Shown here piece after piece: positions 1-32,000 of a stretch of DNA of 32,000 nucleotides. How positions within the stretch are numbered: position 1 is the stretch's first letter; each line of letters begins with the position of its first letter. The stretch spans positions 330,001 through 362,000 of the forward strand of contig NC_005072.1 in assembly GCF_000011465.1 (NCBI RefSeq), written 5' to 3'. The DNA comes from Prochlorococcus marinus subsp. pastoris str. CCMP1986 (GTDB lineage Bacteria; Cyanobacteriota; Cyanobacteriia; PCC-6307; Cyanobiaceae). The notes beneath the pieces were generated by a model that searched no databases, was not told where the DNA came from, and saw only the letters and a program-made list of their open reading frames with translations. Made by a program: the position numbers and the translations under genes.

Positions 1-206
1 TCACCAGGGTGATCAACTTTTCTGACGGTAACTTTATCCACTTTTTGGCCATTAAATCTTAAAAGGTCATCACCGGAGAAACTATATCCAAGTCTTTGAG
101 CAATAAGTGCTACATCATCTGCAGTTGCAGAAGAAGTAACCTCTTTTCTTAAATTATCCTCTGACTGCATTTGTTTTAAAAATTTTCTAATTTCAGAGAA
201 ACTCAT
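1..206 (-). CDS. Nif11-like domain protein, N-terminal part only (gene runs off the window edge)
   Basis: ATG at 204-206 (reverse complement). Hand translation: MSFSEIRKFLKQMQSEDNLRKEVTSSATADDVALIAQRLGYSFSGDDLLRF... This matches the remembered Nif11 N-terminal pattern (FL..+..D..L...+....ADDV..IA...G+.F...DL). It is missing from the ORF track because there is no stop in the window. Confidence 0.55.
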   Translation of the reverse strand, partial: MSFSEIRKFLKQMQSEDNLRKEVTSSATADDVALIAQRLGYSFSGDDLLRFNGQKVDKVTVRKVDHPG

Positions 207-262
207 TTTAACTTTTATGCATAATTTTATATTAAAGCCTTAGAAAAAAATTAAATTCTTTT

Positions 263-625
263 TTGCAAAGACCAATAAAACTAAATAAACACTATATTAA
301 ATGTATGACTTACTTATTTTTATATGTAGTTGGGATGGTCTTGATATGGTGGATATATCGTGTCGGTTGGGTTGAGGCTTTGAAAACAGTAATTAAAGTT
401 TTAGTTCCTTCAATTCTTATAATTTTATTTAATATCAAAGCAGGAAGATTACTTTTCAAAAATCCTTTAGTTGGATTATTCAGTGCTTTACCAACTTCAA
501 TTTTTATTTATAGGGGTTCCCTTCCAGTCGTGGCATCTATTAATAACTGGATTGATACTAAAAGAAGCAAATATGAAGAATCCAAAGACGTAATTGATAC
601 CGATTCAATTCCTCTAGATGATTAA
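263..625 (+). CDS. small integral membrane protein (hypothetical)
   Basis: 120-aa ORF with 2-3 hydrophobic helices. The track start is TTG; an in-frame ATG at 305 is a likelier start. Confidence 0.5.
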   Translation: MQRPIKLNKHYIKCMTYLFLYVVGMVLIWWIYRVGWVEALKTVIKVLVPSILIILFNIKAGRLLFKNPLVGLFSALPTSIFIYRGSLPVVASINNWIDTKRSKYEESKDVIDTDSIPLDD

Positions 626-634
626 TATTTTAAG

Positions 635-1042
635 CTAGTCAAATCCCAGAAATAATTCTTTGTGTACTACAAGAACATCAAATAAAGATGTTCCATGGGA
701 AGGACTTATTGGAATATTATCTACATTTAATGCCTCTGCACAAATTAGATGGCCATCCCATCTTGTATTATGTTCACTCATTCGGATTGACCAATCAATT
801 ACTTTTTTAAAGTGCTCAGGCATCTCAGATCCAATTTTCCTGCATATTTGGCAAAGATTTGTAAGAAGGGGCGGTTTGGATGGCCTTTTTAAATCTTTAA
901 CAAGACTTGGTTGTGTAAATACACTGGTGTATCTGATGTAGTCAATTAATTCATAATCTTCATCTGAAAGTTCTGCTTTATTCAATGCTATTTCAAATTC
1001 TTCTACAGGGGTAATTGGCCTTTTAATTATCTCATTTTTCAT
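635..1042 (-). CDS. hypothetical protein (135 aa form)
   Basis: The track ORF 635..1153 overlaps the tatA 3' end by about 120 nt. The internal ATG at 1040-1042 (MKNEIIKRPITPVEE...) leaves only an 11-nt overlap with the tatA stop, which is consistent with an operon. Confidence 0.55.
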   Translation of the reverse strand: MKNEIIKRPITPVEEFEIALNKAELSDEDYELIDYIRYTSVFTQPSLVKDLKRPSKPPLLTNLCQICRKIGSEMPEHFKKVIDWSIRMSEHNTRWDGHLICAEALNVDNIPISPSHGTSLFDVLVVHKELFLGFD

Positions 1043-1322
1043 TATTATCTGATTCTGATAAATCCTTTTCCTCTGATTCTTTAGTAACTTGATCGAGATC
1101 ATTGGTAAATTTTTTCTGAGGAGATTTTGGTAAATTTTCGCTCTCTGGCTCATTAATTACTTGATCTATCTCGTTTTGAAATTCATTCGATGCTTTTTTT
1201 AAGCTTTTTAATGTTTTGCCAAGTTGTTTTCCTAATTCTGGTAATTTCTTGGGACCAAAAATTAATAGAGCTAGAATTAAAATTACTGTTACTTCTGGTA
1301 AACCTACCCCAAAGATATTCAT
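1032..1322 (-). CDS. tatA: twin-arginine translocase subunit TatA/E
   Basis: N-terminus MNIFGVGLPEVTVILILALLIFGPKKLPELGKQLGKTLKSLKKAS is the canonical TatA TM helix, FGPKKLP hinge and amphipathic helix. Confidence 0.85.
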   Translation of the reverse strand: MNIFGVGLPEVTVILILALLIFGPKKLPELGKQLGKTLKSLKKASNEFQNEIDQVINEPESENLPKSPQKKFTNDLDQVTKESEEKDLSESDNNEK

Positions 1323-1770
1323 GATAAAAGTCTATCTAATTCATTATTAAAATCTATTATTAATATAATCTAATGATTTGAAAATATCATTTTATAAACT
1401 CGCTTTGTTACTCTTCAAAGAAGTTTATAAAAAATAATTGTAATTATTACTCCCTTAAAAAAAACTAACCAAAGTAGTTGGTAATCACTTAATTTTAATT
1501 TTTCTTGGTACCACTTAATGAGTATTTTGTGTCCTTTAATTATTCTTTTTATTAATTTCAAAATCTATTTTTTAGATAAGACTAACTTTATATCAAAACT
1601 GTATAGGATGGAAATGATAAATTAATAAATTTTGGTTATCAGTAAGTACAAATTTTTTAAATAAGTAATCACATTAAATCCAAATTATTTTTGGCTTTCT
1701 TATTCTTTTAAAAATTAGCTTTGCATAAATCAAACTAAATTACAAAAATGTAATTAACTTTTTTTTTATA

Positions 1771-2010
1771 ATGAAAATCTTATTATCAGTTTTTTTCTTA
1801 TTTGCCTTTATACCTCCATCAAAGGGAGTTACTACAAAAATGTTTAAAGTATTGGATACTTGTGCTAGATACCGTCTTGGAGAGATTGACGCTAAACAAG
1901 CTATAGAAAAACTAAAATTAAAATCTGTGAATTCTTCCGAAATTGACTTAAAAAATATTGTAAGTAATTACTGTTCTGTATTTACCCCAAATGAAAATAT
2001 AAAATTCTAA
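1771..2010 (+). CDS. small secreted protein (hypothetical)
   Basis: 79-aa ORF with the signal-peptide-like N-terminus MKILLSVFFLFAFIPPSKG. Confidence 0.45.
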   Translation: MKILLSVFFLFAFIPPSKGVTTKMFKVLDTCARYRLGEIDAKQAIEKLKLKSVNSSEIDLKNIVSNYCSVFTPNENIKF

Positions 2011-2028
2011 AAATTATTTTTAGAGATC

Positions 2029-2166
2029 TTAAATTTTTTTATTCCAATTATAATTTTTTAATTTTTCTTTTATTTCATTTACTCTCTTATTGTTAGTAAT
2101 TTTTAAATTAAAAAGTATTCCCAAAAAAAGAATGAGAAATAAAAAACTATATATGGCAAATTCCAT
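2029..2166 (-). CDS. mini-ORF, single-TM peptide (45 aa)
   Basis: Hand translation: MEFAIYSFLFLILFLGILFNLKITNNKRVNEIKEKLKNYNWNKKI. An in-frame upstream ATG at 2190 is possible. Below the track size cut-off. Confidence 0.3.
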   Translation of the reverse strand: MEFAIYSFLFLILFLGILFNLKITNNKRVNEIKEKLKNYNWNKKI

Positions 2167-2316
2167 AAGAATAGATATATTAAACAACATTAGTAAATTA
2201 GAGGAATCTTTTAGTATCTTTTAGAACAATGTTTGAAAAATTTATCCAAAACTTTGTTGTTTTTGGTCACAGAAAAATAATTATTGCTTCTAAGATAGAG
2301 TTTTATATAAACTATT

Positions 2317-2766
2317 TTGCAGATAGGAGATAAAGTACCACAATTTTCTTTACTAGATCAGAATGGCACTAAAAGGTCAAATAATGGATTAAAAACTCCT
2401 TTAGTTTTGTTTTTCTATCCAAAGGACGACACCCCGGGATGCACTATAGAGGTTTGCGGATTTAGAGACAAGTATGACCTTTTTAAAGTCCTTGGTGCTC
2501 AAGTTTGGGGGGTAAGTAATGGTAGTTCTTCAAGCCACTTGGCATTTGCCAACAAAAATAAATTACAATATCCTTTGCTATGTGATAAAAATGATTCACT
2601 AAGAAAGGCTTTCAAAGTACCAAAAGTACTCGGCTTATTAGATGGAAGAGTTACCTATGTTATTGATAGAAATGGGTTTGTTAAACATATCTTTAGAGAT
2701 TTGTTGAATGGCCCAGAACATATAAAAGAGGCAATAAGAGTGTTAAAGGAAATTCAAAATCAGTAA
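2317..2766 (+). CDS. bcp: peroxiredoxin, BCP/PrxQ type
   Basis: FFYPKDDTPGCTIEVCGF contains the Prx active-site PxxxTxxC motif and the CxxxxC arrangement typical of BCP. TTG start. Confidence 0.85.
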   Translation: MQIGDKVPQFSLLDQNGTKRSNNGLKTPLVLFFYPKDDTPGCTIEVCGFRDKYDLFKVLGAQVWGVSNGSSSSHLAFANKNKLQYPLLCDKNDSLRKAFKVPKVLGLLDGRVTYVIDRNGFVKHIFRDLLNGPEHIKEAIRVLKEIQNQ

Positions 2767-2810
2767 ATTAATTATTCAAACCCTTAGAAATTAATATCTT
2801 TTCTTATAGG

Positions 2811-3110
2811 ATGTTTTCTATTAATAAATCAAACTTTATGAAAAAAATAGGGATGCAAGCAGTTGATGAAGCAATTGAAAATGGTATTGACCTAGATGGT
2901 ACTCCAATCCCCTCAAAAATGCTTGAGCTTTACAACAGGATTATGAGCGAAGAAAACAAAAGAGAAAGAAGCGGAGTCAAAAAGTCAATGAGAAATAGAT
3001 GTGTTAAAACAGGCTCTAAGCATTTTGATAAAGAAACTTTAGATCAATTATTAATTGATTCTGGTTGGGAAGGCCTCAAAGAAAAAGAAATTTTATTCTT
3101 CTACAGTTAG
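2811..3110 (+). CDS. hypothetical protein
   Basis: 99-aa ORF with coding-like composition. An alternative start at the MKKIGMQ methionine is possible. Confidence 0.5.
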   Translation: MFSINKSNFMKKIGMQAVDEAIENGIDLDGTPIPSKMLELYNRIMSEENKRERSGVKKSMRNRCVKTGSKHFDKETLDQLLIDSGWEGLKEKEILFFYS

Positions 3111-3116
3111 TAGAAT

Positions 3117-3461
3117 CTACCTAAACCATCCTTTTTTAATCGGAGTCTTTTCTTCTTCTTTTTTAATAGAAGTTATTTTTACAGCTTTTTTAAAAGCCAA
3201 GTTAGCTTCTACTACTGTTATTGTTGATATAAGAAATAAGCCTGATATCCCTATTAATTGTTCTGTTTGACTTGGTTCTTTATCACCTTGCAAAATTATT
3301 CCTATAACAAACCATGCAGTTACTACTCCAGTAGTAATGAAATATGGTAACCATCTTCTCTGATATAGATAACCAGTTCCAACTCCTGGTAAGAAATTTA
3401 GTAGGGATGCGACCCATCCGCTTGAAGAAGCTAATACTTGTTCTTTTGATAATTTATCCAT
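3117..3461 (-). CDS. membrane protein (hypothetical)
   Basis: 114-aa ORF with three hydrophobic segments. The overlapping + strand ORF 3055..3270 is its shadow. Confidence 0.55.
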   Translation of the reverse strand: MDKLSKEQVLASSSGWVASLLNFLPGVGTGYLYQRRWLPYFITTGVVTAWFVIGIILQGDKEPSQTEQLIGISGLFLISTITVVEANLAFKKAVKITSIKKEEEKTPIKKGWFR

Positions 3462-3631
3462 TTAACTAAGTGTTAATTAAATGAGAATTTATGTAAGCAA
3501 AAGATATGACTGCACAAATTACCCAACTAAAAGGCAAAAACATTCTAATTTTTTCTTGCTTATCTTTCATAACTTTATTATGGAAAAGATTTTATGAATT
3601 CGTGGTTAAAAAAATTTATAAATTAATTATG

Positions 3632-3662
3632 AAAAAAGACGGTTAAAAGTAACCGTCTTTTT
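3632..3662 (-). terminator. Rho-independent terminator (bidirectional shape)
   Basis: Stem AGACGGTT (3637-3644) pairs with AACCGTCT (3651-3658). It is flanked by an A-run and a T-run and lies just 3' of the 3688..3927 minus-strand gene. Confidence 0.6.
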
Positions 3663-3687
3663 AGTAATAATTTTTTTGAAAAAAAAA

Positions 3688-3927
3688 CTATGCTTTTCCT
3701 TTAGTTCCGGAAAGTAATTTAAGCTCATTCTTTACTTCTTTTTCCCTTTCTTCAAGATGTTTTAATTGTGATTTAAAAGCATCTTCAAGTCTTTTTCTTT
3801 GGGTTGTGATTTCATCAAGTTCTTCTTGATGATGGTTTTTCTTGAGTTCTTTCATCTCGGTATCAGAAATAACATATACTGGACGATATGAAGGAGTTTC
3901 AAAAAGAAGATCAAACATTGAATACAT
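3688..3927 (-). CDS. small coiled-coil protein (hypothetical)
   Basis: 79-aa ORF, charged heptad-like C-terminal half (KRLEDAFKSQLKHLEEREKEVKNELK), followed by a terminator. Confidence 0.5.
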   Translation of the reverse strand: MYSMFDLLFETPSYRPVYVISDTEMKELKKNHHQEELDEITTQRKRLEDAFKSQLKHLEEREKEVKNELKLLSGTKGKA

Positions 3928-4131
3928 AGTGACCTTTGAATTAAGTACAAATCAAATATCTTACAAATATTTGAATCTTGTAAGGATACAAACCGAAAGA
4001 AATTATACGGCAAATACACCGAATTTCGGTTTACCTAACTAAACCGGCCAGTATTTACCGATCTATTTTTTATTGGTAATGTAATGTACAAGTATATTCG
4101 GATATGAGCTGAGGATGTTTTAGAAATAAAA

Positions 4132-4548
4132 ATGGATTTAATTATTACTTCCAGATTAGTAATTCCTTCAAAAGAATTAAAATGGCGTTTTTCTAGATCA
4201 TCTGGCCCGGGAGGTCAAAAAGTAAATAAAACTAATACTAGAGTAGAAATTATTTTTAATATCGAAGAATCAAAAGTCTTAAATGATTATCAAAAGAAAG
4301 TTTTAACGAAAAAATTGAAAACCAAATTAGTCAATAACTGTATATGTCTAGCCGTCCAGGAAGAAAGGAATCAATTACTTAATAGACAAATAGCTATAAA
4401 AAGAATTAGCTCAGTAATTAGAAATTCCTTAAAAAATTCATCCAAAATTAGAAAAGCTACAAAACCATCTAAAGCTTCTCAAAATAGAAGGCTTGACTCC
4501 AAAAAAAAACGGGGAGAACTAAAAAAGAATCGACAAATAAAATATTAA
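4132..4548 (+). CDS. arfB: ArfB-like peptidyl-tRNA hydrolase / class I release-factor-domain protein
   Basis: SSGPGGQKVNKTNT carries the GGQ motif in RF-1 domain context, followed by a basic C-terminal tail (KKKRGELKKNRQIKY), as in ArfB/YaeJ. Confidence 0.75.
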   Translation: MDLIITSRLVIPSKELKWRFSRSSGPGGQKVNKTNTRVEIIFNIEESKVLNDYQKKVLTKKLKTKLVNNCICLAVQEERNQLLNRQIAIKRISSVIRNSLKNSSKIRKATKPSKASQNRRLDSKKKRGELKKNRQIKY

Positions 4549-4654
4549 TTATTTAAATTAATTTTGATGAAAATATTTTCTAACTTTCAATGTCTAAATT
4601 GGATTATTTTATGGATATCTTTGATTTGACTTCTTTTAATTAAATTCCAAATAA

Positions 4655-4903
4655 ATGAAAAAAGAATATGATTTTTGGTTAATTGATTCTAACTCAGTTG
4701 GAGTAATTCGTTTTTATAAAAAAAACGAAAATAAAGAGGATTTGATCGAATTTATGTTTATTGAAGAGGGCCTCGTCATGGGTATTCATGGAGAAAATCC
4801 ACCTTTAATGAAAACAAGAAAAGAAATGAAGATCCAAGATGCAAGATTATTTTGGAAAAAATTAATAAATGAAGGATGGGAAAAAACCAATCCTAAATGG
4901 TAA
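4655..4903 (+). CDS. hypothetical protein
   Basis: 82-aa ORF with an ATG start. No recognisable motif. Confidence 0.45.
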   Translation: MKKEYDFWLIDSNSVGVIRFYKKNENKEDLIEFMFIEEGLVMGIHGENPPLMKTRKEMKIQDARLFWKKLINEGWEKTNPKW

Positions 4904-5405
4904 ATAAATTTTCCTTTTAAAATAATTTCAAATTTAGAAAAATAAATTTATTTCTCAAAAACGAATTTTTTTAACTTTAAAATGTTTTCCAATATAAGTC
5001 ACTAAATTTTAAAAAACTAAATTATGAATATATTTTATTTATAAATTTATACGCTTATAAAAGTTCCTTTAGGATATAACTCTGTAATTCTATTCTTTTG
5101 TATAATTTGTCTTTTCTTAAGGTCTTTTTCATATCTATTTAACATCATCAAATAATTAGTAGATCCAAACAAAAACAAAAAAATAATGAATTGAAATCCT
5201 GCCTCTAAGTTCATAATTTTAAATTTAAACTTTATATAAATTTGACAACTTTTTTATAAAAAGCCATCAGTATTTATATCTATTTAAAGGAAATATTAAT
5301 ATCTTTATAAAATTAAAGAATTTTTTTAATGGGATATATAAGTTAATTTATTAATTTTCAATAGCAATTTGTTTGGACAATGCTTAGCATTAAAAAAAAA
5401 CAAAT

Positions 5406-5666
5406 TTGTATAATAATTTATCAGAACAGGCTTTTAATCAACTCCTTTTGCAAATTGCGGGTAAAAAATTAATAGATAGTCTTAATATGATTGATTCAGA
5501 TTCAAAATCAAAAATTGAAAAATGCATAGCTATCACTAATGAAGAATATTCTTATGCATTATCATTGCAGGCTGATTGCGTTCCAGATTCCAAAAGGATG
5601 ATAATTCAAGCTCAAAAAAGATTAGAGGGTCTTGAAGCCTTACTTACTCTTGCGAAATTGATATAA
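5406..5666 (+). CDS. hypothetical protein
   Basis: 86-aa ORF with a TTG start. Helical-looking sequence. Confidence 0.35.
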   Translation: MYNNLSEQAFNQLLLQIAGKKLIDSLNMIDSDSKSKIEKCIAITNEEYSYALSLQADCVPDSKRMIIQAQKRLEGLEALLTLAKLI

Positions 5667-5686
5667 AATTTAGCTTTTAATTTGAA

Positions 5687-6592
5687 TTATTTGTCATTAT
5701 TCAAATTAATAATCTTGTTTTTGTACTTAAATAAATTATAAAAAAACATCATTATTAATAATGTTATTCCATAAAATCCGCCTAGAGGATTCGTATTTAT
5801 ATTCCCTGGGCCTACTAACCAAATTGGAGCATCTTTTGATATTTCTATTAAACCATTATTCATTAGAAACCATATACCTACGAGCCCTCCATGAAGGCCA
5901 GCGCAACCCCATAAAGAATTCTCATCCTTTATTCTTATAATTGATAACACAATACCAAGTAGAAATAGTCCGAAAAGAATGCTAATCATTTGCCAAAAAG
6001 GCATATCAAATCCAATATGTACAAAACTAAAAACTAATGCTTGAAAAATTAGGCCTTTTTTAAAACCAACTTGATTTTTTAATTCTTCTAAAAGCCAACC
6101 TCTAAAAATGAGCTCTTCTACAAAACCTATTCCAATTATTAAAAGTAGAGAATTTAAAAATATATTAGGAGATACTGTCCCTAACCAATTACCCCATTGA
6201 TTTCTAACAATTGGAATTAAGATTAGTGATAACAAAATAATTGAATACAATAAACCCTTTATAAAATAAAAAAATCTATTTTCTTTCTTATCAATTTTGT
6301 TTATACCTAATTTTACCCATGGATTATTACATCCCCAGCGAATTTCAAACCATTTAGGTATTGAAATAACAAATAATGAGAATGTAAAGATGGTGCCAAT
6401 TAAAGATATATTTTCTTTCCCTATCCCAATAAAAATTAATGGCTTTGCCAGAATCCAACCCAATAGATAAAGAAGAGGTATAAATAAAATTGTTAATATT
6501 ATTCTTGGTCTAAAAATTAAGAAATTTTTAATTATTATTTTTATTGTTTTGAAGATATAGGACATCTTAAGAATGATAATTTTATAAATCAA
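5687..6592 (-). CDS. CPBP family intramembrane metalloprotease (CAAX protease/Abi-like)
   Basis: Polytopic membrane protein with FVEELIFRGW (the EExxxR motif) and FSFVH (FxxxH), typical of the CPBP family. The start may be the MSYIFK methionine at 6565. Confidence 0.75.
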   Translation of the reverse strand: MIYKIIILKMSYIFKTIKIIIKNFLIFRPRIILTILFIPLLYLLGWILAKPLIFIGIGKENISLIGTIFTFSLFVISIPKWFEIRWGCNNPWVKLGINKIDKKENRFFYFIKGLLYSIILLSLILIPIVRNQWGNWLGTVSPNIFLNSLLLIIGIGFVEELIFRGWLLEELKNQVGFKKGLIFQALVFSFVHIGFDMPFWQMISILFGLFLLGIVLSIIRIKDENSLWGCAGLHGGLVGIWFLMNNGLIEISKDAPIWLVGPGNINTNPLGGFYGITLLIMMFFYNLFKYKNKIINLNNDK

Positions 6593-6638
6593 TAAAAAAG
6601 AATAAAATAAAACTAGTTTTCAGTTTATTTGTAATGAT

Positions 6639-7472
6639 TTAATTTACTATAGTTTCATTTGGAAGAATTATTCGTTTTTCTTTTATTGAGAAATTTTTTG
6701 GAACTATAAATTCTTTTTTTGAAGTTGATAGAAAAGACGCCCACCATGAAAAAGTACTGTTACTTAGGATTGCTAATTTTGAAGATCTGATGAGATTAAA
6801 ATCATTTTTAATGGAATAAGAATCTAACAGTTGTATTTTTAAACCAACAAAACATTTTTTGATTTCTTTTAAAATTGCTTTTCCATATATTTGATCTTCA
6901 GAAATTAATTTGAAAGAATAATATCCCTTTGATATGGCGTAACTTATTGATTTTTTATAGTACTCAAAATTACAAATATTCAAGTTTGGTATTTTGAGGA
7001 AGTCACCACCCCTTAAATGAATGACTACATCGTTTTTGCAAACTTGAAGACATTCTTTATTAAGTTCTATTGGCTTTAACTTTAACGGCATAAATGCATC
7101 TTTTAAACTATTGTATGTCCAGTTTTGGTTGAAATATCCATCTAAAAATAATATTTTTTTTATAGAAGAACGATTATTTCTTAAACTGAAATTTCTATCA
7201 TTAATACTTATAAATGGTATATAGCTCCCCAATCTTATGGAGGCGGATGTTTTAGCAATAATTTGCGTTGTTAAATTTAAATTATGTGAATTATCAAAAC
7301 ATAGCCAATTAGGTCTTACAAAAATATAATCTAAACAATTAATTCTTTTAGGAACATGAATATCTCCTAAGAAAGAAATAATTACTTTTTCTCTTCGATT
7401 TCTATATTTCAAGCAAGCAGCTATCTGGAACAGTTGGTTGCCCAGTCCACCTACTATTCGTGAAAAAAGCAT
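6639..7472 (-). CDS. glycosyltransferase family 11 (alpha-1,2-fucosyltransferase-like)
   Basis: GGLGNQLFQIAA near the N-terminus, HLRGGDF, and SNSTFSWWASFL correspond to the three remembered GT11 motifs. Confidence 0.75.
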   Translation of the reverse strand: MLFSRIVGGLGNQLFQIAACLKYRNRREKVIISFLGDIHVPKRINCLDYIFVRPNWLCFDNSHNLNLTTQIIAKTSASIRLGSYIPFISINDRNFSLRNNRSSIKKILFLDGYFNQNWTYNSLKDAFMPLKLKPIELNKECLQVCKNDVVIHLRGGDFLKIPNLNICNFEYYKKSISYAISKGYYSFKLISEDQIYGKAILKEIKKCFVGLKIQLLDSYSIKNDFNLIRSSKLAILSNSTFSWWASFLSTSKKEFIVPKNFSIKEKRIILPNETIVN

Positions 7473-7577
7473 TTTTCGAGAAGAATAATGAATTTAACTT
7501 CTTAAAAAGAAAATATTATTTGAGATTTTTAATTACTAAATCTAATATAAAGTAATTAAAGAATATAATATCAGTAA

Positions 7578-8342
7578 TTGAAAAAAATAATAGATCAAAA
7601 AAGAACAACCCTTCTATTTAATATTGTTGTTCCTGTCTTTAATTCAGAGAAATATATAGAAAGATGCCTTAATTCAATAGTAAAACAATCATATAAAAAA
7701 TTTCAAGTACAAGTGGTTGATGATTGTTCTAGTGATTCTTCTTATGAGATTGCATACTCTATATGCGAACAGAATAAAAATTTCAAACTTTTTAGGAATA
7801 ATAGAAGAATTGGTGCATTAAACAATATATTCAACTTACTTCATACAAAGGTAAAAGAACCTTCAAAAACTATAGATGTGATAATTGATGGAGATGATTA
7901 TTTATATAGCAGTGATGTACTTAATGTTATTGAGGAAAAGTATTTTAAAACAAATTGCTTAATTACTTATGGTTCTCATGTATCATCCAAAGGTGTTCAA
8001 GGGAAAAAATATCCTAGATTCATTAGGGAATTTAATTTATTTAGAAAATACTTTTGGTACGCTTCCCATTTAAAAACATTTAGACATGATTTATGGTTAT
8101 CTATTAATCCTCAAGATTTTCTTAATAAGAATCGAGAATACTTTTCTGTGGCATCGGATTTAGCAATAATGTTCCCAATGCTAGAAATGGCGGGAAATAG
8201 ACAAGAGTTTATAAGTGAAATTCTCTATTGTTACAACGATAAAAATCCCATAAGCGATCATAAGATAAGAAGAAAAGAGCAAATATTATCAGCAAAAGAG
8301 ATAAGGCAAAAAAAAAGATATAATAGGAGAATTTTTAATTAG
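7578..8342 (+). CDS. glycosyltransferase family 2
   Basis: FNIVVPVFNSEKYIERCLNSIVKQSYKKFQVQVVDDCSSDSS and IIDGDD (DxD) are the GT2 N-terminal signature. Divergent from the GT11 gene. TTG start. Confidence 0.75.
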   Translation: MKKIIDQKRTTLLFNIVVPVFNSEKYIERCLNSIVKQSYKKFQVQVVDDCSSDSSYEIAYSICEQNKNFKLFRNNRRIGALNNIFNLLHTKVKEPSKTIDVIIDGDDYLYSSDVLNVIEEKYFKTNCLITYGSHVSSKGVQGKKYPRFIREFNLFRKYFWYASHLKTFRHDLWLSINPQDFLNKNREYFSVASDLAIMFPMLEMAGNRQEFISEILYCYNDKNPISDHKIRRKEQILSAKEIRQKKRYNRRIFN

Positions 8343-8403
8343 TTATTTATATTATTTTAACTTTTCCGAACTAGTACTTTATGAATAATTTGTTTTATAA
8401 AAT

Positions 8404-8556
8404 TTAACTTTTTGCTAACTCTATTACCTCCGATATTTTTTGCGTTAGATGAGATAAATCTCTATAAAATTTTCTGGTAATTTTATCTTCTTCTTCGCTA
8501 GGCCAAAGTAAATTGGAACCTTCTTCATATTCTTCATGGTATCTTTTTTTATTCAT
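8404..8556 (-). CDS. mini-ORF (50 aa, acidic)
   Basis: Hand translation: MNKKRYHEEYEEGSNLLWPSEEEDKITRKFYRDLSHLTQKISEVIELAKS. Below the track cut-off. Confidence 0.3.
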   Translation of the reverse strand: MNKKRYHEEYEEGSNLLWPSEEEDKITRKFYRDLSHLTQKISEVIELAKS

Positions 8557-9038
8557 TTTTTTTGCATATCTAAACAATGTAAATTCTACTTATTGCCAAT
8601 ACTTAAAAGTATTCTTTATTGAGTTTGTATATTTATTTAAATGTAAATGGAACTTAATTTCAAGACTTTAATGTTTACAGCATTATCTCCAATACTCATT
8701 GTTGCTGCAATTCTTGTGGTTTATTTATTTCATTAAGTTCAATTTTGTTATCTAGAAATTTCTAATTTAAATAATTTTCAAGGGTGAATAATCCCAGTTT
8801 TTTCTAAAAGAAAGGATAAAATTGCTATTACAGCCATAACTGTAAGGATCTTGTTCTTATTGATGAAATCCATGTTAGATATAGATAATTAGTAACTAGT
8901 GCTCTTTCTAAAGTTAAGCTTATTTGGTTTTATATTCAATTATTTAAAAAAACAAATTACATTAATGAAAATTTTCATAAATAATGATACTAAATTGTAA
9001 ATTACATTTAAATTTAGTTTAAAGATTATTTTAATTTT

Positions 9039-9380
9039 ATGGATAAAAAAGGAGCAAAAGGCTATTGGATATCAACAGCAAAAATAATTAATCAGGAATT
9101 ATTTGATGAGTATGTAAATAAAGTTGCTCCATGGCTAAAAGAAGTTGGTGGGGAAGTATTTGCAAAAGATATAGAACCATTAGGAAAGGAACGAACTGAG
9201 GATTCTAATTTAGCTGTTATTTGTGAATTTCCTTCCATGAGGGTAGCAGTTGAAGCTTTTGAATCTGAAGAATATAGAGAACTTTCAAAGTTGAGAAGAA
9301 AAGCAACTGAGAATTCTACCTTTACAATAATGGAAGGTTTAGATGAAGCTGCAAAATTAAGAAGAGCGATGGGGAAATAA
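9039..9380 (+). CDS. DUF1330-like protein
   Basis: GYWISTAKIINQELFDEYVNKVAPWLKEVGGEVFA...VICEFPSMRVAVEAFESEEY fits the remembered DUF1330 pattern (dimeric alpha/beta barrel). Confidence 0.7.
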   Translation: MDKKGAKGYWISTAKIINQELFDEYVNKVAPWLKEVGGEVFAKDIEPLGKERTEDSNLAVICEFPSMRVAVEAFESEEYRELSKLRRKATENSTFTIMEGLDEAAKLRRAMGK

Positions 9381-9592
9381 TTTGTTATTCATAATTTCTG
9401 TGATTTCTATATATAGTGATTAATAAGAGAATATTTACAAGAAATTAATGGAACAAAGCTATGTTGGAGATTTAATACCCTCTATAAACTCCTATAAGGA
9501 AATTATTGATCAATACGAAAGAGGTTTAAAAAAAAGGAGAATTTTATGAGGAGCAAATTGGAGAAGATTTAATTTATCCAGATTGGTAAAAA

Positions 9593-9781
9593 ATGCTTAC
9601 AACAAAAATTACTTATGCCCTATCAGATTGGATTAGAGAATGGCGAAAATGTAGAAAAGAAAATCCATCTCTTGATGATTGTATAAAGTTTACAGAATGG
9701 AAAATAGAAAATTATGAATTAACAGATAGTGATCGAATGATAATTGAGAGTATTTTACTTTATGAAACTGAAGAAACTTAA
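9593..9781 (+). CDS. small conserved protein, paralog of 29300..29485
   Basis: The 62-aa and 61-aa proteins align over their full length (WIREWRKCRKENPSLDDCIKFTEWK...ELTDSD versus WIQNWKKTYKENPKLNECITWFEWK...ELTSSD). Confidence 0.55.
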   Translation: MLTTKITYALSDWIREWRKCRKENPSLDDCIKFTEWKIENYELTDSDRMIIESILLYETEET

Positions 9782-9899
9782 AACTTTTATCAATCTCATT
9801 TTTCATAAAATTTTTATTATTAAAAGTATCTTAAAACTTTCTAAATATTTTATAAAAAATTAAGCATTTTAATTCTCGTATGTATCCATAAAAAAGTAA

Positions 9900-10000
9900 A
9901 TCGGCATATTTACCGATTTACTAAAAATCTAAAAAGTATTAATTTATAAATGTTGAGTTAGGAGGCAATCTAAATGATTGATAGTCCGCCTGAAATTTAG
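9900..10000 (+). repeat. repeat unit copy 1: ATCGG/CCGAT hairpin, about 55-nt spacer, GGAGG, mini-ORF MIDSPPEI
   Basis: Hairpin 9900-9917, GGAGG 9961-9965, ATGATTGATAGTCCGCCTGAAATTTAG 9974-10000. A homologous unit with the same spacing (76 versus 75 nt) lies on the minus strand at 28692-28806. Confidence 0.5.
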
Positions 10001-10249
10001 CAAATTTACAAATATAGGAAGCGTATTCCTGACAATGGGATTTCTCGAAAAGTAAAGTTCAATCAATTAGTCTGATAAGACTTCGCTCTATAATTACCAG
10101 CGACAAAAGGGACTAAACTTAGCGACAAGAATCCCCTAACCCACGTATTTAAAGCTTATGTGTAAATAAACTTTATATATGTATTATAAATCCTGAAAGT
10201 GGGAAATAAAAAATTTAAAAGAGGACTGTTATTTCAGGCCTCTTTTTTT
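10001..10249 (+). ncRNA. candidate structured RNA / long 3' segment ending at a terminator
   Basis: This non-coding stretch is visibly richer in G/C than its flanks. Local hairpins: AGGAA/TTCCT, AGTCT/AGACT, TCGCT/AGCGA. A long-range GGGATT (10046-10051) pairs with AATCCC (10129-10134). It ends at the 10219-10249 terminator. No sustained ORF on either strand. Confidence 0.3.
10219..10249 (+). terminator. Rho-independent terminator
   Basis: GAGGACT...AGGCCTC stem followed by a T7 run. It lies inside the GTG-extended pip ORF but upstream of the ATG at 10325. Confidence 0.55.
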
Positions 10250-10324
10250 ACTGATTTATATAATTTTAAATGTTTATTATTAGTTAATATTAATTTTCAA
10301 TTTGAAATAAATTATATTTGTAAA

Positions 10325-11272
10325 ATGAAAGAAAATTTATTCCCATCCATCGAACCAAGAGAAAAGGGTTTTTTACAAGTAAGTAAGATTCATTCTATTT
10401 ATTGGGAAAGATCTGGAAATCCAAAAGGTAAAAAGATATTAGTAATTCATGGTGGCCCTGGAGGAGGAAGTCAGCCAAGATATAGGCGATATTTTAATCC
10501 TGAAAAATTTGATATTGTTCAATTTGATCAAAGAGGCTGCGGTTATTCAAGACCTTTTTCAGAATTAAGAGAAAATACAACAGGCGACTTAGTAAATGAT
10601 ATTGAAAAATTAAGAGTAAATTTGAAAATAGATTATTGGCATTTGTTTGGGGGTTCATGGGGTTCTACTCTAGCTTTAATTTATGCAATTAAAAATCCAT
10701 CAAGAGTCTTAAGTATGACCTTAAGAGGAATATTTTTATGTAGAAAATTTGAACTCTTATGGTTTTATCAATATGGCGCAAGTGAGATATTTCCTGAAGA
10801 GTTTGAAAAATATATTGCAGTAATTCCTAAGGATGAAAGGGTTGACTTGATAGTTTCTTTTTACAAATATCTAACCTCCCCAGATATTGAACTTAGATCA
10901 AAAGCTGCTGCTGCCTGGACAAATTGGGAACTTTCCACAAGCCATCTTATAAAAAGAGATATTGATGTTGGTAAAAGTAAAATTAATTCCTTTTCAGATG
11001 CTTTTGCAAGAATAGAGTGTCATTATTTTATAAATAAGATCTTCCTAGAAGAAAATTTTATTTTGAAAAATGCAAAGATTATAGAATCCATACCAACTAA
11101 AATAATTCAGGGTAGATATGACGTAGTTTGTCCTGTAAGGAGTGCTTGGGACCTTAGTAGAAAATTAATAAATTCAGAGTTAATAATCGTAGATGATGCT
11201 GGTCATTCAATGAGCGAAAAAGGCATCACATTAAAATTATTAGATTCAGTTGAAAGATTAGAAAGTTTTTAG
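10325..11272 (+). CDS. pip: proline iminopeptidase (prolyl aminopeptidase, S33 alpha/beta hydrolase)
   Basis: HGGPGGG, FDQRGCGYS and GGSWGSTLAL (nucleophile elbow GxSxG) are classic Pip motifs. The start is set at MKENLFPSIEP because the upstream GTG extension contains a terminator. Confidence 0.85.
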   Translation: MKENLFPSIEPREKGFLQVSKIHSIYWERSGNPKGKKILVIHGGPGGGSQPRYRRYFNPEKFDIVQFDQRGCGYSRPFSELRENTTGDLVNDIEKLRVNLKIDYWHLFGGSWGSTLALIYAIKNPSRVLSMTLRGIFLCRKFELLWFYQYGASEIFPEEFEKYIAVIPKDERVDLIVSFYKYLTSPDIELRSKAAAAWTNWELSTSHLIKRDIDVGKSKINSFSDAFARIECHYFINKIFLEENFILKNAKIIESIPTKIIQGRYDVVCPVRSAWDLSRKLINSELIIVDDAGHSMSEKGITLKLLDSVERLESF

Positions 11273-11304
11273 GCAAATTTTATTAAAAATATATTTATAT
11301 AGCG

Positions 11305-11478
11305 TTATAGGCCATTATCTTCAATATTTTTAGCAATACTTCTTAGTAGCTCAACGATATCAGAGTCATCACATTCTGTATCCTCTTTAAGCAGAATACA
11401 TTCATCTCTAATGCTTACATTAGTACTCCACCAAATTCCTGAACTATTAGTATCGTCCCATTCAAATCTATCAGACAT
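11305..11478 (-). CDS. mini-ORF (57 aa, acidic)
   Basis: Hand translation: MSDRFEWDDTNSSGIWWSTNVSIRDECILLKEDTECDDSDIVELLRSIAKNIEDNGL. Composition is richer in G/C than the flanking spacer. Confidence 0.35.
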   Translation of the reverse strand: MSDRFEWDDTNSSGIWWSTNVSIRDECILLKEDTECDDSDIVELLRSIAKNIEDNGL

Positions 11479-11599
11479 TATTGCTAAAATTTAATTTATT
11501 TTATTATAAAAAAACTTTTTATTACCTATGACTTTTGATTAAATCTTTTTTTATTTAAAATAAATAAACTAATTATTTATCTAAGCAAAAATAAAATAA

Positions 11600-12223
11600 A
11601 TGCTTTTATCAAATACTTTATGGGAAAGTAATTATGAGCTTGCCTTATTAAGCTTAAAATCAAAATTTGTTCAAGGTCTCAAAACTGGAAACTTACCAAA
11701 AAATATATTTCAAGAATATGTAGCTCAAGATTATTACTTCTTAGAAAGTTTTTCTAGAGCATATGGTTTAGCAGTTTCTAAATCTAAAGTTAAAAATTCA
11801 ATAAAGGTTTTAAGTCAACTTTTAGTTGGGGTATCAGAGGAATTAATTCTTCATGAGACGTATGCAAAAGAATGGGAGATTGATTTGTCTACTAACTATA
11901 TAAGACCTGCTACAAAGAACTACACGGATTTCCTTTATGATGTTTCCTCAAAACTAAGTTCAGTTGAAATAATGTTTGCAATGACTCCTTGCATGCGTTT
12001 ATATTCTTGGATAGGAAAAAATTTATCGGATATGATTATAAATAATCCTTATAAAGAATGGATTCTTACTTACTCCGATGAAAGTTTTGATAATTTAGCA
12101 AAATCTCTTGAAAAAATAATTGATAATTACCAAGAACCATATGACATTAATCAGGCTCAGAATTTATATAAAAAAGCCATGGAACTGGAATTAGATTTTT
12201 TTAATGCCTATTCAAATTTCTAA
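11600..12223 (+). CDS. tenA: TenA/THI-4 family protein (thiaminase II-like, thiamine salvage)
   Basis: FQEYVAQDYYFLESFSRAY and overall helical TenA-like length. Immediately upstream of thiD. Confidence 0.75.
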   Translation: MLLSNTLWESNYELALLSLKSKFVQGLKTGNLPKNIFQEYVAQDYYFLESFSRAYGLAVSKSKVKNSIKVLSQLLVGVSEELILHETYAKEWEIDLSTNYIRPATKNYTDFLYDVSSKLSSVEIMFAMTPCMRLYSWIGKNLSDMIINNPYKEWILTYSDESFDNLAKSLEKIIDNYQEPYDINQAQNLYKKAMELELDFFNAYSNF

Positions 12224-12255
12224 TAAATCTAAGAAAGTTTTTAATTTAAAAAATT

Positions 12256-13044
12256 ATGTATTCTAATATTGCTCTTTCAATAGGTGGTAGTGATTCAGGA
12301 GGAGGTGCAGGGATTCAAGCTGATTTAAGAACTTTTATGGCGCTTAAAGTCCATGGATGTTCTGTGATCACATGTGTTACTGCTCAAAATAGTGTACAGG
12401 TAAAATGTGTAGAACCTCTAAAGAAGGATACTTTGACAAGCCAGATTGATACCTTATTTTCAGATTTTGATATCAAATCTTTAAAAACTGGAATGTTGCT
12501 AAACGATAGTATTATTAATGCAACAGCCCTAAAACTGAAATCTTTTTCTATTCCAAAGATTATTGACCCAGTAATGGTAAGTAGAACTGGTTCTAAATTA
12601 CTTGAGGATTCTGCAATTAATGCTTATAAAAAGTTACTTTTACCAATTGCTGATTTAGTAACTCCAAATATTTTTGAAGCAAATCTTCTGTCAAATTTGG
12701 ATATTAAAAATCAGGTAGATATAGAGCAATCTGCAAAAAGTATTATTAAACTCGGTGCTAAAGCAGTTTTAATCAAAGGTGGTGGATTGAAGGATATGAA
12801 AGGGAGGGACTTTTATCTTGATGTCAATGGAGGGAAAAAGTGGTTCATAAATAAATTTATTAATACTCAAAATACGCATTGTAGTGGATGTACTTTAAGT
12901 GCTGCAATTTGTGGCTATCAAGCATTAGGATTTGATCTTATCGAGTCAATTCAAAAATCAAAAATTTTTATTGAAAGATCCTTGAAGAACTCTTATCAAA
13001 TCGGATCAGGCCCAGGACCTCTTGGACATTACCAATCACTCTGA
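12256..13044 (+). CDS. thiD: hydroxymethylpyrimidine/phosphomethylpyrimidine kinase
   Basis: ALSIGGSDSGGGAGIQADLRTF and the C-terminal GCTLSAAI motif are typical of ThiD (ribokinase fold). Confidence 0.85.
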   Translation: MYSNIALSIGGSDSGGGAGIQADLRTFMALKVHGCSVITCVTAQNSVQVKCVEPLKKDTLTSQIDTLFSDFDIKSLKTGMLLNDSIINATALKLKSFSIPKIIDPVMVSRTGSKLLEDSAINAYKKLLLPIADLVTPNIFEANLLSNLDIKNQVDIEQSAKSIIKLGAKAVLIKGGGLKDMKGRDFYLDVNGGKKWFINKFINTQNTHCSGCTLSAAICGYQALGFDLIESIQKSKIFIERSLKNSYQIGSGPGPLGHYQSL

Positions 13045-13110
13045 AATAATTGATTTTAAAAAAATTTAAGAAAAGAATAAATTATTAAAATCTTTTATTT
13101 GAAAATCTTA

Positions 13111-13296
13111 TTAAAACCACCATTTTTTATTTTTATTTTTTAAAAATAAAATTTCTTCTGTTTCCCACCCACCTTCTAACCACTCAAGATGTTCTAGCAA
13201 TAAAGATTCGCTTTCTCCTTTTGTTAAATGACCTAGTCTATTTGCAATTCCATCAAATCTTACTTTCATTAACTCTTCGATTTTGATGTTATTCAC
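13111..13296 (-). CDS. hypothetical protein
   Basis: 61-aa ORF. No motif. Confidence 0.4.
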   Translation of the reverse strand: MNNIKIEELMKVRFDGIANRLGHLTKGESESLLLEHLEWLEGGWETEEILFLKNKNKKWWF

Positions 13297-13483
13297 AATT
13301 AAAACAGATAATTTTTATCTAAATAAACTTGATTGATTGTTAATGTCAATGAAATTATTCTTTTTTTATATTTTTAAATATGTAATTTGTATTAAATGCA
13401 ACTATTTTGTAGTGATAGTAATTAAGACTTATTCTCAAAGATTGTATTTCTAGGTATTTTAAAAAATAAATCAGAAATTTTTT

Positions 13484-13627
13484 ATGAAAAACCAAGAAAA
13501 AACAACTTCAAAAACAGTTGTTAATGTCGGTTATTGTGAGAGCACTTCTGAGTGGCTTAATAGGATAATGACTGAACTTGCAGATGAAAGTAAGAATTTT
13601 GTGGATCTATCAGTTTTGTGCGCATAA
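13484..13627 (+). CDS. mini-ORF (47 aa)
   Basis: Hand translation: MKNQEKTTSKTVVNVGYCESTSEWLNRIMTELADESKNFVDLSVLCA. Followed 27 nt later by a terminator. Confidence 0.3.
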   Translation: MKNQEKTTSKTVVNVGYCESTSEWLNRIMTELADESKNFVDLSVLCA

Positions 13628-13653
13628 ATTAAATTATTGAAAGTCAATCGCTT

Positions 13654-13677
13654 AAGGCCTATTTAAGGCCTTTTTTT
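13654..13677 (+). terminator. Rho-independent terminator
   Basis: AAGGCC (13654-13659) pairs with GGCCTT (13667-13672), followed by a T-run. Confidence 0.55.
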
Positions 13678-14031
13678 ATTAGATAAACTTATATAAGTTA
13701 TTTGAAAGGCATATGGTTATGACTTTTTATCGGTATATCTCGTGACAATAAATATATTTCAAAATAATTAATTTATTAAAAAATCCTTCCTTCTATGCGG
13801 CCTATCTCAGAGAAACTTTATAAGAAATTAGTTAAAGCTTCCAAAAAATGAATAGATTACTTCTTTACTTTTCAGCTCTATATTTTGGAGCAAATATCGG
13901 AAAAACTATTGCAAGTGATAGTTTTACATATTATTTAATGATTTCTAATTAATCTTTTTTTTTTTCTTGGAAATTTTTAAGCATTTCTTTTTGACTATAA
14001 AATATTGAAGTAATCTTAAAAAACTCTCAAA

Positions 14032-14496
14032 GTGCATTTAGATAAAAGTAGTTCTGAAATCATAAATAAATTTAAATTATCTCCTCACCCTGAGGGAGGA
14101 TGGTTTAGAGAAATCATACGAAGTAAAAATCATGTAACCAGAAATGATGGTCAAAAAAGAAATAATATTACTAGCATTTACTATCTACTTTGTAAAAGTG
14201 AGAGAAGTAAATGGCATCGAGTAAATTCTTCCGATGAGATATGGATTTATCTTCAAGGGGCACCCCTTAATTTATATTTTCTCGATGATAATAAAGAATT
14301 AAGAAATATTAGATTAGATTTAAATAATCCTATTGAAATGATCCCCTCTGGATATTGGCAGGCTGCTAGCAGTACAGGAGAATTTACACTCACAAGTTGT
14401 TGTGTTGGCCCAGGGTTTGATTTTAATGATTTTCAAATGCTAAGAAATATAGATCCTTCTCTAAGACCAGCCAAGGCTATTAAAGAACTAATTTAA
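14032..14496 (+). CDS. cupin superfamily protein, DUF985-like
   Basis: LSPHPEGGWFREIIRS is the remembered DUF985 N-terminal signature. GTG start. Confidence 0.7.
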   Translation: MHLDKSSSEIINKFKLSPHPEGGWFREIIRSKNHVTRNDGQKRNNITSIYYLLCKSERSKWHRVNSSDEIWIYLQGAPLNLYFLDDNKELRNIRLDLNNPIEMIPSGYWQAASSTGEFTLTSCCVGPGFDFNDFQMLRNIDPSLRPAKAIKELI

Positions 14497-14517
14497 TTTT
14501 TAAAATTTTTTTATAAT

Positions 14518-14904
14518 ATGATTGAAATGAATCATGATCTTATTAATACAATCGGCATAAAGCAGATAGCAAGAGAAGAAGCCCATCTTTACCAGGTGAG
14601 TGATGTTCAAGGATTAATTGATACTCTTGATAAGGATATTTCTGAATGGTCTGATTTTGATTGTTGGGAAAATATACGAGTTCAGCAATGGATTTTTGAG
14701 AGAGCTATGGATATTTATAAAGGTAAGAAAATTGATATTAAATGTAATTGTTGTGAATACAATTACATAAGTCAAAGAGACTTAGTAAAAAGTTCAAATA
14801 AAAAATGTTACGGGATAAAAAGTGCTTATATGATCGAAAAGGTTTTCCATGAAATTACATTAGCTGAAGCTAGAAGAGAAAGTGATGGTACATATTCAGC
14901 ATAG
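14518..14904 (+). CDS. hypothetical protein
   Basis: 128-aa ORF, 22 nt after the previous gene. Contains a CNCCEYN cysteine cluster. No family recognised. Confidence 0.45.
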   Translation: MIEMNHDLINTIGIKQIAREEAHLYQVSDVQGLIDTLDKDISEWSDFDCWENIRVQQWIFERAMDIYKGKKIDIKCNCCEYNYISQRDLVKSSNKKCYGIKSAYMIEKVFHEITLAEARRESDGTYSA

Positions 14905-14968
14905 AGTTGTTAAAAATTTACCTTTCTAAGATTAATAAGTGAAACTAAGCTATTAGTTCATAGACTTT

Positions 14969-15265
14969 ATGAAGATTATGGATAATTTTGATGATGATCT
15001 TTCTTTAAAACAAAAAGAATTTGTAGAGCCTATAGATAAAGCTACAAATAAAGATTTATTTGAAAAAAAAGATGAATTTAAAGAGGCAACTCCAAAAGTT
15101 CTTCATCTTAATTCACTTATTACAAAAAATATTTATCTTTTTACAAAAGATCCAAACTATAAATTGTTTGCCTGGCTAATGGTTCAGCTATTTATATTTT
15201 CATTATTTGTTTTGGTGGCGACATTAATGAAAAATAATCTTGTCCCCTATATTAATTCTCTTTAA
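14969..15265 (+). CDS. hypothetical protein with C-terminal TM helix
   Basis: 98-aa ORF with a charged N-terminal half, then LFAWLMVQLFIFSLFVLVATL. Confidence 0.4.
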   Translation: MKIMDNFDDDLSLKQKEFVEPIDKATNKDLFEKKDEFKEATPKVLHLNSLITKNIYLFTKDPNYKLFAWLMVQLFIFSLFVLVATLMKNNLVPYINSL

Positions 15266-15389
15266 AGATTTAGACTGAGTTATATTTCTTATTTTTTTTA
15301 TTCATTAATTATTATTTTGAATTGGTGATATAATCAAATCATTCCACTTATGGATCTATAATCACATATAGTCACTTTTAATATTAGAA

Positions 15390-15821
15390 TTGAATAATAT
15401 ATATAGGTATGAAAAAGATATGACCCAAGCAAAATTGGAGGGTTTATTAAAAATAGATAACGAATCATATAACCTTTTACGAGTCCTCACAATGTTCATG
15501 AAGTTAGATAATTCTCAGGACGTTCCTCTTCAGGCAATGGCAGTATTTTGGTACGTAGCAACCTATCAAAATTGTACTAAGAAGGATATTGAAAAATACT
15601 TCGATATGAGTAAAGCTAGTGCTTCAAGGATGACGGACTATATAAGTCGATATCATAGGCTAGGTAAGGCAGGCTTAGGTCTAGTTTCTAAAGAACAAGA
15701 TCCAAAAGATAAAAGAAGAACACTTTTGAAACTTACAAGGAAAGGTAAAGATCTAATTGAAAAGTCTTTTAATACTCTCTATGAGGATATGAAAAGTTTT
15801 GAAGCTGAATTTGAAGAATAA
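15390..15821 (+). CDS. MarR-like winged-helix transcriptional regulator
   Basis: KKDIEKYFDMSKASASRMTDYI (HTH) followed by DPKDKRRTLLKLTRKGKDLIE (the DPxDxR...LTxxG wing) matches MarR architecture. TTG start; alternative ATG at 15420. Confidence 0.6.
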   Translation: MNNIYRYEKDMTQAKLEGLLKIDNESYNLLRVLTMFMKLDNSQDVPLQAMAVFWYVATYQNCTKKDIEKYFDMSKASASRMTDYISRYHRLGKAGLGLVSKEQDPKDKRRTLLKLTRKGKDLIEKSFNTLYEDMKSFEAEFEE

Positions 15822-15975
15822 ATACTTGCAGCTCTTTTGATTCCTTAGCTATTGGAAACTTTTAAAACATTTAAACTTGCTCTGAAACACAAATAACAGG
15901 TTATCCTTTTTCTTAATAGAAAATAACAACTTAGTAGTTACTCCATAGACTTTCTTAGAAGTTAGAATTTAATAA

Positions 15976-16263
15976 TTCATTAATTCATTATCACCAGCAA
16001 AAACAGCAATTGAGGAATATAGAGAAAAGTTAGAAAAGATTTACCAACAATTAAATGAAGAAGAAGATCCCCTTTTAAAAAAATGGTATTAATCACTTAT
16101 TCCTAAGGCGATATTATTATTTCCTGTAGTTGCTTTTGGTCTTACATTTTTAAAAGTAAATACTGATAAATCAATATTAGATTTACTCTCTTTTGCTGCA
16201 GTTGGTAGTTTATTAGTTTTTGGAGGTATTTTTTTGAATTATTTCTTATCTAAACGAAGATAA
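15976..16263 (+). pseudogene. possible decayed gene: one reading frame interrupted by a single in-frame TAA and lacking an ATG
   Basis: Same frame reads FINSLSPAKTAIEEYREKLEKIYQQLNEEEDPLLKKWY, then TAA (16090-16092), then SLIPKAILLFPVVAFGLTFLKVNTDKSILDLLSFAAVGSLLVFGGIFLNYFLSKRR. That is a soluble helix plus two TM helices, with no canonical start in either half. Confidence 0.35.
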
Positions 16264-16644
16264 TTGAAGCATTTAGTCAAATAAAAATCTTAAATATTAA
16301 AAAATTGATTTAGCTCTATTAGCTCTGCGGATTGTTTTTTTTAAAATATGATTTTTTATGGAAAGGTCAGAAATCGCATAGAGAGTTAAAAAGAAAACTG
16401 CTTTTGCAAAAATTGAAATTTGCATAATAAAAATAAACTTATTTATATAGAACCAAATCGCTAAATATAAGCAAGTCCTTAAAGACCTCAAAATCGTCAA
16501 GAAATAATTAATTAACAGTCCAATAAGAATAAAGAGGCAATTTACTTTTCTCCGATAATCTTTTTATTTGTAGATTATCTATATTAGAAATTATTAACAA
16601 AATTATTTTTAGTAATTAATACTCTAGATATTTAATACCTTCCC

Positions 16645-16729
16645 CAAGTAATGTAATAATATCAGAAACTCCTCACACACTAATTTCTGATAATCAGGCA
16701 CCCTTATCTCTAAATTAGGGTGTTTTTTA
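16645..16729 (+). ncRNA. yfr1-like: Yfr1-like sRNA (carries ACUCCUCACAC). 5' end uncertain
   Basis: ACTCCTCACAC at 16668-16678 is identical to the ultraconserved Yfr1 motif as I recall it. It can sit in the loop of ATCAGAAA/TTTCTGAT (16661-16691). Terminator CACCCT...AGGGTG plus T6 at 16699-16728. Confidence 0.6.
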
Positions 16730-16759
16730 TTGACATAAAAACATAAAGTCATAACTGGC

Positions 16760-16921
16760 ACATGTGACAATTAAATTACTTTTCTCATCCCCTTCCGGTT
16801 TAGGAGAATGTATGGCATATTAAAAAGGTGTGTAGGAGAGGTTTTACTGAAACAGTGGAAACAAGGAAACACTTGATTTAGTTAAACCAAGGAAAGACCT
16901 CTATTAGGGGTCTTTTTTTTT
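16760..16921 (+). ncRNA. Yfr2-family-like sRNA candidate. 5' end uncertain
   Basis: GGTGTGTAGGAGAGG (16827-16841) is near-complementary to the CTCCTCACACAC of the neighbour. Repeated GGAAACA units lie at 16857-16872. A strong terminator AGACCTC/GGGGTCT plus T9 lies at 16895-16921. TTGACA at 16730-16735 is a possible -35. Confidence 0.45.
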
Positions 16922-16953
16922 ATGCTTCAAAATAGATTGAATATTAAATTATT

Positions 16954-17136
16954 TTATTGGTGAAAATTATTAGAGGAGCCAATGGTTAAATTCTGAGTTG
17001 AAATCTTATAGAACTTCTCATGTACTGAATCACTAAATTCCTTTTCATTTGAATAATTCATTAGGTCCAGCGGTTCAATATTTTCGTCGAACCATTCGTC
17101 ATATTCAATATTATTAGGTTCAGCAAAATAAGTCAT
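16954..17136 (-). CDS. hypothetical acidic protein
   Basis: 60-aa ORF with an ATG start. Confidence 0.4.
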   Translation of the reverse strand: MTYFAEPNNIEYDEWFDENIEPLDLMNYSNEKEFSDSVHEKFYKISTQNLTIGSSNNFHQ

Positions 17137-17295
17137 ATTTAATTATTAGCTATCAAAAAATATGTAAACGGTACATGCTATACAAAATTAAAGATTAATT
17201 AATAGAAAGGAAATTGAAAAATCTAAATTCAGAGACAAATTAAGTGCTTCCTTAATTATTGGTTTTAAATTAGTAATTACACAACTATTTTTTAT

Positions 17296-17616
17296 ATGGC
17301 TCATTATCATGTTCATGGATTAATTCCTGATGGAATCTCTCAATCTGAAGGTTACAAAATGTTTGAGCAATATATTGCTTCCGGTTCACCAATGGATAAC
17401 TTTGAAGGATTTGAATTAATAAGTAGACTTCATGCCCCTGAAACCGGAGAAGTCTTTGTGACTTTCAAAGCTGATAATCACTTAGCAATATCTGAACATT
17501 TCGGAGTATGGAGAGCAAAATTTGGCCTCGAATGGAATATCACTGCTGTTTTAAATGATGAAGAAGTCATTCAAAGAAATAAGCAGGTTGCAGATGCTGT
17601 TGCTGCGATGGGATAA
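17296..17616 (+). CDS. DUF3303-like protein (paralog 1 of 4)
   Basis: Aligns with 19383..19691 (SGSPMDNFEGFELISRLHAP versus EGSPYDSFEGFKVLNRVLNP; ...TAVLNDEE versus TPVLTDEE) and more distantly with 28218..28490. Confidence 0.6.
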   Translation: MAHYHVHGLIPDGISQSEGYKMFEQYIASGSPMDNFEGFELISRLHAPETGEVFVTFKADNHLAISEHFGVWRAKFGLEWNITAVLNDEEVIQRNKQVADAVAAMG

Positions 17617-17624
17617 TTTAATTG

Positions 17625-17640
17625 ATTGACAGTCGATCTA
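17625..17640 (+). repeat. 16-nt element ATTGACAGTCGATCTA, copy A
   Basis: Exact match to the reverse complement of four copies at 28196, 28575, 29640 and 30002. Starts 8 nt after the stop codon of the DUF3303-like gene. Confidence 0.9.
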
Positions 17641-17644
17641 TATT

Positions 17645-17669
17645 AGAGGGTTATAACCCTCTTTTTTTT
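17645..17669 (+). terminator. Rho-independent terminator
   Basis: AGAGGGTTATAACCCTCT palindrome followed by T8, directly after repeat copy A. Confidence 0.65.
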
Positions 17670-18045
17670 AATAGCAAAGAACACTATCAGCTTTAATTGA
17701 TTCTTCAATTAGTAAATCAGGCATAGCAAACTCTGCTTTATATCCATTTAGAAGCTTCTCATCGTAACCTCTAGATTTGGCTGACATTCCTGAGACATAT
17801 ATGGTAACTTTTGAATTTTTTAAATTTTCAAGATGTTCGTATAAATCTCCAGTACCTTGACCAACTATTTCTCCAGCTTGTTTGCAATTTAATATGTCTA
17901 CTCCGTCTCCTGCCAGAAAAAGAGTTACTTTATGATCGTTTTTTTCTGCAGTAAGTGCAACAAGTAAACCTAAAGTTATTTTATTTTGGGATTCTAAACC
18001 GCTATAAATATGCACTAGCACTGTATTGTCGGTAATGATAGACAT
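17668..18045 (-). CDS. DsrE/DsrF-like family protein
   Basis: 125 aa with an LVHIYSG...LGLLVALTAEKNDHKVTLFLAGDGV Rossmann-like start and a C-terminal ...ADSVLCY. This resembles the DsrE-fold sulfur-relay/YrkE-type small proteins. Confidence 0.55.
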   Translation of the reverse strand: MSIITDNTVLVHIYSGLESQNKITLGLLVALTAEKNDHKVTLFLAGDGVDILNCKQAGEIVGQGTGDLYEHLENLKNSKVTIYVSGMSAKSRGYDEKLLNGYKAEFAMPDLLIEESIKADSVLCY

Positions 18046-18222
18046 TTAAATCTCCCTAGAATTCAGTTATTTAATCTTAAAAAATTCTATCTTTATTAGC
18101 TGCATTTTTTATGAAACCCTTACCACTGGCAAAGCTAATTATTAGTAATTGAGATTCAATCTGAATTGAAGGGCAATTAGCTTCTTTTTTTCTTAATATT
18201 GAATTAAAAAGTATTCAAATTT

Positions 18223-18627
18223 ATGAGATCTCTTTTATTCTTACCTTTACTTTTTGGTTTCTCAGGACCAGCTATTGCAGATTCAGAAGTATTTAAAATA
18301 GATGTATCAGCAGAGAGTTATCGAAACTATATTCTTAGTGGAACTGATAGGAATGGATCTGTAAGTGGGGAAGATCCTACCGTTACACTGAATAAAGGAG
18401 ACACAATTATTTTTGATGTTGATGCATCTCGTCATCCGTTCTATATAAAGACTGAATTTTCTCGTGGAGGTGGTGATCAGGTAATCACAGGGACAATTTC
18501 TGGAACTCCTGGAACGCAAAATGGAAAACTATCATGGAATACCACGGGCGTATCAGCAGGTAAATACTTTTATGTTTGTTCTCCGCATGCATCTTTTGGA
18601 ATGGGCGGGACAATTATTGTTGAATAA
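18223..18627 (+). CDS. secreted cupredoxin (type-1 blue copper protein-like)
   Basis: Signal peptide MRSLLFLPLLFGFSGPAIA. Candidate ligand set HPF...C-SP-H-ASFG-M (YFYVCSPHASFGM = Cys-x2-His-x4-Met), typical of plastocyanin/azurin-type sites. Confidence 0.75.
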   Translation: MRSLLFLPLLFGFSGPAIADSEVFKIDVSAESYRNYILSGTDRNGSVSGEDPTVTLNKGDTIIFDVDASRHPFYIKTEFSRGGGDQVITGTISGTPGTQNGKLSWNTTGVSAGKYFYVCSPHASFGMGGTIIVE

Positions 18628-18631
18628 ATAA

Positions 18632-18781
18632 ATGAAACGCTTACTACTTACTCCTATATTTAAATGTTTTAAAAAGAGTGCTTTTTTCTCATCACTTAAT
18701 CAGAATACTTGTCCTGTTTATGATGCTGAAGAAATAAAAAAACAAGAACAAAAAGAAGCTATTAATAAGTTATATCCATAA
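18632..18781 (+). CDS. mini-ORF (49 aa) co-transcribed with the cupredoxin
   Basis: ATG lies 5 nt after the cupredoxin stop. Hand translation: MKRLLLTPIFKCFKKSAFFSSLNQNTCPVYDAEEIKKQEQKEAINKLYP. Its stop overlaps the terminator. Confidence 0.35.
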   Translation: MKRLLLTPIFKCFKKSAFFSSLNQNTCPVYDAEEIKKQEQKEAINKLYP

Positions 18782-18807
18782 AAAAAGGGCGTTAAGAACG
18801 CCCTTTT
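18781..18807 (+). terminator. Rho-independent terminator (bidirectional shape)
   Basis: AAAAAGGGCGTTAAGAACGCCCTTTTT: a GC-rich 6-bp stem with an A-run and a T-run on either side. Confidence 0.7.
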
Positions 18808-18819
18808 TAAAAGCTAGAT

Positions 18820-18967
18820 CATCCCCATCACCCAGCCTTTATAAAATCATAGCACTACATATGGTGTTTGACTGTAATATTTCTTGCTTTAGGTGGGGTT
18901 GTTTATTTCTATTTTATTTGCCATGATAGAAATCCCCATCACCTAGACTCGCAAGGGTCTTTTTTTT
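18820..18967 (+). promoter_or_regulatory. structured leader / attenuator-like element or sRNA upstream of the ABM-like gene
   Basis: ATCCCCATCACC occurs twice (18820-18831 and 18931-18942), with a single GGTGGGG (18891-18897). A long hairpin spans 18889-18944. Terminator AGACTC-GCAA-GGGTCT plus T9 (18944-18967) ends exactly at the ATG at 18968. Confidence 0.4.
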
Positions 18968-19357
18968 ATGCCTAGTTTTGGATCAGACACTCCATTTATG
19001 CTTCTTGCAAAATTAAAGATTAAGGAAGATAAAGTTGCCGAATATTTAGAAATTGCTGATAAGACAGATAAGGCTGTTGAAGCAGACGAACCAGGAATGC
19101 TTCATCATACTTTTGATCAAGATCCAGACGATCCACTTTGTTTTGTATGGTCAGAAGTTTATAAAAACGATGATGCTTTACTTGCACATTTAGCTAATCC
19201 AGCAGTAGGTGAATATCTTGAAGCTCATGCTGAGTTAGGGACTGATTTTTCTGTTGAATTTTACGGGACTGTGGGAGATAAAGTGATTGAAGCTATGAAA
19301 GGAACTGGGGTTCCTTTTAAAGTCTTCAAAACACAATTCGGTTATAGCAGGTTTTAA
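18968..19357 (+). CDS. ABM (antibiotic biosynthesis monooxygenase)-like dimeric alpha/beta-barrel protein
   Basis: LLAKLKIKEDKVAEYLEIADK...CFVWSEVYKNDDALLAHL fits the ABM-domain pattern. The true start may be ATG 18998 (MLLAKLKIK), because the first 10 codons abut the terminator T-run. Confidence 0.6.
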   Translation: MPSFGSDTPFMLLAKLKIKEDKVAEYLEIADKTDKAVEADEPGMLHHTFDQDPDDPLCFVWSEVYKNDDALLAHLANPAVGEYLEAHAELGTDFSVEFYGTVGDKVIEAMKGTGVPFKVFKTQFGYSRF

Positions 19358-19382
19358 GGTTAGTGAAATAGCTAATTATTTA

Positions 19383-19691
19383 TTACGCCGCTGTTTCTAT
19401 CTGATCTGTAACTGCAACGAACTCTTCATCAGTAAGAACAGGTGTTACTTCTATTTCATTTCCAAAGCCAGCACTCCAAGGCTGACACCACTGCCAAATT
19501 TTTGAATGGTCAGAAGCTTGAACTATTGCCCAACCATTAGCTCCCTGAGGATTTAAAACTCTATTTAAAACTTTGAATCCTTCGAAACTGTCATAGGGAG
19601 ATCCCTCTTTTACATAATCAGTAAATGTTTTGGTTGCTTTCATTGAAGCTTCCATTGATGGGAACTGCCATTGAACTATGTATGTTTGCAT
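19383..19691 (-). CDS. DUF3303-like protein (paralog 2 of 4)
   Basis: See 17296..17616. Convergent with the ABM-like gene across a 25-nt gap. Codon usage is visibly richer in G/C than neighbouring genes. Confidence 0.6.
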   Translation of the reverse strand: MQTYIVQWQFPSMEASMKATKTFTDYVKEGSPYDSFEGFKVLNRVLNPQGANGWAIVQASDHSKIWQWCQPWSAGFGNEIEVTPVLTDEEFVAVTDQIETAA

Positions 19692-20135
19692 AAAGTTTTT
19701 ATTGATTAGTTAACTAATTATGAACAAAATTTTTTAAAAGAAAATTGAAAGTTAAATAACGAATACCAAAATACAGACAGCTATGTTTAACAGCAAGCCT
19801 AAAGTTTGAGAATTAAATTTTATCTCTAATTTGCATGACTAAAGGATCAAAAAGAATCTTAGTCCTAGTGGCAACCACAAACATAGAAGAAGCATAAGTA
19901 ATAAAGAAATAGCATGGACATTTGGAATGTACCGCTCTTTAAAAATTTGTGTCTTCATAATCTATCTGGCTTTCCTAAGTTTGATTTCTCTTCTGACAAG
20001 TAAACCTAAAACTACAACACACATATTTATTAGAAAAACATCTAATGGCATTAAATAAAAAAAAGTATCTACTTAATTAATAGCAAGAATATTGGTATAT
20101 GAATCAAGAAAGAATCACTAAAATACTTAGACTAC

Positions 20136-20273
20136 TTATTCAGATTCTTTATGAAGTCTCTGAAAGAAACCTTCTCTTCTCCAATAATCTTCATATATAA
20201 GGTTTCTTTTTTGATAATCTAATGCGTTCATATTCTTGTCGAGTATGGCAAAAGGAGAATTAGTAAATTTCAT
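20136..20273 (-). CDS. mini-ORF (45 aa), paralog of 20803..20988
   Basis: Hand translation: MKFTNSPFAILDKNMNALDYQKRNLIYEDYWRREGFFQRLHKESE. It shares SPF.IL.K....LDY.K with MNLKTSPFSILNKERRELDYIKG. Confidence 0.45.
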   Translation of the reverse strand: MKFTNSPFAILDKNMNALDYQKRNLIYEDYWRREGFFQRLHKESE

Positions 20274-20425
20274 AGTAAATCCTAAAATAATTGTTTATTA
20301 AATATCTATTAGATATGAGATCTTTTATCTCGAATAACTAGATCCTCTATAAGTAAGCTTTATTGTCTTCTCTTCTTGGCTCTTGCAATATACAAATGAC
20401 TTGCCATTAAAATACATGTTTACCA

Positions 20426-20524
20426 TGATGCAGCTCCTGAACTTGCTCAAGTCCCCGTCCTTTGGCTTGAGTCGTACTGCGGTCTATCTAGTGGTAGATC
20501 GGACGATTTGGTAGCTGTAGCTAC
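20426..20524. other. G/C-rich structured island (three consecutive hairpins). Candidate ncRNA or foreign DNA remnant
   Basis: Hairpins CTCAAG/CTTGAG (20446-20471), GGTCTATCTA-GTGG-TAGATcGGAC (20481-20504) and GTAGCT/AGCTAC (20511-20524). The only ORF (29 aa) uses G/C-rich codons atypical of this window. Confidence 0.3.
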
Positions 20525-20588
20525 ACTTTATTTATAGAGTATTTGTACTCAATTGTCAATATATTTAGTTAAATTCAATATTCGGAGA

Positions 20589-20732
20589 TTAAGCAGATTC
20601 GGTTAATTTGTTCTTCATATCTTCAATTTTATTAATTAATTCATCTAACCATTTTGTATTATTTTCTGATCTTTCTTTTAAATATGAAATTTTTGGTTGA
20701 TTCATTTCATGTGTCTCGAAATCTCCGCTCAT
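20589..20732 (-). CDS. mini-ORF (47 aa)
   Basis: Hand translation: MSGDFETHEMNQPKISYLKERSENNTKWLDELINKIEDMKNKLTESA. Confidence 0.3.
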   Translation of the reverse strand: MSGDFETHEMNQPKISYLKERSENNTKWLDELINKIEDMKNKLTESA

Positions 20733-20802
20733 AAAATTTTTCCTTTTCTAAATTTTTTTATGTGATTAGTGAATTAATCAGCATCAATAATTAAATAAAT
20801 AA

Positions 20803-20988
20803 TTAGATAGAAATCCTGTCGATCATCAATACATCTTGGGTTTGTATTGTATCTCTCTTATTTTCATCCTCAGAATCTTTATAAGAATCGATTTCAGCTT
20901 GAACTCTTCTCTTATAAACTCCTTTTATGTAATCCAGTTCTCTTCTTTCTTTATTTAAAATTGAGAATGGTGAGGTTTTTAAGTTCAT
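20803..20988 (-). CDS. small protein, paralog of 20136..20273
   Basis: 61-aa track ORF. N-terminal 22 aa are about half identical to the 45-aa mini-ORF. Confidence 0.5.
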   Translation of the reverse strand: MNLKTSPFSILNKERRELDYIKGVYKRRVQAEIDSYKDSEDENKRDTIQTQDVLMIDRISI

Positions 20989-21015
20989 TAATAGCTCCTT
21001 TAAAATAATTTTGAA

Positions 21016-21153
21016 TTAACACCAGTTTTTATCAGATTCAATAAAAATATCTATAGTTTGCTGATTTCTGGTTTCTTCCTCTAGAAGTTCTTCTTCTGAT
21101 CTTTTTTGAATCTCGGAGTCATAAACTTCTTTTTTTGTTGGTGTGGTAGACAT
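21016..21153 (-). CDS. mini-ORF (45 aa, acidic)
   Basis: Hand translation: MSTTPTKKEVYDSEIQKRSEEELLEEETRNQQTIDIFIESDKNWC. Confidence 0.3.
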   Translation of the reverse strand: MSTTPTKKEVYDSEIQKRSEEELLEEETRNQQTIDIFIESDKNWC

Positions 21154-21525
21154 TTTGTTATGACAACTACTCATATGTTCTAACTAAATAGATAAGTAAT
21201 ACGATTAATAAAGATGTTCGGTTTGAGGTACTCCAATATACGGATAGAGGATCAACAATTAAATTTCAAAATGGTTAAAATTGGCAAGGTTTAAATAGAA
21301 TAAGATAAAATATTTACTATTTACGAGGTACCTAAATAAGTATTAATTCGCAGGTTTAATCATAATTGGGATTCACTTCTTAGCAATATTTTTCATTCGT
21401 AAACAATATTTTTTTTGAGTTTGTTATGTAAGTAATCAAATTTAAAACAAAATTTGGAGGTAAATCTAAAGGCTTTAAAGTAGTAAAACCATTCCTTGAG
21501 TTACATTAAAACCTTTATGTTCCAA

Positions 21526-21660
21526 TTAGCTAGGAAGTTGGTGTGTAGGTGGTGCATGAAATTTTCTCTTTTTTCTTTTTGATCTCTTGTAAATAACAAA
21601 AAGACCTAATCCTAATAAAGGAAATAATAAACCCTCTACAAATAAGGGAAAGTTAATCAT
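21526..21660 (-). CDS. mini-ORF (44 aa, single TM plus basic tail)
   Basis: Hand translation: MINFPLFVEGLLFPLLGLGLFVIYKRSKRKKRKFHAPPTHQLPS. Confidence 0.3.
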   Translation of the reverse strand: MINFPLFVEGLLFPLLGLGLFVIYKRSKRKKRKFHAPPTHQLPS

Positions 21661-21741
21661 AATCGTTACCCCTATGTAATCGTTATGGAATTATTTAGCC
21701 CAAAGTAACACTTTAATTATTATCGGTCGATCACTTGGGTC

Positions 21742-21846
21742 TCATGATTCAATTTTATGAGACCTTTTCCCTTTAAGAATCATCAATAAAGGCAAACCTA
21801 AAATCATCAGACCCCCATCTATCATTAAAAAAGTATTCAAACTCAT
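21742..21846 (-). CDS. TM mini-protein (34 aa), paralog of 31850..31945
   Basis: MSLNTFLMIDGGLMILGLPLLMILKGKRSHKIES versus MNLNTFLLIDGSLMLIGFPLLMILKGKKRTP. Confidence 0.5.
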   Translation of the reverse strand: MSLNTFLMIDGGLMILGLPLLMILKGKRSHKIES

Positions 21847-21855
21847 TTATTTATT

Positions 21856-22020
21856 TCATCTAAGTGGTATTCCTTTTTTTACGGTGTCTTTTTTCATATC
21901 GTCCATCTCTTCCATGATTTTGTTGTAAAAGGCTAGCTCTTCAGGATCCTTAGAACCGAGTCCATATTTCAATGTTGCAGCAAGATATATTCTGTGCTTT
22001 CGATATGAAGATAATGCCAT
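21856..22020 (-). CDS. small protein (54 aa), paralog of 31662..31853
   Basis: MALSSYRKHRIYLAATLKYGLGSKDPEELAFYNKIMEEMDDMKKDTVKKGIPLR versus MTLSSYRMHRIYLAATMGYGLGSDDPEEVAYYKKLRKEMDEMKKDVVKKGIPLT... Confidence 0.55.
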   Translation of the reverse strand: MALSSYRKHRIYLAATLKYGLGSKDPEELAFYNKIMEEMDDMKKDTVKKGIPLR

Positions 22021-22194
22021 AGACGACCTTAATTACTAAATCATATCTAACTTCTTTGTACGTTATATGTATCTCCCTTACCAAGGGGAGTAGTTGCTAG
22101 ATATAAGATAGTTATAGCAGTTATTTATAGCGAAAAATATATTAGATATTACTAAAATAGTGCAAAAACTAGTGCATAATAAGGTTAATCTGTT

Positions 22195-22527
22195 GTGCTT
22201 ATGCAAAAAAGAGCATCAAAATTAGAAACGGATTTCAGGATTAGAGAAGCTGCTGATCTTGTCATTGAAGGTCTAGCTTTTAGTTCAATTACGTCCTATA
22301 TGTCCAAAAAATATACCATTAGCAGAAGACAGGCTAGAAGGATAGCTGTTGATGCGTATAAAGTTATTAGAACTGATATCGAGGAAAGTGATTTAGATAG
22401 AAAAGAGATGACATCTAAATTAGTTTGTTTACTTGAGAATACAATGCACTTAGCGATGAAGGAAAAGCAATATTCTGCAGTTGCTACAAATGCGAGAGTA
22501 TTGATGAGGCTTATTAGGCTTGAATAG
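22195..22527 (+). CDS. small helix-turn-helix-like protein (phage-type DNA-binding / small-terminase- or excisionase-like)
   Basis: 110 aa. FSSITSYMSKKYTISRRQARRIAVDAYK looks like an HTH followed by a helical tail. GTG start; ATG at 22201. The family assignment is a guess. Confidence 0.4.
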   Translation: MLMQKRASKLETDFRIREAADLVIEGLAFSSITSYMSKKYTISRRQARRIAVDAYKVIRTDIEESDLDRKEMTSKLVCLLENTMHLAMKEKQYSAVATNARVLMRLIRLE

Positions 22528-22907
22528 TTATTTTGTATTTCTTAAATGGGATACTATGAGATTTTGTTAAATGTTTTAACAATAAATTTATAATTATTTT
22601 TTTATTTTTCTTTTACTAATGATTAATAATTTTTTTTCAACATAAAAAAATATTGATAATAATTAGATTCTTAAATTAATTCAAATTAAATATTTATAAT
22701 TTAATAATTAATATGCATTCAATTAATAATTTATACTAAATATAAATTTATTTAATTAAAGAAATAATCTCTTCTTGTCCAGTTGAAAACTATATTTCTA
22801 GGTCTTATTTAGATTAAAAAAATATTTCACAAAATTATAAATGAAAATGATTATTATTTTTAAAGCTAATTTATTTTGAAAACTAAATTATTAAATCTAA
22901 GAAAAAT

Positions 22908-22921
22908 GTATTTGTTAATAC
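22908..22921 (+). promoter_or_regulatory. NtcA-type binding site GTA-N8-TAC upstream of cynA
   Basis: GTATTTGTTAATAC. The hexamer AATACT (22944-22949) sits 22 nt after the box, which is the class-II NtcA promoter geometry. This implies a TSS about 20 nt before the ATG at 22975. Confidence 0.55.
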
Positions 22922-22974
22922 AACACAAGTGAAATTTAAAATAAATACTGGAGCTGTTATTAAATATTTAATTG

Positions 22975-24660
22975 ATGCTTAATCCAGTAAATAATTCTAC
23001 TAAAAAGTATAATTTTAAATGTGGTCCCTCATCTGCAGATAATTCAGATCAGTTCCAAGATAATTCTCAAAATTCATTAAATAATCTTTTAAATCCAGCT
23101 AATAATCATGGATATTTGTGTGCATGCGTTGAATGCAGACCAATAGGTAATGATCATGAAAACTTCATGTCAGATATGCCGGACGATCCAGTAGAGATAA
23201 TATCTGATTTTTCTCGCATGGGTCTTATCAAAAATCAGGCTTACGAAGTAGCTGATGCCATTTCTACTGCAGAAATGCGAGATCTTTTATTCTACAAAAA
23301 TGCATCTAATGGTGATCCTTATAAAGAGAAATTATTAAGAGAATTAGCTAAAGAGGCTGGTGGATTAGATCAAGCATTTAGAGCTGCCTTTGGACCTCAA
23401 GCAGGTAAGTTTTTTGCAAATACAAGGGCTTCATCTCCTATGGGTAGGAGAGCTTTTTTATCGAGTCTTGCAGCAGGTGCAGCTTTAATTACAGTAGCTT
23501 GTTCTAATCAAAATAAACCTACAAAACAACCTATTGATGATACACCGATAAATATTAATAACTTAGAAAAACAAACTTTACGAGTTGGTTTTATCCCAAT
23601 AACATGTGCTTCGCCAATCATTATGGCAGAACCAATGGGCTTTTATAACAAGTTTGGAATGGATGTCAAAGTTGTTAAAATGCCAAGCTGGGGAGCTGTA
23701 AGAGATTCTGCCATAGCAGGTGAATTAGATGCTTACCATATGCTAGCTCCGATGCCAATTTCTATGACTCTTGGTCTAGGAACTTCACCATTTAGCGTAA
23801 AACTAGCAAGTATTGAAAATATTAATGGTCAAGCAATTACTGTTGCTAATCGTCATAAAGGCAAAGTAAAAGGACCTGCGGATATGAAAGGCTTCATTTT
23901 TGGAGTCCCTTTCCCTTATTCAATGCATAATCTTCTTTTGAGATATTATCTTGCAAAAGGTGGTGTTGATCCAGATAAAGACGTTCAAATTCGTCCTGTT
24001 CCACCCCCAGATAGTATTGCTCAATTAGTTGCAGGTGATATTGATGCTTACTTAATGCCTGATCCATTTAACCAAAGAGCCGTTTATGAAGATGCAGGAT
24101 TCATTCATCTTCTTACAAAAGAATTATGGCCTGGTCATCCATGCTGTGCATTTGCAGCAGGAGAGCCTTGGATAAATGAGCACCCTGAAACTTTTAGAGC
24201 GCTCAATAAATCAATTATCGATGCGGCAGCCTATGTTTCAACACCTTCAAATAGAAAGGAGGTAGCTAAGGCTATTTCGGGAAGAGGTTTTTTAAATCAA
24301 CCTACTGAAGTTGTTGAAGCAGTTCTTACAGGTAAATTTGAAGACGGATTAGGTAAAACTCAAAACGTGCCTGACCGAATTGATTTTAAACCTTATCCTT
24401 GGCAGAGTTTTTCTCATTGGATACAATCTCAGCTTATAAGATGGGATCTAGGAGGGGCTGTAGCGGCTATTCAGGCTGGTGATTTTAACCCAAATAGTGC
24501 CTCTATTTTTCTAACTGATGAAGCTCAGGCATTAGAAAGAGAAATGGGAGGTAATCCACCTACCGCTAGGTTTAGAAAAGAAGTTTTGGCTTATGATGAA
24601 TTTGATCCAAGTAATCCAATCAAATATGTCAAAGATCAAATAAAAAGAGACGGTTTCTAA
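22975..24660 (+). CDS. cynA: cyanate ABC transporter substrate-binding lipoprotein (NrtA/CmpA family), long form
   Basis: LRVGFIPITCASPIIMAEPMGFYNKFGMDVKVVKMPSWGAVRDSAIAGELDAYHML is NrtA-like. The twin-arginine lipoprotein signal MGRRAFLSSLAAGAALITVAC begins at the internal ATG 23440. The 155 codons upstream are stop-free and in frame. Confidence 0.85.
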   Translation: MLNPVNNSTKKYNFKCGPSSADNSDQFQDNSQNSLNNLLNPANNHGYLCACVECRPIGNDHENFMSDMPDDPVEIISDFSRMGLIKNQAYEVADAISTAEMRDLLFYKNASNGDPYKEKLLRELAKEAGGLDQAFRAAFGPQAGKFFANTRASSPMGRRAFLSSLAAGAALITVACSNQNKPTKQPIDDTPININNLEKQTLRVGFIPITCASPIIMAEPMGFYNKFGMDVKVVKMPSWGAVRDSAIAGELDAYHMLAPMPISMTLGLGTSPFSVKLASIENINGQAITVANRHKGKVKGPADMKGFIFGVPFPYSMHNLLLRYYLAKGGVDPDKDVQIRPVPPPDSIAQLVAGDIDAYLMPDPFNQRAVYEDAGFIHLLTKELWPGHPCCAFAAGEPWINEHPETFRALNKSIIDAAAYVSTPSNRKEVAKAISGRGFLNQPTEVVEAVLTGKFEDGLGKTQNVPDRIDFKPYPWQSFSHWIQSQLIRWDLGGAVAAIQAGDFNPNSASIFLTDEAQALEREMGGNPPTARFRKEVLAYDEFDPSNPIKYVKDQIKRDGF

Positions 24661-24690
24661 TTTAAAAATTTTAATAAAAAAATAACTTAA

Positions 24691-25473
24691 ATGAATAAGG
24701 TTATTTCCAAAAGACTTACTTTTGTAGTTACTATTTTCAGTCTTTTAATTTTCATAATTATCTGGCAAATAATTGCTCAACAGGGTTTGTTAGTTAAAAA
24801 TTTTCCAGGCTCATTTAAAACTATAAATGCTTTGATTTGGTGGGTATCTGATCCGTTTTTTGATAATGGCCCAAATGATTTAGGGATTGGATTTAATTTA
24901 CTCATAAGTTTGAGAAGAGTTTTAATTGGCTATAGTCTTGCCGTTTTAGTAGCTATTCCATTAGGTGTATTAATGGGGATGTCTAAATTGGCTCAATCAT
25001 CTCTCAATCCATATGTTCAACTACTTAAACCAGTTTCTCCATTAGCTTGGCTACCTGTAGGACTATTTGTTTTTAGAAATTCAGAAATCACCGGTATTTT
25101 TGTTATTTTTATTACTAGTATTTGGCCTACTTTAATAAATACTGCTTTTGGTGTTGCAAGCATTAATCCTGATTATTTAAGAGTATCTAAATCCTTAGGC
25201 GCAAGTAAATCAATAACTATTAGAAGAGTTATTTTGCCAGCAATTATGCCAAATATTTTGGCAGGCATGAGAATTTCTATGGGAACGGCATGGCTTGTGA
25301 TTGTAGCTGCTGAAATGTTGTTGGGAACTGGAATTGGTTATTTTATTTGGAACGAATGGAATAATTTATCTCTCGAAAATATATTTGTAGCAATCATTAT
25401 CATTGGATTTACCGGTTTTATTTTAGATCAATTTTTTGGTTTTCTTCAAGATAAGTTCGATTACAGTATTTAG
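24691..25473 (+). CDS. cynB: cyanate ABC transporter permease (NrtB-like)
   Basis: 260-aa polytopic protein with a BPD-transporter EAA-like loop (SKSLGASKSITIRRVILPAIMPNILAG). Confidence 0.85.
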   Translation: MNKVISKRLTFVVTIFSLLIFIIIWQIIAQQGLLVKNFPGSFKTINALIWWVSDPFFDNGPNDLGIGFNLLISLRRVLIGYSLAVLVAIPLGVLMGMSKLAQSSLNPYVQLLKPVSPLAWLPVGLFVFRNSEITGIFVIFITSIWPTLINTAFGVASINPDYLRVSKSLGASKSITIRRVILPAIMPNILAGMRISMGTAWLVIVAAEMLLGTGIGYFIWNEWNNLSLENIFVAIIIIGFTGFILDQFFGFLQDKFDYSI

Positions 25474-25489
25474 TTCGATAACTTTTATT

Positions 25490-26344
25490 ATGCAAAAAAA
25501 TTCAAATTCAAAAAAAAATTCAACTCATCTAGAACTGGCTAAACTAGGAAAAATTTTTTTCAAAGAAAAAAAATTTTTTGATTTCTATTCAAAACATAAA
25601 AAGAGTTCATTTGAGGCAATTAAGAATATTAATTTAAAAATAGAAAAAAATACATTTGTTTCGATAATTGGCCCTTCTGGTTGTGGTAAATCAACTTTAT
25701 TAAATTTAATAGCGGGCTTACAAGCTCCAACATCAGGAAAAATTATTATTGATGGGTTGGCAATAAAAGGGCCGGGTCCAGATAGAGGTGTTATTTTTCA
25801 AAATTATGCTCTAATGCCATGGTTGACAACTATTCAGAATATTGAGTTTGCACTTAATACTGTTTTCCCAGAAAAAACAAAACCTGATATTAAAGAAAGA
25901 GCTATAAATTATCTCAGAATGGTGGGTTTAGAAAAAGCTTCAAATAAATTCCCAAAGGAGTTGTCAGGAGGGATGAAACAAAGAGTTGCAATAGCAAGAG
26001 CTCTTTCTATAAATCCAAATATGTTATTGATGGATGAACCATTTGGTGCTCTTGATGCATTAACTAGATCCTATTTACAAGAAGAATTATTGTCTATTTG
26101 GCGAAAAAATAAAGTAACAGTCGTTTTAATTACTCATAGTATTGAAGAAGCTTTACTCTTGTCAGACAAAATTATCTTGATGTCAAGTGGACCATCTGCA
26201 ACAATTTCTGAGGAAATTTCAGTTGATTTGGACAGACCACGTGATAGGCAAAATATAGAACAAGACCCTAAATATTTAAAAATAAAAATGCGTCTTGAGA
26301 AGCATTTATTAAGAGAAACAAGAGCAGTAGAAGAGGTGACTTAG
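25490..26344 (+). CDS. cynD: cyanate ABC transporter ATP-binding protein (NrtD-like)
   Basis: Walker [10 protein letters not shown], signature [15 protein letters not shown], Walker [12 protein letters not shown]. The start is set at ATG 25490 (MQKNSNSK) rather than the track start 25436, which overlaps cynB. Confidence 0.85.
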
Positions 26345-26376
26345 CTTCTCCTACTAAAAAAAAATTAAAATTTATC

Positions 26377-26820
26377 ATGACTTTACCATCATTAACTAAA
26401 TTATTATTAAAAGCAAAAAAGGAAAAAAATCTATCATTTGAAGATTTAGGAAATTTAATTAATCGAGATGAAGTTTGGGTAGCAAGTCTTTTCTACGGTC
26501 AAGCCACTGCTTCAGAAGAGGAAGCTACTTCTTTGATAGCCGCACTAGACTTGACCTCAGATTTAAAAGAAGATTTATCAACTCCTCCAGTTAAAGGATG
26601 TTTAGACCCTGTTATTCCTACGGATCCTCTTATCTATAGATTTTATGAAATAATGCAAGTTTATGGACTCCCAATGAAAGATGTTATTCAAGAAAAATTT
26701 GGAGATGGCATTATGAGTGCAATTGACTTTTCTATTGAAGTTGACAAGGTCGAAGACCCAAAGGGAGATAGGGTTCTAGTTAAAATGTGTGGGAAATTCT
26801 TACCCTATAAAAAATGGTAG
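26377..26820 (+). CDS. cynS: cyanase (cyanate hydratase/lyase)
   Basis: 147 aa with an N-terminal HTH-like region and a C-terminal ...[34 protein letters not shown], characteristic of CynS. Confidence 0.9.
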
Positions 26821-26904
26821 TTGAATTGATTTAATGATTTCTTAATTCAAGAATATATAAAATACTTTGTAAATTAGAATCTTTATTATCAATAAATTTT
26901 TTAA

Positions 26905-27096
26905 TTAATCATCATTCTCATTTAACTGTAAGGTTTTATTGATTTCACTCTCAAATTCTTTAGAAGCAGTTTGTATTCCTTTTAAAGTTTTACCTATAGT
27001 CTTACCAAGTTGAGGCAGACGTTTAGGACCAAAGATAAGTAAACCTAGAATTAAAATTACAATTATTTCTGGTAAACCAATTCCAAATATATTCAT
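26905..27096 (-). CDS. tatA: TatA/E paralog (63 aa)
   Basis: MNIFGIGLPEIIVILILGLLIFGPKRLPQLGKTIGKTLKGIQTASKEF. Highly similar to 1032..1322 over the first 50 aa or so. Convergent with cynS. Confidence 0.8.
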   Translation of the reverse strand: MNIFGIGLPEIIVILILGLLIFGPKRLPQLGKTIGKTLKGIQTASKEFESEINKTLQLNENDD

Positions 27097-27195
27097 TAGA
27101 AATTTATAATTGATTATTATGTTAGAAAAATTTCAATTTTTATAAAGTAATCAAAGTAACAAATGATAATTTTTATTTAATCCGAATTTTTTAAT

Positions 27196-27519
27196 ATGGA
27201 ACGAAGTTGGGATCCTTATTATAAGTATTTTAAAGAATTTGATTTTAATCTTTTTGAAATATTTTTACATAAAGAATTTCAAAAAGAAATTCTTGATTTA
27301 GGTTATCTAGAGCAAAATGAAATCAATCAATTTGTTCTTAATCCTGGTCAGTTTTGCGTTGTAAATGGTGTGATAAAGATAGTTCACGATTTGCCAATAT
27401 TTTTAAATGATAAAAAATTTAAAGACAATTTGAATATAGAAAAATGGAAACTTGATTCTTACAATCTTCTATCAATTGATATTAAATGGGTAAAGGAGTC
27501 CTCCATAAAAATAATCTAA
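27196..27519 (+). CDS. hypothetical protein
   Basis: 107-aa ORF with an ATG start. Confidence 0.45.
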   Translation: MERSWDPYYKYFKEFDFNLFEIFLHKEFQKEILDLGYLEQNEINQFVLNPGQFCVVNGVIKIVHDLPIFLNDKKFKDNLNIEKWKLDSYNLLSIDIKWVKESSIKII

Positions 27520-27534
27520 GTTGATTCTTAAAGA

Positions 27535-27903
27535 TTAAAATTTAAGTTTTGTTTTTACTCTATTTTTATTTTCAGAATTAAATTTAAAAAGTCCCGAATC
27601 AGTAAATATAGTCAATTCATCGCCATATGATTTCTGGATAGATAAACCTTCAGATTCTAAATTTTTAACAAATACATTTCCAACTAGTTTTAAAGTTTTC
27701 GCATCTTTGTCGTAAGTAAGCTTATTTGAGGAGGCTTCAAAATTATTGTTAGTACTTTTGATAATTACATTTCCAATAGCTTCAAAATTGCCTTTAATAC
27801 TTTGTATTTGAGAATCAGATGTAACCGTGTAATTCAGTTTCTCTTGTGCAAATGAAATTTCAGTGAAAAGAAATAGCACTGCTGAAAGTAGTGAGAGTTT
27901 CAT
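27535..27903 (-). CDS. secreted OstA/LptA-like beta-jellyroll protein
   Basis: Signal peptide MKLSLLSAVLFLFTEISFA. Repeated ...GNVIIKSTNNNFEASSNKLTYDKDAKTLKLVGNVFVKN resembles the OstA_N pattern. Confidence 0.5.
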   Translation of the reverse strand: MKLSLLSAVLFLFTEISFAQEKLNYTVTSDSQIQSIKGNFEAIGNVIIKSTNNNFEASSNKLTYDKDAKTLKLVGNVFVKNLESEGLSIQKSYGDELTIFTDSGLFKFNSENKNRVKTKLKF

Positions 27904-28167
27904 TCACTCAATAAGTTCAAGATTATAAACAGTATCAACACAGTTGTTATCAATATCCCATTGTTTTAATTCTGGTTGTTCAAGCATGGAACCAAACTTT
28001 TCCAAATCAGAACAGCTCATAAGAATCATTGCTTTATGTTCATTAACTTTGATTATCTCCAGCTCAGAACAAAAAACGTATCCTTGTTCTTTATCTACTT
28101 TTTTAACCATTGCTTCAAATTCAGAGAAAGGGCAACCAAATGTCGAGACAACTAAAGTATTAGGCAT
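27904..28167 (-). CDS. hypothetical protein (87 aa)
   Basis: Its stop abuts the next gene's start (27903/27904). The ATG lies 28 nt downstream of repeat copy B. Confidence 0.5.
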   Translation of the reverse strand: MPNTLVVSTFGCPFSEFEAMVKKVDKEQGYVFCSELEIIKVNEHKAMILMSCSDLEKFGSMLEQPELKQWDIDNNCVDTVYNLELIE

Positions 28168-28195
28168 AGAAAAAGGAGCTAGTTGCTCCTTATTT

Positions 28196-28211
28196 TAGAT
28201 CGACTGTCAAT
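28196..28211 (-). repeat. 16-nt element ATTGACAGTCGATCTA, copy B
   Basis: Exact copy, 6 nt after the stop of 28218..28490. Followed on the minus strand by hairpin AAGGAGC/GCTCCTT, TTTCT, then the ATG at 28167. Confidence 0.9.
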
Positions 28212-28217
28212 CACTTT

Positions 28218-28490
28218 CTATGAGTAGACTTTGGCAACTAATGGACCAGCTTCCTCATCAGTAAATACAGGTGTGGTTTCCCAATTTAGAAATTCACCCC
28301 ATTCAGCGGCATGTTGATATATTGCTTTTGGATCATCAGTCTTTAAAACTATCCAACCCTCTAAAGAACCAGGTGCGTGATATCTTCCAATCATCTCAAC
28401 TCCAGGATAATCTCCCCCACCACCAAGAAATTTTTCTGCACCTTTTTGATGATATCCGGCCTTAAATGACCAATGCTGAACATAAAGCAT
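28218..28490 (-). CDS. DUF3303 family protein (paralog 3 of 4; best match to the family pattern)
   Basis: MLYVQHWSFKAGYHQKGAEKFLGGGGDYPGVEMIGRYHAPGSLEGWIVLKTDDPKAIYQHAAEWGEFLNWETTPVFTDEEAG closely follows the remembered DUF3303 consensus. Confidence 0.75.
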   Translation of the reverse strand: MLYVQHWSFKAGYHQKGAEKFLGGGGDYPGVEMIGRYHAPGSLEGWIVLKTDDPKAIYQHAAEWGEFLNWETTPVFTDEEAGPLVAKVYS

Positions 28491-28574
28491 TTTATTTTTT
28501 AATTTTTATTGGCTTTCTATTACTAGCAAAATAAATAATTCCTGAAAATAAATATTACTAATTGCCCATTTTTT

Positions 28575-28590
28575 TAGATCGACTGTCAAT
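28575..28590 (-). repeat. 16-nt element ATTGACAGTCGATCTA, copy C
   Basis: Exact copy located between the minus-strand terminator (28605-28649) and the DUF3303 gene start (28490). Confidence 0.9.
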
Positions 28591-28604
28591 GATAAAAGTT
28601 TGTA

Positions 28605-28649
28605 TCAAAAAAGAGGTTGAACTCAGCCTTTAAATGAAAACAACCTCTT
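28605..28649 (-). terminator. Rho-independent terminator of the mini-ORF operon
   Basis: AAGAGGTTG (28611-28619) pairs with CAACCTCTT (28641-28649). On the minus strand it is followed by a U6-type run. Confidence 0.6.
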
Positions 28650-28691
28650 TAGGAATACTTAGCTTATTTTTATTTAATAGGATTTGGCTGT

Positions 28692-28806
28692 TTAAACCAA
28701 TCTCATTAAATTCTCTGGTGGACTATCAATCATTTCTGATCCCTCCATTTGATTAACTAGAAATTACTATGGATAATATTTTCTGTATATCGGTATTAAT
28801 GCCGAT
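28692..28806 (-). repeat. repeat unit copy 2: ATCGG/CCGAT hairpin, spacer, GGAGGG, mini-ORF MIDSPPENLMRLV
   Basis: Hairpin 28789-28806, GGAGGG (reverse complement of 28741-28746), mini-ORF 28692..28733 containing ATTGATAGTC. Homologous to 9900-10000. Confidence 0.5.
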
Positions 28807-28942
28807 TTTTAATATAGAAAGCCAATACTAATAAAACTACAGTAAAACTTAAAACAATAATCCCAATGTCTGGTTGCTTTGCATTTGTGAAATAAGTAGG
28901 ATTTTCTACTGGAATTTCAATTATTTCTCCTTCTTCAATCAT
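28796..28942 (-). CDS. mini-ORF f (48 aa, C-terminal TM)
   Basis: Hand translation: MIEEGEIIEIPVENPTYFTNAKQPDIGIIVLSFTVVLLVLAFYIKNRH. Its ATG overlaps the stop of ORF e (TAATG). Confidence 0.5.
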   Translation of the reverse strand: MIEEGEIIEIPVENPTYFTNAKQPDIGIIVLSFTVVLLVLAFYIKNRH

Positions 28943-29055
28943 TACTTATATGTATTGAGTAAAAATATATAAAATCCCAACAATACTAATGTTGCTGTAC
29001 CTACACCAATAACTGTAGCTGGTTGATTATTCCAAAGTTGATTAAAAAATTCCAT
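28942..29055 (-). CDS. mini-ORF e (37 aa, TM)
   Basis: Hand translation: MEFFNQLWNNQPATVIGVGTATLVLLGFYIFLLNTYK. Its start abuts the stop of ORF d with a 0-nt gap. Confidence 0.5.
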   Translation of the reverse strand: MEFFNQLWNNQPATVIGVGTATLVLLGFYIFLLNTYK

Positions 29056-29211
29056 TTATTTTAATTTTCTTGTTCCACCATAAGAATATTGGCTTTCTTT
29101 TGAAACAATATGCCAACACTTTTTACAGCAAAAAATCCACCTTTTATAATTTATAGATTTTACTCTGTAATGGATCACATCTTCCTTATTGCATAAATCA
29201 CACTTTTTCAT
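29056..29211 (-). CDS. mini-ORF d (51 aa, 4-5 Cys zinc-ribbon-like)
   Basis: Hand translation: MKKCDLCNKEDVIHYRVKSINYKRWIFCCKKCWHIVSKESQYSYGGTRKLK (CxxC...CCxxC). ATGA overlap with ORF c. Confidence 0.5.
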   Translation of the reverse strand: MKKCDLCNKEDVIHYRVKSINYKRWIFCCKKCWHIVSKESQYSYGGTRKLK

Positions 29212-29297
29212 TTTTTTATCATTTTAAAAGTTAAATACGCAAAGCCACCAAGTAATAACAGACTAATAACTCCATAAGTAATTGCTATTCCATACAT
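29208..29297 (-). CDS. mini-ORF c (29 aa, TM)
   Basis: Hand translation: MYGIAITYGVISLLLLGGFAYLTFKMIKK. It starts 2 nt after the stop of 29300..29485. Confidence 0.45.
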   Translation of the reverse strand: MYGIAITYGVISLLLLGGFAYLTFKMIKK

Positions 29298-29299
29298 AA

Positions 29300-29485
29300 T
29301 TATTCTTCCGAGTTATATCTCAAAATAGTTGCAATTGAACTCTTGTCACTTGAGGTAAGTTCTCTATCTTGATATTTCCATTCAAACCATGTAATACATT
29401 CATTTAACTTTGGATTTTCCTTATAAGTTTTTTTCCAGTTTTGTATCCAATTGGCTAATGCACTTGCTTCATCTGTATTTAACAT
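29300..29485 (-). CDS. small conserved protein b (61 aa), paralog of 9593..9781
   Basis: Track ORF. Full-length similarity to the 62-aa protein at 9593..9781. Confidence 0.6.
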   Translation of the reverse strand: MLNTDEASALANWIQNWKKTYKENPKLNECITWFEWKYQDRELTSSDKSSIATILRYNSEE

Positions 29486-29610
29486 TATCCATCTAACCTA
29501 TCTGCGTAATCTCTTAAAACTTCAGCCATCTTTTGGGGTGGAATTTCTTCTTGATATTCTCTACATAAATCAAAAAATTTATCTAAGAAATCTTTCATTG
29601 AAGAGGACAT
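29485..29610 (-). CDS. mini-ORF a (41 aa), first gene of the operon
   Basis: Hand translation: MSSSMKDFLDKFFDLCREYQEEIPPQKMAEVLRDYADRLDG. Its stop overlaps the ATG of ORF b (TAATG). Its ATG lies 29 nt downstream of repeat copy D. Confidence 0.45.
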   Translation of the reverse strand: MSSSMKDFLDKFFDLCREYQEEIPPQKMAEVLRDYADRLDG

Positions 29611-29639
29611 GAAAAAAGGGGCTTCTGTACCTTCTACTT

Positions 29640-29655
29640 TAGATCGACTGTCAAT
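29640..29655 (-). repeat. 16-nt element ATTGACAGTCGATCTA, copy D
   Basis: Exact copy, 34 nt after the stop of 29690..29971. Followed by GAAGG...CCTTT plus a T-run, then the ATG at 29610. Confidence 0.9.
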
Positions 29656-29689
29656 AAGTAACTTAATGGTTCAAGTAGTTAGTGTTTCA

Positions 29690-29971
29690 TTAACGATATA
29701 GAGCTACTGTTTCATCTAAATCTGCGCAAGGTTCAATAGTAATCTCCATTAATTCTCTCCAAGGTCGCCATTGACGCCAAATAGTTTCTAGAGAATCCGT
29801 ATTTACCACAGAGTAACCGTTTCCATGTTGAGGTAAGAAAATCCAAGATTTAACGTTATATCCCTCTGGTCTATTTTGTGGACCTCCTTTGTCGTACCAT
29901 TCAGTTAGCATTTTCGCCCCTTTCTCTTGGGCGTTTGCGTCAGAAAATTTATAAGAAATTAGAAAAAGCAT
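29690..29971 (-). CDS. DUF3303-like protein (paralog 4 of 4)
   Basis: MLFLISYKFSDANAQEKGAKMLTEWYDKGGPQNRPEGYNVKSWIFLPQHGNGYSVVNTDSLETIWRQWRPW aligns with the other three paralogs. Confidence 0.6.
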   Translation of the reverse strand: MLFLISYKFSDANAQEKGAKMLTEWYDKGGPQNRPEGYNVKSWIFLPQHGNGYSVVNTDSLETIWRQWRPWRELMEITIEPCADLDETVALYR

Positions 29972-30001
29972 TAATGAAAATGAGCTAATTTGCCCTTATT
30001 T

Positions 30002-30017
30002 TAGATCGACTGTCAAT
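30002..30017 (-). repeat. 16-nt element ATTGACAGTCGATCTA, copy E
   Basis: Exact copy, 1 nt after the stop of 30019..30486 and 30 nt before the ATG at 29971. Confidence 0.9.
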
Positions 30018-30018
30018 A

Positions 30019-30486
30019 TCAAATCCCTAGCTCTGTGAGTCCAGGAAAATCTTTTGGACGGGGTCCATCTCCCCATGTAAAAAGACAATCTTTTTTATCT
30101 ATAGAAATATCATTTATGCTCGCCTCTCTTCTACTCATTAAACCTGTTTCAGAAAATTCCCAATTTTCATTACCATATGCACGAAAATAATTAAATTCTG
30201 GATCGTGCCATTCATATTGAAAACGTACAGAAATTCTATTTTTATCATAAGCCCATAATTCTTTGATAAGTTTATAGTCAATTTCCTTGATCCATTTGCG
30301 TTTTAAAAACTCTATAATTTCTTCTCTTCCTTTAATAAATTCGCTTCTATTTCGCCAAAAACTATCTTCTGTATAAGCATGTGATACTGTTACAGGATCT
30401 TTTGTATTCCATGCATTTTCAGCTAATCTTACTTTTTTAATAGCTGTTTCAAAATTGAACGGAGGAATAGGTGGTTTTATTGACAT
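30019..30486 (-). CDS. DUF1348 family protein (NTF2/SnoaL-like fold)
   Basis: [27 protein letters not shown]...[28 protein letters not shown]...[25 protein letters not shown]...YGNENWEF matches the remembered DUF1348 consensus along its whole length. Confidence 0.8.
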
Positions 30487-30885
30487 TTAATATTTAATAA
30501 ATTTACTTACTTAATAATATTTAGAAAAAACATCAATCGCCCCTATTTTTATATTGAAAATTTAAGAAACTTTTTTCTTTATAAGTTATTTTTAATTTGA
30601 AAAAAATATTTGCATAATTTCTTACAACTGGTAATTTTAGTTGACTTGGATAACTCAAATGCAAGATCAAAGAATTGAAAAGATAGCAGCAGTCACAGTA
30701 AACATAACTAAGGTTCTGGCAATAATTTATTTTGGCTTAGTAGAAGTATTTAAAATAGGCAAATTAACTAGAAAGATATTAGTTACTGAATCTAATAATT
30801 CTCAAAAATGGGCTTCAAAAACTTATTCAATTTTAAAAATACGACAAGCTAGACAAAAACTAGCAGCATAAAAAATTAGTTATTT

Positions 30886-31050
30886 TTAAGCCGCATTATA
30901 TTCATCCCTATCTTCAAGCTCTCTCATAAATCTTTTATCTCCTATAAAATATTTTTTTATATTTAACTTTTCAGCTTCCTTTGCACTTGAAGGCATCTTT
31001 AGCCATTCAATAGGTATATCTTTTTTATATTTTATTTCATCATTTTCCAC
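30886..31050 (-). CDS. mini-ORF (54 aa, GTG start)
   Basis: Hand translation: (M)ENDEIKYKKDIPIEWLKMPSSAKEAEKLNIKKYFIGDKRFMRELEDRDEYNAA. Possibly a truncated fragment. Confidence 0.25.
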   Translation of the reverse strand: MENDEIKYKKDIPIEWLKMPSSAKEAEKLNIKKYFIGDKRFMRELEDRDEYNAA

Positions 31051-31090
31051 TAATAAAAATTTTGGTTTGTTTTAAATGACTGTTTTAAAG

Positions 31091-31597
31091 TTAATTACGT
31101 TTCCTCATTTGTTCAAACATTGTTAGGTATTGAAGAGGAAATACATCCGCTAAGTTTTCAATCCTTTCATCATCTAACTCAACCCCTTCGGGCAGTTTTT
31201 TTATTAATTTTGGAATAGCCAATTTTGTAGCATCTTTACAAAAATTGATTCTATATACTGACTCTTTTTGAATGGTCTCTTTAATTGACCCATCTTTTTC
31301 AAAAATAGAATTTATATCGAGATTGTTTCCCTTCAAGAGAGCAATCAATACGCCATCAGCAATCCTAAGTGCTTCTTTTGAATCTTTTCCATTTTTAATC
31401 CCAAATACCCATGTGCAAGCACCTACTCCAAAAGCTCTTGCAATACATTCATCATTACCTATTTCATCACAAGGCAATTTGAATGAATCCTCAATTTTCT
31501 TTAAGTCATAACCTTTTTCTCCCTCTGGAAAACCAGCAGAAGTTTTAATTGGAGAAATTAAACTTATTAATAGTGATAGAAGAAATAATTTTTTCAT
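31091..31597 (-). CDS. secreted protein (hypothetical)
   Basis: 168 aa with signal peptide MKKLFLLSLLISLISPIKTSA. The + strand ORF 31272..31511 is its shadow. Confidence 0.55.
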   Translation of the reverse strand: MKKLFLLSLLISLISPIKTSAGFPEGEKGYDLKKIEDSFKLPCDEIGNDECIARAFGVGACTWVFGIKNGKDSKEALRIADGVLIALLKGNNLDINSIFEKDGSIKETIQKESVYRINFCKDATKLAIPKLIKKLPEGVELDDERIENLADVFPLQYLTMFEQMRKRN

Positions 31598-31661
31598 TTG
31601 GTAGAAGGATTTAAAAATAATTTGTTTTCTGATTTAACATTTAATTGTTTATGATCTCAGT

Positions 31662-31853
31662 ATGACTTTAAGTTCTTACAGAATGCATAGAATTTATCTG
31701 GCAGCGACCATGGGCTATGGCCTCGGTTCTGATGATCCTGAGGAAGTTGCATACTACAAGAAATTAAGGAAAGAAATGGATGAAATGAAGAAGGATGTGG
31801 TTAAAAAAGGTATCCCACTTACATGGGATATCCCAGATGGAATGGATAAATGA
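31662..31853 (+). CDS. small protein (63 aa), paralog of 21856..22020
   Basis: See 21856..22020. About 70 percent identical over 54 aa by eye. Confidence 0.55.
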   Translation: MTLSSYRMHRIYLAATMGYGLGSDDPEEVAYYKKLRKEMDEMKKDVVKKGIPLTWDIPDGMDK

Positions 31854-31945
31854 ATCTGAATACTTTTTTATTAATTGATGGGAGTCTTATGCTTATTGGA
31901 TTTCCTTTACTGATGATCCTCAAAGGCAAAAAGAGGACTCCCTAA
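31850..31945 (+). CDS. TM mini-protein (31 aa), paralog of 21742..21846
   Basis: Hand translation: MNLNTFLLIDGSLMLIGFPLLMILKGKKRTP. ATGA overlap with the preceding gene. Confidence 0.5.
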   Translation: MNLNTFLLIDGSLMLIGFPLLMILKGKKRTP

Positions 31946-32000
31946 TTCAATTATTTAACAGCGAAAGTTACTCCCATTACGGCAGTAATATCTTTCTTTA

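Follow-up and report, generated by a model that had tools for sequence, protein, structure and literature searches.

The stretch of DNA analysed here (the window, 32,000 nucleotides in length) corresponds to positions 330001–362000 of the Prochlorococcus MED4 genome and belongs to genomic island 1. It carries a repeated unit at two loci, locus A on the plus strand near 10 kb and locus B on the minus strand near 29 kb, and these two units are the promoters and the first ~50 bases of the published sRNAs Yfr8 and Yfr11. With an offset of 330000, window coordinates reproduce the published positions of Yfr8, Yfr9, Yfr10 and Yfr11 (Steglich et al., 2008; PMC2518516). According to Table 1 of that study, Yfr8 lies at 9952–10241 on the plus strand (339952..340241), Yfr9, which is antisense to Yfr8, at 9887–10176 on the minus strand (complement 339887..340176), and Yfr11 at 28606–28754 on the minus strand (complement 358606..358754). 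Comparison with Rfam gave a full-length match to RF02360 (Yfr8/9; model positions 1–226 of 226) at 9952–10177, scoring 263.3 bits (E = 3e-64) against a gathering threshold of 40 bits and having the orientation of Yfr9. A second full-length match, to RF02363 (Yfr11; model positions 1–144 of 144), scored 151.4 bits against a threshold of 44 bits and fell at 28606–28754, exactly on the published coordinates. Yfr8/Yfr9 and Yfr11 are thus already known, having been published in 2008 and entered in Rfam, and are rediscovered here. The initial annotation described the units as a duplication carrying a hairpin, a GGAGG box and a mini-ORF, and placed every element (paralogues, inverted repeats, GGAGG boxes, ORFs and mini-ORFs) correctly, but it missed their identity as the promoters and 5' ends of Yfr8/Yfr9 and Yfr11.

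Yfr8 ends at a terminator consisting of a hairpin and U-run (10220–10249), and its plus-strand consensus fold has an energy of −53 kcal/mol; the terminator of Yfr11 is located at approximately 28650–28607. Yfr9 is complementary to the Yfr8 promoter and to the whole of the Yfr8 5' module described below. The published place of Yfr8/Yfr9 is between PMED4_03781 and PMM0356 (Steglich et al., 2008; PMC2518516), and the neighbours of locus A agree with this, since both a 62-aa ORF and an iminopeptidase-like gene are present. The former, from the ORF listing (9593–9781, plus strand), encodes a hypothetical protein and is presumably PMED4_03781; the latter (pip, PMM0356; 10325–11272, plus strand) is proline iminopeptidase-like and begins just downstream of Yfr8.

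The 62-aa protein (paralogue A) has a 61-aa hypothetical paralogue at locus B (paralogue B; ORF listing, 29300–29485, minus strand), with 30 of 61 residues identical (49%; BLASTP E = 1e-20). Homologues of paralogue A form 296 clusters, all unnamed or hypothetical, and no Pfam domain was found in it. Most Yfr8-type loci of high-light (HL) Prochlorococcus have an orthologue of paralogue A in the same orientation ~170 nt upstream; in six the distance is ~1.43 kb and in a few the orthologue is frameshifted. For paralogue B, a close homologue was found at one locus only (L077; 97%, on the opposite strand) and in part at another (L146). Of the 47 Yfr11-type units from outside MED4 for which 1.1 kb or more of upstream sequence is present, a single one has a paralogue close by, on the other strand. 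The pairing of paralogue and unit as one module therefore holds in MED4 and in the Yfr8 orthologues, but not for Yfr11-type units elsewhere. At locus B, four back-to-back mini-ORFs (29, 51, 37 and 48 aa; 28796–29297, minus strand) are indeed found between paralogue B and the Yfr11 promoter, as had been noted. Three are hydrophobic and one has a CxxC...CxxC arrangement; no Pfam match was obtained for the 51-aa and 48-aa products, and the four have few homologues at other loci.

The homology of the two loci that had been proposed is borne out by the paralogue pair and also by the sRNA front ends themselves. Blocks of ~100 nt from A and B are identical at 69 of 102 positions, and their local alignment score of 39 compares with 11.2 ± 1.9 for shuffled sequences (maximum 20). 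The distance from the start of the upstream motif to the ATG is 76 nt in one locus and 75 nt in the other, and the −10 box and upstream element are found at equal distances from the published 5' ends of Yfr8 and Yfr11. Judged from these alignments, the front ends of Yfr8 and Yfr11 have a common ancestor and are members of a wider family.

Relative to the published 5' ends (9952 and 28754), both genes have the −10 hexamer TAATTT at −12 to −7 (9940–9945, plus strand; 28761–28766, minus strand), identical in sequence and in distance. Further upstream, at −54 to −31, lies a 24-nt element, AAATCGGCATATTTACCGATTTAC in Yfr8 (9898–9921, plus strand), where it includes the −35-like TTTACT, and AAATCGGCATTAATACCGATATAC in Yfr11 (28785–28808, minus strand). 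The two copies are identical at 20 of 24 positions. The pattern AAATCRGCAT-N3-TAC occurs twice in the window, against 0.10 occurrences expected, and the motif is kept 5' of all unit-bearing RNAs in other genomes. The Yfr11 copy also overlaps the 48-aa ORF at its stop codon. At the DNA level, one promoter type comprising the −10 TAATTT, a weak −35 and the upstream element would drive both genes, and the element itself (AAATCRGCAT-N3-TAC-N2-AT-N-TAC) is a putative binding site of a transcription factor that may co-regulate the family. This promoter motif common to Yfr8 and Yfr11, as defined by sequence comparison, seems to be unreported.

The initial annotation regarded the ATCGG/CCGAT inverted repeats (9900–9917 and 28789–28806; −12.7 and −5.3 kcal/mol, respectively) as a hairpin common to both loci and as part of the unit. 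The repeats are where it put them, but they lie outside the RNA that carries the GGAGG box and mini-ORF: being within −54 to −31, upstream of both published transcription starts, they are promoter DNA. A conserved RNA hairpin is further contradicted by the Yfr11-type variants, 41 of 50 of which fold more weakly than −3 kcal/mol although the motif sequence is kept. In the Yfr8-type, all 21 unique variants fold, the commonest arm pair (11 of 21 unique variants) being mismatched, with ATCAG opposite CGGAT. A role as part of the sRNA, or as same-strand terminator of the upstream gene, was also rejected on these grounds, and no U-run follows the hairpin on the plus strand of locus A. The upstream element is conserved at the DNA level, being retained upstream of the start without folding in those 41 variants.

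The strong palindrome in the Yfr8 locus is explained by the opposite strand, on which the same sequence is the intrinsic terminator of Yfr9 (9890–9922, minus strand). This has a 12-bp stem (9922–9895) followed by UUUUU (9894–9890), as is usual of intrinsic terminators, and folds at −14.8 kcal/mol (z = −5.9). A terminator scan found one site at the 3' end of Yfr9, with 0.1 expected, and the published 3' end (339887, window 9887; PMC2518516) falls at this terminator. In a compact use of the genome, one 28-bp palindrome is both the upstream promoter element of one RNA and the terminator of its antisense partner. At locus B too the hairpin is followed by U5 on the strand opposite Yfr11 (28789–28811); an unannotated antisense RNA may end there.

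The transcribed part of the unit is a short 5' module. In Yfr8 (9961–10000, plus strand) it consists of GGAGG (9961–9965), a small hairpin CAAUC/GAUUG (9966–9980) and a mini-ORF running from ATG to TAG (9974–10000) whose product is MIDSPPEI; in Yfr11 (28692–28746, minus strand) it consists of GGAGG (28746–28742), a hairpin GAUCA/UGAUU and a mini-ORF (28733–28692) encoding MIDSPPENLMRLV before its stop. In both MED4 loci the GGAGG lies 8 nt before ATGATTGATAGTCCnCCnGA. The mini-ORF thus has a start codon and a ribosome-binding site at functional spacing, the spacer between Shine-Dalgarno (SD) sequence and AUG being 8 nt in MED4 and 6–9 nt in relatives. The impression that strong SD sequences are rare elsewhere in the window was mistaken, as GGAGG occurs 28 times against 21.5 expected; GGAGG with an ATG within 4–10 nt, counted on either strand, is found at these two sites only. 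The ORF is 8 codons long in Yfr8, and most Yfr11-type RNAs have one of 13 codons (range 9–24); only 7 codons are common to both. MIDSPPEI and its stop are the same in 87 Yfr8-type copies, though these copies were selected by a pattern that fixed codons 1–6, so that codons 7–8 and the stop alone are independent evidence. The invariant stretch of the RNA family is GAUAGUCCNCC, and a second conserved motif, AUAAC/GCUAAGU, is found ahead of the terminator. A literature search returned no match to the string MIDSPPE, and no ribosome profiling or peptide data for Prochlorococcus among the papers covered.

For Yfr9, Steglich et al. (2008; PMC2518516) considered an ORF of 44 aa, and they raised the possibility of a toxin-antitoxin function. 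The available text makes no mention of the SD-led Yfr8 mini-ORF, the homology to Yfr11 or the overlap of promoter element and Yfr9 terminator, all of which were found here.

The arrangement is widespread. GGAGG-N8-AUG followed by the seven codons was found at more than 150 Prochlorococcus loci and in at least three RNA classes. A 21-nt pattern of the unit matched at least 120 genome loci, with 117 of 120 among the matches listed belonging to Prochlorococcus. A metagenome scan anchored on the promoter, using the Yfr11-type consensus AAATCAGCAT-N3-TAC-N2-ATATACA, gave 55 contigs, of which 52 are real promoter copies. The further copies in related genomes that were called for do therefore exist. 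Most of the promoter-anchored contigs with enough downstream sequence have the unit ~57 nt downstream, and nine have other RNAs behind the same promoter. Yfr11-type RNAs, which the 2008 report describes from MED4 and MIT9515 only (Steglich et al., 2008; PMC2518516), are here seen in dozens of genomes as well as in metagenome contigs, in several length classes. Relatives from other genomes that carry the unit are scored by Rfam as RF02363, in which the Yfr11 unit occupies model positions 9–43; being inside the family consensus, the unit is therefore part of Yfr16 too. One class (L047/L063) is recognised by no Rfam family, and Rfam has no clan that unites Yfr8 with Yfr11. A cyanophage origin was rejected: two IMG/VR pattern scans returned only chance matches (contigs of 25–46% G+C without the unit), and neither a tblastn search with the 62-aa protein nor a blastn search with locus A found a match among 50,697 phage records. 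A loose 9-mer scan for the promoter motif was too unspecific to be informative.

At the RNA level, the proposed reading is that the transcript starts with GGAGG, a spacer of 6–9 nt and AUG AUY GAY AGU CCN CCN GAR (MIDSPPE), and that this 5' module would load ribosomes and be translated. The sRNAs would then be dual-function or ribosome-protected, their downstream, class-specific parts being riboregulatory, and translation itself might serve to make a peptide, to stall ribosomes at Pro-Pro or to protect the 5' end. On balance we lean slightly towards the mini-ORF being translated. All Yfr8-type sequences have the AUG, as do 41 of the 42 unique Yfr11-type ORF sequences, and the common variants occur at third codon positions only (sites 6, 15, 24, 27 and 30). 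Because the genome-scan pattern let only wobble positions vary, the analysis was repeated on the set anchored on the promoter alone. The coding test used initially (one-frame column shuffles) was anti-conservative, giving p = 0.05–0.29 on a promoter control, and a frame-contrast statistic took its place. Applied to the unbiased set, which was anchored on the promoter and is a small sample, this statistic showed amino-acid divergence to be half as large in the AUG frame as in the other two (D = +9.4, null sd 4.1, one-sided p = 0.011); for the promoter control it gave p = 0.26–0.79. ORF indels comprise one of 3 nt, one of 6 nt and one of 1 nt near the end, two of the three being in frame. The L047/L063 class retains the SD, AUG and MIDSPPE codons while having lost the adjacent hairpin, and its structure is not significant (z = +0.9).

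The main competing explanation, which we consider possible on a tentative footing, is that the 5' module is never translated. The GGAGG would pair with CCNCC, the AUG would sit in the small hairpin, the look of an ORF would be incidental and the invariant GAUAGUCC would be a structural element, a seed for target mRNAs or a protein site. Steglich et al. (2008; PMC2518516) presented these RNAs as non-coding and reported significant RNAz support for them. In the RNAalifold consensus, GG.GG is paired with CC.CC; the small hairpin forms its pairs in 90% of cells, and one of these pairs varies between GC (13), GU (13) and AU (7). For the 5' domain of Yfr8 the fold, in which GG.GG likewise pairs with CC.CC, has an energy of −14 kcal/mol (z = −2.8), and the burial of its SD and AUG in this stem-loop speaks against translation. 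ORF length also varies, from 8 to 24 codons, and in a single lineage represented in three metagenomes (L132, L144 and L178) GGAGG has become GGAAA and AUG has become AUU with the rest of the unit intact, although this lineage may be a decaying copy because its −10 box is damaged too.

Against a purely structural role, covariation in the helix is weak (the observed score was reached by 36 of 500 shuffles) and the GG/CC pairs never vary; the Yfr11 5' region has no significant structure (z = −0.15), and the L047 class does without the hairpin altogether. Pairing accounts for part of the wobble pattern, as the wobble base of the first CCN lies opposite the unpaired A of the GG.GG/CC.CC helix and that of AUY forms the closing pair of the hairpin with its GC/GU/AU variation. 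It leaves unexplained the 3-nt period of variability at sites 24, 27 and 30, the lower amino-acid divergence confined to the AUG frame, and the in-frame indels of 3 and 6 nt. Two specific forms of pairing were rejected: retention of GGAGG as one side of the long-range helix that the Rfam Yfr11 model forms with a distal CUCC, since several subtypes lack this partner, and pairing of the leader with codons 8–10 as the source of the periodicity, for which no consensus pairing was found. The question of whether substitutions are synonymous or compensatory thus receives a mixed answer, with a pattern specific to the AUG frame (p about 0.01), a part of it explained by pairing, and weak covariation. 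Of the levels at which conservation was suggested to act, peptide, RNA and DNA all prove relevant.

It is very unlikely that MIDSPPE acts as a leader peptide, in which pausing at Pro-Pro would sense prolyl-tRNA or EF-P and set read-through of the terminator, from Yfr8 into pip. An SD-led short ORF with two proline codons is suggestive, the strong Yfr8 terminator is directly before pip, and in 84 of 86 Yfr8-type loci pip follows on the same strand ~340 nt after the unit. However, a −10-like TAATAT ~35 nt before the pip ATG is conserved in HLI-type and HLII-type sequences, which suggests that pip has its own promoter. Yfr11-type RNAs have the same leader with no conserved gene downstream, no alternative terminator/antiterminator pairing was found in the consensus folds, and ~230 nt of structured RNA separate ORF and terminator. 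On these points the locus does not qualify as a leader-peptide transcription attenuator. A broader idea, that MIDSPPE is an arrest or sensor mini-ORF whose pausing at Pro-Pro-Glu reports on EF-P or prolyl-tRNA and decides the stability or termination of Yfr8, Yfr11, Yfr16 and unnamed island sRNAs, with a tie to pip, is speculative and we think it improbable. If it were true, several RNAs that textbooks class as non-coding, in the most abundant of all phototrophs, would prove to be regulators coupled to translation.

The core ATTGAYAGTC does occur seven times in the window, as had been counted, against 0.19 expected. The 16-mer ATTGACAGTCGATCTA behaves as a separate element ~40–49 nt ahead of the start of small island ORFs, and it is highly improbable that it and the unit core represent two versions of a single site recognised by the same factor. 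Besides the excess of matches, this idea draws on other genomes, where ATG or TTG often precedes the 16-mer ((A/T)TGATTGACAGTC, matching the unit at 12 of 13 positions), and on 8 of 37 copies of the 16-mer lying within 400 nt of a unit; five of those eight neighbour cases, though, are one orthologous arrangement. In 13 of 24 cases the 16-mer precedes an ORF of at least 35 aa at its usual distance from the start, and its sequence includes a perfect TTGACA, whereas the unit copy is inside the transcript at the start codon. Flanks past 10–13 nt are unrelated, and the T/C difference is fixed between the classes, with C in the unit found only in L047 and L063.

That the similarity is a neutral leftover of a segmental duplication, with no function today, can be set aside with near certainty. 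In its favour, the flanks of the MED4 loci are diverged, with 49% identity between the proteins, and one copy has an insertion of four ORFs. The 21-nt core, however, is near-invariant in more than 150 copies across genomes while flanks vary freely, and Yfr8 and Yfr11 are both expressed, as mapped by experiment (Steglich et al., 2008). The conservation data refute this reading.

Returning to the reading of a shared promoter followed by a possibly translated 5' module, two families hitherto regarded as unrelated, Yfr8 and Yfr11/16, share homologous front ends, and at least two further unnamed RNA classes stand behind the same promoter in ocean metagenomes. This shared front end with its tiny, possibly translated ORF is probably unreported. 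Published half-lives are more than 20 min for Yfr16, 19.7 min for Yfr8 and 4.8 min for Yfr11 (PMC2897979), so that each of the three RNAs with the unit exceeds the ncRNA/asRNA median of 3.3 min. From these three values we infer that the module may stabilise RNA. Were the mini-ORF translated, these non-coding RNAs would need re-annotation as dual-function or ribosome-engaged.

Among known systems, the promoter is most readily compared with CGRE1 of the yfr2-family promoters, which is bound by the GntR regulator PMM1637 and is a 22-nt palindrome with GTTA...TAAC flanks that starts at −55 to −57 (Lambrecht et al., 2018; PMC6191309). Both are conserved, partly palindromic elements of ~22–24 nt that start near −55 upstream of paralogous sRNA genes in HL Prochlorococcus. 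They differ in sequence: between its flanks CGRE1 has a GTG..CAC-like centre, and the yfr2 promoter within the window carries ACTGGCACATGTGACAAT at ~16755–16773. Membership of the CGRE1/PMM1637 regulon was rejected, as the position is similar (−54) and the sequence is different. The shared promoter points to an sRNA regulon with a putative regulator, in an organism whose transcription factors are very few.

For the 5' module, a strong SD near the 5' end together with a very short ORF is known from cat/erm leaders and from the STAB-SD of Bacillus cryIIIA mRNA. The possible Pro-Pro pause site and the above-average half-lives resemble these, with the difference that here no regulated downstream cistron has been shown and alternative structures were not found. 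SgrS/SgrT and RNAIII/delta-haemolysin, cited by Steglich et al. (2008) in connection with Yfr6 and Yfr9, are likewise terminated small transcripts with conserved structured parts. The ORF here, at 8–13 codons with 7 conserved, is shorter than known functional sRNA-encoded peptides; what it has in common with those of SgrS/SgrT and RNAIII is that it is a short, SD-led ORF under apparent coding constraint.

An Rfam scan of the 32,000 nt detected five known RNAs, namely Yfr8/9 (RF02360, 9952-10177, minus strand, 263 bits), Yfr11 (RF02363, 28606-28754, minus strand, 151 bits) and the known elements Yfr10 (16661-16738, plus strand), Cyano-1/Yfr2 (16826-16893, plus strand) and a glutamine-II riboswitch (20446-20508, minus strand). 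Table 1 of Steglich et al. (2008; PMC2518516), in which lengths and 5′ ends derive from Northern blots and 5′ RACE, places MED4 Yfr8 at 339952..340241, Yfr9 at complement 339887..340176, Yfr10 at 346661..346738 and Yfr11 at complement 358606..358754, and comparison of these with the Rfam positions identified the window as MED4 330001-362000, genomic island 1. Yfr8/Yfr9 and Yfr11 are themselves already known, and RF02360 and RF02363 have no common Rfam clan. The comparison shows that locus A (9593-10000, plus strand) and locus B (29485-28692, minus strand) are homologous front ends of these sRNA genes, with blocks of about 100 nt identical at 69 of 102 positions and a local score of 39 (11.2 ± 1.9 in shuffles). 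The initial annotation had described the loci as a diverged duplication, and its paralogous small-protein pair (49% identical, E = 1e-20), its ATCGG/CCGAT repeats, GGAGG boxes and ATGATTGATAGTCCnCCnGA blocks in both loci and the four mini-ORFs inserted in locus B were all found where it had placed them. Its remark that strong Shine-Dalgarno (SD) sequences are rare failed for GGAGG as such (28 occurrences, 21.5 expected) and held for the combination, as no GGAGG outside the two units has an ATG 4-10 nt downstream of it, whichever strand is read.

The published 5′ ends of Yfr8 (9952) and Yfr11 (28754) align with each other, and the two loci have a common promoter motif at a fixed position, consisting of the block AAATCGGCAT-N3-TACCGAT-N-TAC at -54 to -31, together with a -10 box TAATTT at -12 to -7. 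The ATCGG/CCGAT hairpin, previously grouped into one unit with GGAGG and the mini-ORF, therefore belongs to promoter DNA and not to the RNA that bears these two, since it occupies -54 to -31, upstream of both 5′ ends. The RNA module starts 8-9 nt past the 5′ end and comprises GGAGG, 8 nt and AUG AUU GAU AGU CCN CCN GAR. Among unit-bearing relatives resembling Yfr11 (Yfr11-type), 41 of 50 unique variants fold more weakly than -3 kcal/mol (median -0.9) and the poorly folding ones retain AAATCAGCAT-N3-TAC-N2-ATATAC. The family thus conserves a DNA motif whose distance from the start is fixed, and not a hairpin. The G...C arm pair of ATCGG/CCGAT is confined to MED4-like sequences, where it is present in both promoters (9900-9917 and 28789-28806); most of the other genomes compared (loci L006-L124; L numbers denote loci of the genome and metagenome scans) have ATCAG paired with CGGAT, CGCAT or CTGAT. 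The two paralogous promoters are thus in the same state in parallel, one specific to this lineage, which suggests gene conversion or that the promoters co-evolved with a binding factor.

For locus A, the terminator scan returned a single site on the minus strand (0.1 expected), in which a 12-bp stem (9922-9895) precedes TTTTT; it folds at -14.8 kcal/mol (z = -5.9). Because stem and U-run end where published Yfr9 does (9887), the palindrome fits an intrinsic terminator of this antisense RNA, one which overlaps the upstream portion of the Yfr8 promoter. The palindrome is foldable in each of the 21 unique Yfr8-type variants from other genomes (median -6.6 kcal/mol). At locus L015 (~7747-7776) the 8-nt loop is inverted, TAAATATG replacing CATATTTA, with the arms intact in a perfect 12-bp stem (-15.3 kcal/mol). 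On the plus strand (28789-28811) the locus B palindrome reads AUCGGUAUUAAUGCCGAU with a UUUUU tail (-10.2 kcal/mol, z = -3.9). This terminator-like site, by analogy with Yfr9, could mark the 3′ end of an antisense RNA opposite Yfr11 that is so far unannotated.

The expectation of further copies in related genomes was borne out. A scan with a 21-nt unit pattern, using one genome per species, gave at least 120 loci, and the 120 matches listed comprised 117 from Prochlorococcus and three chance hits; no copies were found in searches of cyanophage sequences. An nhmmer search over the listed loci added one copy without the exact pattern (L058, Asp to Glu). Two Yfr11-type genes lie in tandem at this locus (750-898 and 1155-1304, 405 nt apart), both with a premature stop (MIESPPENL* and MIDSPPENL*). 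As the pattern permitted variation at wobble positions only, metagenomes were scanned with the promoter motif alone as anchor. In this set 52 of 55 contigs were real, and where the sequence past the motif was long enough, the majority have the unit about 57 nt beyond it. Nine contigs have other RNAs, of at least two types and without the MIDSPPE unit, behind the same motif and -10 box: tandem AACGTAGATCAATGATTTAGGTGCGTT repeats (L125, L128, L134, L139, L141, L165 and L168) or a short RNA of CTTGATCTATACAGATCTAAGCAAAAC and a terminator (L142 and L167). Neither type has an Rfam match, while unit-bearing relatives score as Yfr11 except for the L047/L063 class. Many Yfr11-type RNAs (e.g., L005, L016, L029, L101, L143 and L150), including several otherwise dissimilar length classes, have a further conserved single-stranded motif, AUAAC/GCUAAGU (~28662-28674 in the window), immediately 5′ of the terminator. 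This motif is a candidate seed for pairing with targets.

Strong purifying selection acts on the 5′ module, and its substitution pattern appears to be frame-specific. Among the 42 unique Yfr11-type ORFs, the common variants fall at third codon positions only (sites 6, 15, 24, 27 and 30), giving the consensus MIDSPPE[KN][FL][IVT][RK]L[VAI], and ORF-internal indels are of 3 nt and 6 nt, plus one of 1 nt near the end. In a column-shuffle test the AUG frame reached p = 0.018, as opposed to 0.83 and 0.76 in the other frames, although this test is biased (0.05-0.29 on the promoter control). A frame-contrast statistic, well behaved on the same control (p 0.26-0.79), gave D = +9.4 (sd 4.1; one-sided p = 0.011) for the promoter-anchored set and p = 0.013 for all sequences. 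Substitutions had been proposed as a means of telling peptide from RNA. In this small sample the frame-specific signal leans towards a peptide, RNA pairing accounts for part of the variation, and one lineage has lost SD and AUG. The alternative that the module is an untranslated RNA element, to which we assign a probability of about a third, draws on RNAalifold, in which GG.GG of the SD pairs with the CC.CC formed by both Pro codons and an unpaired A faces the first wobble base, and on a 5-bp hairpin past the SD, which contains the UG of AUG and closes with GC (13), GU (13) or AU (7). The Yfr8 5′ domain is also stable (-14 kcal/mol, z = -2.8), but the corresponding region of Yfr11 lacks such stability (z = -0.15), hairpin covariation is modest overall (36 of 500 shuffles match the observed score), and the L047 class lacks the hairpin (z = +0.9) yet retains SD, AUG and MIDSPPE. 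Against coding, Yfr8 and Yfr11 share seven codons only, the ORFs vary in length between 8 and 24 codons, and an identical variant from three different metagenomes (L132, L144 and L178) has GGAAA for GGAGG and AUU for AUG with the rest of the unit and the terminator intact. As its -10 box is altered too, this variant may be a dying copy or young pseudogene, or else an RNA-only derivative. On balance, translation of the mini-ORF is slightly favored. Ribosomes would then load onto the SD-led mini-ORF, with an effect through a very short peptide, a Pro-Pro pause or 5′-end protection. A putative factor binding the -54 to -31 element would co-regulate Yfr8, Yfr11/16 and other island RNAs. The decay rates reported in PMC2897979 (Yfr16 >20 min, Yfr8 19.7 min and Yfr11 4.8 min; median for ncRNAs and asRNAs 3.3 min) are compatible with 5′-end protection, without being proof of it.

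The proposed joint duplication of the 62-aa gene and the sRNA is plausible in MED4, and synteny holds at Yfr8-type loci, most of which have an orthologue in the same orientation, about 170 nt ahead of the unit; in six it lies 1.43 kb upstream, and in a few it is frameshifted. In some single-cell genomes (L028, L074 and L107) the gene is apparently split by frameshifts, which may reflect sequencing error or pseudogenization. A paralogue occurs near only one of 47 non-MED4 Yfr11-type units (at least 1.1 kb of upstream sequence each), on the opposite strand, so gene and sRNA are not a conserved module for Yfr11. The protein family comprises 296 clusters, all unnamed, and has no Pfam domain. In 84 of the 86 Yfr8-type loci listed, Yfr8 is followed in the same orientation by a proline iminopeptidase-like gene (10325-11272, plus strand). 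A conserved TAATAT resembling a -10 box stands about 35 nt ahead of the ATG of this gene (region 10250-10324); the Pro-Pro of a mini-ORF upstream of such a gene may be coincidence.

The core ATTGAYAGTC occurs seven times in the window, as had been counted, with 0.19 expected. The 16-mer ATTGACAGTCGATCTA, an element found across the family, is located at 17625-17640 (plus strand) and at 28196-28211, 28581-28596, 29640-29655 and 30002-30017 (minus strand). It precedes small ORFs by about 40-49 nt, among them both DUF3303 paralogues (28218-28490 and 29690-29971). It was also found at L023, L041, L051, L064, L149, L156 and L159, and its 12-nt core ATTGACAGTCGA has 37 copies in ~1 Mb of loci. The next ORF of at least 35 aa begins 40-49 nt past the 16-mer start in 13 of 24 cases, and in five orthologous loci the 16-mer is in the opposite orientation, immediately ahead of a Yfr11-type promoter. 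Its position and a perfect TTGACA within it suggest that small island genes have here a promoter-like element distinct from the unit. Often ATG or TTG stands directly 5′, making it 12/13 identical to ATGATTGATAGTC of the unit; the two may possibly share an origin or a binding factor.

In the available portions of the 2008 discovery (PMC2518516) and 2010 half-life (PMC2897979) papers there is no mention of a Yfr8-Yfr11 relationship or of the mini-ORF. In the full-text literature searched, only these two papers treat Yfr8, Yfr9, Yfr11 and Yfr16, and MIDSPPE is absent from it. Three observations are probably unreported, namely the kinship of the two families, their shared promoter motif and a mini-ORF with coding-like features, although an earlier description is possible, for instance in subscription titles such as the 2014 primary transcriptome. 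A known element comparable to the promoter motif is CGRE1, the site of the GntR regulator PMM1637 in yfr2 promoters, a CGRE1-like palindrome ACTGGCACATGTGACAAT being present upstream of Yfr2 (~16755-16773). CGRE1 occupies the same position as the Yfr8/Yfr11 motif but differs from it in sequence.

Follow-up and report, generated by a model that had tools for sequence, protein, structure and literature searches.

We searched a 32-kb stretch of the Prochlorococcus MED4 genome (the window; genome positions 330001-362000), which represents genomic island 1, for the 16-mer ATTGACAGTCGATCTA. The search returned the five exact copies that an initial annotation had reported, one on the plus and four on the minus strand, and none besides these at up to 3 mismatches. 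Shuffled versions of the window were expected to hold 0.24 matches at this threshold, and five matches occurred in 0 of 100 shuffles. To the five exact copies a sixth, decayed one (F) has to be added. The copies and the features around them are as follows.

17625..17640, plus strand: copy A, exact match, -10 hexamer TATATT
17645-17662, plus strand: copy A hairpin, strong (fold -10 kcal/mol), followed by a T8 run
18148..18163, plus strand: copy F, ATTGAGATTCAATCTG, decayed (4 mismatches, -10 lost)
27535-27903, minus strand: PMM0376, LptC-like, next after PMM0377
27904..28167, minus strand: PMM0377, 87 aa, without a Pfam family, driven by copy B
28173..28191, minus strand: copy B inverted repeat AAGGAGC-AACTA-GCTCCTT, then TTTCT, then ATG; terminator-like
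28183 (genome 358183), minus strand: primary transcription start site (TSS) of copy B for PMM0377, from published dRNA-seq
28196..28211, minus strand: copy B, exact match, its last TA opening the -10 hexamer TAAAAT (28197-28192)
28575..28590, minus strand: copy C, 16-mer exact, module decayed, -10 position TAAAAA, without a hairpin
28606..28754, minus strand: Yfr11 sRNA (Rfam RF02363, 151 bits; coordinates from Steglich 2008)
28796..29610, minus strand: operon of six mini-ORFs (41, 61, ~29, 51, ~27 and 48 aa), driven by copy D
29640..29655, minus strand: copy D, exact match, -10 hexamer TAAAGT
29690..29971, minus strand: PMM0379, DUF3303-like, 93 aa, driven by copy E
30002..30017, minus strand: copy E, exact match, -10 hexamer TAAAAT

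The gene labels proposed initially (DUF1348, DUF3303 for three genes, and LptC/OstA-like) were correct, and the spacings given there were reproduced: copies A, B, D and E begin 8, 6, 34 and 1 nt past a stop codon, that of PMM0378 for B and of the DUF1348 gene for E, and copies B, D and E precede an ATG by 28, 29 and 30 nt. Copy A faces the convergent PMM0365 at its 3' end and so has no gene downstream on the plus strand, an arrangement kept in at least six other genomes. The decayed copy F retains its hairpin GAAGGGCAATTAGCTTC and T-run, and PMM0366 is transcribed from a more recent promoter, with its start at 18206. Yfr11, between the mini-ORF operon and copy C, has its own start (28753, TSS 358753) and terminator. 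Within the operon, the 61-aa mini-ORF protein (29300-29485) is abundant in metagenomes and has a weak Pfam match below the cut-off. Its model is a confident three-helix bundle (pLDDT 93.5), and comparison of this candidate DNA-binding autoregulator with solved folds gave no significant match.

Transcription starts downstream of the 16-mer

Transcription starts were taken from dRNA-seq of MED4 (Read et al. 2017, Tables S8-S11), in which libraries were enriched for primary transcripts. Starts at genome positions 358183, 359627 and 359991, all on the minus strand, were present in all four libraries and correspond to copies B, D and E. They lie 13 nt past copy B and 16 nt ahead of the PMM0377 ATG, at nucleotide 2 of the hairpin loop; 13 nt past copy D (29627) and 17 nt ahead of the ATG at 29610; and 11 nt past copy E (29991) and 20 nt ahead of the PMM0379 ATG. 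With ~2,000 TSSs genome-wide, we estimate the chance of a start falling in a 3-nt window at three of five copies at ~1e-7. The hexamers TAAAAT, TAAAGT and TAAAAT end 8, 8 and 6 nt before these starts, so that B, D and E each carry a sigma-70-type -10 element (TAnnnT 6-9 nt before a primary 5' end). Leaders are 16-20 nt long, unstructured, U-rich and run straight into the ATG, and read counts at the three starts barely respond to nitrogen deprivation. These results support a promoter role for the module and agree with one of the readings first offered, that of an upstream element and -10 giving short leaders.

Mapped starts were lacking at two of the five copies. For copy A none was detected in the MED4 dRNA-seq tables, and for copy C none is listed at 35855x-35857x; PMM0378 starts from a separate promoter 63 nt downstream of copy C (TSS 28512).

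A sigma-70 -35 hexamer was absent 16-18 bp before the -10, TTGACA being separated from it by the 7 bp already described for TAAAAT. Positions where a -35 is expected hold ~0.1 bit of information and no -35 is conserved further upstream. We also considered TTGACA as the -35 of a second -10 placed 17 bp downstream in the loop, and rejected this pairing on finding no conserved TAnnnT there and starts that do not fit. The 14 nt ahead of the -10 would occupy ~-13 to -28, which would make a standard -35 contact impossible.

Anatomy of the module and the case for termination

High-light (low-GC) Prochlorococcus genomes contain hundreds of further occurrences of the 16-mer, which contradicts the view that it is a neutral relic of local tandem duplication. 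Across these sites the order is constant: the 16-mer, whose last TA opens a TAnnnT -10, a G+C-rich inverted repeat, a T-run and a start codon. The search of related genomes suggested in the initial annotation revealed a fixed position, with an ATG 25-32 nt past the 16-mer at 129 of 158 sites (mode 28). Information content stays at ~0 through position -3 and rises to nearly its maximum over the 16-mer. TAnnnT is invariant in the broad site counts because it served there as a selection filter; in a gene-anchored DUF3764 set, where it was not required, it was kept in 27 of 29 distinct variants.

The element had been called not palindromic, which does not hold entirely: together with a preferred preceding G it reads GATTGAC-A-GTCGATC, with arms that match at six of seven positions. 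A divergent lineage (GTTGACAG[C/A]TGATCTA) has lost this near-palindrome, which speaks against a simple symmetric dimer. Best kept are the blocks TTGACA and AT.TA, which persist where the middle and flanks of the element have diverged.

Because the hairpin flavours are out of register with one another, a MAFFT alignment of 91 modules yielded no RNAalifold consensus structure, and each sequence was folded separately instead. Modules fold at a mean of -5.7 kcal/mol, compared with -1.5 for shuffles, and comprise 70 distinct stems. A fold of -3 kcal/mol or lower was present in 138 of 233 distinct regions, and 101 of these 138 have at least five U in the next 7 nt. The loop spans nucleotides 11/12 to 16/17 past the 16-mer, where the mapped starts fall. 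Since the start lies inside the loop, the mRNA made from a module carries only the 3' arm, and RNAs that begin at mapped starts fold at 0 kcal/mol. At copy B the read-through transcript folds at -10 kcal/mol versus 0 from the TSS.

The module set has the shape of an intrinsic terminator (a G+C-rich stem-loop and then a T/U run), and copy B was called terminator-like, on both strands. The hairpin would probably end transcription arriving from the upstream gene, as judged from sequence. Of the hairpins initially proposed for A, B, D and weakly E, those of A and B were strong (-10 kcal/mol), D turned out to be weak too (-3.1 kcal/mol; E -4.6 kcal/mol), and C has none. Termination cannot be general, since the D and E hairpins fold no better than shuffles. 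Operon prediction joins PMM0376-0378 and is uninformative on termination because incoming and outgoing transcripts would overlap.

The gene upstream of a site is co-directional in 156 of 206 cases (76%), and at ~68 sites its stop codon falls within -5 to +10 nt of the 16-mer. This proximity would also be expected if the 16-mer acted at the RNA level in the 3' UTR of the upstream mRNA, as a site for protein or sRNA binding, stability or processing, and copy A and the -10-less variant described below both keep the 16- or 14-mer beside a strong terminator where no promoter was detected. The mapped 5' ends are, however, primary, the upstream gene is divergent at 35 of 206 sites (17%) and lacking within 400 nt at 15, and the remaining module mostly tracks the downstream gene. 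No 8-mer complementary to the 16-mer occurs elsewhere in the window, Yfr8, Yfr10, Yfr11 and Yfr2 included. In the four copies with hairpins the 16-mer lies outside the minimum-free-energy fold, with weak 2-3-bp pairing in centroid structures. Rfam 15 matched only Yfr8, Yfr10, Yfr11, Cyano-1 and Glutamine-II in the window, and no family on the modules. We consider an RNA-level role very unlikely, and the RNA-processing reading put forward initially finds no support, given the same primary-enriched 5' ends and divergent upstream genes.

Conservation and cassette junctions

We assessed conservation in a motif-blind manner using DUF3764 genes from metagenomes, whose loci were not chosen by the motif. 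The motif was present with at most 3 mismatches and at the correct distance in 44 of 68 low-GC loci and in none of the 7 loci with GC of at least 0.36, whereas random sequence reached 4 mismatches or fewer in 1 of 5000 trials. Modules precede more than 45 unrelated small-gene families, and two near-identical flavours stand before unrelated genes, with occasional swaps between gene families. This uniformity, the decay of copies C and F and the concentration of 16-mer variation at G/C positions, as AT-biased mutation predicts, would suit a selfish or neutral dispersed repeat made uniform by recent spread and gene conversion, in which only the -10 matters for expression. Such a repeat would not account for the fixed distance at which two thirds of the low-GC loci retain the motif, for TTGACA and AT.TA blocks that outlast the divergence around them, or for a 14-mer conserved above neighbouring intergenic bases, and we regard it as quite improbable.

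The 14-mer is also conserved in a variant that lacks the -10 (ATTGACAGTCGATCGC and hairpin), with 3 changes in 112 nt compared with ~10 in 70 for the flanks. A pure promoter role does not account for this retention.

The 16-mer also coincides with breaks in homology between loci, the association with cassette breakpoints that had been anticipated: compared with ~0.5 per nt in the background, 5' ends of homology blocks numbered 209 at base 0 and 101 at -1. Since the element takes up nearly all of the intergenic space, breakpoints would be expected to fall in it in any case. Further breaks occur at +15 to +25. Because blocks open right at its first base, the 16-mer marks cassette junctions. Module neighbours vary accordingly: 12 DUF3764 members sit behind 11 different upstream families, in other genomes the module is followed by the PMM0377 family 14 times, and the mini-ORF operon behind copy D occurs in eight different upstream contexts and travels as one cassette. 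A 96%-identical genome carries the copy D cassette at another place and in inverted orientation, with a breakpoint at 29655 (locus L100). The module mostly accompanies the downstream gene, as that gene's 5' end. The earlier idea of a travelling boundary and terminator thus stands as regards homology breaks and varied neighbours, and not as regards a 3' boundary or an integrase/attC system.

That breaks fall precisely at base 0 and again at +15 to +25 could also mean that the element is a site-specific recombination site of the attI/attC kind, at which a recombinase cuts in the 14-16-mer and the promoter is secondary. One upstream gene is followed either by the full 16-mer and DUF3764 (L163, L145) or by the -10-less 14-mer (L023, L104, L085), as such a site would allow, the 14-mer is kept when the -10 is gone, and locus L098 has two modules back to back with nothing between. 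Against this, no integrase or recombinase ORF was found among the ORFs of the 32-kb window, most of them judged by eye, attC-type features were not found at the element, and the core lacks two arms around a 6-8 bp spacer. Fixed spacing to the -10, TSS and ATG is promoter geometry, each cassette has its own promoter, unlike integron cassettes, and homologous recombination equally predicts breaks at the sole shared sequence. We consider a dedicated recombination site unlikely.

Interpretation and known systems

Taken together, the 16-mer is likely the invariant 5' part of a dispersed ~45-nt module that joins transcription units in Prochlorococcus island arrays. Transcripts from a co-directional upstream gene would carry the full hairpin and U-run and so terminate there, in which case one 45-nt unit would end one transcription unit and begin the next. 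A dedicated DNA-binding factor or a non-standard polymerase contact may read TTGACA/AT.TA and give common control. As every junction carries the identical sequence, recombination would act on it to shuffle, insert and delete cassettes.

We evaluated several candidate factors. PMM0363 (MarR), the binder suggested initially, gained no support: by tblastn a MarR homologue occurs in the window only and is absent from ~118 other motif-bearing loci, and neither PMM0363 nor phage pMarR has a known binding site. None of the known consensus sequences for NtcA (GTA-N8-TAC), LexA or HLR1/RpaB sites fits ATTGACAGTCGATCTA, as had been noted initially. Phage origin or a phage polymerase promoter was rejected as well, as cyanophages of the GenBank phage set match neither module flavour. 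Three Prochlorococcus-like IMG/VR matches resemble host island DNA, and the use of module starts in uninfected cultures counts against a phage polymerase promoter. Published phage-infection expression tables (PMC5082946 supplement) omit hypothetical proteins. Full-text searches on both strands, and keyword searches, found no Prochlorococcus paper that describes the motif; an earlier description is possible.

Prochlorococcus islands hold genes that distinguish coexisting subpopulations, and little is understood of how these small genes come to be expressed, jointly regulated and exchanged. Standing before more than 45 unrelated families, the module defines a candidate island-wide regulon, and the 16-mer offers a concrete bait for its regulator in an organism whose set of transcription factors is very small. 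To our knowledge the Prochlorococcus genome has almost no insertion sequences or integrons, and the module provides a testable mechanism for cassette shuffling in such a genome. A start site inside the terminator loop of the preceding gene would be an unusually economical form of insulation in a streamlined genome, and the module could be of use as a compact native promoter/terminator part in a species that still resists engineering.

Among known repeats, REP/BIME and Correia elements are multicopy intergenic units of tens of nucleotides, often past stop codons, whose hairpin can terminate or stabilise transcripts and some of which carry promoters. The module resembles them as a small multicopy intergenic unit with a hairpin near stop codons. 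In those elements the palindrome is conserved, whereas here the hairpin varies and the linear 16-mer is conserved, in fixed register to the -10, TSS and start codon. Integrons share same-strand arrays of small uncharacterised genes, a recurring imperfect-inverted-repeat element and strain-variable content. The module differs in having no integrase in the window, in lying 5' of genes and carrying a promoter, and in that its conserved part is a linear 16-mer rather than structured attC core sites. The integron arrangement of an adjoining intI, promoterless cassettes and a 3' attC was not found, and the cassettes of B, D and E have their own mapped starts.

CGRE1, the motif upstream of yfr2 to which the GntR regulator PMM1637 binds, is likewise a highly conserved Prochlorococcus promoter motif defined from similar TSS maps, and its binder was found by DNA pull-down (PMC6191309). 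We rejected CGRE1/PMM1637 as an explanation on motif and position: CGRE1, a 22-nt palindrome with GTTA on its flanks, begins at -55 to -57 (PMC6191309), whereas the 16-mer lies at -13 to -28, and it serves one sRNA family, whereas the 16-mer stands before dozens of flexible genes together with a terminator hairpin.

The closest analogue appears to be the PeSL (promoter-early stem-loop), a composite promoter-terminator motif of T4-like phages (Arbiol et al. 2010, PMC2839356; Comeau et al. 2014, PMC4122927). Both are short conserved intergenic units of promoter and stem-loop, repeated among small unknown ORFs in hypervariable regions, and both occur at breakpoints of insertion, deletion or replacement; PeSLs have been proposed as substrates of modular shuffling. 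PeSLs reside in phage genomes, whereas the module belongs to a cellular genome and did not turn up in the cyanophage records searched. A PeSL has its stem-loop ahead of a normal -35/N17/-10 promoter, after which comes a Shine-Dalgarno sequence, whereas the module has its stem-loop downstream of the -10, a start in the loop, TTGACA 7 bp off and no Shine-Dalgarno sequence. Mini-circle excision has been demonstrated for PeSLs. By analogy, we tentatively raise the possibility, which we hold to be rather doubtful, that PeSLs and integrons have in this module a cellular equivalent: a hyper-conserved expression slot that places dozens of flexible island genes under one dedicated regulator, insulates each of them by a terminator overlapping its start, and is the (perhaps protein-assisted) recombination substrate through which Prochlorococcus populations insert, exchange and remove small genes. 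If so, -10-less copies that keep the 14-mer would be empty landing sites.

Copies of the element and their transcription starts

A motif scan of the window recovered the five exact copies of the 16-mer ATTGACAGTCGATCTA that the initial annotation had reported, and detected zero further matches at up to 3 mismatches, against 0.24 expected; the fivefold repeat is genuine and lies well outside what chance would give. The distances of the copies to stop and start codons had all been given correctly, and the gene labels (DUF1348, three DUF3303 genes and one LptC/OstA-like protein) were right. A sixth copy is decayed, and PMM0366 (plastocyanin-like) now initiates at 18206 from a TAATAT promoter downstream of this old module.

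Copies of the 16-mer and neighboring features, window coordinates
17625-17640, plus strand: copy A, exact
28196-28211, minus strand: copy B, exact
28575-28590, minus strand: copy C, exact
29640-29655, minus strand: copy D, exact
30002-30017, minus strand: copy E, exact
18148-18163, plus strand: sixth, decayed copy, ATTGAGATTCAATCTG, upstream of PMM0366
18148-18191, plus strand: decayed module, ATTGAGATTCAATCTG with hairpin GAAGGGCAATTAGCTTC and T-run, -10 lost
28606-28754, minus strand: Yfr11, Rfam match

Rfam matches in the window were Yfr8, Yfr10, Cyano-1 (Yfr2), a Glutamine-II riboswitch and Yfr11, with no Rfam family for the module. Yfr11 lies at 358606-358754 in MED4 (Steglich et al. 2008), which sets the window at MED4 positions 330001-362000, within genomic island 1, and the window-to-genome offset allowed published MED4 transcript maps to be placed directly on the window. 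Primary starts were taken from Read et al. 2017 (Tables S8-S11; TSSAR on dRNA-seq).

Primary starts at copies of the 16-mer, MED4 genome positions
358183, minus strand: copy B, 16 nt upstream of PMM0377 and 13 nt after the 16-mer
359627, minus strand: copy D, orphan, preceding an unannotated mini-ORF operon, 13 nt after the 16-mer
359991, minus strand: copy E, 20 nt upstream of PMM0379 and 11 nt after the 16-mer

Each of these starts was found in 4/4 dRNA-seq libraries, and by our own estimate, with ~2,000 starts tabulated for the genome, starts would fall in a 3-nt window at 3/5 copies with a chance of ~1e-7. A TAnnnT hexamer ends 6-8 nt before the starts of B, D and E and is therefore the -10. 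The TTGACA of the element is only 7 bp from this -10, as had been pointed out, and no -35 hexamer was conserved at the usual distance among the aligned modules. At copy C the -10 is defective (TAAAAA), there is no hairpin and no start is listed, and PMM0378 starts at 358512, 63 nt downstream of it; copy A, also with no start listed, points into the 3' end of a gene on the opposite strand. Under nitrogen deprivation, the numbers of reads at the starts of B, D and E were almost unaltered. Of the readings first proposed, a promoter is borne out by these published primary 5' ends 11-13 nt after copies B, D and E, and we regard the module as very probably a promoter, while RNA processing gained no support. 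Elsewhere in the window, the Glutamine-II riboswitch transcript (20446-20523, minus strand) has an orphan start at 350523 supported by 63,541 reads, more than any other among the table entries listed; its promoter is a textbook TTGACA-N17-TATAAA, which shows that a -35 at normal spacing is used in this organism.

Hairpin anatomy and putative termination

When modules were aligned on the 16-mer, information content was ~zero up to -3, rose at -2 (T) and -1 (G) and was near-maximal over the 16-mer itself. The remainder of the TAnnnT hexamer (TAAAAT, TAACAT, TACAAT or TAAACT) comes next, followed by 1-2 bases, a stem-loop whose first arm is G-rich, loop A/T-rich and second arm C/T-rich, then a T-run and the start codon, which lies 25-32 nt 3' of the 16-mer in 129/158 sites (mode 28). 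Two hairpin flavors, GAGGGATAAAACCCTC and AAGGGGCAATTAGCTCC, dominate among 70 distinct stems, and mean folding energy was -5.7 kcal/mol vs. -1.5 for shuffled sequences. Folding at ≤-3 kcal/mol was predicted for 138 of 233 distinct regions, with a U-run then present in 101 of the 138. Among the copies of the window, strong hairpins are confined to A and B; D and E fold no better than shuffles.

Across all modules, the loop is predicted to extend from nt 11/12 to nt 16/17 past the 16-mer, and the mapped starts fall within it, that of copy B at the second base. Copy B RNA accordingly differs in predicted folding energy between the stretch from 16-mer to ATG (-10 kcal/mol) and that from the mapped start (0). 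The upstream gene is co-directional in 156/206 sites, and in ~68 of these its stop codon lies -5 to +10 nt from the 16-mer; some of these stops are the TGA of tGA|TT (tGA|TTGAC) or of ATTGAc, which the element itself supplies. Upstream genes with an abutting stop have no space for a terminator of their own. Because stop codons abut the 16-mer and the start lies in the loop, we infer that the hairpin stops incoming transcription: hairpin and U-run would terminate transcripts arriving from the upstream gene, while the module's own transcript would escape termination since the 5' arm is missing from it. Such an overlapping terminator seems to us somewhat more plausible than its absence. The -10 reads ATTTTA on the opposite strand, and copy B is therefore called terminator-like in both directions; a two-way terminator may explain why the module persists where two genes converge, copy A being one case. 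Where the element supplies the stop (window 28183-28168 and many loci), coding sequence overlaps the promoter of the next gene.

Distribution, cargo and cassette junctions

The search beyond the window that the initial annotation had called for, run for exact matches with each species represented by a single genome, returned at least 120 matches, at least 114 of them in Prochlorococcus: among the 120 listed, 114 were in genomes of single cells or isolates, MIT 9322, MIT 9201 and MIT 9107 among them, and the remaining six, from unrelated phyla, look like chance by our own estimate for the 596-Gb collection. The 883 kb around the matches listed contained 155 exact copies, besides 44 copies at one mismatch and 44 at two mismatches. 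These loci had been chosen for an exact copy, and a test blind to the motif was therefore run on 80 metagenomic loci picked by the DUF3764 protein family alone. The motif occurred at ≤3 mismatches, 24-33 nt upstream of the ATG, in 44/68 low-GC DUF3764 loci and in 0/7 with GC ≥0.36; random AT-rich sequence gave ≤4 mismatches once per 5000 trials. These results contradict the suggestion that the repeats are a neutral relic of recent tandem duplication, and we therefore conclude that the element is a selected feature of low-GC (high-light-type) Prochlorococcus. The exact 16-mer also occurs in the same context (gtgATTGACAGTCGATCTAac...) in two related IMG/VR viral contigs of 54-56% GC (L123 89-104 and L127 2826-2841), with an ATG ~55 nt downstream, probably by chance, and none of the cyanophage records searched carried the module.

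At least 48 protein families, of median length 89 aa, have the module 5' of them. This cargo includes members of the DUF3764, DUF3804, DUF3303 and DUF1330 families, operons encoding very small hydrophobic peptides and some nuclease- or defense-like proteins (Mrr_cat, T5orf172, NOV_C), and no transcription factor was recognized among the module-driven families. The module often drives operons with several overlapping mini-ORFs encoding hydrophobic peptides of 19-48 aa, as at 6691-7125 (minus strand) of locus L110 and 28796-29610 (minus strand) of the window, and the peptide MTYIYGIAITYGVVSLLLLGGFAYFTFKM is common to two otherwise different mini-ORF operons. One mini-ORF product of the copy D operon was characterized further.

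29300-29485, minus strand, window: 61-aa protein of the copy D operon

In marine metagenomes it is abundant, falling into 115 clusters at 90% identity, and its AlphaFold model is a three-helix bundle (pLDDT 93.5) with no significant match among solved structures.

Cargo families have varied neighbors, with 12 DUF3764 members following 11 upstream families and 8 members of a 41-aa operon following 8. When each locus was compared with every other, homology blocks had their 5' ends at base 0 of the 16-mer in 209 cases and at -1 in 101, over a background of ~0.5 per nt, with a second peak at +38 to +45, and 3' ends piled up at +15 to +25 and +41 to +48. By these peaks, the module behaves as a separate unit of 45 nt that breaks at either edge and behind the 16-mer. 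In L100, a genome 96% identical to MED4 over 5 kb, the mini-ORF cassette has moved and inverted, and homology begins exactly at window 29655, the first base of copy D. Hairpin flavor mostly tracks the downstream gene and is sometimes swapped. At 118-215 of locus L098, two complete modules of different hairpin flavors point towards each other and meet at TTTTTTTATGAAAAAA, enclosing no gene, a picture that suggests deletion of both cargoes exactly where the modules end.

One conserved gene, ending ...EAISGF*, is followed by a full 16-mer and DUF3764 cassette in loci L163 and L145, and by a -10-less variant, ATTGACAGTCGATCGC with TAGGGGCTTTTAGCCCCC and a T-run, in L023, L104, L085, L003, L029, L098 and L109.

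L023 offset 2881, reverse strand: example of the ATTGACAGTCGATCGC variant

The 14-mer of this variant is better conserved than adjacent intergenic bases, which a pure promoter model leaves unexplained; as it is kept without a -10, it may have a role in recombination or in protein binding independent of initiation. Of the proposal that the element is a traveling, integron-like cassette boundary, the boundary phenomenon stood, with block ends at base 0 and varied neighbors, and the integron logic did not, there being no integrase-like ORF among those of the window and no attC structure. On balance, we lean towards the module being a recombination substrate.

Possible recognition of the 16-mer, and similar systems

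The element occupies about -13 to -28. Together with the G favored just before it, the element reads as a palindrome matching at 6/7 positions, GATTGAC-A-GTCGATC, centered near -20 to -22, and the commonest variant, G11 to A, is a perfect ATTGAC-A-GTCAAT. A divergent-lineage form has its symmetry destroyed and keeps TTGACA and ATCTA.

L166, L169-L172 and L186 (metagenome), L031 and L049: loci with the form GTTGACAG[C/A]TGATCTA

Across distinct variants, TTGACA (2-7), AT (12-13) and TA (15-16) are near-invariant and the central GTCG is variable. With symmetry lost in the divergent lineage and the center variable, a symmetric-dimer reader is therefore not well supported, and a bipartite or non-standard polymerase contact is as likely. 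Recognition by a putative dedicated factor is about as likely as not. The MarR homologue of the island is 42% identical to the P-SSP7 phage regulator pMarR (PMC9692554), and no homologue of it was found in the other motif-bearing loci examined. The element also differs in sequence and position from CGRE1, which binds the GntR regulator PMM1637, a protein identified by DNA-affinity pull-down.

15390-15821, plus strand, window: PMM0363, MarR homologue, own start at 15398

No description of the module was found in the literature searched, though an earlier one may exist. Integrons have a similar layout to the module array, but possess an integrase, attC structure and promoterless cassettes, all of which the array lacks. 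Among described systems, the PeSLs of T4-like phages come nearest. These are conserved motifs, composed of a promoter and a terminator and placed between the small ORFs of hyperplastic regions, which sit at indel and replacement breakpoints and for which mini-circle excision has been shown (PMC2839356, PMC4122927). PeSLs reside in phage genomes whereas the module is cellular; their stem-loop precedes the promoter, while that of the module follows the -10 and holds the start site in its loop; TTGACA lies 17 bp from the -10 in PeSLs and 7 bp in the module; and the module, unlike PeSLs, has no Shine-Dalgarno. The module thus works like a PeSL but stands outside the PeSL family.

Follow-up and report, generated by a model that had tools for sequence, protein, structure and literature searches.

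Genomic island 1 of the marine cyanobacterium Prochlorococcus MED4 carries a row of six mini-ORFs, designated a to f, which is likely to represent one polycistronic unit of six autonomous small predicted proteins, assembled as a mosaic of separately inherited modules. The 32,000-nucleotide stretch of DNA that was analysed (the window) lies in this hypervariable island, and MED4 coordinates equal window positions plus 330000. We use "autonomous accessory proteins" as the default reading of the six products. As a working guess, they may be individually dispensable modulators that act either at the membrane (c, e and f) or on nucleic acid or metal (b and d).

Tiling and transcription of the mini-ORFs

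Between positions 28796 and 29610, the minus strand carries six ATG-started ORFs of 41 (a), 61 (b), 29 (c), 51 (d), 37 (e) and 48 aa (f). Successive frames meet at a TAATG with a 1-nt overlap (a/b), a gap of 2 nt (b/c), an ATGA with a 4-nt overlap (c/d), a gap of 0 nt (d/e) and a further TAATG (e/f). All sizes and junctions of the gapless array described in the original prediction were thus recovered. When ATG-started ORFs of at least 25 aa on one strand are counted, 99.75% of the 815 nt is covered, as compared to a mean of 30% and a maximum of 82% in 5000 dinucleotide-preserving shuffles of the sequence, which agrees with the earlier view that such packing is unlikely to arise by chance. The existing annotation lists four of the six ORFs as hypothetical proteins (a PMM1838, b PMM1837, e PMM1836, f PMM1835). 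These four entries are later additions to GenBank, and PMED4_04151, which corresponds to a, has been listed in island 1 next to the sRNA Yfr11 (PMC2518516). ORF c was not part of the original MED4 annotation and is present only in newer gene calls, and d is unannotated in MED4. Neighbouring genes encode DUF3303, DUF1348 and LptC-like proteins.

The six ORFs form a single polycistronic transcription unit that is ended by the Yfr11 terminator. Its mRNA starts at position 29627 on the minus strand (MED4 359627), leaving a 17-nt leader before a. This transcription start site (TSS) is present as an "orphan" in four dRNA-seq tables with 1013, 877, 606 and 908 reads (Read et al. 2017, PMC5607370, Suppl. 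Tables 8-11), and the same tables contain no further TSS on either strand between 359627 and 358753 (PMC5607370). The start lies 9 nt downstream of a promoter element at 29636..29654 (minus strand; previously termed repeat copy D), which consists of TTGACAGTCGATC followed directly by the -10-like hexamer TAAAGT. At the other end of the unit, Yfr11 (28606..28754, minus strand; Rfam RF02363, 151 bits) has its own TSS at 358753, was mapped by 5'/3' RACE (PMC2518516), and supplies the closing intrinsic terminator. The terminator predicted at 28605-28649 is the 3' end of this known, RACE-mapped sRNA (PMC2518516). A transcript of ORF a had also been detected on a tiling array (PMC2518516).

No Shine-Dalgarno-like sequence was found upstream of d, e or f. 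Because these three ORFs lack such a sequence and either overlap the stop codon before them or start directly after it, we infer that they would be translated mainly by termination-reinitiation. The stop/start geometry is tight and kept in every relative. It had been argued that the junctions imply both coupled translation and fixed stoichiometry; the former is a reasonable reading, but the latter is not supported, as the genes are not co-inherited.

Coding status and predicted products

In comparisons of related sequences, purifying selection was evident for a, b, c, d and f, while the signal for e was weak. The in-frame dN/dS values were 0.13 for a, 0.11 for b, 0.16 for c (22 unique sequences), 0.16 for d (73 unique sequences) and 0.36 for f, as well as 0.20 and 0.11 for c' and g, two genes of related arrays. 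Off-frame values were roughly 0.7-3 overall (1.1-2.5 for a, near 1.0 for d). ORF e gave 0.66 in frame versus 0.71 and 1.79 in its off-frames. Nonsense codons were found in b in three genomes, in a in one, and in c and d in one, and the long form of f (F) is frameshifted in one. In the three genomes where b is a pseudogene, c and c' are intact. Stops and frameshifts in related strains, which the original prediction had named as evidence against it, thus occur only sporadically, in a few genomes, and such alleles fit dispensable accessory genes rather than non-coding DNA.

Two of the products are soluble. ORF a (29485-29610, minus strand; PMM1838/PMED4_04151) is acidic (pI 4.4), and its 90% cluster has 552 members. 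The Trp-rich ORF b (29300-29485, minus strand; PMM1837) belongs to a family of 115 cluster representatives, nearly all of 61 aa, and its AlphaFold model (pLDDT 93) predicts a three-helix bundle with helices at residues 4-21, 27-37 and 45-59. The b profile, used in an exhaustive HMM search, returned only ~50 representatives of ~60 aa, all of them unnamed marine sequences, along with a few repetitive false positives. Foldseek against PDB and BFVD gave no significant fold match for b (best E>0.6). The Pfam model HTH_ABP1_N (PF18107), whose name UniRef gives to b, scored 19.4 bits (E 8.5e-4), below the gathering threshold of 22.5, and a helix-turn-helix reading of b is only a lead. As predicted, a paralog of b at 9593..9781 (plus strand; 62 aa, 49% identity) has no c-f neighbours and stands alone upstream of Yfr8/9.

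ORFs c (29208-29297), e (28942-29055; PMM1836) and f (28796-28942; PMM1835), all on the minus strand, are predicted single-pass membrane peptides. In agreement with their earlier description as transmembrane peptides, each has one 19-residue hydrophobic stretch (Kyte-Doolittle 2.0-2.9) with positive charges on its C-terminal side. In c this stretch spans residues 4-22 and is followed by a C-terminal KK; in f the predicted helix is preceded by an acidic N-terminal head. ORF e is the weakest case of the six, yet its length never departs from 37 aa across two clusters, of 64 and 14 members, and 16 unique DNA variants contain no stops. UniRef labels e as DUF3149, but no Pfam family matches it at E<=1. 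The f family comprises at least 235 clusters, nearly all of 48-49 aa. Since this short form is the commoner one, the idea that f is a truncated version of F, a 131-aa form present in other genomes, was dropped.

ORF d (29056-29211, minus strand) is a basic protein, among the best conserved of the six, and a candidate zinc module with four cysteines. Its exact sequence is absent from a collection of 15 billion proteins, and its relatives form about 50 clusters. C4, C7 and C28 do not vary among 28 of these sequences, and conservation is at least 90% for C29 and C32, which corroborates the CxxC...CCxxC pattern noted before. The AlphaFold model (pLDDT 85) has a strand-strand-helix-strand order with the second Cys pair at the start of helix 30-36. 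The two conserved pairs would thereby occupy a knuckle and a helix N-terminus, as in zinc ribbons or treble clefs. With its CxxC...FCCxxC spacing and predicted strand-strand-helix fold, d resembles small treble-clef/TRASH-FCS-like zinc modules such as ribosomal protein L24e and ZZ domains. It differs from known treble-clef modules in that it has no significant sequence or fold match. The best fold matches, to ZZ and other zinc modules, were non-significant, and Pfam/NCBIfam, a PDB sequence search and Foldseek against PDB returned no significant match to a named family.

More generally, no known family was found above threshold in Pfam, NCBIfam, PHROGs or PADLOC for the six peptides or for the additional products c', F, g and h. 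Together with the PDB sequence search, this bears out the earlier statement that no family is recognisable. The roles then proposed in phage defence, as a holin or as photosystem subunits found no backing, given that PADLOC, Pfam and PHROGs gave no match and no lysin gene is nearby. Specifically, the array has neither the endolysin neighbour nor the PHROG or Pfam holin match expected of a lysis cassette.

Mosaic arrays and alternative explanations

Across 150 related loci, every adjacent gene pair was also found apart: a and b in loci L015-20 and L131; b and c in L011-13 and L022-23; c and c' in the window and L009; c' and d in L010 and L015-20; d and e in L009 and about 65 loci with d only; and e and f in L010 and L144-151. 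The arrays observed include a.b only, b.c.c' without a, a.b.c.d~h, and a.b.c.c'.e without d. ORF f also occurs alone, after a 114-aa gene, while d is mostly solitary and adjoins a DUF1651 gene; about 65 of 80 metagenome loci have d without any other gene of the array. Most relatives have a seventh membrane peptide, c', between c and d, which MED4 has lost through a clean 90-nt deletion. The MED4 array apparently derives by reduction from an array of nine genes, a.b.c.c'.d.e.F~g~h-Yfr11. Mini-gene h ends the full-length array in other genomes, and MED4 has a paralog of it at 30659..30871 (plus strand; 78% identity; PMED4_04181). Yfr11, which responds to light and DCMU shifts, is placed after f or h in every long array.

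These observations bear directly on the earlier proposal that the six products build one membrane micro-complex, with gapless packing enforcing fixed stoichiometry. The tight, conserved junctions, the mixture of three membrane peptides with soluble partners and the single transcription unit would all suit such a complex. However, its subunit genes are not co-inherited: arrays exist with a.b only, b.c.c' only, a.b.c.d~h or a.b.c.c'.e; d is solitary at most loci and f after the 114-aa gene; MED4 itself lacks the c' that most relatives have; and b is a pseudogene in three genomes that keep c and c' intact. With every adjacent pair separable, a micro-complex is disfavoured and we regard it as very unlikely, although the frequent recurrence of the sub-blocks a.b, b.c.c' and d.e.f leaves room for pairwise interactions. 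Hardly any weight can be given to the view that a-f are spurious and that the region serves Yfr11 as a non-coding leader or precursor. It could draw on the four ORFs missed by the first genome annotation, on the small selection signal for e and on Yfr11 having more reads than the upstream TSS. It conflicts with in-frame dN/dS values of 0.1-0.2 for a-d as opposed to about 1-3 off-frame, with hundreds of length-invariant protein clusters, and with an ORF coverage that exceeds the shuffle maximum (99.75% vs 82%); furthermore, Yfr11 has its own TSS. For a-d and f, a spurious origin is effectively refuted.

Two further readings concern mobile elements. The array could be phage-derived or serve phage-host conflict, with moron-like early-gene ORFans active in superinfection exclusion or defence and exchanged between islands and T4-like cyanophages. 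Strings of overlapping ORFans with promoter/stem-loop repeats are indeed known from T4-type hyperplastic regions (PMC2839356, PMC4122927), and the unit lies within a genomic island. In addition, one cyanomyovirus contig carries phoH, then the repeated element described below, then a copy of a with a single amino-acid difference, and a second contig has DUF3764 and cupin cassettes and the element next to uvsX, gp41 and mazG. Still, none of 2.9 million IMG/VR contigs contains b or d and only one contains a, and the DNA and nine peptides have no match at E<=1 in 50,697 phage genomes (DNA search and tblastn). The element is likewise absent from cultured phages, PADLOC gave no matches and PHROGs insignificant ones only, b has no significant viral fold match, and any transfer may have run from host to phage. 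We therefore consider a phage origin or function unlikely. A toxin-antitoxin module, either with a/b as a type II pair or with c, e and f as type I toxins under an RNA such as Yfr11, would be in line with the 1-base overlap of a and b, the acidity of a, the small hydrophobic peptides adjoining an sRNA in a mobile island, and the many genomic contexts of the cassettes. It seems highly improbable nonetheless. ORF b occurs without a in six genomes, a without b on the phage contig, and the b paralogs stand alone, so that neither the constant pairing nor the known fold in one partner that marks a type II module was found. As for type I, Yfr11 is co-directional and downstream rather than antisense, no antisense sRNA was found, the four dRNA-seq libraries contain no plus-strand TSS within 358796-359610, and the corresponding tables have none between 358753 and 359627. 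No toxin-antitoxin or defence family was matched either, and b lacks a significant fold match. Known type I toxins, such as Hok, Ldr, TisB and Ibs, are bacterial single-pass small membrane proteins. ORFs c, e and f resemble them in size (29-48 aa), in having one predicted membrane helix with a charged tail, and in their proximity to an sRNA gene, but differ in lying inside a polycistron with soluble proteins, with no antisense RNA or TSS. Ldr is cited in the study that mapped Yfr11 (PMC2518516).

In the mosaic-unit reading that we prefer, RNA polymerase starts 17 nt before a, where the island-wide element TTGACAGTCGATC-TAnAnT supplies the promoter. The products would be two helical proteins of the cytosol (a and b, the latter a three-helix bundle), a basic zinc module with four cysteines (d), and three peptides (c, e and f) that each cross the membrane once in an N-out/C-in topology. 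Single ORFs would be the units of gain and loss, and the array would not encode an obligate complex. The tight packing is best accounted for by ORF-precise recombination, acting at short A-rich junctions of the ATGA/TAATG type, together with selection that keeps promoterless cistrons without a Shine-Dalgarno sequence translatable; it would not mirror subunit stoichiometry. The whole unit would then be a flexible-genome cassette between repeated promoter/terminator elements.

A repeated boundary element in the island

The 17-mer motif of the promoter element occurs in five copies in the window, versus 0.11 expected, and at related loci it is followed by TAnAnT in 72 unique instances. Sister copies in the window are located at TSSs 358183 and 359991, with transcription starting 7-9 nt after the TAnAnT hexamer; TSSs at this distance from three window copies support promoter activity. 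The motif was also considered as a terminator-only or attC-like 3' element, as it directly follows upstream stops, but this was rejected because the published TSSs show a promoter. The next boundary copy, at 28573..28589 (minus strand), has TAAAAA in place of TAnAnT and no TSS in the dRNA-seq tables. Homology with loci L003 and L004 starts at 29655 and ends at 28573, which coincides with two motif copies. In all 72 instances TTGACA lies 7 nt from TAnAnT, instead of the about 17 nt of a sigma-70-like -35/-10 pair.

Downstream of the hexamer, a GC hairpin is followed by a T-run, and its arms covary (GGAGC/GCTCC or GAGGG/CCCTC). The median MFE is -6.8 kcal/mol, with 43 of the 72 instances at or below -5. 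Since the mapped TSS lies inside the hairpin, it could form in read-through RNA only. Judged by sequence, the element appears to have the stem-loop of a promoter-early stem-loop (PeSL), and a terminator role is predicted. It is repeated in a hypervariable region where it flanks small ORFans, and breakpoints lie within it: 75 of 432 breakpoints fell in element windows, which make up 1.9% of the sequence (a raw figure, uncorrected for any general intergenic bias).

In T4-type phages, PeSL cassettes flank the ORFans of hyperplastic regions (Arbiol et al. 2010, PMC2839356; Comeau et al. 2014, PMC4122927), and inverse PCR has been used to look for mini-circles of them. Like PeSLs, the MED4 element is a repeated intergenic promoter with a terminator-like stem-loop that extends to the following start codon; small genes without assigned role lie beside it in a hypervariable region, and indel breakpoints fall within it. 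It differs by its location in a bacterial chromosome rather than a T4-type phage genome, by the spacing of 7 instead of 17 nt between TTGACA and the -10-like hexamer, and by having no Shine-Dalgarno sequence before the start codon. Moreover, within a-f modules are swapped without any such element. The element was found in only three IMG/VR contigs. A 15-mer scan of IMG/VR returned 34 stretches, of which 31 were unrelated coding sequence, consistent with chance. Among cultured phages, the element consensus matched nothing but generic hairpins, in phages of Vibrio and Escherichia. Phage morons are small accessory genes with their own promoter and terminator, inserted between other genes. The MED4 unit shares these features, but morons are single prophage genes without conserved flanks, whereas a-f are several promoterless cistrons under one promoter that are flanked by a conserved repeat. 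Morons have been contrasted with PeSLs before (PMC2839356).

It is conceivable, though we put this forward tentatively and with more doubt than belief, that the islands of HL Prochlorococcus are built of TTGACAGTCGATC-TAnAnT-hairpin-Tn-ATG cassettes, in which the element, as a host counterpart of PeSLs, would drive and insulate each cassette and act as its recombination handle. Mini-genes such as a-f would be shuffled between sites, cells and T4-like cyanophages, the a-f array would be a snapshot of this process, and the 7-nt spacing would mark a dedicated regulator or sigma factor of an island regulon.

Short mRNAs and small ORFs of the MED4 islands have been described by Steglich et al. 2008 (PMC2518516), and a-f is literally one of these loci (PMC2518516). 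Literature searches with the motif string (both strands), PMM0377-0379, PMM1835-1838 and PMED4_041x1 found only that study. The tycheposon preprint (Hackl et al., bioRxiv 10.1101/2020.12.28.424599) cites "flexible gene cassettes" of wild Prochlorococcus, and the a-f locus is not named in it. As far as we could find, there is no prior description of the coupled six-cistron organisation, of ORFs c and d, of c', of the ORF-by-ORF mosaicism or of the link to the TSS.

No phototroph on Earth is more abundant than Prochlorococcus, whose ecological differentiation is in large part carried by small, unannotated island genes. The a-f locus shows that mini-genes as short as 29 aa are genuine, transcribed and under selection, and one of its best-conserved genes (d) is still absent from the reference annotation. 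Its practical value lies in curated targets for small-protein proteomics and promoter studies rather than in a new mechanism. The 13-nt motif with its mapped starts, which is also present on two cyanomyovirus contigs, offers a testable handle on the expression and exchange of island cassettes. The locus shows that islands can be remodelled by single tiny ORFs, in such a way that translational coupling would be preserved.

Small genes of island 1 and their conservation

The window is genomic island 1 of Prochlorococcus marinus MED4, since the positions of its Rfam RNAs (Yfr8/9, Yfr10, Cyano-1, a glutamine-II riboswitch and Yfr11) agree with published MED4 coordinates at the +330000 offset; Yfr11 lies at complement(358606..358754), window 28606-28754 (Steglich et al. 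2008, PMC2518516). Cyanate transporter and lyase genes adjoin the island 1 window. All coordinates of the six minus-strand ORFs were reproduced, each with an ATG start: a (29485-29610, 41 aa), b (29300-29485, 61 aa), c (29208-29297, 29 aa), d (29056-29211, 51 aa), e (28942-29055, 37 aa) and f (28796-28942, 48 aa). The reported junctions were likewise found, in order TAATG, a 2-nt gap, ATGA, a 0-nt gap and TAATG. Of the 815 nt, 99.75% lies in one-strand ORFs of 25 aa or more, a coverage beyond that of every one of 5000 dinucleotide-preserving shuffles (mean 30%, maximum 82%).

An exact-sequence look-up identified a as PMM1838, b as PMM1837, e as PMM1836 and f as PMM1835, each a 'hypothetical protein'; c was present only among recent automated gene calls, and the exact sequence of d was not found in a collection of 15 billion proteins. 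GenBank therefore already lists four of the six genes (a, b, e and f), and MED4 has no annotation for d. ORF a is also PMED4_04151, a short mRNA detected by tiling array (Steglich et al. 2008, PMC2518516). The locus belongs to a known class, the small island ORFs or flexible gene cassettes of Prochlorococcus.

We collected ∼150 related loci through exact-protein look-ups, one genome per GTDB species, and metagenome contigs; the GTDB species-representative search yielded 20 loci, all Prochlorococcus. Nei-Gojobori dN/dS was compared between the proposed frame and the two off-frames, giving 0.13 for a (off-frames 1.1 and 2.5), 0.11 for b (1.6 and 2.9), 0.16 for c (1.0 and 1.8), 0.16 for d (1.07 and 0.96; 73 unique sequences), 0.36 for f (0.75 and infinite) and, with low divergence available, 0.66 for e (0.71 and 1.79). 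Length is kept as well: b has 61 aa in nearly all of 115 clusters, f has 48-49 aa in at least 235 clusters, and of the members listed for the two e clusters almost all have 37 aa.

The expectation that relatives would keep these frames free of stops and frameshifts held with sporadic exceptions: lengths are kept and dN/dS is low for a-d and f, and a few inactivations occur. Three species-representative single-cell genomes (L016, L017 and L020; position ∼5085, codon 29 of b) share the same nonsense codon in b, which is dispensable there. In these genomes c and c' (an extra ORF described below) stay intact downstream, and their translation would have to proceed without coupling to full-length b. 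Elsewhere, single stops interrupt a in one genome and both c and d in another, and F, the long form of f, is frameshifted in one genome. Such a pattern would be expected for dispensable accessory genes.

The prediction that no family is recognisable stood, as the peptides had no match in PADLOC, NCBIfam or PDB sequences and none above noise in PHROGs. The acidic ORF a product (pI 4.4) is soluble. For b, a three-helix bundle is predicted (pLDDT 93); its sole family signal, and the source of its UniRef name, is a match to HTH_ABP1_N at 19.4 bits, below the 22.5-bit cut-off. Foldseek found no significant match for b in PDB or BFVD, with HTH and LexA-type domains among the weak ones, and an exhaustive profile search of 1.84 billion representatives returned only ∼50 relatives, all of ∼60 aa and unnamed. 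The basic d product (pI 9.6) has conserved C4, C7, C28, C29 and C32, a predicted strand-strand-helix-strand fold (pLDDT 85) and weak fold matches to ZZ and other zinc modules. One hydrophobic helix is present in each of c, e and f; their N-termini are acidic or neutral and their C-termini basic, which by the positive-inside rule suggests an N-out/C-in orientation. Membership of toxin-antitoxin systems, of obligate complexes and of holins, the last two proposed originally, is not supported; in each case a tested defining feature fails.

Transcription of the unit and Yfr11

Published dRNA-seq data place an 'orphan' transcription start site (TSS) at 359627 (-), 17 nt before the start codon of ORF a (Read et al. 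2017, PMC5607370, Suppl. Tables 8-11). The listed reads differ little between N-replete and N-deprived cells (1013 and 877 at 12 h, 606 and 908 at 24 h; PMC5607370). In these four tables no TSS on either strand lies between 359627 and 358753 (-), the latter being the start of Yfr11, the sRNA after f. The simplest reading is one mRNA that starts at 29627, spans a-f and ends at the RACE-mapped terminator of Yfr11 (∼28606), with Yfr11 also made from its own, stronger promoter.

Further downstream, PMM0378 (28218-28490, DUF3303) is transcribed from a promoter of its own, whose TSS at 358512 (window 28512(-)) has the highest reads of the neighbourhood (11,510-24,265); the adjacent copy of the boundary motif (28573-28589(-), hexamer TAAAAA) is not its driver. 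Yfr11 itself contains a conserved mini-ORF (window ∼28692-28748(-)), M(EGSE)MIDSPPENL[M/I]RLV followed by a stop, that is intact in 9 of 9 Yfr11 copies examined, the divergent L010 copy included. A GGAGG 8 nt before its second ATG is the only strong Shine-Dalgarno-like sequence of the whole unit. Yfr11 could be an mRNA for a micropeptide or an RNA with two functions.

A mosaic array

Most relatives carry a seventh ORF, c', between c and d, which has 31 aa, a single membrane helix and a dN/dS of 0.20 and is flanked by ATGA overlaps on both sides; it lies at 3278-3373(+) in both L003 and L005, with equivalents in L002, L004, L006, L008, L010 and L015-L020. It is missing from MED4, L009, L028 and L035, where it was lost by a clean 90-nt in-frame deletion that restored the ATGA overlap of c and d. 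The fullest array reads a.b.c.c'.d.e.F~g~h, then Yfr11, where g and h are two more small genes and F is the 131-aa form of f (L003 3639-4034(+); also L004, L006, L008 and L029). F has the acidic head and membrane helix of f, then a coiled, basic region and, at the C-terminus, a ...YYLGKKGGLYYRSSKGTRIYI domain; the F cluster, with 370 members, has no family match.

Other genomes have subsets of this array: a.b only, in several of them directly behind a tRNA gene; b.c.c' and no a; a.b.c.d~h; a.b.c.c'.e lacking d; or a solitary f behind a 114-aa gene. ORF d is alone in ∼65 of 80 metagenome loci. In the loci inspected, solitary d mostly has a DUF1651 gene downstream of it, and often a gene for an SOS-response-associated peptidase (SRAP) further upstream. 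Each MED4 adjacent pair was seen separated in some locus, and where a module is missing the new junction is tight again (gaps of -4 to +6 nt). Because pairs separate and new junctions stay tight, the comparison favours a-f as independent modules, and the micro-complex of fixed stoichiometry proposed originally is not upheld. The tight stop/start junctions would instead be maintained because the cistrons further down lack both a promoter and a Shine-Dalgarno sequence; d, e and f have no purine-rich run in the 15 nt upstream. The junction anatomy suggests that these cistrons may be translated by termination-reinitiation.

Several neighbouring arrangements deserve mention. The commonest context of d is the pair with a DUF1651 gene 15 nt downstream (L046 1400-1828, L047, L057, L061, L071, L072 and others), not this array. 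Paralogs of g directly adjoin glutamine-II riboswitch aptamers (L008 1756-2042, L011 8785-9071, L012 and L014); the window's own copy is at 20446-20508(-). A stand-alone b paralog (62 aa; window 9593-9781(+)), with a 33-aa ORF before it (the two together in 9448-9781(+)) and the Yfr8/9 pair (9952-10177) after it, echoes the 'small genes then sRNA' layout of a-f and Yfr11. In four genomes the a.b cassette and motif lie directly downstream of a tRNA gene (L011 4736-4807, L012, L013 and L014 1069-1140); in Prochlorococcus, tRNA genes are typical hot spots of island insertion.

A promoter/hairpin element at cassette boundaries

The window has five copies of the 17-mer TTGACAGTCGATCTAAA, where 0.11 would be expected; the element copies lie at 29636-29654(-), 29998-30016(-), 28192-28210(-), 28573-28589(-) and 17626-17644(+). 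Across 72 unique instances in related loci (L002-L159), the 13-mer TTGACAGTCGATC is conserved and directly followed 3' by a hexamer TAnAnT (TAAAAT in 29; also TAAAGT, TAAACT, TACAAT and similar). Downstream there is a GC hairpin whose arms covary, then a run of T and the next start codon, the last at a median of 25 nt from the hexamer. TTGACA and the -10-like box are spaced by only 7 nt. Published TSSs fall 7-9 nt after the hexamer at three window copies (358183, 359627 and 359991); of the two copies without a TSS, one has TAAAAA instead of TAnAnT and the other has no downstream ORF. Since the TSS lies inside the hairpin, this structure can form only in RNA that reads through from the upstream gene, and the element is thus a promoter fused to the terminator-like hairpin of the upstream gene. 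MED4 homology with L003/L004 runs from 29655 to 28573, exactly the two motif copies flanking the unit, and 75 of 432 homology-block breakpoints fall in the element, which makes up 1.9% of sequence (∼nine-fold enrichment, uncorrected for general intergenic bias).

In the hyperplastic regions of T4-type phages, promoter-early stem-loop (PeSL) elements flank ORFans and mediate modular shuffling (PMC2839356, PMC4122927). The array organisation recalls these regions, and the boundary element works like a PeSL in joining a promoter to a stem-loop; we did not class it as one because two defining features, 17-nt promoter spacing and phage residence, fail. A motif scan of IMG/VR gave 34 stretches, of which 31 are unrelated coding sequence and three hold the full element. 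Two of these contigs are clearly fragments of uncultivated T4-like cyanomyoviruses: L131 (IMGVR_UViG_3300006480_000249; 394-562(-)), with RNase H, several phage genes, phoH, the element and an ORF a with one amino-acid change, b being absent; and L128 (IMGVR_UViG_3300006334_000917), with DUF3764, the element, a 36-aa ORF, cupin, a second element, uvsX, gp41 and mazG (elements at 329-343 and 1037-1051(+)). The third viral contig, L111 (85 kb), has a full element at 45-59(-). DUF3764 and cupin genes precede a.b in several host loci.

These island cassettes on cyanomyovirus contigs, together with the PeSL-like organisation, are what speaks for a-f as phage-derived or, as the original prediction had considered, phage-defence genes. 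Against this, b and d are absent from the IMG/VR scan and a occurs once, neither the DNA nor any of nine peptides matched a phage genome searched, cultured phages are without the element, and PADLOC and PHROGs offered nothing for a defence role. On this balance, the phage or defence reading is a minority hypothesis, and capture of cassettes by phages from hosts is at least as likely as the reverse.

The small-gene locus is a real but modestly new observation, four genes having been annotated and one reported as expressed earlier. New here are c and d as conserved genes, the loss of c' from MED4, a single mapped transcription unit that ends in Yfr11, and a mosaicism at the level of single ORFs, which weakens the case for a micro-complex. 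The promoter/hairpin element bounding this and neighbouring cassettes, which we did not find in the searchable literature, is the more interesting lead, and its presence on cyanomyovirus contigs together with host-island cassettes suggests cassette exchange between host islands and cyanophages.
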